The translations under genes were made by a program, and so were the position numbers. Positions 1 to 64,000 of a stretch of DNA of 64,000 nucleotides are shown one piece after another. The notes below the pieces were generated by a model that did not search any database, was not told the DNA's origin, and worked only from the letters and a program-made list of their open reading frames with translations. The number at the start of each line of letters is the position of its first letter. Positions within the stretch are counted from its first letter, which is position 1. This stretch comes from a virus (Duplodnaviria > Caudoviricetes): positions 1 to 64,000 of the IMG/VR virus record IMGVR_UViG_3300031853_000015; one strand, written 5' to 3'.

Positions 1-444
1 CTTCAAAGCTTTGAAAATTTTGGTACTCTTAGTGTATTGAATCATTCATCAACAGGAGAAGGTGTTACCACTGCCATCAATAATCTTTGGAATCTGATGT
101 TCTCTGGAAAAGCCTCTTTATCATTTCCTAAACTAAGTGGTTGGTACAAAGAAAAGTATGCTACTTACATAGACTATGTAAAAAAACATAGAATTAAACC
201 TACTGAGGAAGAGAAAGAAATTACTGTCCTTATGGATGAGCCTGATAGAAATCTGGATATAGAGAATATTAATCAAATAAAAGGCATTCTTTCATTTCAT
301 AAAGAGCAGACTCAGATTATTGCAGTAATTCATAATCCTCTGCTCATATATAATCTCTCAAAGAAGAAGGATATAAATATCATTGAAATGACTGAAGGTT
401 ATGTTCATAAAGTAAATCAATTAGTTAGAAATTTAATAAGATGA
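1..444 (+). CDS. ABC/AAA-type ATPase, C-terminal part (5' end outside window)
   Basis: Frame is open from base 1 (LQSFENFGTLSVLNHSSTGEG...). It has a signature-like SSTGEG, a Walker B/D-loop VLMDEPD and an H-loop-like AVIHNP. Ends TGA. Confidence 0.7.
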   Translation, partial: LQSFENFGTLSVLNHSSTGEGVTTAINNLWNLMFSGKASLSFPKLSGWYKEKYATYIDYVKKHRIKPTEEEKEITVLMDEPDRNLDIENINQIKGILSFHKEQTQIIAVIHNPLLIYNLSKKKDINIIEMTEGYVHKVNQLVRNLIR

Positions 445-659
445 AACCAACACATACTCAAAAGGTTGTGATTAATGCTGTTATTGACCAGTTAAGTTTC
501 TGGAGAAGTACTAAAGACATTGATTCCCCAACACACTATTGTGATATGGATGCAAGCTATAAGGCTTTTCTAGGAGACTGCCTCTCTGAAGAGGAAATTG
601 AGGAACTCAAAGCAGAAACTTGTAACTTATTTCAATTTATAAAGAATTTAGCAGTATGA
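441..659 (+). CDS. hypothetical protein (72 aa)
   Basis: ORF with ATGA overlap to the upstream gene; typical phage gene packing. Confidence 0.7.
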   Translation: MKPTHTQKVVINAVIDQLSFWRSTKDIDSPTHYCDMDASYKAFLGDCLSEEEIEELKAETCNLFQFIKNLAV

Positions 660-868
660 ATATACCAGATTTAATGCTTGGAGATTATATTCAAGTAGAA
701 GATGAAGAAGGTAATCTGATTACAGATTACATCTGTGATATTGGCTATGTTCCTCAATGGAATGAGCTTGGAGTAAGAACTTGTAAATGTGGAAATGAGT
801 GGCTTAGAGAATCTGAGATACACCCTATTCCATTAACTGCCACAATTTTAAAAAAAAATTGCAACTAA
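656..868 (+). CDS. hypothetical phage protein (70 aa)
   Basis: ATGA overlap. DLMLGDY...IHPIPLT resembles small Bacteroidota phage proteins (recalled, not searched). Confidence 0.65.
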   Translation: MNIPDLMLGDYIQVEDEEGNLITDYICDIGYVPQWNELGVRTCKCGNEWLRESEIHPIPLTATILKKNCN

Positions 869-887
869 GATTGGAGGAAATTATATT

Positions 888-1097
888 ATGAAAGAATCAT
901 TTGTAATATCAGAAGTCTCAAGAGAAGACCTTGAAGAAATAGGATTTGATACTTCAGAAGTGTCTGATGAAACTATGAAGCATTTGGCTAGAAAGCTAGG
1001 AGATGACTACTGTGAGCAGTTATTTTGGAGTAGTTTAAAGATTACTGCTGAATATCTGGAAATACCAAAAAAGGATTTAGATGGCAGACAACTTTAA
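888..1097 (+). CDS. hypothetical acidic protein (69 aa)
   Basis: ORF preceded by an A/T-rich leader, in the co-oriented cluster. Confidence 0.7.
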   Translation: MKESFVISEVSREDLEEIGFDTSEVSDETMKHLARKLGDDYCEQLFWSSLKITAEYLEIPKKDLDGRQL

Positions 1098-1257
1098 GAG
1101 ATACAGGGAGTTCATCAACATCTGTGGTGGACTTCCAGGTACTAATGAAAAGAGGACTCTTGACAAGTACTATGTCATAGAATTGATAGGAAGAGGTAAG
1201 GATAATCCTGATATTAAAAAGAATCATTTAACTTTATTATTTGAAAATTTTGATTAA
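1081..1257 (+). CDS. small ORF (58 aa), possibly the 5' remnant of a longer phage gene
   Basis: Not in the track (<60 aa): MADNFKRYREFINICGGLPGTNEKRTLDKYYVIELIGRGKDNPDIKKNHLTLLFENFD. It fills the gap exactly, and its TAA overlaps the next ATG (TAATG). Confidence 0.6.
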   Translation: MADNFKRYREFINICGGLPGTNEKRTLDKYYVIELIGRGKDNPDIKKNHLTLLFENFD

Positions 1258-1547
1258 TGACTAAATTTGATATTTTTGTAGAGGGGTTTGGCAATAAACA
1301 ATATACTAATACTCCTCTACAGTTAGCTGTAGGAGTAGAAGCTGAGACTTTCCCTGCAGCTGTACAAAAGTGGTATAATGCTTTAGCTGAAGTATCAGAT
1401 GTAAAAGCAATGTATGGACCTCTTACTATTCAAGGTGATACAGTTAGATTATGGGGAATGAAAGTATTTGATAATTATTTAGATGCTCTGGAACATCGTA
1501 CTGAAACTAAATTAAATATTTTAAATAATATAATTGATGAATTATGA
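1257..1547 (+). CDS. hypothetical protein (96 aa)
   Basis: ORF coupled to neighbours by TAATG and ATGA overlaps. Confidence 0.7.
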   Translation: MTKFDIFVEGFGNKQYTNTPLQLAVGVEAETFPAAVQKWYNALAEVSDVKAMYGPLTIQGDTVRLWGMKVFDNYLDALEHRTETKLNILNNIIDEL

Positions 1548-2293
1548 GAAGATTAACACAAACAACTAGAGATATGGTGTATAATGCTCCTATTATACAC
1601 TATGATACAGAAACTTATACTCCTGTAACAAATAAATATATCATGGATATAATAGAAACTAAACTTCATGATGTAGGATTGACTATTAAAAGTCAGGAGT
1701 ATAAAGTAGCAACCTCAAAAGAAGGAGATATTAAAGGTGTTATAGGAGCCTATAATATTACTACAGATGATGGAGAGTTTGGCCAACGGATAATGTTTAG
1801 AAACTCATATGATAAATCTATGAGTTTTGCTTTCTGTTGTGGCACTTTAGTTTGGATCTGTGAGAATGGATGTGTATCAGGAGATTATACCTATAAAAGA
1901 GTTCATAGAGGTGTTATTATTGAAGACCAAAGTACTACAGAAAGGGATGTTATTACTAATATAAATGATGGCTTCAAAACTCTACAAGTATCTTTTGAAA
2001 GAATAGCAGGTCAAGTAAGAGAACTTAAGAAATTTGAATTAAGTCCTAATGAATCTTATGATATTCTAGGTAACTTATTCTTTGAGAAGAAAGTACTCTC
2101 TATTACTCAAATGTCTATTATTAAAAAGGAATTTGAATGTAGTAGGCATTTTAAGCATCTTGGAGATCCTACTTTTACAGCATATGATTTATACAATCAT
2201 ATTACAGAAAGTCTCAAAGTCAGTCATCCCTTGTCCTACATCAGTGACCATGTGAAAACTCATAGTTTGTTTGAGGAGGTGTTTAGTATATGA
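1544..2293 (+). CDS. DUF932/DUF945-like protein
   Basis: RNSYDKSMSFAFCCGTLVWICENG..HRG matches the recalled DUF932 pattern NSHDG....GxxRxxCxNG. Confidence 0.65.
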   Translation: MRRLTQTTRDMVYNAPIIHYDTETYTPVTNKYIMDIIETKLHDVGLTIKSQEYKVATSKEGDIKGVIGAYNITTDDGEFGQRIMFRNSYDKSMSFAFCCGTLVWICENGCVSGDYTYKRVHRGVIIEDQSTTERDVITNINDGFKTLQVSFERIAGQVRELKKFELSPNESYDILGNLFFEKKVLSITQMSIIKKEFECSRHFKHLGDPTFTAYDLYNHITESLKVSHPLSYISDHVKTHSLFEEVFSI

Positions 2294-2826
2294 TAGACTT
2301 TGAATACAATGACCTGAAGTTCCGTCATGTGGAGAAACACAGTGACAGATGTGATGGTTGTTGGTTTGAGAGAAACAATATCTCTTGTTTCCCTAAGGAA
2401 ATCCCTGAGTGTAAGACTGGTATATTTGTAGAAATTAACAGTAGTATGGAAAAGAATGAATGGTTTGGCTGGATACTTAAGAATAATCCTCACTTTTGGG
2501 AAGACCAAGGATTTATAATAAAAGAGAATCCTATCTATTATGGATGTGAAAGGGCTAAAATAAACCATCATCCTGTATATGAAAAAGTAAGATACATTAA
2601 TTTTGATTATGAGGAAGAAGCGGCTGTTGTAGTATTTTCTTGTGACTATGGTGTTATACAACATGCTTATATGGTATTCCTGTTTGAATGGAACAATTCA
2701 GGAGGAAGTAGATACCCTATGATAGCAGCTAAACAAGTATCTACAGTTTCTCAATACAATGAGTTCATCCGAGAGTATGGGTTAGACAAACTTGAAGATG
2801 ATGCAACATTTTTATTAGACTTTTAA
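2290..2826 (+). CDS. hypothetical protein (178 aa), N-terminal Cys cluster
   Basis: ORF with ATGA overlap; CDGCWF...SC...PEC pattern. Confidence 0.7.
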   Translation: MIDFEYNDLKFRHVEKHSDRCDGCWFERNNISCFPKEIPECKTGIFVEINSSMEKNEWFGWILKNNPHFWEDQGFIIKENPIYYGCERAKINHHPVYEKVRYINFDYEEEAAVVVFSCDYGVIQHAYMVFLFEWNNSGGSRYPMIAAKQVSTVSQYNEFIREYGLDKLEDDATFLLDF

Positions 2827-2838
2827 AACATTAAGATT

Positions 2839-3123
2839 ATGTATCAAGTAACAGTACACCACCATTATAAAGCTTGGAGAAATGGTGATTTGGAAGACAA
2901 GCTTGAACTTGTAGACAGAGTATACTATAATACAAGAAAGGCTGCAAAAGATTTCATTGAAAGGCAACTTCAAGGAAAGAAAAATGTATTCAGAAACTAC
3001 CACAAAGGAGATGAAAGAAGCTGGTGTGGTTACTATACTGGAGTAACATGGCAACATGAGAACTCTGGTGAGACTATGGCAGAGTATTATGAGTACACAT
3101 TGAAAAAGGTTAAATTAAGATAG
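2839..3123 (+). CDS. hypothetical protein (94 aa); ends at TAG
   Basis: ORF in the cluster. The stop is TAG at 3121-3123, and the next ATG is at 3125. Confidence 0.7.
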   Translation: MYQVTVHHHYKAWRNGDLEDKLELVDRVYYNTRKAAKDFIERQLQGKKNVFRNYHKGDERSWCGYYTGVTWQHENSGETMAEYYEYTLKKVKLR

Positions 3124-3124
3124 T

Positions 3125-3475
3125 ATGAGTTGGTTTAGTAACAAGAAAGAGGAAAGGCCTCCTGTATATACTATAGAAGATAAGAGAAGAGAAGAAAGAG
3201 AGATATTAATGTCAGTAGATTTAAAACCTCTAGCTGAATTATGGACAGAAACTAATATGAAACAATCTGAGTACATATATAAAAGTATTCAGGAGTATAG
3301 AGACTTCTTAGATATAATGAAAGGTTTCATTGGTTCTGATTCTCCTCTCATTACTAAATTTGAAGTTCTCTTAAACAAATTGGAAAAAACAAATGTAGAC
3401 TATAATAAGATAGTAAAAGACTCTTTAGATAAAGCTGTCATTAAGGGTAAAATCGAACTAAAAGCAAAGGTGTAA
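3125..3475 (+). CDS. hypothetical protein (116 aa)
   Basis: Contiguous co-oriented ORF. Confidence 0.7.
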   Translation: MSWFSNKKEERPPVYTIEDKRREEREILMSVDLKPLAELWTETNMKQSEYIYKSIQEYRDFLDIMKGFIGSDSPLITKFEVLLNKLEKTNVDYNKIVKDSLDKAVIKGKIELKAKV

Positions 3476-3477
3476 TT

Positions 3478-4068
3478 ATGGCAAATATGGCAAGTGTGGC
3501 TTATGCCATTGAAGGAAGTGATGAAAGTCTTAATAAAATCTATGAGGCTATTCTCAAGGCAATGTCTTATAAAAACTGTTGGACTGAATATAAGGCTTGT
3601 GAACTATTAGGATATACTGAAGAGGAATTGAATGACCTTACTTCAGGATATAGTTTGGGTGGAGCTGTAGAAGAAAAACCTACCTTTAATAAGAAAACTG
3701 GTGTTCTTAAGTTCTTTGCAGAGGAAAGATGGGGTCTACAAAACTTTCATGAACTCTTAAAGAAAAAGTTTCCTGACATCAAGGTTTATTGGGTAGTAGA
3801 AGAAGTAGGCTTTGATGTATTTTGTACCAATGATAAGGAAGGAAAGTATTTTCCTGCAAGGTATTGGGTAGATATGGCGCAGGATGATGTTTTTCAATCA
3901 GATTATTTCAAAACAGAGAAGGCAATGTATAAGTGGCTTGATAAGGTGACTCATGGTAGGGTAAAATCAGAGGAAGATGTTGAGGAATTTAATGCTGATT
4001 ATGAAGATTCTGGAGCCTGTGATGAAAATTTCATTTATATTCATAAATTTGAAGTAGAGGAAGATTAA
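3478..4068 (+). CDS. hypothetical acidic protein (196 aa)
   Basis: Contiguous co-oriented ORF; no family assigned with confidence. Confidence 0.75.
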   Translation: MANMASVAYAIEGSDESLNKIYEAILKAMSYKNCWTEYKACELLGYTEEELNDLTSGYSLGGAVEEKPTFNKKTGVLKFFAEERWGLQNFHELLKKKFPDIKVYWVVEEVGFDVFCTNDKEGKYFPARYWVDMAQDDVFQSDYFKTEKAMYKWLDKVTHGRVKSEEDVEEFNADYEDSGACDENFIYIHKFEVEED

Positions 4069-4109
4069 AGTACAAGAACATGTCTTACTAAAAAATTAAA
4101 AAAAATAAA

Positions 4110-4292
4110 ATGGTTAGAGAAAAATGGATTATAGGAGTTAGGAATAAATTAGCCAATCTTTATATTGAATGTGACAGTGCTGCTGCCATTGATGGAGCAA
4201 GAATGACTGAAACTGAAAGAGAAGACTTAAAAAGTCTTCTTGCAAAGGCTATACTATATATTGACAAACAATTACCTAAACCTAAGAAGTAA
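4110..4292 (+). CDS. hypothetical protein (60 aa)
   Basis: ORF after an A-rich leader. Confidence 0.6.
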   Translation: MVREKWIIGVRNKLANLYIECDSAAAIDGARMTETEREDLKSLLAKAILYIDKQLPKPKK

Positions 4293-4294
4293 TT

Positions 4295-4456
4295 ATGAAA
4301 GATTATGAAGTTATAAGTTGGCCTGAAATTCAGGAATTAATGGATAAAGAAGGCTTTGATGAGAATGCTACTTTAATAGAAATTAATCATTCTATGGGCA
4401 TTGAGAGTTGTACATATCTTGTTAATAAAGAATGGCTTGAAGAAGTCTTTATCTGA
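4295..4456 (+). CDS. hypothetical protein (53 aa)
   Basis: Not in the track: MKDYEVISWPEIQELMDKEGFDENATLIEINHSMGIESCTYLVNKEWLEEVFI. It fills the gap between neighbours. Confidence 0.6.
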   Translation: MKDYEVISWPEIQELMDKEGFDENATLIEINHSMGIESCTYLVNKEWLEEVFI

Positions 4457-4487
4457 TTTAAAATAAATAAATTTAAAGAATATTAAT

Positions 4488-4892
4488 ATGATAGATGTTT
4501 CAAAGATTGATTATATGGATGATGAATTCCCAACATTTGAAAATGTCGAAGTTCATTATTCCACTACTAAAGAAGGAACTAAAGTATTATCCTTTATAGC
4601 AGACCCTGATGTTTCTATAGAGAAATTGACTCTTAGTGCTATTTCCAAATTAATGGAGCTTAAAACAAAAGAAACTAAAAATTTTGGGGCTATGTTTTTA
4701 ATGGCTGATGATAAAAGAGCTTCTTTAATACGCGTAGGTGATGAAAATAGAATAGTGGCTCTTATGGCTACTTCTTTGATACTCCCTGATTTTAAGCAGA
4801 CACAAAACCTTGCAAAGTTATTATCAAAAGTGTTTGTAGTAAGTGCAGATGTTATTAAAGAAAGGGCTAAAAATTCAAACAAAAAAGAGTAA
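4488..4892 (+). CDS. hypothetical protein (134 aa)
   Basis: Co-oriented ORF after an A/T-rich leader. Confidence 0.7.
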   Translation: MIDVSKIDYMDDEFPTFENVEVHYSTTKEGTKVLSFIADPDVSIEKLTLSAISKLMELKTKETKNFGAMFLMADDKRASLIRVGDENRIVALMATSLILPDFKQTQNLAKLLSKVFVVSADVIKERAKNSNKKE

Positions 4893-4896
4893 TACT

Positions 4897-5526
4897 ATGA
4901 TTTTAGGTTCACATGATACAATGAGTTATCTTCCTCCTAAACACCGGTGGATGATACCTTTCAGATTTATGGCACAATGCCAAAGAGAGAATTATGCTGA
5001 ACAGTATAAGGATGGTGCAAGGTATTTCGATTTAAGAATATACTTTGACAAAGATGGAGCAGTTCTATTTAAACATGGACTCATGAAATTTAAACACTCC
5101 TTTATGCTGCCTACTTCTATGTTAATGCATTTAGATTCTATAGGAAGATGTACTGTAAGGCTTATATTGGAATTAGATACTCTTGAAATGAAATTTATGT
5201 CTAAGAAGAGTATAGAATTTCAAGAGAAAATGTTTAAAAATTATTGTAAAGATGTTGAGAATACTTTTAGGAATATTACCTTTAATGGAGGTAGAAGAAA
5301 AGGAGGTTGGGAAGTTCTATATAAATTTAAAACTCCTGATGCCCCTTTAATGGATATGTATTCTTCAATGCAAGGTTCTAAAATAAATGGTTTATGGCCT
5401 TGGAGATGGGCTAAGAAGTATAATCAGAAAATATATAATAATAATATATACTCAGATAAGCCTGGATTCCTTTTAATGGATTTTATTGATTCACTAATTG
5501 TTCCTATGAGTTCTACAACTATATAA
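4897..5526 (+). CDS. PI-PLC X-domain-like phosphodiesterase
   Basis: ILGSHDTMSY...AQCQ...EQYKDGARYFDLRI matches the PI-PLC X-box (GxHD...Q....G.RYFDLR). Start moved to ATG 4897, just after the upstream stop. Confidence 0.65.
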   Translation: MILGSHDTMSYLPPKHRWMIPFRFMAQCQRENYAEQYKDGARYFDLRIYFDKDGAVLFKHGLMKFKHSFMLPTSMLMHLDSIGRCTVRLILELDTLEMKFMSKKSIEFQEKMFKNYCKDVENTFRNITFNGGRRKGGWEVLYKFKTPDAPLMDMYSSMQGSKINGLWPWRWAKKYNQKIYNNNIYSDKPGFLLMDFIDSLIVPMSSTTI

Positions 5527-5527
5527 T

Positions 5528-5563
5528 AATAAGGAAGGCTTACCCAGCCTTCCTTATTTTTTT
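5528..5563. terminator. bidirectional intrinsic terminator between early (+) and tail (-) blocks
   Basis: AATAAGGAAGGCT-TACCC-AGCCTTCCTTATT perfect stem followed by a T-run. Confidence 0.85.
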
Positions 5564-5576
5564 ATTAGATTACTAT

Positions 5577-8012
5577 TTATTCGACATATTCACTTAGAGG
5601 TTTAATCTAACCATTATCATACAGTTGGCTCCAATACTAATTTGAAGCATAAGCACTAATAGAAGCATCAGGTACATATACTATAGGTCTTGCTTTAGTA
5701 GAATCTGCTTGATGATATATAGCCCCATTCCCAATTGGAGGTGCGGAAGCTCTTAATATTATACTAAAGGATTGAGGAATACTATTTTCATCTAAATAAT
5801 TCTATTTAGTTTGGAAAGGTCCTGCAGGCTGAGGAGAAGAATTAGTAGCAGTTCCCATCATATAAGTTATACTAGAAGGTAAATCTATTACTTTTAGTTT
5901 TGGGGTTCCTCTAAAGCAGCTTTCTCCCAATCTAGCATTACTTCCTCCTCCATCACCTATAATAACTTTTTGAATATTAGGACACATAAATACTAACATA
6001 GATAGACCTTTTGTGCTTGACATATCTTCAAGGGCCCCATTGGATAAATCCAAAGTTCCACTTAAATCAGATTCTGAAAACATTCCGTCTCCTGACATAG
6101 AAACAAGTCCAGTAAATTTTAAAGAAAGTCTCTAAGGAAAATGTGTCTTTGCAAATATTCTTATACCATTTATATAAGTAATATTACTAAAACCTGTTTC
6201 TATTAAATTAGGAAATGACCATCCCTAAAAAGTTTGGTGAGTTGTTATAGACTACACTCCCGAAGGTAATGTTGTATTCTATATGAAAATCTAATCATTT
6301 TGATTATCATCTATAGTAGTCAATGTAGAAGGTAAAGTTATCTAATAAGGAGTATCTGTTCTAAGATAATTATTATTAAGAGTAGTTACTCCTTCAGGAA
6401 TAGTAGCAGTACTTCCTATATATTGTAATGTATTATCAGAGGTTTTTACAATACAATTTCCAGAAGAATGGTAAGTAGTATTATCCTAAGCTACTGTTAC
6501 AGTAGAAAATATAGGACTCTCCCTAGAGTTACCTTGGAATGAAGTTAAAGTAGAAGGTATACTAAGAGTTCCTGATAGATTAGTATTCTTAAAAGCCGTC
6601 CATGACATCTTTGTTACTCCTTCAGGAATTATTAAATCTCCTGTTAAAGAAGTACATCCCTAAAATGTACCATTAAGGATCACAGTAGGAATCACATCCC
6701 AAGGAATTTGAGTTAAGGAGGTACAACCATTGAAAGCACCTTGAGCCCCGTCTCCAGATGTGGACAAAATAGCTCCTGTAATAGTAGTTAAAGAAGTGCA
6801 TCCCTAAAAAGCATGATCATAAAGGATAGCATTTCTACAAGTAACTTTTGTTAAATTAGTGCATCCTTTAAAAGCATTAGCTCCTATATAAGTACTTATT
6901 CCTTCTATTTCTGTGATATAAGTATTATCTGAAAAAGCAGAGGCTCCCACTCCTTGATTTTGTAAGGTGATTTTTCCTTCAGAAGTAACTTCTATATAAG
7001 CATCCTAATAAGCCTCTCTACCTATACCTGTCACAAGCTATGCAAAAGAAATCCAGTTTCTATTATATAATGCATGTGTCTGATTGGAAGACCAGAAGGC
7101 TTTAGAATTTCCTCCTGTACCTATATCTGTAACACTTGTAGGTAAAGATATAAAATCACACAAAGTTTCCTAAAAGGCAGCAGCCCCTATAGCTGTAAGA
7201 TTTGGAGGAAGTTCAGTTAAATTAAGTTTTGAACATCCATAGAAAGCATAACTGGATATTATTTTAAGTTTATCAAAATTTTTAAGCTCTGTAAGAGAAG
7301 TATTATTAAGAAACATTCCAGGAAGATCGTATCCATAGTATTGACCATTTATACCTAAATTATTAGTAGTTAAAGTATTAGTATTTGAATTATAATAAAC
7401 ACTCCCCGAATTATAGAGATACTCAACATTTTTAAAATCAAAAGATTTTAAACTCCTACATTCTCTAAAAATCTGTCCTACTAAAGTAGTTATATGGTCA
7501 GGAATTTCTACCTATTCTAAATTAAGACACCCAGAAAAAAATCCATATTTTATTTGAGTAGCATCATAAGGTTGTCCAAATATATATATATCAGTATTAT
7601 TGATCCCTACATATCTTAAGAATCGAGCATCTTTAATATTTACACCATTAGCAGAAGTTCTAAAACCACCAACCCTTATAAGATGTCCATTTGCAACATC
7701 TCTAGCTAATAATATGTCAGCTTCTGATTCTACCCAATTTTCCTGTTTTGCACAACTTAAAATGATATCCTCATTCTAGCTATCTCCTGCCTAAGCTAAT
7801 ATTAAATCACCATACCTGACATTAAGATTAGGAAAAGCCTCTTTGATTTTATCTACTTTAGTATCTTTAGCCTGAGTTACAAAGATACTCCCTTTTAATT
7901 CAGCATCTGTACCATTAAGTTTATCCTCTGCAAGGCTAACTAAGGCATCCATAGTAGAGGAGTTTATTTGCTCCTCTACTGTTTGTTCTATGTTTATATG
8001 ATTAATTTTCAT
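5577..8012 (-). CDS. BspA-like (LRR_5) leucine-rich-repeat protein, ~811 aa, TAG=Gln; candidate receptor-binding/tail protein
   Basis: Fragments 7791-8012 and 5802-6098 share a frame. Read-through gives repeated AFxGCTSL/IPEGVT units and the typical LRR_5 end YVPDASISAYASNQYWSQLYDNGQIKPLSEYVE-TAA. Confidence 0.8.
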
Positions 8013-11000
8013 ATCTTATATAATTATATGTTGCATGACTTCTATTGCTTCCTTCTTGAGAACCTACTTGTAATGTAGATCTGTTCAAAGCATTAGTATT
8101 ATATGTGGTCAACTCTGATACTATAGAACCATTAATATACAGGCCAGTGCTATTTGCAGTTATAATCAGATTTGGTACATCTGAATCACTTATGACCAAT
8201 TCTTTTATTCCATAAGTACCAGCACTGCTGAATCTAAGTTTCTTAGTACTCTATGTATAATAAATATGTACAGTTTGAGCTGATCCACTTGAAATATCCT
8301 AACCATAACTGAATATATTCTCCTTTTCTTCTGTACAATTAGTTAAATCTATACTTGCTTCAAGAGATTTCTCTGCAGTATATAAGTTTTCAGAGATTGT
8401 ATCTGTCCACTTAGCACTATTAGGAGAATAGTTTTCTTTTATGTAAGTATAATACTAAACCTTTAACTTAATAGAAGTAATTTGATTCTCACTTGGTACT
8501 CCATAAGTATTATTAAGCATACTACCTACTTGAATGGGTGAAAGTCCATACATAGTATTGTCTGTAGCCATAGTATATTCTGTACCATTGATAGTTATGA
8601 TGTTCTAATACCAAGATAAAGTAATAGTATCTCCTACTTGAATATTAGATATCATTGTAGGACTGGTATTACCCATAACATTACCTCCTAAGTAAGCTAA
8701 TAGAGTTGTACCACCTGCTTCTGAAGGATATACTAAATGTAATTTCTTACCAGTAAAAGTATCTATATTCTATCCTATTGAAAGTATATTCTATAATGCT
8801 GTTGTATTATTACTTATAGTTATAGTAGCCTCAAGAGTACCTTTCTTTGTACTGTCAAAATAATATTCATTAACAAAAGAAGTACCATTAGGATTGTAGT
8901 TCTTTAAGAAAGTCGCCTGTTGATTCTCCATTAAAAAGAAATCTCTTTCACAGTATACTGTAGGATCATTTGTAACTGCTGCTTTTATATGGATTCTATC
9001 ACCATTAATATTAGTAGCTAAGTCTGCTGCAGTTTTATTGATTGTAATAGAATCTGTGCTTGGAACATTATAATTATCCTATAATCCTGTTATGGTAAAA
9101 TCTACAATATTTGAACCATCTGAAGTAATTCCTATAATATTATCTTCCCCGGCTTTAAGAATATTAGTATTAAGGTTGAAGTTAATAATTGAAGGAGTTG
9201 TTACTATTTGTTCAAGTATTGCAAAAGCTCCAGTACTATTTTCATTCAATCTCACTATATCAACAGATTTCAGATTACTAAGACGATTGATAACAATATT
9301 AGAAGCAAGTAGAGCAGAACAATCTATGAAATGTATTTCTCTTGGAGAGCCTAAATTTGCCTGCCAAATACTATCATTCTCTTCAACTTTTATTCCTAAA
9401 TTAGAATTAGAGAAAATTACTTTTTTAAGGTTATCTGAGTTAGAGAAGTCTAATACATCATTTGAAGTAAGTCCTAAAAGATTAACCTCTTCTACATTAG
9501 TTAAGAAATAAGGTAATTTATGAGTAGTTACTCCATCTGCAGCTAAGTAGTCTGTTGTGAAATCCTAAATAGAAGTATTATTGCTTATGGTAAAATTCTA
9601 TATACTAGATAAAGTATATACAGTATGATTTCTCTAATCATAATTTAATTTTATATAATTAGTCATAGCATTTACCAAAGCAGGGTTACTTGTTACTCCA
9701 ACAGGCAATAATACTATAGGGTCTTTCACTGAGATTAAATTCTTTTTAGTAGAAAGAATCTACCCAGACTTAAATGTTACTGTAAGTAGTAATTGTGCAG
9801 TATATTCTTCTCCTTCATTTGGTTCATTACTAGTTCTAGTTATTTGAATCTTAGAAGCATTCTTTCCTGTAGATGTATTAAGAATAGCAAAGGCATTATG
9901 TGTGTCTTGTATTAATGACCATTCAAAGTTTACTACAGGAACTTGTCTTTCTGCATTATTATAAGTATCTCCATAGTTTACCTTAAATTGGTAATTAGTT
10001 CCAGACCTGCTAAATATAATTCCATCTACACCTACAAGTAAAGAAGAATCAGGAGTAATATCTAAATCTGTAGGATATGCTGCATGGTCTATATATACAG
10101 GAGTTCTGGATTCAAGACCTAAAGTACCATCAGGATTAATAACCTGACATTTAACATAGAAGAATTCTATTGGCTATCCTCCATCTAATCTCATATAAGG
10201 AATATTAAGGCTCACTATTTCATCAGTTTCAGTAAAGAAGGCATTATTATAATTACCATTACTTGTACTGGGGTCATAAGGAGCTGTCTCTTCTGAAGGC
10301 TGAGTATCATAAGAAGCCCTAACACTACCATAAGTATCTACAATTTGCCATATTACATGAGGTTTAGTATCACTAAGCATGAACTGTGTGGCAAATAAAG
10401 GTACTTTTCTTATTCTATCATTTTCTGTACCTACATCAAAGATTATTGCATCTGAAGGAGTATTTACATAACCTTCTGCAAAATGTACCTAATTATTTAC
10501 TCTGGTTACATATTCATTAGTACCAATAGTAACAATAATAGTACTCCTTCTATAATCTATCTTTAATCCAGTACTACTCTTCTGAAATACTTCATTGCCA
10601 AACTTAGTTTGTAATTCTTGTATCTAGTCACCAGTAAGTTCTGCATCTGAGAGAAGTATGTATCCAGAAAGATTCTCTGAAGGTTGTCCATTGTTAAAGT
10701 CTGCAAGTTTTAATACATCACTATAAGATACTCCACTCCAATTAATATCATAACATTTTAAAGTTCTGCCAGCAAAATTTCCATCTCCTGCCTCAATGTC
10801 TGAAATCCATTGGAAAATCAGATTTTTAGCACAATCATTAGAAGCTGTAGAACCTGAGAATACTATTGTATTTAAATGAGTTAAAGTATTTACTCTGGTA
10901 AAAGTATAAGTATTAACTCCTGTATTTGTGTGCCAGAATTGTAAGTCTGTCCAACTTGAAGACTTAAGATTAAGAGTTGTTACTGTATCAGGAAGTTCTA

Positions 11001-14000
11001 TTATATTATACGCAGAACCATTAGGAATACCATTAAATCCAGTTAAATTACATCCCTTAGCATAAAGAGTATTTAAAGAAGTCATTCCTTGTAACATACT
11101 ATCCAGCATAGCATTGAAATCATTTCCAAGGTGTCCTCTTACATTAAGGGTCTGAAGGTTTTGAAGAACAGATTCTTTATTATTAGTACTGAAGGTTACA
11201 TTGACATTTGAAGCCATTATACCTGCAGCCATAAGTTCCTCAGGAACTCCCATATTAAGAGTCTTTAAATTGGCTCCAGTAGCAGCAGAATAGCATCCAC
11301 TTAAATTAAAAGTCTATAGAGAATAAGCTAAAGCTGATACATCAAGGTCTGAAATAGCAGAAGCTCCTTTAATATGTACAGGAGACTTTTGAGAAAGGTT
11401 TAATCCCTCTAAATCAAAACTTCCTTCTATACCACTCTTAAACTCACCAAACTTAATCATTGCATCAAAGTCTGTAAGGTATAATCCAGAGTAAGTATCT
11501 GTAGCAGTCTTAATCTTTATAGTATGATTATTAGGAATTGTTGCAGAAGGATAATTAGCAGCCATATAGATATAACTTTCCATAAAGTCGCCTATCTGCC
11601 ATTTAGCATCCCAATAATCCATAGATAAACTTGCCCACCAATGTCTATGTGTGGTTCTAGCACCCTAAAGCCATGCATATACATCAGAAGCTTCTATATA
11701 TTTATAGTGTCCACTATAGTTATATAGTCTCTCACACCATTTATCTTGGTATTCTTCATCAAGGTACTTTAATACATTGGCATAAGTAAATCCAGCTTTA
11801 TAAAGAGCAGTGGCTACTGCAGGTACTATATAATCGATCCAACCTTTTTGAGTGACTACCTCAAGTTCATAGGTCATTGTAGTGACTTCTCCTGTATCAG
11901 GGTCAGTTATTTCCTTAGTAACTTCCTGAATTTCTTTTGTGGAAGTCCATGCTTCAAGAGCATCAAATAACCAATTTGAAGTAGTAGAACTTCTACCTGA
12001 TAATGCATAATCTCCTCCTACACCATCTCTGGTATTTCTATCTATAGGAGGATTAAATGCTATACCACCAGTATTTCTATTACCTAAAGCAATATCTATA
12101 TCCCAAGGTTCATAATGCCAGTGCTGACCATCATAAGTCTTTAACTGAGCATTTCTTTCAAGGGAGTCAGCTAAACCTAATCTTAACACATCGATGTAGT
12201 ATGCTGCTAATTTATAGAGGTCAAGATGGTTAGAAGCTTCATCTCTGAATTTTTTATAAGGGTCTGCAATATTTGCTGGATCATCAAAGTATTTTTTGGT
12301 TGAAAGTAACCATGCATAAAAAGATTCAAATTTAGTTGCTATTTCATCAAACTCTCCATCTTTAAGGTCTTCTTTAGCAGGATAGATTAATTCAAAATCA
12401 TTCTCCCATCCTCTAAAAGTCTCACCATCTCTTTGGAAAGTTTCATTATATTTTACATTTCTTGTTTCAGTTTGGCTAATAGTAATAGGCTCACTTTCTG
12501 CTCTATAATCTGCAAAAGGAGTATTAACAGTTACTACCTCAAGCCTAATTACATCCTTATTATCCCATATTCTCTCACCTTGTTTCTTACTGGATTCAAG
12601 AAATCTGAAAGGGTCTTTAGGAATATTATAGATACTTCTTTCACCATATATATAATCAGATTTTTTATCATCCATAAATACATATTGGCCTAAGAAATGC
12701 ATTCCAAGATCATCTTTATAGAATACTACACAAGGGAAGGAATCAGGAGCTATTCTAATAGTATAAGGGAAGGCAGTTTGAATATAATCCTACCACATAT
12801 CACCATCATTCCATTCTTTAGTAGTATCATTAATTAAGGATTTCTGATTTGAAGTAAATAATTGAGGAGGTGTTCTTAACTTATATTCAGGCTTAGCATC
12901 AGTGCCAAAGTTAGCATTATACCAAGTATCTTGAATAAGTCTTTCAATACCACCATTATGTACTCCTGAAGAGTCTGCATAGTTAGCTTGAAGAACCCAT
13001 TTCTTAGCAGGAATAGCACCATCTTTAAAAACATATCTTCCTTTATAAGCTTTATTATCAGAAGTCATCATATCTTCAGAATCTGTAAGATACAATTCTC
13101 CTTGTAAAGTCTCCTATGTAAGAGTATCAATAAATTCAGAATCAGACCATATCTTAAAAGAAGGTACAGGATAATTCAATGTAGATTGTCCATGCTTTCT
13201 AAGTCTACAATTCTTAATTATCATATTCTTTGAGGGGTCTCTTCTACATATTCTCTATAAGGTTACTCCTATCTAGGTTTCCTTTCCTATACCTGAACCT
13301 ATTAGGGCTTTTACATTACCTGATAATATAACTACATCAATTCTGTCTGCTACAGAGTCTATATCAATAGTATTGGTACTTGAAGAAAGAATATCATTCT
13401 TTTGTATCAATGCAGCTTTATTATCACTATCAAAGATGAAGTTATTATAAGCCTGTTCATATGTGATATACCTCTGATAAGCTCTTATGGAGTATATAGA
13501 TATAGCAGATTTAGCATCAGCTTTACCTATGGTAATTCCTGTATTATTAGTAGTAGAGATTGAATAAGTGGCAGCTCTTTCAAGAATACCATTTGTTACA
13601 ATAAATACTAATCCATGTTCAGGGTCATCATCAGATTGGCTAGTTTTAGCTCTATTGAAAATAAAGCATACTTTTAATCTTTCATTTTCCTTGAAATTAG
13701 TAGTTACAATCTTACTATTACCTTCTGCAAAGTATGCAGAATTAGGAGTGATACCAATATGACTGCCATTAGGATTGCCAATAGTTACTATTTCCTATGA
13801 GGCATCTTCAACTTGAGAAGTTTTAAAGTCTATTTCAAAAGCAGCACCATTAGCAGGAATATTAGTATTAAACAAAGGATAATTAATACTTGCAATAGTT
13901 TTTGCAGGAAGTACTAAAGCTCCATCATTCCATCCAGAATAAGAGTCCCAAGTTAAATTTGTAAAGGTAGTTTCATATCTTCCATATGCCCAAGTATGAT

Positions 14001-15414
14001 CATTATTGGCTTTACCTATAGTATTAAGTTTCAGACTATAACTAGGAGCCTCTTCAACTTTATAAGCAGACTTGGTTATAATTATACTATAAGAAGCTAC
14101 CTCTGAATCTTTAACATATGCCTTTAACTGATATTGCCCAGTAGTGGTAGAATATCCATCAGGAATAAACTCAAGGGTATATATATTATGCCTTGAAGTA
14201 TTCTGTTCATTGATGATTGTATAGGTGTCATCTAAGGCATCATATAATTTCCATTGGACTACAGTAGCACTGGCACTTGTTGAAGCATAGCAATAGGGAA
14301 GATTAAATTTCTCATACTGAGTAGCATAAAGAATAATTTCATTTCTACTATCTTCTTTAGGTTGAGAAGTACTTATACAAACCTCCTTACTACCTGTGTT
14401 ATTAAGTACATATACATTTTGATAAATAACATTACTATAGAAAATATTACCATCAATAACTACATATACATAAGTTTCAATAAGATGCTTACCTATGCTT
14501 AATGGAGAACCATCATTGAATGTACTTGGGTCTATACTATAATTTGCATTACCTCTATCATTCTAAGGTCTGATACTGTTAGTATCTGTGATAGTTAGTT
14601 CCTTCTGTGTATTAGTATCATATACTCGAATAACCCAATTCTTCTGTATGCCTACAGGAGCTGTATAATCTATACTGATAGTATAATCACTATATACATT
14701 ACCATTATCATCATCAGAAGCACCATTTTGGAAAGCAGTTTTATTAGTAATTTGAAGGTCAATCATTTCTATAAAATAGGCTACAGAATATGTAAACTAT
14801 GATACTTGACCATAAAAGTCCATAGTTACTTTGTTATTACCTACAGTAAGATAACTTGAAAGATCTTCCTCTACTTCTTTCTAACTCTGAGTATAACTTC
14901 TTACAAAAGAACTTTGCTTACCATCACTATCTACAATAGTATAAGTTACAATCAGGTTATCTGCAAATAGAGCCCCATCTCTTGATAATTCCCATTTATA
15001 ATATACTTTTGAATTATCATCATTTACACCATATCTTGAGTATTTAGTTACTCCTCCTTGAAATAAATCATTATTTACATCCTTTAAGGATAATTCATAT
15101 GGAGAGGGTACATCAATGCTGAATAATTCAAGATTTTCATATTGCTTCTTCAGATCTTCATCTGTAATTTCCTCACGCATAAGCCATAATTTATAGGCAT
15201 CTTCACTACTAAAGAACCTAAATAATTTATTGGCTTCATCTTTGTGTCTATATAAAGGAGTTTTAAGTTTATTCATCAGAAGTTCTCTTATGCTACTTCC
15301 TGATAAAGGCAATCCTGATGTTACCTCCTCTTTAGTAATAGAGTTAACACCAGTTAACCAATTTACAAACTCATTGACACTACCTGTGTAAAGTTGTTGT
15401 TGCTTTTTTGCCAT
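8002..15414 (-). CDS. giant tail/fibre-type protein, ~2470 aa, TAG=Gln, with CotH-like motif and LRR-like segments
   Basis: Eight track fragments (14881, 14563, 12790, 11665, 11314, 10624, 10174, 8002) are in one frame. The ones I checked end at TAG, and the last ends TAA. Start MAKKQQQLYTG. Confidence 0.75.
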
Positions 15415-15415
15415 A

Positions 15416-15604
15416 TTAATTTATATTATCAACCCAAGCCTAATCATCGGTCCAAGGAAATTCATCCATCCAATAACCATTAGCAAAACAGGACTATGTT
15501 TCTGTTAAGAGTTCCCATACTAGACGGGAACCCTTATGTACAGCAGTAATATAATTGTCCTTCTTATGAATGGAGGTTATTGCTTTTCCATCTTTATATA
15601 TCAT
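15416..15604 (-). CDS. small conserved tail-region protein (62 aa, 2 TAG)
   Basis: Manual translation: MIYKDGKAITSIHKKDNYITAVHKGSRLVWELLTET(Q)SCFANGYWMDEFPWTDD(Q)AWVDNIN-TAA. It fills the gap exactly. Confidence 0.75.
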
Positions 15605-15609
15605 AATAT

Positions 15610-17514
15610 TTAAGTATTAGCCCAAGGACCAAAATTATTAGTTTTAGCCCAATTTACAAATGTTACAATATCTGCAGCATTCACAGATTCTGTTCCTACT
15701 GTAATAATAGTTGCAGGATTTTTGATGGTTACTTTAGGAGTATCTACTACATTCTCTTTAGTTCCTATTAATTCTACATAAGGAGCCTCAAGTTTAATAG
15801 TATTACCACCTTCAATATTTATATTTCTAGCTCCATCTTCAAGACCTTCAAGTACTACATATCCAGCAGCAGTGTATTGTATATTCTAAACAGACACTGA
15901 AGTTCCTGTACCTCCTGAAGTGTCAGTAGCAGGACATTCATAAGCAACTGTAAGTGCTGCATCTATCTCTGCTTTTGTTGTAGGCATTGTAAGAGTCAGA
16001 GTATAAATACTTATATCTGAAGCATCATTAAATGTTACTACTTCAGCAGGTACTTTGGATTTCTTTTTACATTCCCAAGTATAAAGCTGGGTCTCTTCAT
16101 CATATACAAGATAGATGTATTTTCTGTCTGCAATAGCTACATTATTTCTTGAAATAACAGCTTTATTTTTATCCTTATATTCTGCAGGTTCAATTACAGA
16201 AGCAGCCTGTGGATTAATAACTTCAGCTACTTGAAGGTATCTTGTGCCAATAAGGTCATTAAGATGCTTTACAGCATCATGTTTCTTTTCATTAAGAGCA
16301 GATTCAAGTTCTCCTGGTGTAAGAGGTACAGTTACTGTAACTCCATTGGCATTAGCTGCAGGAGAATGTACTCTCTCTGAAGAATTAAGAGTAATGCTAT
16401 CAAAGCTTAAACTGCCTATTGCAGAGGAACTCAACTGATTTAAAGTAAAGTAAGGAGTTACATCACTTTCCTAAAGTTCAAATATCTTAGTATCAATTTT
16501 AGCAAGCTCTTTTTCAGTAGCAGGTCTCCAATAAAATTTAGTAAACAGAGTTTCTATTTGGAAATTACCTTTCTTTGAAATACCTGTTTTAATACCAAGG
16601 TCTCCATTGAAAGTATAAGCAGTTTTAATAATATCCTGCCAAGTAGCCTGTTCATCTCCTATTTTAGTTTGATTCTCAATGTGGAAAGCTTCCTCTATAG
16701 TATCATAGAAATCATCAGCAGCCTTTACATAAGCCAGTTTCTGAGTATTATCATAAGTTTTACCAGATACCATTTTATTTGAGGCTACTGGAGTTCTTGT
16801 AGCCATCTTTACAAGGCCATGTTTATTAAATCTATATTCTCCTGTATAAAGAGAAGCTTTATCTGTATTAAAAGTACCAAACTCTAACCCATTTCCACCA
16901 CCATGCTCAAACTTGATTTTATTCATATTACCACTCTTATCTGAACCAAATGGCTATAGAGCAATTCCACCATGAGCATTACATCTAATATCCCATGCTC
17001 TGGCTTTCATAGTAACATAGGACCAATATTCCTGTCCTGCAATTTCAGCTTTATTCTTAGTTGCATTAGCAAGGAAGTTTACATCCATATACTCATTATC
17101 AGAGAGATTTACTGGATCATTACTCTATATAGTAAGTTCCCTTAATTCAAGTTTAGCATGAATAGGTACATCATTACCATCATGAAAGTTAAGTTTTAAT
17201 TCCTATTGAGCAGCTTGTTTTGCAGCAGGGTCAGTTTCTGAAGCACCTCTGTGAGAAGAGATAAAAGAAACATCATCTCCTGGTTTTAATTGAATATCAT
17301 CTTCAGCTTCAATGTTAATTTTTCCTCCCTTACCATTTGCACTCTTAGCTGGAGAGCTGAGAGTTACATTAGGTTTAGTATTCACTTCAAGAATAGAATT
17401 TACACCTGAAGGAAGAGCTGCAGCTGAAGCATTTTCATCTGCTATTGTAAGGTTATATAAAGTAGATGTTCCTGTATTAGGATTAGTTACTCTTATTTGT
17501 TTAATTGTATTCAT
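15610..17514 (-). CDS. crAss-like tail protein, ~634 aa, TAG=Gln
   Basis: Fragments 17203-17514, 16471-16926 and 15886-16434 are in frame. Contains HGGIAL(Q)P...MNKIKFEHGGG.GLEFGTFN, recalled from crAss-like tail genes. Ends TAA 15610. Confidence 0.75.
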
Positions 17515-17529
17515 ATATTTGTATTATTT

Positions 17530-18207
17530 TTAAGATTCAATTTCTTCTGCTGTCCATGTTGCATCTGAAGGATTGAGATTATTAATAGTAATAGTTATAT
17601 TACCTCCTGCATATCCTATAGTATTTGCACTGGTGCTTATATTCATAGATATTTCTGATGCACCACTTTGAGTCAGACTTACTGTCACTCCTCCTATAGT
17701 AAAGGAAATTGTTTTTGCAGAAGTATCTGTATTAGCAGTTACTTCAATTACTACCAATACTTTATAAGCACCTGTTTTACCAAACTCTCCTAAAGTAGTA
17801 TAAGGAGATGCAGAAGTAATTTGTCCCTATACTGTATAGCCTGCAAAGGTAGTAGTATCTGTGGAGAGACTACAATTATTTAAGTTATCTACTGCAAGGG
17901 AAGCAGCATTACTTCTAAATACTATTCCTATCTTACCTCCATCAATAGGAATTATCAGATTATTAACCAATTGATTAGGATTGGATTCTAATAAATATCC
18001 ATAAATTGTATTAATATTCTAACCTTGCTGAGTGACAGCTATAGTATGTTCTTTATCTTGATATCCAGTTTTACTTCCTGTAACTTTTATAGAACTGGAT
18101 CTTGCTTCTCTTCCTTCCCAAGCATCTGCAGTTACTTTTATAGTACCATCGCCTGTACCATTTACTGGAGAACCTATGGAATTGTTATTCAATTTTAAAA
18201 ATTTCAT
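17530..18207 (-). CDS. BACON/Ig-like domain protein, ~225 aa, TAG=Gln
   Basis: Fragments 18019-18207 and 17530-17757 are in frame. Thr/Ser-rich beta strands (VTANT...AKTISFT, IAVTQ). Confidence 0.7.
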
Positions 18208-18218
18208 ATTACTTATCT

Positions 18219-19442
18219 TTATTGTGCTGTATTAACTGTTACATAAATAGAAGTCATCCTTATGCCATGATCTAATACATCTATTAATGTAAGATTGTTA
18301 TAATCTACCTCACTGTCTTTCACTGCATATATTTCATGGAATAACTCAGCAGGCATTTGTGCAGAAACTCCTTCAATATAATGCTCAATATAATTAGACA
18401 TTATAGTAGGACGGCTAATATTAAGGGTTTCTCCATCATGCTCATTTCTATATATAACATAACTATATCCAGTAGGTAGTGCACCATAACCTTGAACATC
18501 AGTTATTTTTGAATCAATTCTATCTATACCTGAAGTTAAAGTAACTGCTGTATTTCCATTATCTACATTAATATCATCTTGCAGAACACCATTTATGTAA
18601 GTCCTTATATTAGCAGTTATAGAAGAGTTATCTGATATATTCTAAATACGATCTGTATCAGTCATATCTTTTTCTGCTTGACTTACATTTATAGTAATGG
18701 TCTTATTAGTGCCTGTCTGAGTAAGTACTATAGTACCACTTCTTACAGTAGTTGTAGTAGTATTAGCTTCTCTATTAATAGTAACTGTATTATTTGATAT
18801 ATTTACACTCACCCAAGAAGGTTTACTTGTACAAGTATATTCTATAGAAGAATTATCATCTGTATATTTGGATATAATACCTGTAATAGTATCAGTTCCT
18901 GCAGTATTACTATATGTAGCTATAGTCTGTGAAGTACTATTATCACTTAAAGTAAAAATTGAAGTTCTTGCTACAGCAGCTTGAGTTACAGTAATTTGAA
19001 TAGTATTATTACTATCTTGCTGTGTTAATGTTATAGTACCTGTTCTGGTAGAAGTGTTAGAATTAGCTTCTACTGTAATACTGATACCTACCATATTATT
19101 ATTAGTATCCAGTACTTCACTACAAGTAATCCAGGATTCCTGACAATTTATAGAAAAATCCTATATATTACCATTCTTTGTAGAAGTAATATTAATTACT
19201 TGATTTAAACCAATATCTTGTACTTCAATTACTTTCTAAGTAAGTCCTTCACTTGTTTGAAATACATAAGCTGAAGCTGCCTGAATTATACTTATATTCT
19301 GCACAACACTTGTAAATCCTGTTTTTGAAGCAGTAATCCTTATATTATGTGTCTTTTGGACAGCAGCATCATTAGTAGGAATTGTTACTATAAATTGCCC
19401 AGCCCCACTTCCTGAGGCTGGATTAACTGTTAAAATCTTCAT
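18219..19442 (-). CDS. multi-BACON domain protein, ~407 aa, TAG=Gln
   Basis: Fragments 19236-19442, 18642-19094 and 18219-18401 are in frame. Repeated BACON signature (SWV..., ANxxTxxRxGTITLTQ, IxVTQ). Confidence 0.75.
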
Positions 19443-19444
19443 AT

Positions 19445-20464
19445 TTATTCAAGTTCTTCTGCAGACCATGATACTTCATCATCATTATCTGTATTTATAT
19501 TTATTGTTTGAACATTTCCCATTGCATTGAGAATTATAGAATTAATGGATGTTTCAAAGGTATAATCCCCTGAAGATAATTCTATAATAAGAACATCATT
19601 TTCATCTACAATACCATCGATGTTAAGTATTCCATCATCATCTACTACACCAATTAAATCAAGGATATAATCCTCATCCTAAGGCTCAGGTTCAGGTTCA
19701 GGCTCTGGAGTAGGTGTAGGTGTAGGTGTAGGTTCTGGTTCTGGTTTTTCCTCTTCATCTTCATAAGTAAAATAAATAGTATCCTCATCCTTTTCTTCAA
19801 GGGCTTCATACTCAGATTCTGTAAGAAATTCATGATGTATTCCATCTACTATTATAGAAGAACCATCTGTTCCATCTTTACCATCTTTACCACTTACTTT
19901 AAATTCAGTTTTAACTCCATTTATAACCCAATAACCATCATCACTGATAGCTATAGCAGTATTTCCTGTAGATATGATAGTGGCTCCATCTTTTCCGTCT
20001 TTTCCATCTTTTCCAGGGTCTCCTTTATCACCCTTATCTCCTTTATCTCCTTTATCTCCTTTAGGACCTGATGCAGTAAATTCTGTTTTTACTCCACCAA
20101 TTACCCAGTAGCCATCATCACTAATAGTAATCTCCTTACCTTCAGTACTAATTATAGTAGCCCCATCTTTTCCATCTTTTCCTTTAAGAGCTTCTAACTA
20201 CTCTGGAGTAAAATCATAATAAGTAAATGGATCTCCTTTATCTCCTTTATCTCCCTATGGTCCTTGAAGATCCATAGTGTCAATTATGGCTGTAATAAGA
20301 GTATTGAGGGTGGATAAATACACTCTATAGTTTACACCATTTCTGACTATAGTAAAGAAATCTCCTTCCTAAAGATTTGAGACTTCTTTAAACTATGAAT
20401 CTTTCTTAGAGTGTTGTTTAAGATATTCCTCAATTTTCTTATAGTCTTCTTGTGTGAAAAACAT
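19445..20464 (-). CDS. collagen-repeat / Pro-linker fibre-like protein, ~339 aa, TAG=Gln
   Basis: Starts MFFTQEDYKKIEEYLK. Contains GP(Q)GDKGDKGDPFTYYDFTPE(Q)LEALKGKDG, two GKDGKDGATII...DDGYWVI.GVKTEF units and a PEPEPTPTPTPTPEPEPEPEP linker. Ends TAA. Confidence 0.8.
19680..19750 (-). repeat. hexamer tandem repeats encoding a PE/PT linker
   Basis: ggttca/ggtgta/ggttct hexamers on + correspond to EPEPTPTPTPTPEPEPEP on -. Confidence 0.85.
19895..20185 (-). repeat. two imperfect coding repeats separated by GDK collagen triplets
   Basis: GKDGKDGATIISTEGKEITISDDGYWVIGGVKTEF and GKDGKDGATIISTGNTAIAISDDGYWVINGVKTEF. Confidence 0.8.
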
Positions 20465-20501
20465 ATATGTTATCTTTAATTATTTTACTATAGTTTAACG
20501 A

Positions 20502-20535
20502 TGCAAAGATACAACAATTATTTTAAATCCCCAAG
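20502..20535 (-). promoter_or_regulatory. Bacteroidota sigma-A type promoter for the tail/fibre operon
   Basis: Minus strand CTTG (20535-20532)-N20-TATCTTTG (20511-20504)CA; matches the TTTG-N19-21-TAnnTTTG consensus. Confidence 0.8.
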
Positions 20536-20580
20536 AAAATAATGAAAAAATTAATTATATGATATAAAGTTAGTAACTGA

Positions 20581-20614
20581 TTTGTAGGTATAAAATATTT
20601 ACTTTATCTTTGCA
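20581..20614 (+). promoter_or_regulatory. Bacteroidota sigma-A type promoter
   Basis: TTTG (20581-84)-N20-TATCTTTG (20605-12)CA, about 20 nt before ATG 20635. Confidence 0.85.
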
Positions 20615-20634
20615 GGAATGATAAAAATAATCAT

Positions 20635-20838
20635 ATGAAAATATTTAATTTAACTGAAAAAGAAGAAGAGGCTGCTGAAAAATTTATGGAGAAACACAGA
20701 CATAAAGATGTTTTCAAAGGAGCTATAGGAGGGCATTTAAGTTATAGATTCACCCTTACTTCCATAGGTACATGTGTTTCTGTGAGCTGCAGTATATGTG
20801 AGAAAACTAAAAATATTACTGATTATAGTAAATGGTAA
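20635..20838 (+). CDS. small protein (67 aa) with GAIGG motif and CxxC, no TAG
   Basis: ORF flanked by its own promoter and terminator; GAIGGHLSYRFTLTSIG...CSIC. Confidence 0.8.
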   Translation: MKIFNLTEKEEEAAEKFMEKHRHKDVFKGAIGGHLSYRFTLTSIGTCVSVSCSICEKTKNITDYSKW

Positions 20839-20840
20839 AT

Positions 20841-20869
20841 AAAAAAGGTGGTAGAAATACCACCTTTTT
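20841..20869. terminator. bidirectional intrinsic terminator
   Basis: AAAAAAGGTGGTA-GAAA-TACCACCTTTTT. Confidence 0.9.
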
Positions 20870-20907
20870 AAATATAATCTTTGAAAGTTTAACTAATTTA
20901 ATTATGA

Positions 20908-21135
20908 TTACTTAAAGTTTCTAAATTCCATCATATTACTAAGCATATTTGCTAGTACATTTCTACCAAAATCATCTTCATTTTCCTGATTAGCTCTGGA
21001 GATGTAATGATTTATTACTGTAATAATCTGTTTAAGAAGTATATTATTTTCTTTAAGCAGTTTATTGTTCTAATGTGTTTTATCTTTGATGTATTCAATT
21101 GTATCAAAGATATAATCTTCTTCTCTTTTTGTCAT
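20908..21135 (-). CDS. hypothetical protein (75 aa, 1 TAG)
   Basis: Translated codon by codon: MTKREEDYIFDTIEYIKDKTH(Q)NNKLLKENNILLKQIITVINHYISRANQENEDDFGRNVLANMLSNMMEFRNFK-TAA. Confidence 0.65.
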
Positions 21136-21258
21136 AAAAATCAAAATTTAATATGCAAATAATAACTTTCAAATGACCAAATATTTTAAGTTAAATATTG
21201 TTAATGCTTCAATATTTAAATCAATTTATTATCAAAGTAACACTTTTATTGTTAAACT

Positions 21259-21292
21259 CTTGATAATATAAAATAAAACAGTTACCTTTGCA
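21259..21292 (+). promoter_or_regulatory. Bacteroidota sigma-A type promoter of the RNA polymerase gene
   Basis: CTTG (21259-62)-N20-TACCTTTG (21283-90)CA. It overlaps the track's TTG start, so the real start is more likely ATG 21327. Confidence 0.8.
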
Positions 21293-21326
21293 CAATCAAA
21301 ATAATAATAGTAAAAAAACAAGAAAT

Positions 21327-24300
21327 ATGAATAGAGCATATTGTTATAGCCCTCAAGCTATTGATAAAAAACTGGCAAATTATATGAGTACTCGTCCTTA
21401 TGCTATAGCATGGACTCCTGGATTTATAGCTACTCTAAGAGGTGCTTATGATCTTGCCAATGGTTTCTCTGAAGAACAGGGTAAGGTTAATCCTATGTGG
21501 TCTTTAGATATAGATACTGAAGATTATGATGGAGACAGTGTACAAGCGGATAACCTTTATAATATAGCACAAACTTTAGCAGACTTTAGATTTGAGAAAA
21601 AGAAGGAACAAGCAAATGCTATAAATAATTTTAATGAAAATAGAACTGAAATATGGACAACTATTTCAGATAATTATTCTGATTTAAATACATTTTATCA
21701 GAGAGCTTCTCAACTTTCCTTCTATTTTATTCAAGCTGTAGATAATTATATAGAACAACAAAGGTTGGAGGGTAAAATATTCACTAGAAAGCAGATTATT
21801 GAAGGCATTCCTTTGGAAGATGAAGATGGTCATTATGTTATGTCTAATGGAAAGCCTATGATGGCAATAGATTCTGATAAAATATTTAGTGCTGTATTCA
21901 ATAGGTTTATGGAGGATTATTCTGAAAGAATGGATGATCCTAATACTAAAGAAGCAGCAAAGAAAGAATATTATCATAATGAGTATCAGAAGATATTTAA
22001 TCCTAAAGTATGGGCGGCTTTATTAATGGCCTCTAAAGCCCAGCTTAAACAAATGGAGGGATTAAAGGTTAGTCTTACTGATAATAGTGCTTCTGAAGTA
22101 GATTTAAGTACTCTTAATGATAATGATTTATCAGACTTATTTATTGCAGAAGAATCTGTCAGGGAAGGTTGGCAAGTAATTACAGATTGTTTATCTGCTT
22201 ATGGAAATCTTTCCAAAGAAGTTAGAAAGGCTTTGAGTTATATACCTTTATTAGATGAAAAAGGGCAAGCTTTAGAAGATGACTTAGGTTACGATATAAG
22301 AATGAGTTCTATAACTGCTTATCATGATTTAATGGATTTACTTAGGAATTGTCGAAGTAAATCCAAAATGATGAAACTTATTGAGAGAAGTCAAGGATTT
22401 AGAAGCCTTTATGATAAATTAGTTAATAATGAGGTTCTTCAGTCCCAATTATATAATAACTTTAGAAAAACATCCCAACTTTATGTACAGATACAATGGG
22501 AATGGAATAAAATTAAGTTTTATGTTTTAAATAAAACTAAAGGAGAGCATTCTGTAGGAAATTATTTATTTAGTATAAAATATCGTCCTGCAGGAAGTAG
22601 TATAGCTGCTTCTAGTAGAACTCATTGGAGCCAAGCAGATCTTGATTCTTTAAGCAACCTTTTAAAACAGTTTGAAGATAAATATGATTCTGATGGGAAG
22701 TTAACCTATAGTTTCTGGAAAGAAAGGGCAACTCAACAGGCAACCCTTCTACGTAAAGTTTTTAATGCTTTAGGTATAGCATATACTGATAAGGCCCTTT
22801 CTACTTTATTAGATAATAAAAAGAATCTTTCCGAGGTTGTTAAACAGCTTGCAGGTTTAAGCCAACATGGAGGATTAAAAAGTGAGAGAGCTGACACTGA
22901 AGGATACAATTTTTATGCTTGGCTTACTTATAAAACTAAAGAACAGGAAAAGGGTGATACTCAAGCTAAAATTGAAAAGATCATCACTAAACTTGAAGAG
23001 AGTGGTAATGGAATTGTTTATGAAAATAAATGTAGAACTGTAAATGGTAAAGGACAATCTGTTACTTACTATGGTGATGTACAGCCAAATTTTATGGGAG
23101 ACTTATTAGGCAAAATTCAATCTTTTGCTCAAGCATTTCCAGAAGAAAGGGAAGAAAGTAGAAAAGAATTTAAAGAGTGGTTACGTAATAAATATTTTTC
23201 TAGTTCTCAATTTTGCACAGATTTTGATGCAGAGGGTAATCCTAAATCTTCCAGTAATGTTAAAAACTTTTTATTAAGAACTCTTTGGGAAGAAGCTAAT
23301 GCTGATGTAACCAATGCTAGAATAGAAGCAACTAATAAGCAAAGAAAATTAGATAATGAGGCACCTCTTCCTTATGTTACTGATATGTTTGATGATAATA
23401 GCCTTACCTCTCAGTTTCGATTTATGAGAGTTGTAACAGGTAAGTATCAACAGACAGTCATTCCTTTTGAAAACTTTACTACTAAGCAACATTTTGAACA
23501 ATTAGTAGGTTCTTATTTTGCATTAGACACTCAATCGAATCAGCAAATGCAGGAATTTGTTTATGTTCCTGTATTTGTATTAGGAGACAGTGGAGTATGT
23601 AAAGTTCTTAAAATAAAAAGAAAATCTACTTTTGATGATTATCAAGATGATAAATTTAATGGAGATTCAGTTGTTGAAGAACTATATAACCTTTATGAGT
23701 CAGAACTTAGAAGAATGACTCTTTTCCAAAAATTTATTGAACAGAATAATAAAAAACATATTAAAAATAATCCTAATATACTCAAAACTTCCAAGAAATT
23801 TACAATGCTCACTTTCTTAAATGAAGAATTTAAAGGCAGAGACTTTAAAACTCTTGGAAAACAAGAAGTAAAACAGGCTATTAATAAGTACTTAGAAAAA
23901 GGATTTGCCGCATTTTTAAAAGTAGGAGAAAATACAGGAGCTCTCAAAGTAGATAGTTCTGGAAAACTAGGAAAGAATCCTATGTATCAAGATATATGTA
24001 GGATAGCAGATCCTAGGAAAGAAGCCCATTCTAAAACTCCTGCACTTAGGGAAAGGCTTAAAGAGCTTTATTATAATGTATATCTTTCCAATCTTTTACA
24101 GTATCAGATTTTTACTGGAGACTTAGGATATTACGAAAGTGTAAAGGAGTTTCAGAAGAGATATAAGGAAGTTCATGCTCCAGGAGAAGTATTGGATGTA
24201 AATGCTACTTGGAAAGGTAAGGAAGTAGTTAAGGCAAATGCTCAAGGACTTAAAACTCAAAAGACAATATATTTTGAAGATATTGGAGTCAGTGTAGAAG

Positions 24301-27300
24301 AAAATAATAAGGAGCTTGCTGAAGTACTTCTTAAATTACATTCCTCTGATAGAGCTGCAGCTGAAAAAGCCATCGCTGAGGGTATTTTAGAGCCTAAGAA
24401 AGGAATAGAAGAGGATGAAAGACAAAAGCGACTTAAAGAACTTTTAGGAAGTAATTATAATGTATATTTAAAGTTCATTACTACTCCTAAATCTGAAGTA
24501 ACACGTGGTTCAAGTGGTAGTTCTCAAACAGATGGTCAAGGTTTTAGGCATATAGATTCTTATAGAAAGATAGAAATAATGAGAGGTACTTGGAGTAGCA
24601 ATCCTCTTAAGGAAGTATTGTATCAAGAGGTCTCAACTATTAATGAAGATTGTATAAAGAATCATCGCAATCCTACTCCTGAAGAACTTGATAGAATTCA
24701 AGCCTTCCATGTGACAATAATGCCTTTAAAGCCTTACCTATTTACTATGGAAAAAGTACATATAAATGATGGAAAGACTGATGATAATCTGTTTGTTCCT
24801 GTACAACATAAATATGCAGAAGCTATATTAATTCCTTGCCTGCTTCCTGTTGGAAGTAAACTTAGAGAAGTAGCTGAGTATATGGGAGAGAATAATATTG
24901 ATTTGATATGTTCTGATTCTGTAGTAAAGGTAGGTATGTGGGGACAAACTGATATTGAGGAAAAGAGTTCCACTGACATTTCTAGCTTTGTTAATGAGGC
25001 AAAGAAGAATATTAGTAAACTGCCTTCATCAGTTAAAACTGATAGCAGTCCTCTTAGAATAATGAGTATTGAAAAGGGTCTTGATTTTAATATTTCTGTA
25101 GGAGAAACCTATAATGTCAAGTTAGATGATAAAAATGCTCAATATCATATTCTTGGGTATGAACAAGATGGAGATCAACATCTTTCTAAAATATGGTTTA
25201 CATCTTCTGAAGCTCCCAATAAAGTATCTAGTTTAGTAGGAAGCACTCTTGCAGAATTTATTGATGCTGCAGGTAGTCATAATCCCATTAAAGCTAATAC
25301 TAACAGTACTATAAATATTAAGGATAATCTATCAAAAGCTGTTATACATGAATTGAATTATGAAGATTATAGAATTCAATCTAATGTTCCTGAACATATA
25401 AATGTAGAAAGGGCATTGGGTACTCAGATAAGGAAACTTATTATGGGTAATATTAATATGTTTTCTAAGGATGTTTATGGATACTTAAAAGATAAAAATG
25501 GAGAAGATATATCTTTTAGACTTACTAAAGGAGGAAGTAAAATGAAACTTACTGGTAGAAATCTAGTTTCTTTATATACTTCTCTTATAGTAGCTAATAT
25601 GATGCAATCTTTTGCTAAGTTTAAAAGAAATATTGAAAATGAAAAGAAATTAAGTACCCTTCTTACTTCTGCTATTGTTAATAATGATAGGTACTCTTTA
25701 CATCAATTGCTAGACATAGCAGTTAATGATGGCGAGTTTGCTACTCCTTTATATGAAGGTTCTATAGAGCATGATACTATAAGTATGATAGCCAGTATCT
25801 TCAGAAAAGAAGTTAATAAGCAGGATATGAATGGAGGTAGTGCTGTACAAGTTTCTGATTGGGGAATTACTGCTAAAGAAGAAGTTACAGGTACTGAAAG
25901 ACCTCTTAAATTTGTAACGGATGTAAATAATGAAAATGTATTATATGCAGAAATTGAAATTCCTTTTAACTTTACTTATATCAATTCTGATGGTATAGAA
26001 GTGGCTTTGGACTTTAATACTTATTGTAACCCTGATGGAACTTTTAAATTAACAGGTAATACTATTGATATAAAAGGAGTCAAAGTAGCAGAAACTAAAA
26101 TAGAGCATGATTTTCCTGGCATACTAGACATAATTGCATATAGAATTCCTTCAGAAAGATGTTACTCAATGCTTAATTGTAGAGTAGTCAGATGTTCCAA
26201 TATGACAGCTGGAGGTACTATAAGAGTTCCAGCCCAAGGTACTACTATTGCAGGTTTTGACTTTGATATTGATAAGTTATACTTATTAAGAAGAAGTTTT
26301 GTTAAACGAAGAGTAGCTGTAGAATCTGCATATTCAGGAGCCGAAAAGTATGATATTTTTGCTAAAATATATGCTATGGATGCTGAAAGACAAAGAGTTC
26401 TTGAAGCTAAAGATAAGTCTCAAAAAGCAAATATTATTAATGCTCAAGCAGAGAAGACTTTAAGAGAAATGAATCAAGATCCTGATGATTATGCTTCAGT
26501 AGAATCTCTTTGGGAAGAACTTTTTATAAATCTAGAAAGTCCTTATACTACAGTATATGAAGAACTAAGTAATGAAGATAAAGATTATTTAGAGAATAAG
26601 CTCATAATACCAGGAGAAAGATTAAAAAATGTAATTTTCTTAAGCAATCTCTTTAATGAGGAGAAAAGACGTAAAGTTTCAGAAATCTCCGATGATAAAA
26701 TTTACAAAGGATCTGAAGTTTTTCATATGTTATTTGATGAACTGAATAATGGTCAAATAAGTAAAAAAGGTTGGAAAATTTATAATAAATTAGACTATTC
26801 TCAGGAATATTATGATGAGGAACAAGTAAGAGAAGATGAAGACTATATTCCTTCTTCTGCTATAATATCTAAGTTAAGAGCTATAAGAGAAGCTTCAGGA
26901 GAATATCACTATGAAAAAACTGCCAAAGGAAAAGTAAAGAAGGTTTATGATAAGGCTTTAGCTGAATACTGGAATACTATGATTGAGCAGAATCCTTATA
27001 TGGAAGGTGAAGATGCTTATGATAAAGGCAAACTCTTTGAACAAGCAGCAAAAGAACTTGGCTTATGGAAAGAGATTGAATATAAGGAAGAACTTGAAAA
27101 TTATGATTTTGATAAAGGAGTAACACAGAATAGTAGGTCCTCTAGAAATAATCTTATCTTTGAGTTAATGAGACAGAGACTTATGGACCCTGAGACTCTT
27201 AGAGATAGGTTAACTCCGGGTGGATTTGATAATTCTAGAAATGCTGCTGCATATTTGAAAAAGCTTCTACATATTAATGAAGAACAAGATGCTGCAGATC

Positions 27301-30300
27301 CAAGTACTCTATTATTCTATAATCAGCTTAATCAAGTAGCTGCTAAATTAATTGGTGTATTTGCTAATCAAAGCACTAATCACCAATTATCATCTATAAT
27401 AAGAAGTTTAGATTTGAGAGAACCTATTCTTTTCGATGGTATGATTGATGCTAAACTTATTAAAAGCACAGAAGCCTTGGAAGGACTAGAAGATACTGAG
27501 AAAGAAGAAAAAATAGGGCGTAGTTTATTATCTAAAATTATACAGTTGAAGGATGGTACTATAGTAGATATAGATTTAAACCTTGCAGAATTCCTTGCTG
27601 CTTCTGTAGATGCTGTAAAGGATCCTGTATTGAATTATCTTAACTTTAATACCACTACTGCCTCAGTAGGAGCCTTACTTGCTAGAATGGGCTATGCTAC
27701 CAAGGATATAGGACTTTTATTTAATCAGCCTATAATTAAAGAGGTATGTGATATTATTCAAAATAGTGGTAATACATTATCCTTTAATAGTGTAAAGAGT
27801 GATATTATTAAAAAATATGGTACTTATGATGAATATAAAAAGATTGCAACTGATGTAACATCTGAAACATTAGAAGACACTATAACCAGATATATAGATG
27901 TTTCTGAAAAAGCTCCTAATGCTCAAGAGGCCTTTCAATCTCTAAAGCAAGAGAAAGATTATATGCAGACACAATTAGCTGCATTGAAAATATTTGATCA
28001 GGCCTTCAAAGCTTCCAGAGAATTAAACAATTTTATAAATACCACTAAATTCACTGCGGCAAATGCTGTAGGCAGTACTTTAGGCTTCTTTTATAATCAG
28101 CAATATAAAGTAGAAGATTATGTTAATCAATCAGACAACATGTTAAAGATGGTTATTTATGAATCTCTTAAGAATGCTCAGGAAATACAAGAGGGTTCTA
28201 AAGAAGTACAAGATAAGTCTCTTAACACTAAAATACCAAGCAGTCTGGTTAATGATAGAGAAGCTTATATAAAATCTCAAATAGAAAATCCTTTTGCTTT
28301 TGAGCAGTGTATGTATGATTTAAATAAGGAATTTCTTAAAATATTAAGTAAGTACTATCCTTATGATAAAGCTATTTATAAAAATAGAAGAGAGGTATTA
28401 AGAGATTTTTTAGCTTATACTAGAGTATTGGATGCAGAAACTATAGATTATGCCCATAGAGAAACTATGCAGCATATATTAAGTTCCACTGATAGTGCCT
28501 TTAATCCTACAGCTATTTATGTCAATGAAGCAGGTGAAGAAATATTGATAGATACTGATAAAAAGGATCTTGATGGTAATCCTATTAAGCGTCCCTTAAC
28601 TAATAGAGAATATTATTTATATCAATTTCCTATTGAATTGTTTAATATGGAGGGAGTTCCCAGAATTGATGCTTTAAAAGAGAAATATCTCAAATTTACC
28701 TATTCAACACATACAGACACAACTACTGGAAAAGTTAATGCACAATTAAATATATCTGTAGATTTAGCTGTAGAACAAACAGATAAAAATACTTTTACTA
28801 ATCTTTGGGCACAGTTAGCTTCTCAGCATTCAGACCCTCTTCATATAAACCAGATAAAAGTAGACTTTATAAAAAAGTATATAAAACTTCATTATCTTAT
28901 TCCAATGGATATTACATTGAAGAATTTAGAGCGTGCTAAAGGAGAACGTTATGAAGCTTTAAATAAAAAATATGAAGACTATGAAGAAAAATTGAAAGAT
29001 TTCTTAAAAGATATACTGTCCTCAGAACAGTTAGAAGAAACACTTACATTTGCTAATGCAGAAACCTTTATAAACGTTTATAATGTAGATAGAATTAATC
29101 TTCCTGCTGAGGAACAAGAAGCATTAAATAAAGAAATCCAAAAGAAAATAAATATGGATAATATATGTAATAAAGTAGCTTTAGGACTATATTTTCATAA
29201 TTATTATAGAACTGGTTTTGGTACAGGTCCTTTTAGCTTCACACAATTTACTCCTATTGAAGTGAAAAATCTTATTGAAATAGGAGAGGGGGCAGACAGA
29301 ATGCCTTATCTAGATTATATAAGGCCTGATAATTTGGAAACCTTAGCTACTGCAGCAATTAAAGGCAGGTATCCTAGAAGTGCTGTTGAATTTGCTTATA
29401 TGTATGCTTTAAATCATACAGATGATTACAAACTTGTCACACCTATGCCTTCTACAGGTAATCAAACATATGCCTCCTATTTTGTAGATGCTTATGGCTA
29501 TGCTACTTCAAAGTTTTCTATTGATATACACACTGCTGAAAAAGATATTAAGGAGGCTGATAAGAAGTTTGTTATGGCTGTAGATAAAGAAACAGGAGAT
29601 TTTAAGGTACATCCTGTTATTAGAAGGGGTGGACAAATTTATGTAGCCACTATAGATGGAGAATATAATTTTACTGGTAATATATTTGATTCCTCCAGGC
29701 ACATAGTTACTTATATGAATGTACCTATCTTAGGAAAGAAAAATGTTTCTACTACATATGCCTCTACTTTAGATGAAGCTTTAGCAATAAAGAAGGGAGA
29801 TGCAGAAGTGCTTACAGCAATTGAACAATCTATAAGTGATACAATTAAAGAAGATATTATAAGAAGACAACTGGAAGAAAAAGGAGAAGAAGTTGATGTT
29901 GATGATCTTCTACATCAAAGTGAAGAGGTACCCTCGGAAACTGTTGAGGAAAATCCAATAGGGGCTAACTTTGCAGAAGATGATTCTTATACTGAAGAAG
30001 ATGTAGATGCTCTTATGGAGAGAATATCTGAATGTAATCAAGTAAATGAAGATTTCTTATTGGAATATGTTTTAAAAACTTATGATGAAACAGCTCCTGA
30101 AGATCAAGAGGTTGTAAGAGAAAAAGCTGTACCTGCTATTAAAGAAAAATTAAATAAAGCAGTAGAAGAAGGTCTTCCTGCATCTATGCAAAATACTAAG
30201 GTAGCAGAAGCTTATAAAAAGCAACTTCTAATTGAACAATTAGCAAACAGATTAAAAGCCGATGTAAAAGCAGGAAGAATTGAAGTTTATACAAAATTAA

Positions 30301-30320
30301 CAAAAGAAAAAATATGCTAA
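21327..30320 (+). CDS. crAss-like (virion) DNA-directed RNA polymerase, ~2997 aa, no in-frame TAG
   Basis: Uninterrupted ORF. YRIPSE...PAQGTTIAGFDFDIDKL carries the DFDID catalytic motif of the phi14:2 gp66 family (~26259-26273); also FLAASVDAVKDP and HKYAE. Confidence 0.9.
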   Translation: MNRAYCYSPQAIDKKLANYMSTRPYAIAWTPGFIATLRGAYDLANGFSEEQGKVNPMWSLDIDTEDYDGDSVQADNLYNIAQTLADFRFEKKKEQANAINNFNENRTEIWTTISDNYSDLNTFYQRASQLSFYFIQAVDNYIEQQRLEGKIFTRKQIIEGIPLEDEDGHYVMSNGKPMMAIDSDKIFSAVFNRFMEDYSERMDDPNTKEAAKKEYYHNEYQKIFNPKVWAALLMASKAQLKQMEGLKVSLTDNSASEVDLSTLNDNDLSDLFIAEESVREGWQVITDCLSAYGNLSKEVRKALSYIPLLDEKGQALEDDLGYDIRMSSITAYHDLMDLLRNCRSKSKMMKLIERSQGFRSLYDKLVNNEVLQSQLYNNFRKTSQLYVQIQWEWNKIKFYVLNKTKGEHSVGNYLFSIKYRPAGSSIAASSRTHWSQADLDSLSNLLKQFEDKYDSDGKLTYSFWKERATQQATLLRKVFNALGIAYTDKALSTLLDNKKNLSEVVKQLAGLSQHGGLKSERADTEGYNFYAWLTYKTKEQEKGDTQAKIEKIITKLEESGNGIVYENKCRTVNGKGQSVTYYGDVQPNFMGDLLGKIQSFAQAFPEEREESRKEFKEWLRNKYFSSSQFCTDFDAEGNPKSSSNVKNFLLRTLWEEANADVTNARIEATNKQRKLDNEAPLPYVTDMFDDNSLTSQFRFMRVVTGKYQQTVIPFENFTTKQHFEQLVGSYFALDTQSNQQMQEFVYVPVFVLGDSGVCKVLKIKRKSTFDDYQDDKFNGDSVVEELYNLYESELRRMTLFQKFIEQNNKKHIKNNPNILKTSKKFTMLTFLNEEFKGRDFKTLGKQEVKQAINKYLEKGFAAFLKVGENTGALKVDSSGKLGKNPMYQDICRIADPRKEAHSKTPALRERLKELYYNVYLSNLLQYQIFTGDLGYYESVKEFQKRYKEVHAPGEVLDVNATWKGKEVVKANAQGLKTQKTIYFEDIGVSVEENNKELAEVLLKLHSSDRAAAEKAIAEGILEPKKGIEEDERQKRLKELLGSNYNVYLKFITTPKSEVTRGSSGSSQTDGQGFRHIDSYRKIEIMRGTWSSNPLKEVLYQEVSTINEDCIKNHRNPTPEELDRIQAFHVTIMPLKPYLFTMEKVHINDGKTDDNLFVPVQHKYAEAILIPCLLPVGSKLREVAEYMGENNIDLICSDSVVKVGMWGQTDIEEKSSTDISSFVNEAKKNISKLPSSVKTDSSPLRIMSIEKGLDFNISVGETYNVKLDDKNAQYHILGYEQDGDQHLSKIWFTSSEAPNKVSSLVGSTLAEFIDAAGSHNPIKANTNSTINIKDNLSKAVIHELNYEDYRIQSNVPEHINVERALGTQIRKLIMGNINMFSKDVYGYLKDKNGEDISFRLTKGGSKMKLTGRNLVSLYTSLIVANMMQSFAKFKRNIENEKKLSTLLTSAIVNNDRYSLHQLLDIAVNDGEFATPLYEGSIEHDTISMIASIFRKEVNKQDMNGGSAVQVSDWGITAKEEVTGTERPLKFVTDVNNENVLYAEIEIPFNFTYINSDGIEVALDFNTYCNPDGTFKLTGNTIDIKGVKVAETKIEHDFPGILDIIAYRIPSERCYSMLNCRVVRCSNMTAGGTIRVPAQGTTIAGFDFDIDKLYLLRRSFVKRRVAVESAYSGAEKYDIFAKIYAMDAERQRVLEAKDKSQKANIINAQAEKTLREMNQDPDDYASVESLWEELFINLESPYTTVYEELSNEDKDYLENKLIIPGERLKNVIFLSNLFNEEKRRKVSEISDDKIYKGSEVFHMLFDELNNGQISKKGWKIYNKLDYSQEYYDEEQVREDEDYIPSSAIISKLRAIREASGEYHYEKTAKGKVKKVYDKALAEYWNTMIEQNPYMEGEDAYDKGKLFEQAAKELGLWKEIEYKEELENYDFDKGVTQNSRSSRNNLIFELMRQRLMDPETLRDRLTPGGFDNSRNAAAYLKKLLHINEEQDAADPSTLLFYNQLNQVAAKLIGVFANQSTNHQLSSIIRSLDLREPILFDGMIDAKLIKSTEALEGLEDTEKEEKIGRSLLSKIIQLKDGTIVDIDLNLAEFLAASVDAVKDPVLNYLNFNTTTASVGALLARMGYATKDIGLLFNQPIIKEVCDIIQNSGNTLSFNSVKSDIIKKYGTYDEYKKIATDVTSETLEDTITRYIDVSEKAPNAQEAFQSLKQEKDYMQTQLAALKIFDQAFKASRELNNFINTTKFTAANAVGSTLGFFYNQQYKVEDYVNQSDNMLKMVIYESLKNAQEIQEGSKEVQDKSLNTKIPSSLVNDREAYIKSQIENPFAFEQCMYDLNKEFLKILSKYYPYDKAIYKNRREVLRDFLAYTRVLDAETIDYAHRETMQHILSSTDSAFNPTAIYVNEAGEEILIDTDKKDLDGNPIKRPLTNREYYLYQFPIELFNMEGVPRIDALKEKYLKFTYSTHTDTTTGKVNAQLNISVDLAVEQTDKNTFTNLWAQLASQHSDPLHINQIKVDFIKKYIKLHYLIPMDITLKNLERAKGERYEALNKKYEDYEEKLKDFLKDILSSEQLEETLTFANAETFINVYNVDRINLPAEEQEALNKEIQKKINMDNICNKVALGLYFHNYYRTGFGTGPFSFTQFTPIEVKNLIEIGEGADRMPYLDYIRPDNLETLATAAIKGRYPRSAVEFAYMYALNHTDDYKLVTPMPSTGNQTYASYFVDAYGYATSKFSIDIHTAEKDIKEADKKFVMAVDKETGDFKVHPVIRRGGQIYVATIDGEYNFTGNIFDSSRHIVTYMNVPILGKKNVSTTYASTLDEALAIKKGDAEVLTAIEQSISDTIKEDIIRRQLEEKGEEVDVDDLLHQSEEVPSETVEENPIGANFAEDDSYTEEDVDALMERISECNQVNEDFLLEYVLKTYDETAPEDQEVVREKAVPAIKEKLNKAVEEGLPASMQNTKVAEAYKKQLLIEQLANRLKADVKAGRIEVYTKLTKEKIC

Positions 30321-30321
30321 T

Positions 30322-33300
30322 ATGAGTAAATGTGTATTTAATTTTGATGCTAAAAATGAATTTACTGGGGAAATAACTCAAAGTATACTTTGGTAGAGTT
30401 TGAGAACCCACTTCAAAGATAATTATGTCATGGCAAAAGCTTATTATAAGATTGCCACAGATGAAGAATTTTTGAATTTAGCAAAAGACCGTCTTTCATT
30501 CAATGATCAAGGGGACCCCACCCTTGAATCATTGATGGAAGCACTGGGGGAAAACATAGATAAAGAAAACTTAAGAGGCATTATTGAAAAAGGTTTAGGT
30601 GAAGGTAAGCCTATGGATTATAGTACTGCTATATACAAAATATAGGCATACAATAAAACATATCCTGATTCTAAATTTATAGCCTCTTTTGAAGAAAATA
30701 ATGATGGTACTGTTACTATTAAAGCTCTAGACAATACTGCTAAAAACAAAGCTAAATTATTAAGCAAAATTAAAGATAGGGCTTTAATAGACAGAATGAT
30801 GTATTATCTTAGAAATGCAGGAGTAGATGTTAAATTCTTAGAAGATGGAACATAGTCTGTTTATAGTACTGAAAATGCTGAAAAAAATGCTTAGGGGCTT
30901 TATGAACTTATCTAGCTATCTAATACCTCAAATAGAAGTATTCGTGAAGATTTAACTGAACATTGCGGAAATTTAATTATTGACATATTAGGAAAAAACC
31001 ATCCTTTAGTTTCAAGATTAATGACTGCCTTATAGAATAAAGACTTCTATCAAACTATTATAGAAAATGAGGTTCCTAACTTTTTACAGCATAGATTTTC
31101 CAATGAAGGAGATGCCAGGGTTTTAGCAGGATGGTTAATAGGCAAATAGCTAGAAATGGGAGCAGACAGAGCTATGAAAGCTGATAGTTTCTTAGGAAAA
31201 ATTTTTAAAGTAGTAGGAAACCTCATTAATAGAATGGTAGATCTTGTTAAATATATTTTAAAAAAGATTCCAAGTAAAGAGTATGCTGCATCTTTGAGAC
31301 AAGTTAATGATATAGCCTTATAGATTGCTCAAGGATTTGCTTCCCCTAATTTTCAAGGAATATCTGAAGAAGAGATAGAAAATATTAATACTAGTTTTAT
31401 CAAAGATACTATTAATCCCTTAAAACTTTCTACTAATGTTAGGGTTACTAAAAAAGCTTTAGATGAGATTAACAGGTTTGTATAGAGAGTGAAACTTTAT
31501 GATACTAATTTTTATAAAGGCCTGCAAAAAGACTTATCTAAAGTAGAAGGATTTATTGATTTTACTAAAGTACTCTCTGCAGATAAAACTATTATGGATG
31601 AAGAAGCTATGGTAGCTTTAGTAAATGCTGTACAAATGCTAATCTCAAACCATAATACTATTGTAGAAAGATTAAATAAAATTGATTTTACTGCAGAAGC
31701 TGATTTTACTAAGAATATGGGTAAATATGCTAACTATATAAGAAGTGCTTTGGCCTATGCTTATACTGCAGAGAATATTGTTAAATTAATAAAGCAATAT
31801 ACAGTAAATGATAAAACTCTTCCTTCTGAAGTTGTATTAAATGATTTTACACAAATCAAAGTACCAGCTAAATATGGAGGAATGACTTATGTAGACCTAA
31901 CAGAAATTAATAAAAGATTAGACACTCTAGTTAACTCTGCAGGAGGTATGTTCCGAGTTGTAAAAGCAAAGTAGAAAGCTTATGTTTTGAGATTCCTTAC
32001 TGAAGCTATAGGCAGTCCTCAAATAGAAGTAGCTAGTAGAGTAATAGGATTTAAAGGTGCTGTAGAGGATGAACATATTTTGACCATAGAACAGATTATG
32101 GATGAGTTAGGCAATGATTTAAATTGGTGGGAAAGATATTTTTCTTCTATGTCTAACAATCCTGATATTTGGGGATAGGCCTTTGATAAAATAACTAAGA
32201 TAGCCAAACTTAATGCTAATAGATAGTATTTAAAAGACCGTGATGAATTAATATTAATAGAGCAGTATGCTTAGGATAAACATGTAAAGTTTGAAAAACT
32301 CTTTGATAGAGATGATAAGAATATTCCTACAGGATATTTAATAGGATATATTGATTATAATGGAGACCGTTTAGGTGTAGACTGGGCCAAATGGCAAGAA
32401 GACTTTGATGAATTTACTAAAAGGAAAAAGGACGAATTTCAAAAAATATATCAAAAGGAATTAGCCAAAGCAAGAGAAGCTAAAAGAGCAGTACTATGGA
32501 ATGCTTTTTTTAAGGAAGCGTATAAAGAATGGCATAAAGAGAATTCTGTAACAATTGTAGAAAGAAATACGGAAGGAAAGGTTATTAGATATGTTAATAT
32601 GCCTAATCCAAGTAAGGAAAAATATGGTTCTGATAAATATGATAAATTATCTAAAGATGAGAAAGATGTATTAGATGAGTATCTTAAATGGAAAATCAAA
32701 TAGGATAAAAAGCTTCCTAAAGGATCTACTTTAACTTTTAGAGTCCCTTAGATTTTAGGTTCTACTGTAAATCAAATACGTAATAGAAGACTTACAAAAC
32801 AGAATCTTCCAAAGGCAATACTTACTACTTTGATGTAGAATATATGTGACACTGTTGTAAAAAATGCAAATGATATAGATTTTGGTAGTGATCTTACAGT
32901 AAATGCACCAGATGTATTAAATGATAGATTGGCATATGAAGATGATAAAGTCGAAAGGATTCCTTTGTTTTATATTAATAGATTATCTGAAGAACATAGA
33001 ATAAGACTATCTACAGATCTTATAGGAAGTAGTATGGCCTATTCTGCTATGACAAACCAATATAATTATCTACAAAAGATTAAAGATTCTTTGGAACTTA
33101 GTCATGACTAGATGAAGGATAGGATTGTTAAAGTAAGAGGAAAGGTAGGGCCTGATCAGGGGCAATCTAATGCATATAAGAGAGTTACTACCTTTATGGA
33201 GAAAGAATTATATGGCTTGTAGTTTGGTTATAAAATGTCTGGTATGCAAGCAGCTCTTGCAAAATTAGTATAGTTGTCTACAGCATTGGCTTCAAGGATG

Positions 33301-34998
33301 TTTCTTGGAGGTAATATTCCAGGTGGTGTTGCCAATACAACAATGGGATTCACTGAAGTGCTAAAAGAAGCTGCTGTTGGAGAATATTTTGATCTAAAAG
33401 ATTGGGGAAGTGCCATAGCAGAATATTTTGGAACTGATAAAGATAATAACCCCGAATATAATTTCCTTACAGATAATTTGTTTGTAGATAGCTTCAGATA
33501 GATTAAACGAAATAAAGTAAATCAATTTTCAGAATATTTTGATGCCTTTGGAGATAATAACAGACAATTCCGATATAATAACTATTTTGGGGAAAAGTAT
33601 TTTAAATTTAAAGGAAAAGAATATTCTGTAGATTTAGAAAATCTTAAAATAGCTGATATATTTTATCATAATGCTTTTGCTCCTTATAGCATAGGAGACC
33701 ATTTTATGCAGTTAATACCTTTCATAGCATTAGCAAAAAGTATCAAATTGCATTATCTTGAAGATGGAAAAGTGGTTACTAAAAGTATGTATGATTGTTA
33801 CTAGATTCTTCATGAAGGGGACTTAAGAGAGGAGCATATAAGTTCCAGAGGTAGATTTGGACTACCTAAACGTAATTATGTAAAAGACAAGGCAAATGTA
33901 TAGCTTGTAGAAGATTTAGATAAGAAAATATCTAATATGGATGCTCTCATTGCAGCTATAGAAAATCATATTTCAAGTTTAAATAGGTTTGGTTTTAAAT
34001 CTTTTGATACTACTCCTTTTCAAAGTATAATTGATGAATATCACATAGAAGTCAATGATGATGAGTCTAGTCCTGTAAATAAGGAAAGTATATAGAAGCT
34101 TAAAAATGAACAATCCAAGTTAAGACAGTAGTTGCATGATTTAACTTGGCAGTCTGAAGATGAAAATGCTTTTAAACTTAAGGCCAGAGAAATAGGAAAC
34201 AGATTACATGGTATTTATAATACATAGGATAAAGTAGAATTTTAGTAGAATATTCTAGGCAATTCTATATTAGCCATGCGTGGTTATATGTTAGGAATGG
34301 TAGAAAGACGTTGGGGCAGTAGTAAATATAGCTTAGCCTTAGGTTAGGATGTTGAAGGAAGTGAAAGAACTTTTTGGAAAACTTGGTTTGCTTTTTTGGG
34401 AGGCAATATGACTTTTAAACACATGGTTGCTCTGTAGTTATATCTCCCTTTAGTTAGACCTCAATATGCTAAAAAATTAATGAAAGACTATGGTTTCAGT
34501 GATAATCAATTTTATAACATGAGAAGACATCTTATAGACTGGCTTGTTATATTAAGCACTAGTATATTAGTTGGAGGAGTGTTTAGACTATTTGATTATT
34601 AGGGCATATTAGGAAGGCCTTCAGATAGTGATCCTGATGATTATTATCCTAAAAATAAGGATGATTATGCAGCAGCTTTGGCCTATTATTTTATATCTAG
34701 ATTATATATGGAACAGGCTGCATATAATGAACTTACAGCTGCTGCATAGGTAGAAGGTCCTAGTGTTTTCTCTTTAATAGGTTCTAATGTAGCAATGCTA
34801 GATAATGCTCTTACTATACTTAATCTTGCTATAAATGGAGATGAGTATAAACAAGGACCTTTTGCAGGCCAAAGTAAAGCTAAGATTAAATTTCTTAAGT
34901 ATATGCCTATATTTCGCTGGTGGTATACTGTAGATCAAGATCCTAGAAAATCTGCAGAAGCTTTTGAAGTTAATAGAGGAGGAATTAGTAGAAGATAA
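30322..34998 (+). CDS. large virion (cargo-type) protein, ~1558 aa, TAG=Gln
   Basis: ATG 1 nt after the RNAP stop. Fragments 30400, 31489, 31987, 32929, 33274 and 34795 share the frame. First TAG at codon 25; ends TAA. Confidence 0.75.
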
Positions 34999-35017
34999 AA
35001 CAACAGAATTTAAATAC

Positions 35018-35055
35018 AAAGAGGAAGGGAAAATCTCCCTTCCTCTTATTTTTTT
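35018..35055. terminator. bidirectional intrinsic terminator between convergent giant genes
   Basis: AAGAGGAAGGGA-AAATC-TCCCTTCCTCTT followed by a T-run. Confidence 0.85.
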
Positions 35056-35061
35056 CATCTA

Positions 35062-38000
35062 TTAAAGATTTCTTATAATCCTTTTACGTTGTACTCGCAC
35101 ACTTGATGCAGGTACTCCTGCTGTATGACAAGTTTTAGTATCATCTATTTCTTTAGCTTCTTCTGTAGTACTCATTCCTTCTACTTTAACTTCAGAACCT
35201 ACAACAGGATTTGCTAAATTTGAAGTTAATGTTTCTTTTTCCTATAAATGTAAATCTGAATGAATTACAATACCAGAAGGAGGTGGAGCCTCTACTTTCA
35301 TATCAGCAACTCCTGAAGGATTCTATTCTCCATTTTCTATCTATAATTGTTTTATAATAGAATCAATTTTAGCTTCCTATGCTTCAGTCAAATTGTTTAC
35401 ATCTATAGAAACTTCAGATGTCATAGGTATATTTAAAGAAACAGCATAAGAAGATTTTAATATCTTTTCACGTAAAGTAGCATCTTCCTTACCTTCTTTT
35501 AATATTGCAATTTCTATAGGAGTAAATCCTACAGCCCTAAGCATTTTCTCTGCAGATTCAGACAGTGCTGTTTTTTCTTTTGCACGTATTTTTGTGACTA
35601 GCATTTGTATGTCTATAGGCATTCCTAATCTAGTCTTTTCAGGATTTGTAAGTACAACAGGCTTGCCATTTAGCAGAAGTTGCTCTCCTTCTTTAGAATA
35701 AATATTATCCTCGGAAGGGGCCTCATAATCTACTTGGATAGGTATGATATGCACAGAGTCTACTTTTATACCCCATTGTTTCTCTAACAAATTTTTATAA
35801 ACATTTAACTATATTCCATATTTATTAAATAAAACATCCTAGAAATTATCATCAGATCTAAAGGTTTTCATATCATATATATGATACTTACCAAAGTTAT
35901 CTACAGTTAACATATCCAAATGTCCTGTATTAGGAACTTCTATAGTTTTACCATTTTTAAGAGTAACTTTAATAGTACCATCTGTTACAACTTCTTCTGA
36001 AATTATTCTAGTCTCTCCTCTATCAAGCATCTGCTATTTAAGAACATTTAATCCTTCTACCATTTCATCAAGTACTTCTTTACTTAATACAGGATACTTA
36101 GCATAATCTACCTTTTTGAATAAGAAATTTCCTTCATCATCTGTTTCAAAGAAATCTCTTATAAAAGTATCTACTGCTGTACCTATTATAGTTGAAGGTA
36201 TATGATATGGGTTATCTTCTGAGAAATTACTATCATACAATATACCTGCTATTGTAGTTGCAGACAAATGTCCTTTAACATAGAGTTTTCCTTTCTAACC
36301 TCCCCCCTCTCGTTTCTTTTTTATTTCAGCTACACGTTTCCTGGAATACTTAAGAATTTTGTCTACAGTAAGTTTAACATTACTTGCAAGATTCTCTGCT
36401 ACAGAAGGGCCTTTTTCAATAGTAGCATTTGCAGCATGACCATCATTACCTGCCAGATTGCCAGCATTGTCTCCATTGAATACTGTAGGAGCTATAGGAG
36501 CATTTGCAACAGGATTTCCTTCTAAAGTATAAGGAGCTGCAATATAAGCATATACCCCAGGAATACCTTCCTAGGAAAAAGATAAGATACCATCATCAAA
36601 CAAAGCCCTTGCAATCTCTATGCCCATTTTGCTAGAGGAATCTTCCTATGTATTTAAGTTTGACCTGTACTCTGCTAAATCTTTTTCATGACTATTCCAG
36701 CCTAAACCTGCAATTTGGTTATCTCCTCTAAAAACAAATTCTGACTCTCCTCCTGAAGTTTCCACAGTATCAAATAGGAAATTTCTTATAAGAGTCATAG
36801 CAGAAGCATTATCTAAAAAAGTGACATTTGTTGGAATACTTAGTAACTCTGCTGTTTTAGTTCTCTGATAGGTTAATACTACTTGATAATGAGGTATATT
36901 CTATCCTTTAACTTCTTTTGAAACAGTTTTAACTTCTATGGAATATTCTTTGTTACCATTACTACTATAGAATATATTCTAGATTTCTTTCTCAAAATCT
37001 TTACTTAACTGCATATCTCTAGATGCAGGAGTGGGAAGTTCTGTAGCCTTCTTAAGAGCCCAATTTAATCTTGTAACTAAATGCTTAAGCATAGCACTTC
37101 CTTCTATACCATTAGATAATAAGAAATCATCTAAATTTTGATTATTCCTTTTTATAGCATCCAGTAAAGTTAGAGTTTCAGTACCTCTTACATCCTATAT
37201 TTCTATAGTAGTATCTTTTAAAGGCTATGTAAATACTCTTAATTCTCGGTCTTCTCCATTCTCATAATCATATTTGTAAAATACTCCTTGTTTCCCCTTA
37301 GTTTTAAACAGATTGCTTAAAACATAATCTCTAAATTTAGCATAGAGAGAGGTTTCTTTACCTGTATTTTTACCTTTAAAAATATCTTCAAATACTTCTT
37401 CAACTTTACCTAAAGTAGAATTAAATCCTAATTTAGCTAAAGCAATATCAGCAATTGATGTAAAAGATCCTTTTTTCATTGAAGGAGGAGTAACTTTTCT
37501 TATTCTTATTAATGTAGAAGTAACAGGATTATTTTTATCATCTCTAATAAGCTAATCTGTTAATACAACTCCTTCTTTGATAGCGGCTTTTCTTAAAGGT
37601 TCTGTTCTACTTTGACCTAAAGAAGGTTTAGAATAATCTTGTCTTTCAGAAGTTGCAGGAGCTAATCCAATAGGAGTATAATGTACATCTCTGAGGTTTC
37701 CTTTTCCATCATCCTACTGTATTACTATACCTCCTTTTTCATCTTCTACAACTGCTACTACAGGTAAATCTCTTAATTGCTCATAATCAGGTAATGCAGA
37801 GACTTCATCTAACATGGATTTAGGAACTATAAAATAGACTGTTTTTCTGTCTTTAGGATTTCTCTTAGCAGCCTCTTCCCTAAGTATGCGATCCATAGCA
37901 CTAATTCCTTCTTCTCCAAATAACTTAGCAAAGGCATCTTTTGTTTTTCCATAGGCAGGTCTGTCTTCTCTACTTTCCCATAGTAAAGGATTCTTAAATT

Positions 38001-41000
38001 CTATTGTACTACTCTGCCTACCTTCTTCATTTTTGAATATATTATCCATTACTTCTTTAGTTTCCTCCTCTGCCTTTTGATGCTCCTATTTAACTTCTTC
38101 TTTCTATTTAACCTCTTCTTCAGGAGCTATTTTACCCTCATGTTCAATAGTTTTAGGAGTTGCAGATTCTGTGGATTTACTACTTCCTTCCTCAGTGTCT
38201 ATTAAGAGCTTCTTATATTTATCTACCATAGATTGTGCTACTCTATTAACACGCTCTTCGCTATTAACATACTCTTCTTCTTCTCTTCCAGGTCCTCCAG
38301 GATTTAATGCATTAAGTTTGTCCAAGTATTCCCTAGCTGTGATATTTCCATTTAAATAATCTGCAGTAGCTTGAAGGTGACCTTGTTCAATATCATTAAC
38401 TTCTTTATCTCCTATATATTTTTCATAATAGTTATTAACTTCCTTAAGAGTAGTTTCTCTATCCATAAATAAATTTGGATTAACTTGATATCTGCCTGTT
38501 GGAGTAGAAGCTTTAGGAGCAACAGATTCAGGTTGTTCAGCAACTTCAGGTTTAGGAACACTAACTTCACGCTGTCTTTCCTCTATAATACGTTTATTGG
38601 TGGTATAATCTTCTATAGCTTTTTGTAATAGGTCTCTTACTGACATATTCTTATCAGTAGAAGTTACCATATCTATAATACCTAGAGGAGTATCTAAAGC
38701 AACATTATCATTTGTCTCTAAAACTTTTTGAATGTCTTTTATATTTTTATCAAAAAGTTCTAATATTGCTGCTCTATCTGAAAGATCTAAAGGATTTTCC
38801 TTAGAAGCTTTTTCTTGTAAATATTCAACTACTGCATCAATAATATTCTTTTGGTTATCATCTACCTCTGTTACCTATGAAATAAACTCAGTTCTATCCT
38901 ACTCATTTGCTACAGCAGTTTTATACTCAGCACTGTTGACCCATCTTTTTAGTTCATTTTTATACAATATTGCAGAAGTAGTACGGGCATAAGCATAAAA
39001 GGCTTCTTTATCAGCTATTATTTCATTAATTGTTTTCTCATTTTCCTATAGCCTATTATATAATGTGGCTGCATCAGCAATATCTACTTTGAAATTAGAA
39101 TTCTTTTTCTATTCCTACTCAATTAATTCTTTTATAATAGCCTACTGTTCATAACTAAAGTCTCTTGGATTTAAAATCATTTCAGCTCTCTACTCAGGAT
39201 TAAGCTCCATTATTTGTTCTTTACTTAGAGTGGTTGGAGTTTTTTCAATACCCTCTTCTGCTTCTTGAATTTCTCTTTGTAGTCTTTGCTTTTTCTTTAA
39301 TTGCTTCTAAAGATTTTCCAACTTCTTTTTAAAACGTGGTAACTACCATTTATCAACTGCTAGCATTTGTGTCTATTGTTCTGTTAACTCGTCATAAGAC
39401 TTAAACTATTCAATCTATTTTTGCTTTTGTTCTATAGTAGCTTTAGTTTTATTAATCTCTTCTTGTATATTATCTATCTATTCTTTATTAGTATTACTAG
39501 TTCTATTATATTCTACAGCATCATTTGTTTCAGTATTATACCTAGTATTCCCTGTTAGTGCCTAAGTAATAGATTTTAATCTGTCTTCCCACTAATCCTA
39601 TATAGTATAGGAATATGCTAATTGTACTGCAGCATCATCGTTTATATTATAATTCTAGAAAATTTTTCGTATATTTCCAAGATTTTTACGTAAGGTACTG
39701 TTCAGTTTAAGAAGTTTCTAAGCATTTGATTGAAGCTGCAGCTAAGCATAGAGTTTTTTTCCTTCATCATCCATCTAAACAACTTCTCCCTTTTCATTAG
39801 TACTAACATGTTCATCTAAAAGATGCACATTTTCAGGAGCACCTAAAAAAGCAGTAATATCTTCATCTGTTATTTGACCTTCTGCTATTCTCTTTAAATC
39901 TTCAAAATAGCTTTTAGCTATTTCTCCATAACGTCCTCCTTCTTCTTCAAGCTTAGCTAAGTTATACAGTATGGCAAAACCTAAACCATCATTAGCGTCC
40001 TTTAAATCAATAAATTTTCCAAAATCATGGTTATCTTTTCTTCTGGCTGCCCAATAAAGTAATTGGTGAATATCATTAACTTTAACTCCATTATCTGCTA
40101 CTATTTTATTTAGCTACTATAATCTCTCATCAGTATTCTTTTGTTCCTCTCTAGTCATTGCTATACTTCCTACAAGAGAATTTCCCAAGAATTGATTTGC
40201 AATACTCCATTTAGATAGTTTTCTTCCATTTTCATCTGTAGAAAAATTATTCCACCATTTAGCCCAAGTACCTGTATTTTGAGTATCTCCTCCTTTAGCT
40301 TGATCAAAAAAACTTGTAAATATTTTTAAGGTTCCTAAAGGATTCAGAGATGTTACTGTACCTAGAGCTCCTACAAATCCATCCATGAAAGATTGTTTGT
40401 CAAATAAACTTTCACCTCCAGAATTAACTCCAGCCAAAAAGTTACCCATAACAGCAGTAGATTGCTAATAAGCATCGGGATTGTACTTTACCTGCATATA
40501 ATCATTGAAGTCATGCAAATGATATCCAGTAGCAAAACCTACTGAAACATCATCCATATAATTACTCCAAAAACCTCCCCAAACATTTTTACCTGCTTGG
40601 GTAACTGCTTCTGCACTCTATCTCCAACGTGAAGTATTTCTTTCTAATTGACCTGCCTCATTAATTTTATATTTACCAAATTTTCCTTGAAGCTTTTTTT
40701 CTATTCCTAACAATTCAGAAGATTTAGTAAAGTCAGGACGCAACTTTTCTGTACTAAAAAATTTTTTAGCTTGATTATAAGTATCACGTACAGTTCTTAA
40801 AGGCTTTAATGGATTAGGAACTTCTAGAGGGATTCTTCCTTTATTTACTCTTCTTGCTGCATCCCTATAAATCCATGTTCTATAAGCAAGATTAATACCT
40901 GTATTTCTTAAAGATTCAATGGTAAAATTCATGTTATAAGCATCTGCTGCTCTTTTGTTAAGAGCTTCAAAATCCTCACTCTTTTCCTATTTCTTTTTAT

Positions 41001-43233
41001 TTACCCATGGTGTTCTTAAAGCATCTAATTCATTTTGCTTTTCCTATATTAATCCAGCTATCTGTTCAGGGGATAAGTTACTAGTATCTATACTAGCATA
41101 TTTATTTTGAATAGCATTATACTAAGCTACATATTTAGGATCTTTCTTCAATTCACTGTCTATTTGTTCTAGAATCTGTTGTAATCCCTACTCTCTTACT
41201 TTATCATAAGCAGCCATTCCATAACCTACAGAAATAGGTATTGATCCAAAATAAGCTTTTGAATAACCATGCAGTTTATTAAAAAGGTCTGTCAGAGTTC
41301 CTTGTACTGCTAATTTATTGGTATCTGATAAACCTGTTTTTCCTAACATTTTAAAATTCTGAGCTCCTATCCATCTGCTTACTTTGTTGGTAAAAGCCAT
41401 TTTATCAAATCTGCCTAAAAGCCATTGGGTAGCAGCCTAATCAGCAATATAACCAGACATTTTAAATGCTTCCAAAGCATTATCCGCAGTCCAGAAATCA
41501 TGTTGTTCACCTATTTTTCTTATCCTCTAGTCAGGGGATATTCCAGATCCTTTATACTCCCCTGTTTTATCCTATTCCTCTATCCATTCCTCTCTAGTAC
41601 CTCCTTGTGATAAAAAATCTTTATAAGCTTGAGAATCTGTTCCATAAACAATTCTTTCCTAATCTCTAACATTAAGAACTCCTAGTTTATCAACCCTATC
41701 CCAATACCTCATAGCTTTCCAATAATTATCTTCCTACTCTTTGCTTAAGAAACCTTTACCTAGTTTTTCCATAAGCCAGAGTGTTTTCTCTGCTCCACTT
41801 GCAAGGAATTTAAGACCTGCATCCTAAACAGCTTCTGATACCTAATCTCCATAGCCATTTTCTATCTGTTTATCAGATATTATATCATTTATATCATCAT
41901 TAAGTATCTATAAAGCTGCATCTAAACCATATTGATATGCAATAGCATTTGTTTGTGCTAATAATCTTAGTTTCTGTCCATCAGTAAGCTGTATCCTGTC
42001 TTTAAAAGTCTATACTAGAGGATTATTCTCTGTTATTTTATTCCAAGCCATTTGAAGATTATCTCTCCATTCAGGGTCTGTATTTTGCTTTTTCTCAGCT
42101 TCCTATACGAATTGCATCTGAAGATCTGCTGCATCTATTTTAATTTTTCTATTTGACTCTGCATGATACTTATCTAAAAGAACTTCTTTTCCTTTAGTAT
42201 CATCATCTCCAAAAGGCATTAGATTCTAGGACCATTTGCTAAGGTTGCCTACACCTGCTCCTCCTATTAAACCTCCTATCCAAGCTCCCCAAGCAGACTT
42301 AGTTAAGACAGCTCCATATATACTGCCTATTACAGAACCTTCTTCTCCTCCACGCATTAGGGATTTTATTCCAAGGAAGCCTCCTCCTGTATCTTCACTA
42401 TATGCAGGAGTAAATAGAGTGGCAGCATCTGAAAGGCCTTCAGATACATTATCAATTACTTTTTCATACCAAGTTCTATAGTCTTCATCTTCATCCTTTA
42501 AGGTTCCAAGTTTTACAGGCTTTTTATCTTCCGTATAAAGTTCACCTTCTGGGCTAATTCTACCATTAGCATACATTTCAGCTTTAGTATCAGGATGATA
42601 ATTTTTTATATCTTCCCAATCTTTAGTGCCCTCAAACTTTCCTCTGAATAATTCATCAACATACCATCTATTCTACTATTCTGGAGACAAAGAATTAAAA
42701 AACTCTACTTTTCTAGCTCTTTCTTCTGATAATCTCTCATATTCCTCTAAATCAGCCTTCGTATAAGCTTCTTTTTCTTTAGCTACTTTATCCTATACTT
42801 GCTGAGTTAGTTCTGCAGCAGATAGTTTACTTAGATTATTATATTGTATATCCCATTCCTATTGTCTTCCAATACCTTCTCTATAAGCAGGATCTTCTTC
42901 ACTTCTATCTGTACTGAAGGGATTTAACTTTTCTCTCCAAGTCCTTCTATCTACAGCTGTAGGTTCAGGCCTCTCTCCAATCAGATAATCAGTAAGAGTT
43001 TTCCTATAATATTCTGGAGTAAAAAGATTTCTTCTCCTTATAAAATTTTCCATTCTTAATTCTGGAGTAAGATCCTAATCTAATAAGAGATTAGCTGCAT
43101 TATAGTTTCTATATACATAATCTTTATCTTCCTCAGAAAAATCATTCCATCCAGCAATTTTTTGAAGGTATTCTTTTTCTACAGCATCCCTATCTTCTGC
43201 TGATAAACCTTTTAATCCTTTTATATTAACCAT
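35062..43233 (-). CDS. giant virion protein, ~2723 aa, TAG=Gln, with C-terminal PD-(D/E)XK nuclease domain
   Basis: Eleven track fragments (42859 to 35377) share one frame. Start MVNIKGLKGL, end ...RKRIIRNL-TAA. Motif GHLDML...IYDMKT...YGI(Q)LNVY. Confidence 0.75.
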
Positions 43234-43254
43234 TTTAAATTTTAAATTTATTAT

Positions 43255-44805
43255 TTATTTAGCGAAGTTTGGTAGTCCATTTGTTTCTGTGGTAGTAGAA
43301 TTTCCTTCTACGGTGCCTTCATCAGTCTTTGGACTCTCATTAGACTCTGAAGGAGATTCTTCTTCATTAGCAGGTATATATGTCCCCTCTTCTCCAGTAT
43401 TTCTTATGCAGACCCTAATATGATCATCAGACCAATTGTCTTGATCTACATATAATACTAAATCATCATAAGTTAACCTAGGAATTTGTTTTTGTGCTTC
43501 CATTAATATTTCTTCCTTAGTGGACGCAGGTAAATCAGCTCGTCCCAAACTTATACCATTAAACTCATCTCCATCTGAATGCCCATTAAAGCCATTTCCT
43601 CCTTCACTCAGCCTTCTAAATTTATTTTTAGGTCTTATAGTTTTTTCATAGCTATATCCTGTATAATCCTTCATTCTAAACTCAAAAGGTTCAAATCTAT
43701 GACCTAATATTCTATAAGATTCATTACTTAATAATTCATCATTATATCCATTTTCTTGTTTTTCCCTGGTCCTTTTCCAGAACTCTTCTTGTTTATTAAT
43801 AAGGTTTAGATCTTCCTTTTCACGGTTAACCTGCTGTTGTTGTAGTCTTGTATTAAGCTAAGCACCAGTTAATGGAGGACTTTGTACTGTTGGGGAAGAC
43901 CAACTCTTTGTTTTTGGATTATATGTCCAAGTATGTCCTTCATAATCTTCTACATCTGCATACTGATCAGCATCATAATAATTTCCATATCCTAAAGGTC
44001 TAGAGTTTTTAGCATTATAATTACTAAGATGCTCATATTTAGGAGCCTATATTCCTCTTATAGCACCTATTATTGTATTATTCCATATCTTATTGTTAGC
44101 TTCACTTGAATAGGTATCTTTAGCATAAGTATTATACACCTTATCTAAGGCGGAAACAAGTTGGCCTATATCTCCTGAATATTGAGTACTTGCAGTAGGA
44201 TTGTGCTGCATTATTTGCTATAATGCTTGGTTTCCATCAAGTCCACTTTGCTTTAATACAAAATATTGTTTTGCAATATCTCCTGCCACCTCAGGGGCTT
44301 TCATTAAAGCATTATCAAGACCTTGTGTAACTCCTGCAGCTGCATTCTGTATTTCTTTAGCACTTACATGATCTAATGAAGGATTAAGACCTCCAACAAA
44401 ATCTTTAAAGGTGGCTGGATTACCAATAATAGCATCAGGACCTAAAGTTGCAACTTTATCCTAATATTTATTATAAGCCTCTGCAGCCCTGTTTATGGGA
44501 GCTACTTCTTCCTAATATCTTCTCCTTATGTTCATTACTGCAGCTCTGTTTCTAAGATTCATACCTCTACTGAAATCCTCTACAACATCTGCATAATCTT
44601 GATTATACTAATTTATAACATCTTTATAAGGTTTATACTCATCTCCATCAGGAAGAGTATACTATCCTTTTTCCTAAGCTATCTTATCCAGCTAATCTTC
44701 AAGTCTATAATAGGCATCCCTATAATCACGAAGTATTTGTAACCTAGGAGTGATATCAAAGGGCTTAAAATTACTGGTGTCTACAATTATATTATAGTTT
44801 GGCAT
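43255..44805 (-). CDS. crAss-like virion protein, ~516 aa, TAG=Gln
   Basis: Start MPNYNIIVDTSNFKPFDITP is in frame with fragment 43255-43674. The N-terminus resembles conserved crAss virion proteins (recalled). Confidence 0.7.
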
Positions 44806-44816
44806 ACGACATTAAT

Positions 44817-47800
44817 TTATGTATCAAAATAACCTCTTCTTCTCTTCTTTGCATCAGTATCTTCTTGAGCAGCAAACCAATCCTTTCCATACCCTGATAT
44901 AGGAGCATAAGCACCTGCTTTAGTTGACCATCCAAATAGTTTATTATTATCATTCTAAGCTGCCCAATTGAAAAACATATTACCTAATCCTGTTACTCCA
45001 GAACTAATACCAGCACCTCTAGCATCATCTATCCTTTGCCCCAATAATGCAGCCTCTTTCTCAGCATCAAATTTATAGCCTCTGGCTTTTAAAGCAGCAT
45101 CTTGATTTGCTTTATCTGCATCTAAGAATCCTGTACTATTAAATTTATCAACATCTGTATTGTGCTCCGCAACTTGTTTTTCTAAATTATTATTATATTC
45201 AAGACCTTGCCTATATACATTACCACTTGCTATTTGGTTATTATAAGCATTAGCCAATAATGCAGCATTTTGAGCTCCTTGATTACCGCCACTATTCAGT
45301 ATAGACCTGTCTGTAGCTCTTGCATTAGCATTTAATCTATTTTGTTCCTGCCATATATCAAATGGGCTATAAGTTAAATAATTACCAATAGGCTTAAACT
45401 CCACAGGTTTATATCTACCTGCTTCTAAACCTGCATTTACTAAATCTGCTACATTACTATAATCAGGGTCTGTAAAGATATTATATCCTAAAGCTGCTGC
45501 CTATAAACCCGCTCCTAACCAATAAGGCCATGTATCTAAATCTGGGAATGGGTTATTATCAGTACCTAGATTACCTGTTCTGACTATTGTACCATCAGGA
45601 GAAACTTCCAATCCCTCAGGTGTACCCTCTACTCTGTTGAAGTATATTCCTGCATTAGGATCTAGAGTGTAGATAGTAGTACCATCATCTTTATTCTCTG
45701 TATTGACAATAGAATAATTGTCTCTCCAGTTACCCTCAGGATTTAAGTAAGTACCTTCATTACCTTTCATCTAATAAAGCTCTCTAGCTTGCTTAGTTCC
45801 ATAAGTGCCATGCATCTATCCAGCAATTTGGTCAAAGAATCCACTTCTAGTACCATCAGCATTGGTCTTATTTAGAGTCTCATAGTTATCTTGGATGTAC
45901 TTCTTAAAGGTATCATAATCCTGTAAACTTCCTGCGTAGTCTTTACCAAATATAACATTTGGGTCATATTTTGCTGCATAGTCAGGACTTAATCCTGCAA
46001 CATAGTCCTACCATAGTTTCTTTCCAGCTTCATCTTGAGCAGCAGCACTCTTTGCTAACTCATATCTTGGTCTCAGATATTCATCTGACAGCTCATAGGA
46101 CTTCATATCATCATAGGTATTATCACCTACAACAATCTTTCCCTTATTATTAGCCCAATTTCTTGATTTATAATGTCCTCTAGTACCTGCCTCTACAGGT
46201 ACAGGAGTCTTCTCTCCATACAAAGGAGTATTCCAATCTATACTTCTACTCCAAGCTTCATCAGGATTTACTATTTGCCAATCCTTATGTGCTGATGAAG
46301 GGGCAAGAGTTTCATTCAACTGACCAAGAGTAACTTTATTTTTTTCTGAAAGTTTTACCAAATCATCATCAAGGGTTTCCCTTTGATTCATAGTCTTATA
46401 GTTATCAGCATTAAAATTTGGATCTAATGCTCTACCAAGTTTTACCTTCTGCTCATATGTGAGATTCTTAATGTCATCCTTAGTAAGAGTAGAATTCTTT
46501 TGTGCTTCTCTATAATCTGCAAGTTCCTTTTCTTTCTACAAATTGTCTTTGTAAGCAGCCATTTCAGTTTCAAAAGCCTTTCTATCTGCCCTCTTTAATG
46601 AATGTTGATATTGTCTTATATATCTATTCTAGACAGCTTCGTCAAGTTTATTCCATTCTTCTTCTGTAAGATTATGGTGCTTAGCTACTTTAGCTATTGG
46701 ACCACCAAGAGCATAGAGTTGTCCTCCATATGCTGCCATCTATTGAGCAGCAGCTGCTTCCTCAGGAGATACTTCCTACTATTGAGCTTGAGCCATTGCC
46801 TATTGCTGTTGCATCATAGCAACTTCTTCTGGAGACATCTCCTATTGTTGAGATGCTGCAGCCTAAGCTTCTGCCTATTGCTGCATTTGAGCCTATTGCT
46901 CCTAAGCAGCCTACATTTCTTGCTGCTGTTGTAAAGCTGCAAATTCTTCAGGAGTCATATTATCAATGGCTTTCTTCATTTCTTCCAGTCTTTCTTTCTC
47001 CCTCTCTTTCTCCTATGCTACTGCAAGTACACTGAGAATAGCCTTAAAGCTCCTCTTTGCTATAGGGTCATTAGGTCTTTCATTTACGCCAGAATCTTTC
47101 TCTGCTTTCTTAGCAGCTTTAGCAAAAGTCATACCTTCATAAGGTTTAAGTACTTTATCTTCATAAGGTATTTCCTATTTTCCTTTTCCTCTCTCACCTC
47201 TAGGTACAACTAATCTATTAGAGAAAACATAGTCATCATAAACAACCTCTCCTTCCTCTAATAAATTAGGTACTCCCTAAGAATCTGTGCCCATTGGTAC
47301 ACCTCCATTAGGATTCCTTTCATGAGAAAGTCCTGTATCTATATGGGTTAAACCTGTTGAGAAAGTTCCTCCACCAGCTTCTACATCTCCACCAAAGGCA
47401 AAAGCATTATTAGGCATTCCTGCAAACAAGTTAGGAATACCTCCAGTATTTCTTTTATTTATCATTCTATCTGTGTATATAGCATAACCTATAGGAGTAC
47501 TAGGATCAATAGTATCAATAGGTCCTCCATAAGCTGAAAAATTACTCATAACATTATCATTTGTTGTTGTGTTTACATTTGTGGCTCCTGTAGCCATACT
47601 ATGATTCTAAAAGGCTAAAGCAGCATTTTCTTTTGCAATAAGGGCATTTCCTTTTCTAGTTCCTGAAGAAGTAAACCATCCATTCTTGTATAAATCTCCA
47701 GCCCTAAGCCCTGAACCTGCAGTCATTTTACCTGCAGCATTAAAGAAGTCTCCTGTAGTTGTAGCTCTTCCAAAAGCATTTCCTGCATTTCTTGCAGTAG

Positions 47801-48287
47801 TAGTATTATTCTTAATATAATCTATATTTGCCTGATTAGCTTTAACTCCCCAACCAGCATCAATTAAACTACCTACTCCTTTGGTTATTCCTCCTGCCAT
47901 AGCTAACCAAGGATTGCCCTACTAAAGACCTGTTTTAGTTAAGCTTACTCCTATATCACCTACAGCTCCTCCTACATTAGATTCTCTTCCTCCTGTAAGA
48001 TAATGGAAAGGGTCTGCTATATCCCATAAACCTCTTTTATTAGCATTAGACTTACCTATACTATCAAATGTTTGGGATAGTCCCCCTAATATTCCCCAAG
48101 CAGCACCTCCTTTACCCCAAGCTTCACTCCAAGCAGAAGTCTTGGGTTTTGAAGCAGAGAAGATTAAAGATGGGAACTTAAGGCCTTGTGCTATATTAAC
48201 TCCTGGTCCTGGATCAAGTCTTATGTTGCTTAATAAGTTACTAGGTGTTGGTATTTTTCCTGAATATATTCCTGTTTCTGTAAACAT
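44817..48287 (-). CDS. crAss-like virion protein, ~1156 aa, TAG=Gln, with Gln/Ala-rich tract
   Basis: Six fragments in frame. Contains HERNPNGGVPMGTDS(Q)GVPNLLEEGEVVYDDYVFSNRL and AYGG/AFGG repeats. Ends TAA 44817. Confidence 0.75.
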
Positions 48288-48304
48288 AAATAAATATTTT
48301 TGTT

Positions 48305-48338
48305 TGCAAAGATACGGAAAAAATTATTTTTATGCAAG
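48305..48338 (-). promoter_or_regulatory. Bacteroidota sigma-A type promoter
   Basis: Minus strand CTTG (48338-35)-N20-TATCTTTG (48314-07)CA, about 20 nt before ATG 48287. Confidence 0.8.
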
Positions 48339-48390
48339 ACTATAAGTAATTTAGTAATCTAATATAACAAATCTAGGTATAAAAAATAAC

Positions 48391-48423
48391 AAAAAAGTAG
48401 GAAACTTTTAAAAGTCTCCTACT
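48391..48423 (-). terminator. intrinsic terminator after the tail stabiliser-like gene
   Basis: Near-palindrome AGTAGGAAACTTTTAAAAGTCTCCTACT, with an A6 giving a T-run on the minus strand. Confidence 0.65.
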
Positions 48424-48454
48424 AATTTTAAAGATAATTTTCCTAAAAATACTT

Positions 48455-51400
48455 TTAAGTAAAATAAGTCATTGCTATATCATGTATCTCAGTTCTAGGT
48501 AAATTAGCCTCTTCATTTTTCTATAACTTAATGTATACCCAAGGATTCCTTATTCTATCATTAGCATGTTTCTTAAATCTGAATATCCCTCTTTCATTTT
48601 CTTCAAGAGCATTTACCTCATAATTATCTCTTGGAATATCACATCTCCATATTCTGAACTTTCTTTTAAGAGAAGCATCATTTGAATCTGAGAAATGTTG
48701 ATACTATTTATATCCAGGAAGATTTTTCAGATAAGCTATACCATGCTAATATTCATTCCAAACCTCAAGAGAATCTACAGGAAGACTAGGGGTAAATTTA
48801 TTAGTAGTACTATCAAATACTCCTTCTCCTTCTACACTGGCTCTAAATTCCAAATTAGTGAAAATCTTATCCAAGGTAGGGTCTTGATTACCAACAAGAA
48901 TAGTGTAATAAGGTTTAATACTTCCAAAGAACTCTCCATACTCTCCTTTTTGATGTTGCCATAAAGTAATATGGTGTTCTACTTCTTTAGGAGGCTCTCC
49001 TTCTTTAACAATATAACTAATTGGTTTTACCCATATACCCATATCCTCAAAGTTACAGAACCAAGGAGCACCCTCATAGTTATAGAAACTGGTAAAAGTT
49101 CCTAATTTTTCATTATAAGCTAATGCAGTATTCTAATTAATAAACATTACCTCTTGATTCTTATTATCATAAATAGTTCTGAAATCTCCAAAATCTGAAG
49201 GATTCCAGCCATTCTCTGTAAGGTTAATATTTTTCTTAGCCCAAGTATTAAAGCCTAGAGAAGTACTTAAATTATTTAATTCATCATTAAATAAGAAAAT
49301 ATTCTTCCCAATAGAATCAATAAAGTATATACCCTTAGGACTATTAGCTATAGACCATTTATTACTACATCCTATAGTATTACTTAAATACCTTTTGCCC
49401 TATACTTTACCACTGTTAGCTATTTCAATAGGAACCCCTTCAGTACTAGATATCTGTACATTTTCATTATAAAGAATCTAACTGATACCTCTATCTTGAA
49501 AACATATTATCTAATCATTGAATCTCTATAGACTTCTAATTTCTCCTTTATCTCCATCTAGTTCCAATACATTGGCAAGGGTAATATTAGTCCATAAATC
49601 TACATCAGCTCCAGAGTTTTTAGTTTTAGTAAAGGTAATTTGGTTAGGATATTTAGCAATATCTAATATATTTTTTACTATAGTATTACTAAAAAAATTA
49701 TCTTGCTATGAGTATATTGGGTTTACTTGATTAAAATTTTGAGGACCCATTACAGTATTATCTACCTGCCCTCTATTTTTATCATACCTACCATCAATAT
49801 TTACACGGGTTTCACACATAAAGCTGAGTATCTCTACTAACTGATTAGAATCTTCTGCAGTATAAGGATATGTTTTCAGACAGTCATATCTTTGATAATA
49901 AGTATCTCCTTTATTCCAGACTATTGTAGTGTCTTCTCCCTCTTTAATATCTACAGATTCCCCAGCAACTATCCAAGTGTTATTTCTTAAAGCTACCTCA
50001 GTTTTTCCTCCAAATTTATTATCTACTTCTTTATATAATTCTCCAACCCAAAGATAATTATATAAATTAGGACTAAAATAAGTATCTGACTAATAGTCAA
50101 AACTGTTTTCTGTCTAATTTTTTGTATAATTTAATCGAACAAAAAGTCTATCATTAAAGATAATTTTTGTATCTCCCCAAAAAGTTTTATCATAATTAGC
50201 ATTACCATAGTATCCTACTTTTTCTAAAGCCTCTGTTTCCTTAAAAGAATCCACTGTTTCTTTATTAGGAAGAGATTTGTTTGAGGAATAATATATTCCA
50301 TAAGGAAGGATTGGAATTCTAATAGGAATGTGCTCTTCTGCAATACCATCTACCTCAAACCCATTAAGAGCTATTACTATATGAGAAGTAGATTTATACT
50401 TCATCTCTATAGGAGTATTGATTGTACCTGTAGACTCCCAGACATTATACTATATAGGATACCCTTTTTCATTATATAATATAGTATCTATATTAGGATA
50501 ATAATTTATATATGAAGCAGTATCTTTTTGAGGATTTAATCTATAATTAAATACCTCAGCATTTTCAGTAAGAATTGATGCAGCACTTATATCCGCATAT
50601 TCAACTATATTATTCCCTTTACTTAAATACTTAGTATTAGTAGAATATAAAAGATGGGAAATTTTTTTAGTACTTAACAAAGAAGAAGCTTTATCTTCTC
50701 CTCTAAAATCATTATTTAAAGATCCTTTCCTTTGCCAGGGATATACAGCAAAATTTACAAGATTTTCAGTTTTTATTTTATCATCATCTTCTTCCTAAGA
50801 AGCATCTGCTTTTACTAAGGCATCCTACCATAGATATTCTGTAACTAAACGATTTCCTGCATTTATATCTAAATTAAAATGAGTTACATTGGTTCCTAAG
50901 TCTCCTATACCAAATAACCTGATACCTCCACTGTTATTATGATAAGATTCTAACATAGAAGATTTTGTAAATATTTTATGGTAAGAAGAGTTTGCTGTTA
51001 TAGGTATTAATCCTATAATTCTCAATTTATAATTATTTAGACTATTATTTTGAACATCTGTATCGAATTCTATATCAGGAGAATTTAAAGTTACTATACT
51101 TTGGTCTACAAAAAACTAAGTATTAGATTTATTAGACTAGTCATTAATAGTAGAATCAAAAACATCAGTGTAAGTAGCTACTGCTCCTTGAATTTCAGAT
51201 TTATAAACATCTTTTGAATTTTTAGTAACCAGTGTTTCATAATGATTAAATGCTAAAGGATATCCTTCTGTATTAGTATCTTGAGCTACAGAATTTTCTT
51301 CTACACTTTTATATAGTATCTTAAAAATGTGTGTTTCTGTCTCATTAAGAACTGAAAATTTAAAGGTAAACTAAGAAGGAGCCCCTTCATAAGTAATTTT

Positions 51401-53509
51401 TTGATAATATGGCTGAAGACGGTCTGTAAATCTCATACCTTCTCCCATGACAAAAGGAGTCCTAGGTAGGACATAAGAAGAACCTTCCTCTATTTTAGGA
51501 GGATATTTTACATCAAAAATTTCTTCTTCTTGTATCTAGGGAGTATATTGACCTATCCACTATCCACGCTAAGAATCTTCTGTTTTTTCCTAGGACCACT
51601 CCTATTCACTAATAAGAATATATTGATGTACATTATGGTTTTTATAGTCACCTTCTTCAATAGGTATTACTTTACGATTATTACATTCTATAATACCTAT
51701 TATATTAAAGGTAGAATAATTATCCTACTTAATAAAACGATCCTCATTTATATATTTTATATAGGAGGATTTGTAGCCTAGTTTTTTAGTTGTCCTTAAA
51801 TCATCAATTACAGTTTCCGTAGTATTAACTACTAATATAAATACTTCAAAAGTAAGGTTAGGATTATTACTAAAAAACTCATCTAATTTTAAATCTTCTC
51901 CAGATTCAATTTTAGATTCTGGTACTTCTACAGTTATATGACTTTCCTTAGTATTAATCATATAAGGCCTGAAGAACCAAGATGCCTAAGCAAATGGAGC
52001 TTTATTAACTCTACCTTCTACATTAAACACAGTAGGATTCAGTACTCCCTAACATAATACCTCTCTTTCTCCTATATTAGGAAATACTACTAAAGGTCGT
52101 ACTTTTTTATATTTTGAAATATCTATACCCTACAATATTGTTTCGAAGTTTATTTTTGCACTTGCTTTTACTAACTATGTTTCTCCTTGTATTGTAGTTT
52201 TTGGATATAAAGTATTTTTTATATCATCTATATAAATAGGATTTGACCACTCACCTGTTTCTGTTTGTAGTTGGATACCAAATCTATAAGTTTCTCCTCC
52301 TTTAAAAGTAGTTATCTCTTCTTGATTCTTAGTAGCTATTTGATTCACATGATTATATATATCTCTAGAAACAATAGAAGTATGAAAAGGGTCTTTATAA
52401 TTAAAACTTATTAAAGACTTCAGGTTTTTATTTTCTCTATTTAATCTATCTGAATTAAAAGCATTTTGAATATTCTAAACTATATTAGCAGGCATCTATA
52501 TATTTCCTAAAAACAGAGTTTGATCTTTGTCAATCATTGTTAAAGGATGAATCTCTATGCCTCCTATATAAAGTAATTCTGTAGGATCCATAGTACTTCC
52601 AGTAGTACCATTATCTACATAAACAATATCTGCTGAATCTTCATTTGAAGATGTATAAGGTATAGGAATAACATCAAGCAACTTTACTAAAGGAACATCA
52701 TCTATTGAAGTTCTCTAAACACTATATAGACGGATACTTTCAAAGGATACATCTAAACCTGTAATACTTATTTTTAAAGAGTTTGATACTTTATCTTTAG
52801 GACTAGCCCCTCTTTCAGGATAAGAAAGATAATATAAAGGAGAAAAGTCTACTATATTACTCTATTGACCATATGTGTTAGAATAACTGAAGCAATATTG
52901 AATTACTCCTGGAGCAAATAATCCTCCTGCATCTGGAGTATTAACAACAGTAAAACTTGAAGGATGCTTAAATGTAGGAATAAAATCAAAAGAAGTGTCT
53001 CCCCATTTTCCTTGTTGTTCAGGAGTAGCAGCTATATTAATCATCCTAGATTGATTTTTTCCATCAACCCAGTATACTTTCTATATATGTTCTGCTTCAT
53101 AACTTACATGGGTCTCCAAAGGATGTTCTACATCCATATTTAAATTTCCATGATATAATTCTCCTAATAGAAAAACACCTTCTTTTACTACAGCTGCTTT
53201 ATATATATAATTTGGTTTATTATATTTATCTTTCTCATCAACAGTAAATAATACTAAAATATGATTTAATACAGCAGTTCCTATTACAGTACCTTTTATA
53301 GTATCCTCTATAAGAGTCTATGAATCATTTACACTAACTAAAGTAATTTCTTTAGTACCTTTTTCATTTACCCAACTCATTAAAGTATTACCTTCATTAG
53401 TGCTTAACCTTAGGTTCATGTTTTCAAAGGAGAAGTCAGGATTGAAAGCTGAAACACTCTAATCCTGATTCATTCCTTTAGTTTTCCAATTTATCGCTTT
53501 CTTGCCCAT
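48455..53509 (-). CDS. tail stabilisation (muzzle)-like protein, ~1684 aa, TAG=Gln
   Basis: Seven fragments in frame. N-terminus KGMN.D.SVSAFNPDFSFENMNLR and C-terminal KRKFRIWRCDIPRD are recalled crAss features; size and position fit. Confidence 0.7.
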
Positions 53510-53515
53510 AATAAA

Positions 53516-54232
53516 TTAATGCTGTTTAATATACTCTCTATCACCTAAATTTCTAAACCCATTGTCAAAGTCTGTAGTTCTTTGAATCAATGTAGTCCAA
53601 CTCCTACAAATACTTTCCATTTCACTTTCTGAAGGTATATTGTATTCACTAGTAAGCTGCCCAGCTCTCCAAGCATACTGCTATTCTGTATGACTTAATA
53701 CATCCCCTTTAATAGCACCTTCATCAAATAATATAGTGAATACTTCTACTTTTATATACAACTCTAGAGTTTTCAAATAAGTAGGATTATCTGGAATTAA
53801 AGGAAAGTTATATTCATCTACAGGTATGGCTTTATAACTTACTTTAACTTCTCCATCTTCAAAAGAAGTAAAGATAATATGATTCTATACTCTAAAAGTA
53901 AGTTCATCTGCATATCCTGTATAACCTGCAGTCTTCTTTCCTCTCTAGTAATTATCAGGAAAGAAGGTGTCTGTCATACTTCTCATACAAGTATGACTGC
54001 ACATGTCCATTACCTAATTAATAGAGATAAGATCACAAGGTAATTCTCCTCTATGACATTTTATTGGGACTATTATTTCTTTATCCTCAAACATTTCAGG
54101 AAGACCAAATATATGAATAAAGTCTATTGTATACTAGACAGCTTGTTCCATATTGACTTTTTTAAGCTTAGGGTGTCTTAATATCCTACTTAATACTTCC
54201 TGCAATTTAATATATTTCACATTCTTATTCAT
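53516..54232 (-). CDS. tail ring/tubular-type protein, ~238 aa, TAG=Gln
   Basis: MNKNVKYIKLQEVLSRILRHPKLKKVNMEQAV(Q)YTIDFIHIFG; ends TAA. Absent from the track because of its TAGs. Confidence 0.7.
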
Positions 54233-54770
54233 ATCTTTTTAATACAAAAGCATCAAGAGTTCCTGCTCTGGCACTCTTAGTTAAACCTTCTTTTATTCTT
54301 CTATTAGGTTGAAAAGCATAAAAACTTTTATTTTTATAGTTAGCATCTTTCTTATTATAGTATACTTTAAATACTTCCTCAGTTTCTATTCTTACAATAG
54401 TCTTATTATCAAAAGCCTCTTTATCTTCATACCACAGTTTTAAAGTAGCATCTATATCTATAGGAAGACTCGTAACAAGTTTACCATCAATTATAGCTAC
54501 TCTTGTAGGTCTTTTTCTTATTTCAAGAGTACCTAATCTATGAGGAAGATTAATAGCATTTCCTTTTGATAATTCTATAGCAAGAAGGTCATTAATACTT
54601 CTTATTATACTATAAAATTCTCCTTCTTTTAAAGGTCTTGGAATGTCAAACCATTTATTTTTTCTTATGTATTTGTAAGCATCATATGAACCTAAAGACC
54701 CAGTAACTTTATGATGTCTTGGTAAATTTAATTTCTATACTTTTCTTTTAAATTCTTCATACTCCTCCAT
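54225..54770 (-). CDS. IHF/HU-like DNA-binding protein, ~181 aa, TAG=Gln
   Basis: MEEYEEFKRKV(Q)KLNLPRHHKVTGSLGSYDAYKYIRK...INLPHRLGTLEIRKR; recalled crAss IHF-like family. Confidence 0.6.
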
Positions 54771-54785
54771 ATATCTTTCTTTTTA

Positions 54786-55517
54786 TTAAGAAGTTATTTG
54801 TCTAGCTAAATCTGATTTCATATTTCTTCTTATATAAGCAATGATATCAGATAAATCATCATTATCATTGTTTGCTTTGTCTTTAGGCCTGTAATTAACT
54901 CCAAGAAGTTCCTTTGTAATAAGTTCTATCATTTGGGGAATTAAATCAGCCTATAAAGGAAAATTCTACTCCAATATATCACAATTAGCCCCAGTATCAT
55001 CACAGACTAATTCTGCAGCCTTCTGAGAATCCTCAAATACTCCTGTAACCTTTGCTTTCTTAAGATATTTGAATTGAGGATTAGCAGAGTTAAAATAAAT
55101 ATGATTATCAGAACCTAAGGTACAATAGATAATATTTCTAAGGTATTGATTATGCCCAACATATTTAAATCTTTCTTTTGATACAAAGGCTGTCATAATA
55201 CTAAATAAATCCACTAAATTAACCCTAACAGATTCTTCATTTACCACATCAGGAATTTCCTATACTGACCTTAAATATATATCATTGCAATATTCCAATC
55301 CTGGTATTGCATCTGTTTTTTCAAGGTCTATACAGAGGGTCTATTCATTTGAAGAGGATAAAGCACTCTCCCCTTCCTTTAATTTTTTCTAGGCTATTAA
55401 AAATAATCTATATTGATTAGCTAAAAATATAACATGTTCTTCTGTTATATCACTGTCTCCAGAATGTGCTTTAATCTCATCTAGCACAGTGTATACAATA
55501 TCTTTGTAAGTTGCCAT
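54786..55517 (-). CDS. ring-type structural protein, ~243 aa, TAG=Gln
   Basis: Start MATYKDIVYTVLDEIK is in frame with fragment 54966-55247; ends TAA. Confidence 0.7.
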
Positions 55518-55543
55518 ATATTATACATTGATAAAATCCTTGC

Positions 55544-55577
55544 TGCAAAGATACTAATAATATCTTAAATCAGCAAG
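55544..55577 (-). promoter_or_regulatory. Bacteroidota sigma-A type promoter inside an inverted repeat
   Basis: Minus strand CTTG (55577-74)-N20-TATCTTTG (55553-46)CA. Confidence 0.75.
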
Positions 55578-55611
55578 GAGTTTTATAAGTTTGTGTATTA
55601 AAATTACTAAA

Positions 55612-55959
55612 TTACTAATCTACTAATCTAAGACCTTCCTCAGCTTCAGTATGTCTTATTATCTCATCTTCTGTAATTCTGACAGGTTCCAAAACAGTAT
55701 ATCCATTTACAGGAAGACTCATCGATTTATATTGTTTATAAGGAATAAGACAAGAAGCTCCTGATAAGCACTGTATAATACTCTCTATTTTATTATAATC
55801 CTCCTCAGTTATATAATATTCATAATTTTGAAGAAATTCTTGAAGGAATTGTAGTAGAATTAACTTATTTACATTAGTTTCTGAGGTGTAGCCAACTTTT
55901 TCAAGAACTGTAAAATATCTTTCAAGAGAATCATAAGTTAGTTTATCCAATTCTTCCAT
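55612..55959 (-). CDS. conserved crAss-like protein (~115 aa) ending TAG-TAA
   Basis: MEELDKLTYDSLERYF...; TAG 55615-17 is directly followed by TAA. Confidence 0.75.
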
Positions 55960-56485
55960 GACATCCACAATTATAAGTTATAGTCTTTTCTTTCTCATCA
56001 AAGAATGCATTCCAGTACTCAATAGCTTTCAAATAATTTCCTGTAAGAAGACTTAAATCAAAAGCTTTACCTCTAAGAATATAATCTATGAAATTACTTG
56101 CAGGATTACATCCTTCAATTTCATTTATAAGATTCATCCCCTAAATATACCAAGGATATTTATCATAAGTAACCCCTAGTATAACACCTTCTCCCATACC
56201 GCATGGAGTATCTTCAGAAGGTTCACCAGTAGATATAGTATATACAAAGAATAGATTATCAGCAATACTATCAATATCTATAAACTATCTGAAATGCTTA
56301 ACATTACCACAATCTATAGTCATTAAAGGTTTAGAAGAAGGACCTGCGGCTGAAAATGTTTTCTATGTATCTATAATTATACTATCGAGATAAACATTCT
56401 CATAGTATTCCATATCCTATACTTGAACATCAATTATAAGATGCTTTTTATCTGGTGTAATTCTTAAGTCATTGTACTAAATCAT
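55943..56485 (-). CDS. conserved crAss-like structural protein, ~180 aa, TAG=Gln
   Basis: MI(Q)YNDLRITPDKKHLIIDVQV(Q)DMEYYENVYLDSIIIDT(Q)KTF...NCGCHGRIG-TAA. Confidence 0.75.
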
Positions 56486-56510
56486 ATATCTATTCTTTTA
56501 TTATTAAACT

Positions 56511-56540
56511 AAAAAAGGGAAGGGATTATTCCCTTCCCTT
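56511..56540 (-). terminator. intrinsic terminator
   Basis: AAGGGAAGGGA-TTAT-TCCCTTCCCTT, with an A-run giving a T-tract on the minus strand. Confidence 0.85.
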
Positions 56541-56555
56541 ATAGGGTTTCTTTAA

Positions 56556-57698
56556 TTAAGGATTCTAGTTTTCTGCAGTATTTTCAAGCTCTGCTACTCT
56601 TTCCTCAATAGTCTTTGGATAAGTTGCATTGTTATTTGCTGTACCATCATAGAGGTCAGTTTTATGAACAATAGAACTCAAGCCTAAACCAGTGATTACA
56701 GCATCCAGCACAGCCTTTGTTTCAGCAAGAATAGTCATAGTCTTTTCAGAGTTCTGAATATCCTCACATGTGCCTTTATAAGCATACTGAATATCCAAGC
56801 AGTAGTAAGTCTTTGTAGGATCTACAAAATACTTAGTAGGAATACTATTAGGCCACATGATATTTCTGTACTGATCACCTCTTTCACCCATGCAGAAATA
56901 CTCAAGGTTTGCCATTTTATAACCATTACCTACAACTTGATTATAAGTAGCAGTGTAATCAGTTACAGTTCCCCAATTTACTTCACCTGCCTGAGGATCA
57001 GTTACTGTAGTAGGAATAACCTGGAAGTATACTGGAGTATACTGTTTATTCAGTGCCCACTCATTTACTTGACTCATCTCTGCGATAATCAGTTTAGTAG
57101 GAGAAGCAACAGCTGTACCTGTAGCTGTAGAAACCTCAGAAGTAGGTACATAGGTAAATGTAATATTACCTGTGGAATCTTTGGAAGCACTCTTAATCAG
57201 GGTAAAACCATTAGCATCAGCAAGACCTACATAAAGCAGAGGTGCATATGTTCTATGGAAATTCTTTACCAGAGAATAAGCCATTTCTTTTAGGAAAGTA
57301 GCTTTATCAGAAGATGTACAATGTACAGCTCCAAACTTCTGATAGAGATCTTCATCAGACGCTCCATACAACTGACGGAAATTAATTCTTACAATATAAT
57401 CCTGTCCTACAATAGGATTACCACTATTAACTGTGCTCTTTAGCTCTAAAGCATAAGCCTTCAGTTTAATTTCAGTATCCTTGGGTCCTGATGCATTAGC
57501 CCACATGATACTCTTAGGATTGATAAGGTCACTTCTTACAATGCCTCCATATCCATTTTGGTTAATAAACTTGCAGCCTTCTTTATCAGAACCTACATAA
57601 ATTTTACCAAGATTGGCTGCTCCCTGAATGCCTGCAAGGGTATTCTCTACTGCCTTTGCAACATACAGTTGTCTGTTTTGATTAGTCGAAAAAGTCAT
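56556..57698 (-). CDS. abundant capsid-associated (auxiliary capsid-like) protein, ~380 aa
   Basis: MTFSTNQNRQLYVAK start recalled from crAss virion proteins. The only TAG is 3 codons before the TAA (TAG AAT CCT TAA). Confidence 0.7.
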
Positions 57699-57731
57699 TT
57701 TCGTAAAGTATTAAGTTAAACATCAGTGAGT

Positions 57732-58463
57732 TTATTCCCCACTATTACCTTTATTATTAAATATTGTTTTACTAGCAAGAGCTAATTGTACTGCTCTTTT
57801 TAGTATAGTTTTATGAAGTATACCATTAAGTTTACAAGAGGTCTCTTCAGATGTTCCTTCAATTTCAAGACCATTAGGCAACTTTTCTAATATTATTGGA
57901 GAAGGTTTAGCCAAGTATTTAATTAAATACTTATCAATAGGATATTTAGATATTAATTCTACAATATTATTTCCAGTATCCATTCTAAGCACTCTATGGT
58001 TAGTAGGGCCTCTAAAAGGGTTTCTGATTATTCTATTAAACTCATCTTGAGTTACAGGATAAACATCAGCTGTTTTTCCCTTATAACATCCTGCATCTTC
58101 ACCAAAAGTTACCTATTCAAAAGTAATAAAAGCTACATCCTTTTCAAGCTTGTAAAATACTGAATTAATATAAACCTTATCCTCAATAGAATCTAAAGTG
58201 TCTTCCGCAGTATAAGATTTGGTTTTTACCAGACCATCTAAATATCTTCTCAGTTCTTCAGAACTCTCAAAGGAATCTCCATAAGGATTTTTACCATTAT
58301 ATAGGTTTATTACTACTTCTTCTTGAGCCTAAGTAAGAAATAGAGATTTTTCATATTCATCTACTTCTATATTTAAAGAAGAACCTTCCTTACCAAAAAG
58401 AGCTTGTGTACTAAAACTATTTAAAAGTACATCAAATTCATCTGAAAACTGTTGATTAGTCAT
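57732..58463 (-). CDS. ring-type structural protein, ~243 aa, TAG=Gln
   Basis: MTNQQFSDEFDVLLN...DEYEKSLFLT(Q)AQEE...KPSPIILE...HKTILKRAVQLA; paralog of the adjacent gene. Confidence 0.75.
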
Positions 58464-58475
58464 AAGTATTATTTA

Positions 58476-59687
58476 TTACTCACTTCTCTATCCAGAAGTT
58501 ATATGTGTCTATACTGCAGCTATTTCTTCTTGGCTACTAGCCCAAGCTACTTTAGCTAACTCTACAGCTCTTTGTACTATCTCCTAATGAATCTCAGGAT
58601 GTAATTCACAAACATTATAACTACCATCTGTTTGTGCATCCTAACCTATATACTATCCCCAAGGTTTATCTTTACCCTCAATAGTTAATCCCTATGAACT
58701 GAGGTCTTCAAGAATAATTGGATAAGGAGTTCTTACATAACGAAGAGTGTATTTAACATCTTTTCCTTTATTTTTCCAATGAGGAATAATCTCCATTACT
58801 CCATTATCACCATTATCATTACTACCAAGAAGTTTCCATACCTGCCTTTTAAGAGGATCTCCAGAAGGTTTAGACATCAGTCTTTGATATTCCTCATGGG
58901 TAATAGGCAGTACTTGATAAAGTTGAGAAGCTATAGTAACTGATTCATGGAGCTATATATACAAATCTTTAGGAAAAGTAATTAAGACTCCTCTAGGGTC
59001 TAAAGTATTTATCCACATAGGACCTGTAGCCTCTAAATCTGTATAGGTAAACTCTGCAGTAAAAGAAGTTCCCTAAATATCTCCAAGATACTAGCTAATG
59101 GGATAAAAAGGATTTTCTGTTCCCTCTCTATATTCACAGCTTATATAAAAATGTCCTTTATCTGTAATAAAGAAAGAGTTTGTTGGAATGAGAAAAGTAT
59201 ATACTGTATAATCCCCTTCTTCCTCACCTAAAGATTCTACTACTAAGGTGTTTGTACCAGAAGAATCCCCTAATGTAAATGTTAAAGGATATATATCCAT
59301 GAAGGGAACAGCATTCTTTGGAATTTTTAAAACTGCTTTTCCCTATATCCTTATTCTAGTATGAGGAGTTTCAGGAATGTCATAGTAATATGAAGCCTAT
59401 GATAATAGCTGAGAAAGATCTTCCTATCTAGTAGTAACATTTCTGTTAGTAGTACTGGTAAATACTTTTATCAAGCATGAAAAATCAGACAGCCTTTTAT
59501 TAGAATCTTCAATACCCTGCTGATATTTATTTCCTCCTTGAACAGGAGTAAAATAATTCTTACTGAGCTCATTCTAAGCCTTAGTTAATAACTAAGACTT
59601 TTCAAATTCATTGAGCCCAGGGGCTTGATTACTGGATGCATTGTTATAAAGTAAATCAAATTCTGCAGAAAACTCATTTCCCGTCAT
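58476..59687 (-). CDS. ring-type structural protein with inserted domain, ~403 aa, TAG=Gln
   Basis: MTGNEFSAEFDLLYNNASSNQAPGLNEFEKS(Q)LLTKA(Q)NE...RYVRTPYPIIL...ELHPEIH...G(Q)RSE-TAA. Confidence 0.75.
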
Positions 59688-59700
59688 ATATTATATATTT

Positions 59701-60720
59701 TTATTGTTTAAGTTTTGCTTCAAGGCTTAACTTTAATTCCTGTCTCTTAGGATCATTAAGATATCTTGCAGCTACTGATAATACAGGTTCTTCACCTCCT
59801 TCACATAGAGGAGTATTATCACTTCTTAAATATAGATAATTAGCTTTCTTAGAGATAATACCTGCATCAATACACTTATTGATAAGTACTTTGGTTTCCA
59901 GAAGCTTATCTTGAACTACATTCAAGAAAAGTCTTGGGTCTGCCTCAAGTAATTCTCCTGCTTTGGTCTGCAGGAAATCCAATTTAGAATTAGCTGCCAA
60001 AGGTTTTCCTGTAATAGTCTCAATAACAAGTTTTAGAACATCAGCCTTATTTTCAATCTTACCATATTCAATGTAGCAGCGTCTCTTAGTAGTCATCTTG
60101 TCTCTAACAGAACTATTAACTTCATCCTCAGCTACTATAACAAATCTATAAGTTGCTTTAGGTTTATCACGAAGTTCATGAATACTTGGAGCAATCAAGT
60201 CCTTATTAGCAAGCAGTATCTTATACTTAATATAGTCAATAGGATCTGCCAAATTTAAAGGATTATCATACTTAGTCAGACGTACTCTTGAGATACCTCC
60301 TTCAGTATTATTACTCCAAAAATTATTCTCTTTATTATAGACATTTAAAGCTCCTGCTTCAAGACCCATAGCTGCTTCAAGAAAGTCTTTCTCATCATCA
60401 GTAAGAACGTTTTTATAAGTACCTGATCTTAGTTTAGGAACAGTAATTGTAACTACTGACCTCTCAGCCATACCTCCAAAAAGCACATGCTTTGGATTAT
60501 TAACAGTTCCTGGCTGAGGAATAAATTTAACTATCACAGTTTTATTCTATAAACAGTTAATTAAACCATCAGTACTTCTTTGCCTTTCTGCAACAGTTAC
60601 TTTACTATGTTTTAGTGGTTTAACAAGCTATGTCTCCTATTGCATTTGCTGCACATTTTGCACCTCTTCTGTGTCTAAGGTAAAATCCATAGCATCTTCT
60701 ACTTCTTCTTTTTTTGCCAT
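59701..60720 (-). CDS. conserved crAss protein downstream of the major capsid gene, ~339 aa (3 TAG near N-terminus)
   Basis: MAKKEEVEDAMDFTLD...LINCL(Q)NKTVIVKFIPQ...NPKHVLFGGMAE. Confidence 0.8.
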
Positions 60721-60756
60721 ATTTATTTATCTCCCTTTTAATTAAAATTATAAAAT

Positions 60757-60784
60757 GATTGTGGGAGACTTAACTCCCACAATC
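60757..60784 (-). terminator. intrinsic terminator after the major capsid gene
   Basis: GATTGTGGGAG-ACTTAA-CTCCCACAATC stem-loop. Confidence 0.75.
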
Positions 60785-60800
60785 TTTATTTTACTTTAGA

Positions 60801-62309
60801 TTATCCCTCTAAAGCTGCGGGTATCAGTGACATTGTTCTTGTAGGATCAAGAATACATACACCAAGTGTAGTCTTTCTATGCATCACAGCAGCATCTTCA
60901 TCAAATGAAGCACTCATATTATTAGTCTCTCCAGTGAAAGGATTAGCAAAAGGACCCCATTGGAAGCCTCTAAATTCAGGATGACCTTTAAGGGCACACT
61001 TGAAGATATTAGGCTGATCCATAGTACCAATGTACATAATATCAAACCTGGAGCTCATAAGAGGATGTCCTTTATCATCTGTCAGTTTATTCCTAACTGG
61101 ATCATCATAGAAGTTATCTACTTCAAGTTTTACTGTAACTCCATTAGGAGCACTCCACTCTGTGAACTGATAACCTGCAGCCAATGCATTGCTATTGAGA
61201 GGAGAATTAGTTTTTCTAACAACTCCAAGCTGGTCTGCATTAACTTGGAATTCAGTCCAACCACTCATTGCATTTCTAACTGCATTATGAAAGAGAATTG
61301 CACCCTGTTCACCTGTTCTAACCACAAAGGTTCTTTGACCAAAATCAAGTTTAGCTGCACTCAATTCATAGAGAGCATCTTCAAGCATCTTCAAAGAGAA
61401 GTCATTATAGTAATATGTATTACCATACTTCATCTGTGCAAGAAGACCATCACCCATTCTAATAACTTCACCAGATTTGCCAATGTTACCATACTCACCA
61501 TTGGGGTTTCTATTGGAAGTACCGAACATAAGAGCAGAATTCTTTTCATCAGACCACTCCTGTTCAAACTGCCATTCTACCCAAGGCATCCACATGGTTT
61601 CTACTTTCTTATTGCCCTTCTTATCAACTAATGGAACACCACAAGCAAGTTTCTTATTCAACATAGTTGAACCAGGAACCTTGAACTGCTTTCTAAGTGT
61701 AGTCCATTCATTTCTCATGGCAACAGGAGCAGAGAATCTTACATCACCAACTTTTCTTGAATTTTCTCTTTCTACAGGAGCAAACTCATGGGAGAATCTT
61801 TCACCTTGCAGAAGTCTTTCAGAAGGAATACCATCTGTAATACCTCCCATAAGCTCCACTTTATACACAGCATTTGTGCCTTCCATTCTTGGATCACCCA
61901 GTACTCTCATTGGGTAAACCTCATTGAGGTTTCCAAAAAGTACCTCACCATCAGCGAACCAATCCTCACCAAATACAAGATAGAAAGGAGCAGTACCTAC
62001 ACCTACATTAGGATCACCTGCCTGAACTACTTTTCCACTTTCATCTCTAGCTTCCAGAAGAGGAATATTTCTTCTAGAAGAACCAACTACCTGCCATGTG
62101 AACTCATCATCTGTATCAAACTCTTTAGTTGGATATTTGGCTAATTCACTTTCAAGAGACTTACCTCTATAAAGTGCAAGAAGTTGAACCATAAAATCAG
62201 ATACTGGTTGAGGAGCCTTCTAATAAATAGAGGCTAAATGATTATCTTTAGTCAGACCTTTCCAACCAGTAAACTGAACCATTTGAAATCTACCTAGCTT
62301 ACCTGCCAT
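60801..62309 (-). CDS. major capsid protein (crAss-like), ~502 aa, single TAG at codon 30
   Basis: MAGKLGRFQMVQFTGWKGLTKDNHLASIY(Q)KAPQ...MVQLL; MRNEWTTLRK, IRMGDGL and DPTRTMSLIPA motifs of crAss capsids. Confidence 0.9.
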
Positions 62310-62335
62310 AATAAATCAATTTATTAATTACGAAT

Positions 62336-63535
62336 TTAATTTATATCTATTGAAAATCCTTGATCAAAAATTGACTTTCCTCCATTGTCACTTCCAAAGC
62401 CTATATATCTAGAACCTCCGTCAGTGCTTTTGTTGTTATTATTAAGGACATGTTCTAACTCTTGTAACTTTCTTTTTACTTGTTTCTTAGCCGGAGGTGC
62501 TACCAACTTATCTAAGTTTTTGAACCCATCAGTAAGTGTAAAGAGTATTCCTACATTCTTAATAAAGTCACTTTCATTTTCAAGTTTGTATTTCTGTAAA
62601 GCTGTAAGATATTCTCCTGTCTCAGGGTCTTTATAAATAGGCTTGGATACATTTTCAAAAGCCTTTTGTCTAGTAATCTTATCAATTTCCATTCCACCAA
62701 ATACTGTATCACTAGACATAATATCTTTTTTCAATTGTTCTGCCTATCTCTTAACAGCCAATCTTTCTTCTTCACTCTTCCTTTTAGCATCTTCAAGGAG
62801 TTCATTGTATTTATCTCCAAAGAAATCCTTATTACTTTGTAAAGCTTGCTTTGCTTCTTCAATGTCTTCTCCAGAAGCAAATAACTTTTCAGTCATTTTT
62901 GCAGCTCTTTCCTCAGTATACTTTCTGTTCATGAAGTCTTGCATTAGCAGTTGTCTTCTTAACTGCACACCTTTATCACTTTCATCATTAAGGTGTTCTT
63001 CTTTAATGCTGTTTAGGAATCCTAATGTTTTTTCATATTGTTTTATAGCATTAGGTTCTACTCCATTATTAAGGGCATTATATATTCTTCTTTGAGCTTC
63101 ATCAAGACCTGCCTATATTTGTCTCTCAAATATCTCCCTAAAGTCTTCAGGTCCCTTAATATCATCAACTTCTTTATCATCAAGGTCAGGAAAGACACCT
63201 TCTTCCTTCAAAGCACTGGCAATGGAAGAGTAGAAGTTAGTTTCGGGAGAAGTACCAGTCTCTTCTTCAGAAGAGGTGTCTTTTTTCTCCTTACCTTTTT
63301 TCTCTTCACTACCTACGCTCTCTGGTTCTTCCTCATCAAATAGATGTTCAGGATCAACCTCAGTAGTTTTATTTGTTTCTTTATTTTTATCTTCAGGATC
63401 TTCATTAGGAGTTTCTTCAGAAGAACCTTTACTTTCATTATCTTTAGCAGGAGGAGTAGCCTCTTCTTGAAAATCTTCGAACAAAGAAGCTGCTTCATCC
63501 CCTGTAAAAATATTATCCATACTTAAAATATCCAT
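62336..63535 (-). CDS. acidic coiled-coil protein upstream of the capsid gene (scaffold-like), ~399 aa, 2 TAG
   Basis: Fragments 63113, 62744 and 62336 are in frame. Acidic N-terminus; position directly before the capsid gene. Confidence 0.75.
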
Positions 63536-63578
63536 ATTTAAATTCTCCCTTTTTAGTGTTTAAATAATGTTTAACTGG

Positions 63579-63612
63579 TGCAAAGATAAATAAAAAAATA
63601 TTACTATGCAAC
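63579..63612 (-). promoter_or_regulatory. Bacteroidota sigma-A type promoter of the capsid operon
   Basis: Minus strand GTTG (63612-09)-N20-TATCTTTG (63588-81)CA. Confidence 0.8.
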
Positions 63613-63652
63613 CCCTTTTATAAAATTACTAATATCTACTATATAAAAATCT

Positions 63653-63985
63653 TTATTTACTGTCGTCCTATGTATTACTAAATATTCGTTTTTTACAAGT
63701 TAAATCCATGCAAATATTCATTGCTAAATTAAGCACTTGTGATTTCAAATCTGATACTTCTTTCTCAAGCTAATCATTTTTCTGTAAAACTCTTGTAAGC
63801 CTCTCACGATTATCATCACTTAATTGTTTATAAAACTCTAGTGAGTCTTTCATATTGGTTATCACAGTACTATCTACTTCACTGTAATATTTCTTTTTTG
63901 CCATTAACCAAGAAGCAAAGCCTGTAATAACAGGAGCTAGAATATTAGTTATGATTAGAACATTAATTTCGGTAGTCATTTCCAT
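63653..63985 (-). CDS. putative holin/lysis membrane protein, ~110 aa, 2 TAG
   Basis: One N-terminal hydrophobic segment, then a coiled coil; read-through ...KND(Q)LEKEVSDLKSQVLNLAMNICMDLTCKKRIFSNT(Q)DDSK-TAA. Function inferred from architecture only. Confidence 0.55.
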
Positions 63986-64000
63986 ATTTTAAATTTATTT

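What the first reader, a model, noticed from the sequence alone, without database searches (positions are those of the whole stretch)
21327..30320. A 9-kb RNA polymerase gene with no amber codon, in the middle of the recoded late region
About 3000 codons, many of them Gln, and all Gln are CAA/CAG. Equally large neighbours (2723, 2470, 1684, 1558 aa) are broken by TAG, with longest standard-code fragments of only 94-345 aa, so this absence is very unlikely by chance. The gene has the same host-type promoter as the recoded operons. Inference: the polymerase is exempt from the code switch and can be made before or without the suppressor, for example as a second, non-packaged pool or to build up ahead of virion assembly. 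Alternative: recent replacement from a standard-code relative. I do not know whether this exemption has been described.
Basis: partly seen in the sequence, partly recalled or inferred. Interest (0 to 1): 0.8.

Follow-up and report, generated by a model that had tools for sequence, protein, structure and literature searches.

The report
Amber-free RNA polymerase in recoded crAss-like phage
In a cattle-gut crAss-like phage that reads the stop codon TAG as glutamine in its virion genes, the giant RNA polymerase gene is kept free of TAG by selection, so it can be translated without the phage's suppressor tRNA, probably because it belongs to the earlier 'middle' class of genes.

Summary
ORF 21327-30320 (2997 aa) has 0 TAG among 127 Gln codons. 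The 21 other long genes of the recoded region use TAG for 36% of Gln (P about 1e-25). TAG is common out of frame in the gene, so the avoidance is translational.

The protein is the catalytic virion RNA polymerase of Steigviridae-type crAss-like phages: DFDID motif, and a profile hit to phi14:2 gp66 (PDB 6VR4) at E 1e-49.

It is not a recent import. Codon usage matches the neighbours, and the RNAP tree matches the tree of the downstream partner gene.

Seven of the eight genomes in the window's recoded clade have a TAG-free RNAP (755 Gln codons in total) directly followed by a TAG-rich partner. Conserved Gln columns switch between CAA and CAG but never show TAG. This indicates purifying selection.

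The exemption is not universal. In four recoded relatives (L086, L064, L004, L031) the RNAP carries TAG at 41-52% of Gln.

In crAss001 the orthologous gene gp49 is a middle gene (published RNA-seq), which is the simplest explanation. Less expected is a code boundary inside an apparent operon: the partner gene starts 1 nt after the RNAP stop and has a conserved TAG at codon 25.

I rate it a new variant of the known pattern in which recoding is confined to late genes. Interest is moderate.

The parts
21283..21292 (+). Host-type (Bacteroidota -7 box, TAnnTTTG) promoter of the RNAP unit: TACCTTTGCA, 44 nt before the ATG
   Evidence: TAYCTTTGCA has 7 sites in the window against 0.61 expected. A TAnnTTTG box lies 30-44 nt before the ATG of all twelve RNAP genes examined (the window's and eleven relatives'), recoded or not.
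21327..30320 (+). Catalytic virion RNA polymerase gene (2997 aa), TAG-free; DFDIDKLY metal-binding motif at aa 1645-1652
   Evidence: 0 TAG among 127 Gln codons. 37% identity to the RNAP-position proteins of Steigviridae cr106_1 and cr126_1. A profile of 12 orthologs hits PDB 6VR4_A (phi14:2 gp66) at E 1.1e-49.
30322..34998 (+). RNAP partner gene (1558 aa), ortholog of the crAss001-type 'putative RNA-polymerase subunit'. It starts 1 nt after the RNAP stop and is recoded (31 TAG of 68 Gln positions).
   Evidence: 30% identity over about 1190 aa to the annotated subunit of cr106_1 and cr126_1. TAG counts.
30394..30396 (+). First amber codon of the partner gene (codon 25), shared by five genomes of the clade
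   Evidence: Sequence. TAG at codon 25 in the window, L083, L084, L085 and L087.
35019..35047 (.). Two-way terminator hairpin closing the RNAP-partner unit and the converging late block
   Evidence: 12-13 bp stem followed by a T run on both strands. No terminator-like site on the + strand at the RNAP-partner junction.
35062..43233 (-). Converging giant virion (cargo-type) gene (2723 aa), positional ortholog of the crAss001 late gene gp47, recoded (62 TAG)
   Evidence: 23% identity over 1796 aa to the minus-strand giant gene after the subunit gene in cr106_1. TAG counts.
5577..20464 (-). Recoded tail-fibre-like module that separates the RNAP unit from the TAG-free plus-strand genes at 1544-5526
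   Evidence: PHROG tail-fibre hits for the 339-aa gene. A homolog of the 2470-aa protein lies upstream of TerL in Suoliviridae cr272_1. TAG is 14-56% of Gln.
20502..20511 (-). TATCTTTGCA promoter of the diverging recoded tail-fibre block

Best explanation
What it is. The gene encodes the catalytic virion RNA polymerase of a Steigviridae-type crAss-like phage that reads TAG as Gln. The phage carries a tRNA(CUA) at 73894-73966 of the 83.5-kb contig, next to tRNA-Gln(UUG).

What selection does. In this lineage selection removes every in-frame TAG from the polymerase gene, while all surrounding virion genes have accumulated TAG. The polymerase is therefore the only large protein of the region that host ribosomes can complete before the suppressor tRNA has built up, or without it.

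Most likely reason. The polymerase belongs to the middle temporal class, as its ortholog gp49 does in crAss001. The virion, tail and lysis genes are gated by amber codons.

Consequence for timing. The polymerase, the suppressor tRNA array and the late operons all carry the same host-type promoter. In this model the genetic code, not the promoter, separates early from late protein synthesis. One RNAP-partner unit would yield polymerase at once, and the partner protein only after the code switch, because the partner has an amber codon at position 25.

Shown here: the identity of the gene, the absence of TAG, its frame specificity, its conservation under heavy synonymous turnover, and the lack of any sign of import.

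Inferred: the timing of translation, and the need for polymerase before the switch.
For: Statistics: 0 of 127 Gln codons are TAG, against 36% in 21 neighbouring genes, P about 1e-25. Out-of-frame and antisense TAG are at normal density.

Clade conservation: in the window's recoded clade (100% support in both trees) 7 of 8 genomes have a TAG-free RNAP. That is 755 Gln codons over 2.26 substitutions per site of tree length. Each is directly followed by a partner gene with TAG at 10-51% of Gln. Per-genome P ranges from 2e-5 to 1e-35. The same arrangement occurs in L056, in a separate recoded clade whose sister L064 has a recoded RNAP.

Synonymous turnover: at 20 columns where Gln is conserved, 17 show CAA/CAG turnover among the TAG-free RNAPs and none shows TAG. 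All 9 such columns of the partner gene include TAG.

Not imported: codon usage and GC3 are as in the neighbours. The RNAP and partner trees are congruent, with path lengths from the window of 0.43 vs 0.48 to L084, 0.83 vs 0.99 to L087 and 1.10 vs 1.22 to L086.

Temporal class: in crAss001, gp49 (catalytic subunit) and gp50 are middle genes and gp47 is late (PMC8375218). In phi14:2 the RNAP gene g066 is in the middle class and is transcribed by the host RNAP (bioRxiv 10.1101/2020.03.07.982082). In two recoded relatives, L063 and L074, the RNAP and partner genes are TAG-free and the gene in the position of gp47 is recoded, exactly matching those classes. L074 is crAss001-like by DNA, 83% identical to PhiCrAssBcn18; L063 groups with it in the RNAP tree.

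Gene position: in standard-code relatives the RNAP is the penultimate gene of the replication-gene strand.
Against: Four recoded relatives (L086 inside the window's own clade, plus L064, L004 and L031) have RNAPs with TAG at 41-52% of Gln. Synthesis before the switch is therefore not an absolute requirement for this enzyme.

The partner gene is a middle gene in crAss001 but is recoded here, so the crAss001 classes do not transfer one to one.

The promoter of the RNAP unit cannot be told apart from those of the recoded operons, so nothing in the DNA shows earlier transcription.

There are no time-resolved expression data for this phage. The one RNA library that holds it gives only contigs and cannot rank genes.
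Confidence: 0.6

Rival explanations
1. Yield rather than timing. Each amber codon costs some premature termination through competition with host RF1, so TAG is removed from genes whose full-length output must be high or exact. On this view the polymerase is the extreme case of that rule, and its time of synthesis does not matter.
For: TAG share differs widely between genes. It is lowest in the presumably most abundant capsid-type genes: the putative major capsid gene 60801-62309 has 1 of 19, gene 56556-57698 has 1 of 16, and gene 62336-63535 has 2 of 17.
Against: Equally long virion proteins carry 24-62 TAG. The polymerase is expected to be a low-copy virion protein. The capsid-type genes keep at least one TAG, whereas the polymerase has none in 755 Gln codons over seven genomes. 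L086 and L064 tolerate 56-64 TAG in the same enzyme.
Confidence: 0.15
2. Translation in a state without the suppressor. The polymerase must be made in cells where late functions stay off, for example a carrier or persistent infection in which only early and middle genes are expressed. It therefore has to be readable by the host code alone.
For: crAss001 persists in culture with high expression of early and some middle genes (PMC8375218). The gene is fully readable under the standard code.
Against: Nothing in this genome points to such a state. No function is known for a free polymerase without its virion partners. This reading overlaps largely with the timing explanation.
Confidence: 0.1
3. 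Recent replacement of the gene by a copy from a standard-code relative. On this view TAG simply has not yet had time to accumulate.
For: Standard-code and recoded lineages are interleaved in the RNAP tree. L031 shows that TAG can reach 51% of Gln on a short branch of 0.29.
Against: Seven genomes spanning 2.26 substitutions per site share the TAG-free state. Conserved Gln codons are saturated with CAA/CAG changes but never show TAG. The RNAP and partner trees agree in topology and branch lengths. Codon usage and GC3 are as in the neighbours.
Confidence: 0.03
4. Chance, or a DNA-level avoidance of the TAG trinucleotide that has nothing to do with translation.
For: None found.
Against: P is about 1e-25. 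TAG is at normal density in the other two frames and on the antisense strand.
Confidence: 0.01

Closest known systems
Stop-codon recoding confined to late (structural and lysis) genes of phages, including crAss-like phages (Ivanova 2014 as cited; Yutin 2021, PMC7886860; Borges 2021, bioRxiv 10.1101/2021.08.26.457843; Peters 2022, PMC9523058)
   Same: TAG is read as Gln. A phage-encoded tRNA(CUA) is present. Replication genes stay in the standard code and virion genes are recoded. The proposed role is to time late protein synthesis.
   Different: Here the standard-code gene is a virion component that sits between two recoded blocks. The code boundary falls inside an apparent two-gene operon. 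The passages I read in these papers do not single out the RNAP; they report RNAP subunits broken by TAG in other recoded crAss-like phages.
phiCrAss001 gp49/gp50/gp47 (Steigviridae) and their temporal classes (Shkoporov 2021, PMC8375218)
   Same: Same three-gene arrangement: catalytic RNAP, then partner, then a converging giant gene. The catalytic subunit is a middle gene there and TAG-free here. The giant gene is late there and recoded here.
   Different: crAss001 uses the standard code, and its gp50 is a middle gene, whereas the window's partner gene is recoded. The window's RNAP is only about 25-27% identical to crAss001-type RNAPs. Here it is separated from the replication block by a 15-kb tail-fibre module.
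phi14:2 gp66 virion RNA polymerase (PDB 6VR4; Drobysheva 2021)
   Same: Single-chain RNAP with a DFDID catalytic motif. The profile match has E 1e-49 over most of the chain. A host-type promoter lies in front of the gene.
   Different: The window's protein is about 800 aa longer. The single sequence does not detect 6VR4. phi14:2 is not recoded.
Coliphage N4 virion RNA polymerase
   Same: A giant packaged polymerase that is injected to transcribe early genes (from established knowledge and the review PMC10136315).
   Different: A different polymerase family (T7-like), with no recoding. This is a functional analogy only.

Membership tests
crAss-like virion RNA polymerase (phi14:2 gp66 / crAss001 gp49 type) | DFDxD metal-binding motif of the catalytic double-psi beta-barrel | tested here: met
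   GFDFDIDKLY at aa 1643-1652. G1643, D1645, F1646, D1647, D1649, K1650, L1651 and Y1652 are invariant in the 12 orthologs aligned; F1644 and I1648 are nearly invariant.
crAss-like virion RNA polymerase (phi14:2 gp66 / crAss001 gp49 type) | Sequence homology to the solved enzyme | tested here: met
   A profile of 12 orthologs hits 6VR4_A at E 1.1e-49, profile positions 258-1913. The single sequence alone finds nothing.
crAss-like virion RNA polymerase (phi14:2 gp66 / crAss001 gp49 type) | Conserved gene neighbourhood: RNAP, then co-oriented partner subunit, then converging giant virion gene | tested here: met
crAss-like virion RNA polymerase (phi14:2 gp66 / crAss001 gp49 type) | Presence in the virion and RNA synthesis activity | not testable with these tools
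   Known only for phi14:2 and crAss001.
Phage with TAG-to-Gln recoding limited to late genes (code 15 'dual-coded' genome) | In-frame TAG in conserved virion genes, aligned with Gln in relatives | tested here: met
   At the window's partner-gene TAG columns the other genomes most often have Gln (105 cells: CAA 54, TAG 33, CAG 18; the next most frequent is Lys, 18). At the L086 RNAP TAG columns Gln is the commonest residue (32%).
Phage with TAG-to-Gln recoding limited to late genes (code 15 'dual-coded' genome) | Phage-encoded suppressor tRNA(CUA) | tested here: met
   ARAGORN finds anticodon CTA at 73894-73966 of the contig, next to tRNA-Gln(TTG).
Phage with TAG-to-Gln recoding limited to late genes (code 15 'dual-coded' genome) | Early and replication genes free of in-frame TAG | tested here: met
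   The plus-strand genes at 1544-5526 have 0 TAG. Upstream replication genes of the recoded relatives are TAG-free.
Middle temporal class of Steigviridae | Transcript appears after early genes and before late genes | not testable with these tools
   Inferred from the crAss001 ortholog only. The RNA library X3 gives contigs without timing.

The most novel reading that the evidence does not exclude
The genetic code acts as a translational timer inside a single operon. One host-transcribed mRNA gives the catalytic polymerase at once. Its partner subunit is held back by a conserved amber codon at position 25 until the suppressor tRNA has accumulated. The free polymerase would then have a job of its own in the producing cell, such as host-independent transcription of phage genes from replicated genomes, before it is joined by its partners and packaged. 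The position of the code boundary (before the RNAP, between the RNAP and its partner, or after the partner) would be an evolvable regulatory setting that differs between lineages.
Probability: 0.25. Interest if true: 0.75.

Novelty: new variant of a known kind. Interest (0 to 1): 0.55.

Why it matters
Recoded phages are thought to use the stop-to-sense switch to hold back late proteins, but direct evidence on which proteins must escape the switch is scarce.

Selection has marked one such protein very clearly here. A 3000-codon virion enzyme is kept amber-free across a whole clade, while the gene that touches it is recoded. Sister lineages have placed the boundary one gene earlier or one gene later.

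This gives a natural series for testing the timing hypothesis. It also bears on the question raised for crAss001: why the polymerase subunits are made at different times, and whether newly made polymerase works in the producing cell.

There is a practical consequence too. Gene callers that assign one code per block will misplace this boundary.

Tried and rejected
- PHROGs and Pfam scans of the RNAP, the partner and the 2723-aa protein gave no family.
- phmmer of the single RNAP against PDB gave only chance hits.
- A single-protein scan of IMG/VR found no relative. A second alignment scan added only standard-code loci.
- The bare 8-mer TANNTTTG is at chance frequency (87 found, 86 expected), so only the extended motif was used.
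- No extended promoter motif or + strand terminator lies at the RNAP-partner junction. The chance-level 8-mers at 29681 and 29966 were not counted as promoters.
- The position and strand of the suppressor tRNA in five relatives does not separate genomes with a recoded RNAP from those with a TAG-free one. It lies on the strand opposite to the RNAP in all four relatives where it was found; no tRNA was found in the 75%-complete record of L063.
- Use of the codons read by the phage's own tRNAs (GAA, GGA, ACA, CAA, CCA) does not differ between the RNAP and the recoded giant genes. This gave no independent clock.
- A search for a TGA-recoded parallel (L060, L045, L049) found none.
- Sequencing runs: the stretch is held by bovine gut metagenomes and by one metatranscriptomic library. 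That library's contigs cover pieces of the RNAP, the partner and the tail-fibre block alike, and cannot show timing, level or transcript ends. The listed RNA contigs begin at 21333 and end at 20502, near the two diverging promoters, and none is listed for the spacer between them. This is at most a weak hint and I do not use it.
- phAss-1 (PMC10607447) has a similar genome size but proved to be an unrelated recoded phage.
- No structure or complex prediction was run, because homology settled the gene's identity.


Full report
**1. The observation**

Under the standard code the window holds one outstanding ORF, 21288/21327-30320 on the + strand. Under TAG=Q the surrounding short ORFs fuse into genes of 811, 2470, 1558, 2723, 1156 and 1684 aa and others.

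Codon counts give 0 TAG, 88 CAA and 40 CAG for the long ORF; from the ATG at 21327 there are 127 Gln codons. Every other long gene between 5577 and 63535 uses TAG for 5-83% of its Gln positions.

Pooled over 21 recoded genes the TAG share is 0.363. This gives P(0 of 128) = 9e-26 and Fisher p = 3e-23.

The TAG trinucleotide is not avoided as DNA. It occurs 112 and 69 times in the two other frames and 153 times on the antisense strand, at the same densities as in the neighbours. The absence is therefore real, far beyond chance, and specific to the reading frame.

The whole contig is 83,484 bp. It carries a tRNA with anticodon CTA at 73894-73966, beside tRNA-Gln(TTG).

**2. What the gene is**

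PHROGs, Pfam and a single-sequence PDB search gave nothing. tblastn against phage genomes then found crAss-like phages only. The best hits were the Steigviridae cr106_1, cr126_1, DAC15/17 and Kolpuevirus, followed by crAss001-type phages whose hit is annotated 'putative RNA polymerase'.

The alignment with cr106_1 and cr126_1 is 37% identical over the full length and includes GFDFDIDKLY. A profile of 12 orthologs hits phi14:2 gp66 (PDB 6VR4) at E 1.1e-49. The gene is the catalytic virion RNA polymerase.

The next gene (30322-34998, 1558 aa) is the ortholog of the annotated 'putative RNA-polymerase subunit'. The converging 2723-aa gene matches the giant minus-strand gene that follows in relatives.

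**3. Architecture**

In standard-code relatives the polymerase and its partner are the last two genes of the strand that carries the replication genes (DNA polymerase, thymidylate synthase and so on). They converge on the virion block.

In the window a 15-kb minus-strand recoded module lies between the TAG-free plus-strand genes (1544-5526) and the polymerase. It has tail-fibre-like PHROG hits, and the 2470-aa protein has homologs upstream of TerL in a Suoliviridae phage. The ~130-kb relatives L088 and L089 have the same layout.

The polymerase has its own TACCTTTGCA box 44 nt before the ATG. The motif TAYCTTTGCA occurs 7 times in the window against 0.61 expected. Five of the other six sites precede other transcription units: four before recoded operons and one before a small TAG-free ORF. 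The sixth lies inside a gene. The tRNA array has a similar TATATTTGCA box.

The window's RNAP gene and all eleven orthologs examined, twelve genes in all, recoded or not, have such a box 30-44 nt before the ATG. This agrees with the published finding of host-type promoters in front of gp66 homologs.

The RNAP stop and the partner's ATG are 1 nt apart, with no + strand terminator at the junction. A two-way terminator follows the partner gene.

**4. Relatives**

Seventy-eight IMG/VR loci and ten assembly loci found through protein search were screened. Eleven of them are TAG-recoded, which makes twelve recoded genomes with the window. They fall into three boundary classes.

| Class | Genomes | Notes |
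|---|---|---|
| (a) RNAP TAG-free, partner recoded | window, L083, L084, L085, L087, L088, L089, L056 | RNAP 0 of 92-127 Gln; partner 8-43 TAG |
| (b) RNAP and partner both TAG-free, converging giant gene recoded | L063, L074 | L074 is 83% identical in DNA to crAss001-like PhiCrAssBcn18 |
| (c) RNAP recoded | L086 (64 of 122), L064 (56 of 121), L004, L031 (60 of 117) | |

In the RNAP tree and in the partner-gene tree the window falls in the same fully supported clade of eight recoded genomes. Topology and branch lengths are near-identical. Seven of the eight have a TAG-free RNAP. That is 755 Gln codons over 2.26 substitutions per site.

In the partner tree L086 is nested inside the clade. The TAG-free state is therefore most simply ancestral, and the recoding of the L086 RNAP derived.

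**5. Selection or lack of time**

Gln is conserved at 20 columns across the clade. At 17 of them the seven TAG-free RNAPs differ between CAA and CAG, and none has TAG. At all 9 such columns of the partner gene at least one genome has TAG.

L031 reached 51% TAG on a branch of 0.29, so TAG spreads fast where it is allowed.

The RNAP's synonymous codon usage is as close to its neighbours as they are to each other, and its GC3 of 0.176 lies within their range.

Together with the congruent trees, these results exclude a recent import and show purifying selection against in-frame TAG in this gene in this lineage.

**6. Why**

The direct consequence is that the polymerase can be completed by ribosomes without the suppressor.

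Published RNA-seq of crAss001 places gp49 (catalytic subunit) and gp50 in the middle stage and gp47 in the late stage. The authors wondered whether gp49 and gp50 act in the producing cell (PMC8375218). In phi14:2 the RNAP gene is a middle gene transcribed by the host polymerase.

Class (b) genomes reproduce the crAss001 classes exactly. The simplest reading is that the recoded domain tracks the temporal class and the polymerase is a middle gene.

The window's clade adds a twist. The partner gene is recoded although it shares the unit, and it has a TAG at codon 25 in five genomes and an amber within the first 60 codons in all eight. If the two genes share an mRNA, the code rather than the promoter would split their synthesis in time.

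I give this timing explanation about 0.6. The main reservations are these:
- Class (c) lineages do without the exemption.
- The promoters do not differ between the RNAP unit and the recoded operons.
- There are no time-resolved data.

A yield-based explanation (TAG removed where full-length output matters) fits the low TAG share of the capsid-type genes. It fits poorly with the TAG-rich giant cargo genes.

**7. What is known**

The following are all published:
- recoding limited to late genes in crAss-like phages;
- suppressor tRNAs;
- the lysis-timing hypothesis;
- the idea of low-amber and high-amber domains.

Those papers mention RNAP subunits broken by TAG in other recoded crAss-like phages. 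I found no description of three points:
- the catalytic RNAP kept TAG-free under selection next to a recoded partner;
- a code boundary inside this operon;
- the boundary shifting between sister lineages.

My literature search was limited to the held library.

**8. Verdict**

Two premises need correcting. The 'late region' premise is wrong, because by homology this is a middle gene in its own transcription unit. The implied generality is also wrong, because some recoded relatives do recode the RNAP.

I rate the finding a new variant of a known kind, of moderate interest.

Noticed in passing
window 30394-30396; L083, L084, L085 and L087 at codon 25 of the partner gene: The amber codon at position 25 of the RNAP partner gene is shared by five genomes, and all eight clade members have a TAG within the first 60 codons. 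It looks like a conserved early gate.
   Followed up: partly
window 30309-30320 and orthologs: Every RNAP ortholog aligned ends in Cys as its last residue (C2997 is invariant in 12 sequences). Most partner proteins have Cys at residue 3-5 (M-S/A-x-C). The meaning is unknown.
   Followed up: no
G000 contig 74968-80121 (L001): A 1717-aa minus-strand gene has only 8 TAG against 43 CAA/CAG. This may be a second partly exempt gene or a mosaic.
   Followed up: no
window 60801-62309, 56556-57698, 62336-63535: The putative major capsid gene and two neighbours have very low TAG shares (1 of 19, 1 of 16, 2 of 17 Gln), but never zero.
   Followed up: partly
L088 3686-5470 and 5499-7748: In the 132-kb relative, two minus-strand genes (594 and 749 aa) in the recoded block upstream of the RNAP are TAG-free (0 of 14 and 0 of 20 Gln). 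The L089 ortholog of one of them has 5 TAG.
   Followed up: no
L004 14946-15593, L031 14325-14972, L074 4542-5087: In three relatives the RNAP is split into two large ORFs by an inserted ORF of about 180-215 aa. This looks like an intron or intein-type insertion, as described for crAss-like phages.
   Followed up: no
L191 2334-9911 and 10001-17338: A standard-code contig carries two tandem RNAP-size genes with identical Gln codon counts, next to a DDE transposase. This is either a duplication or an assembly artefact.
   Followed up: no
protein P0002: The identical RNAP protein is on record on a contig of 131,969 bp. The 83.5-kb genome held here is therefore probably incomplete and lacks most of the replication module.
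   Followed up: no
window 20635-20838 (+) and 20905-21136 (-): Two small ORFs lie in the spacer between the diverging promoters. One is a 67-aa Cys-rich plus-strand ORF with its own TATCTTTGCA box and a terminator. The other is a 76-aa minus-strand ORF with one TAG.
   Followed up: no
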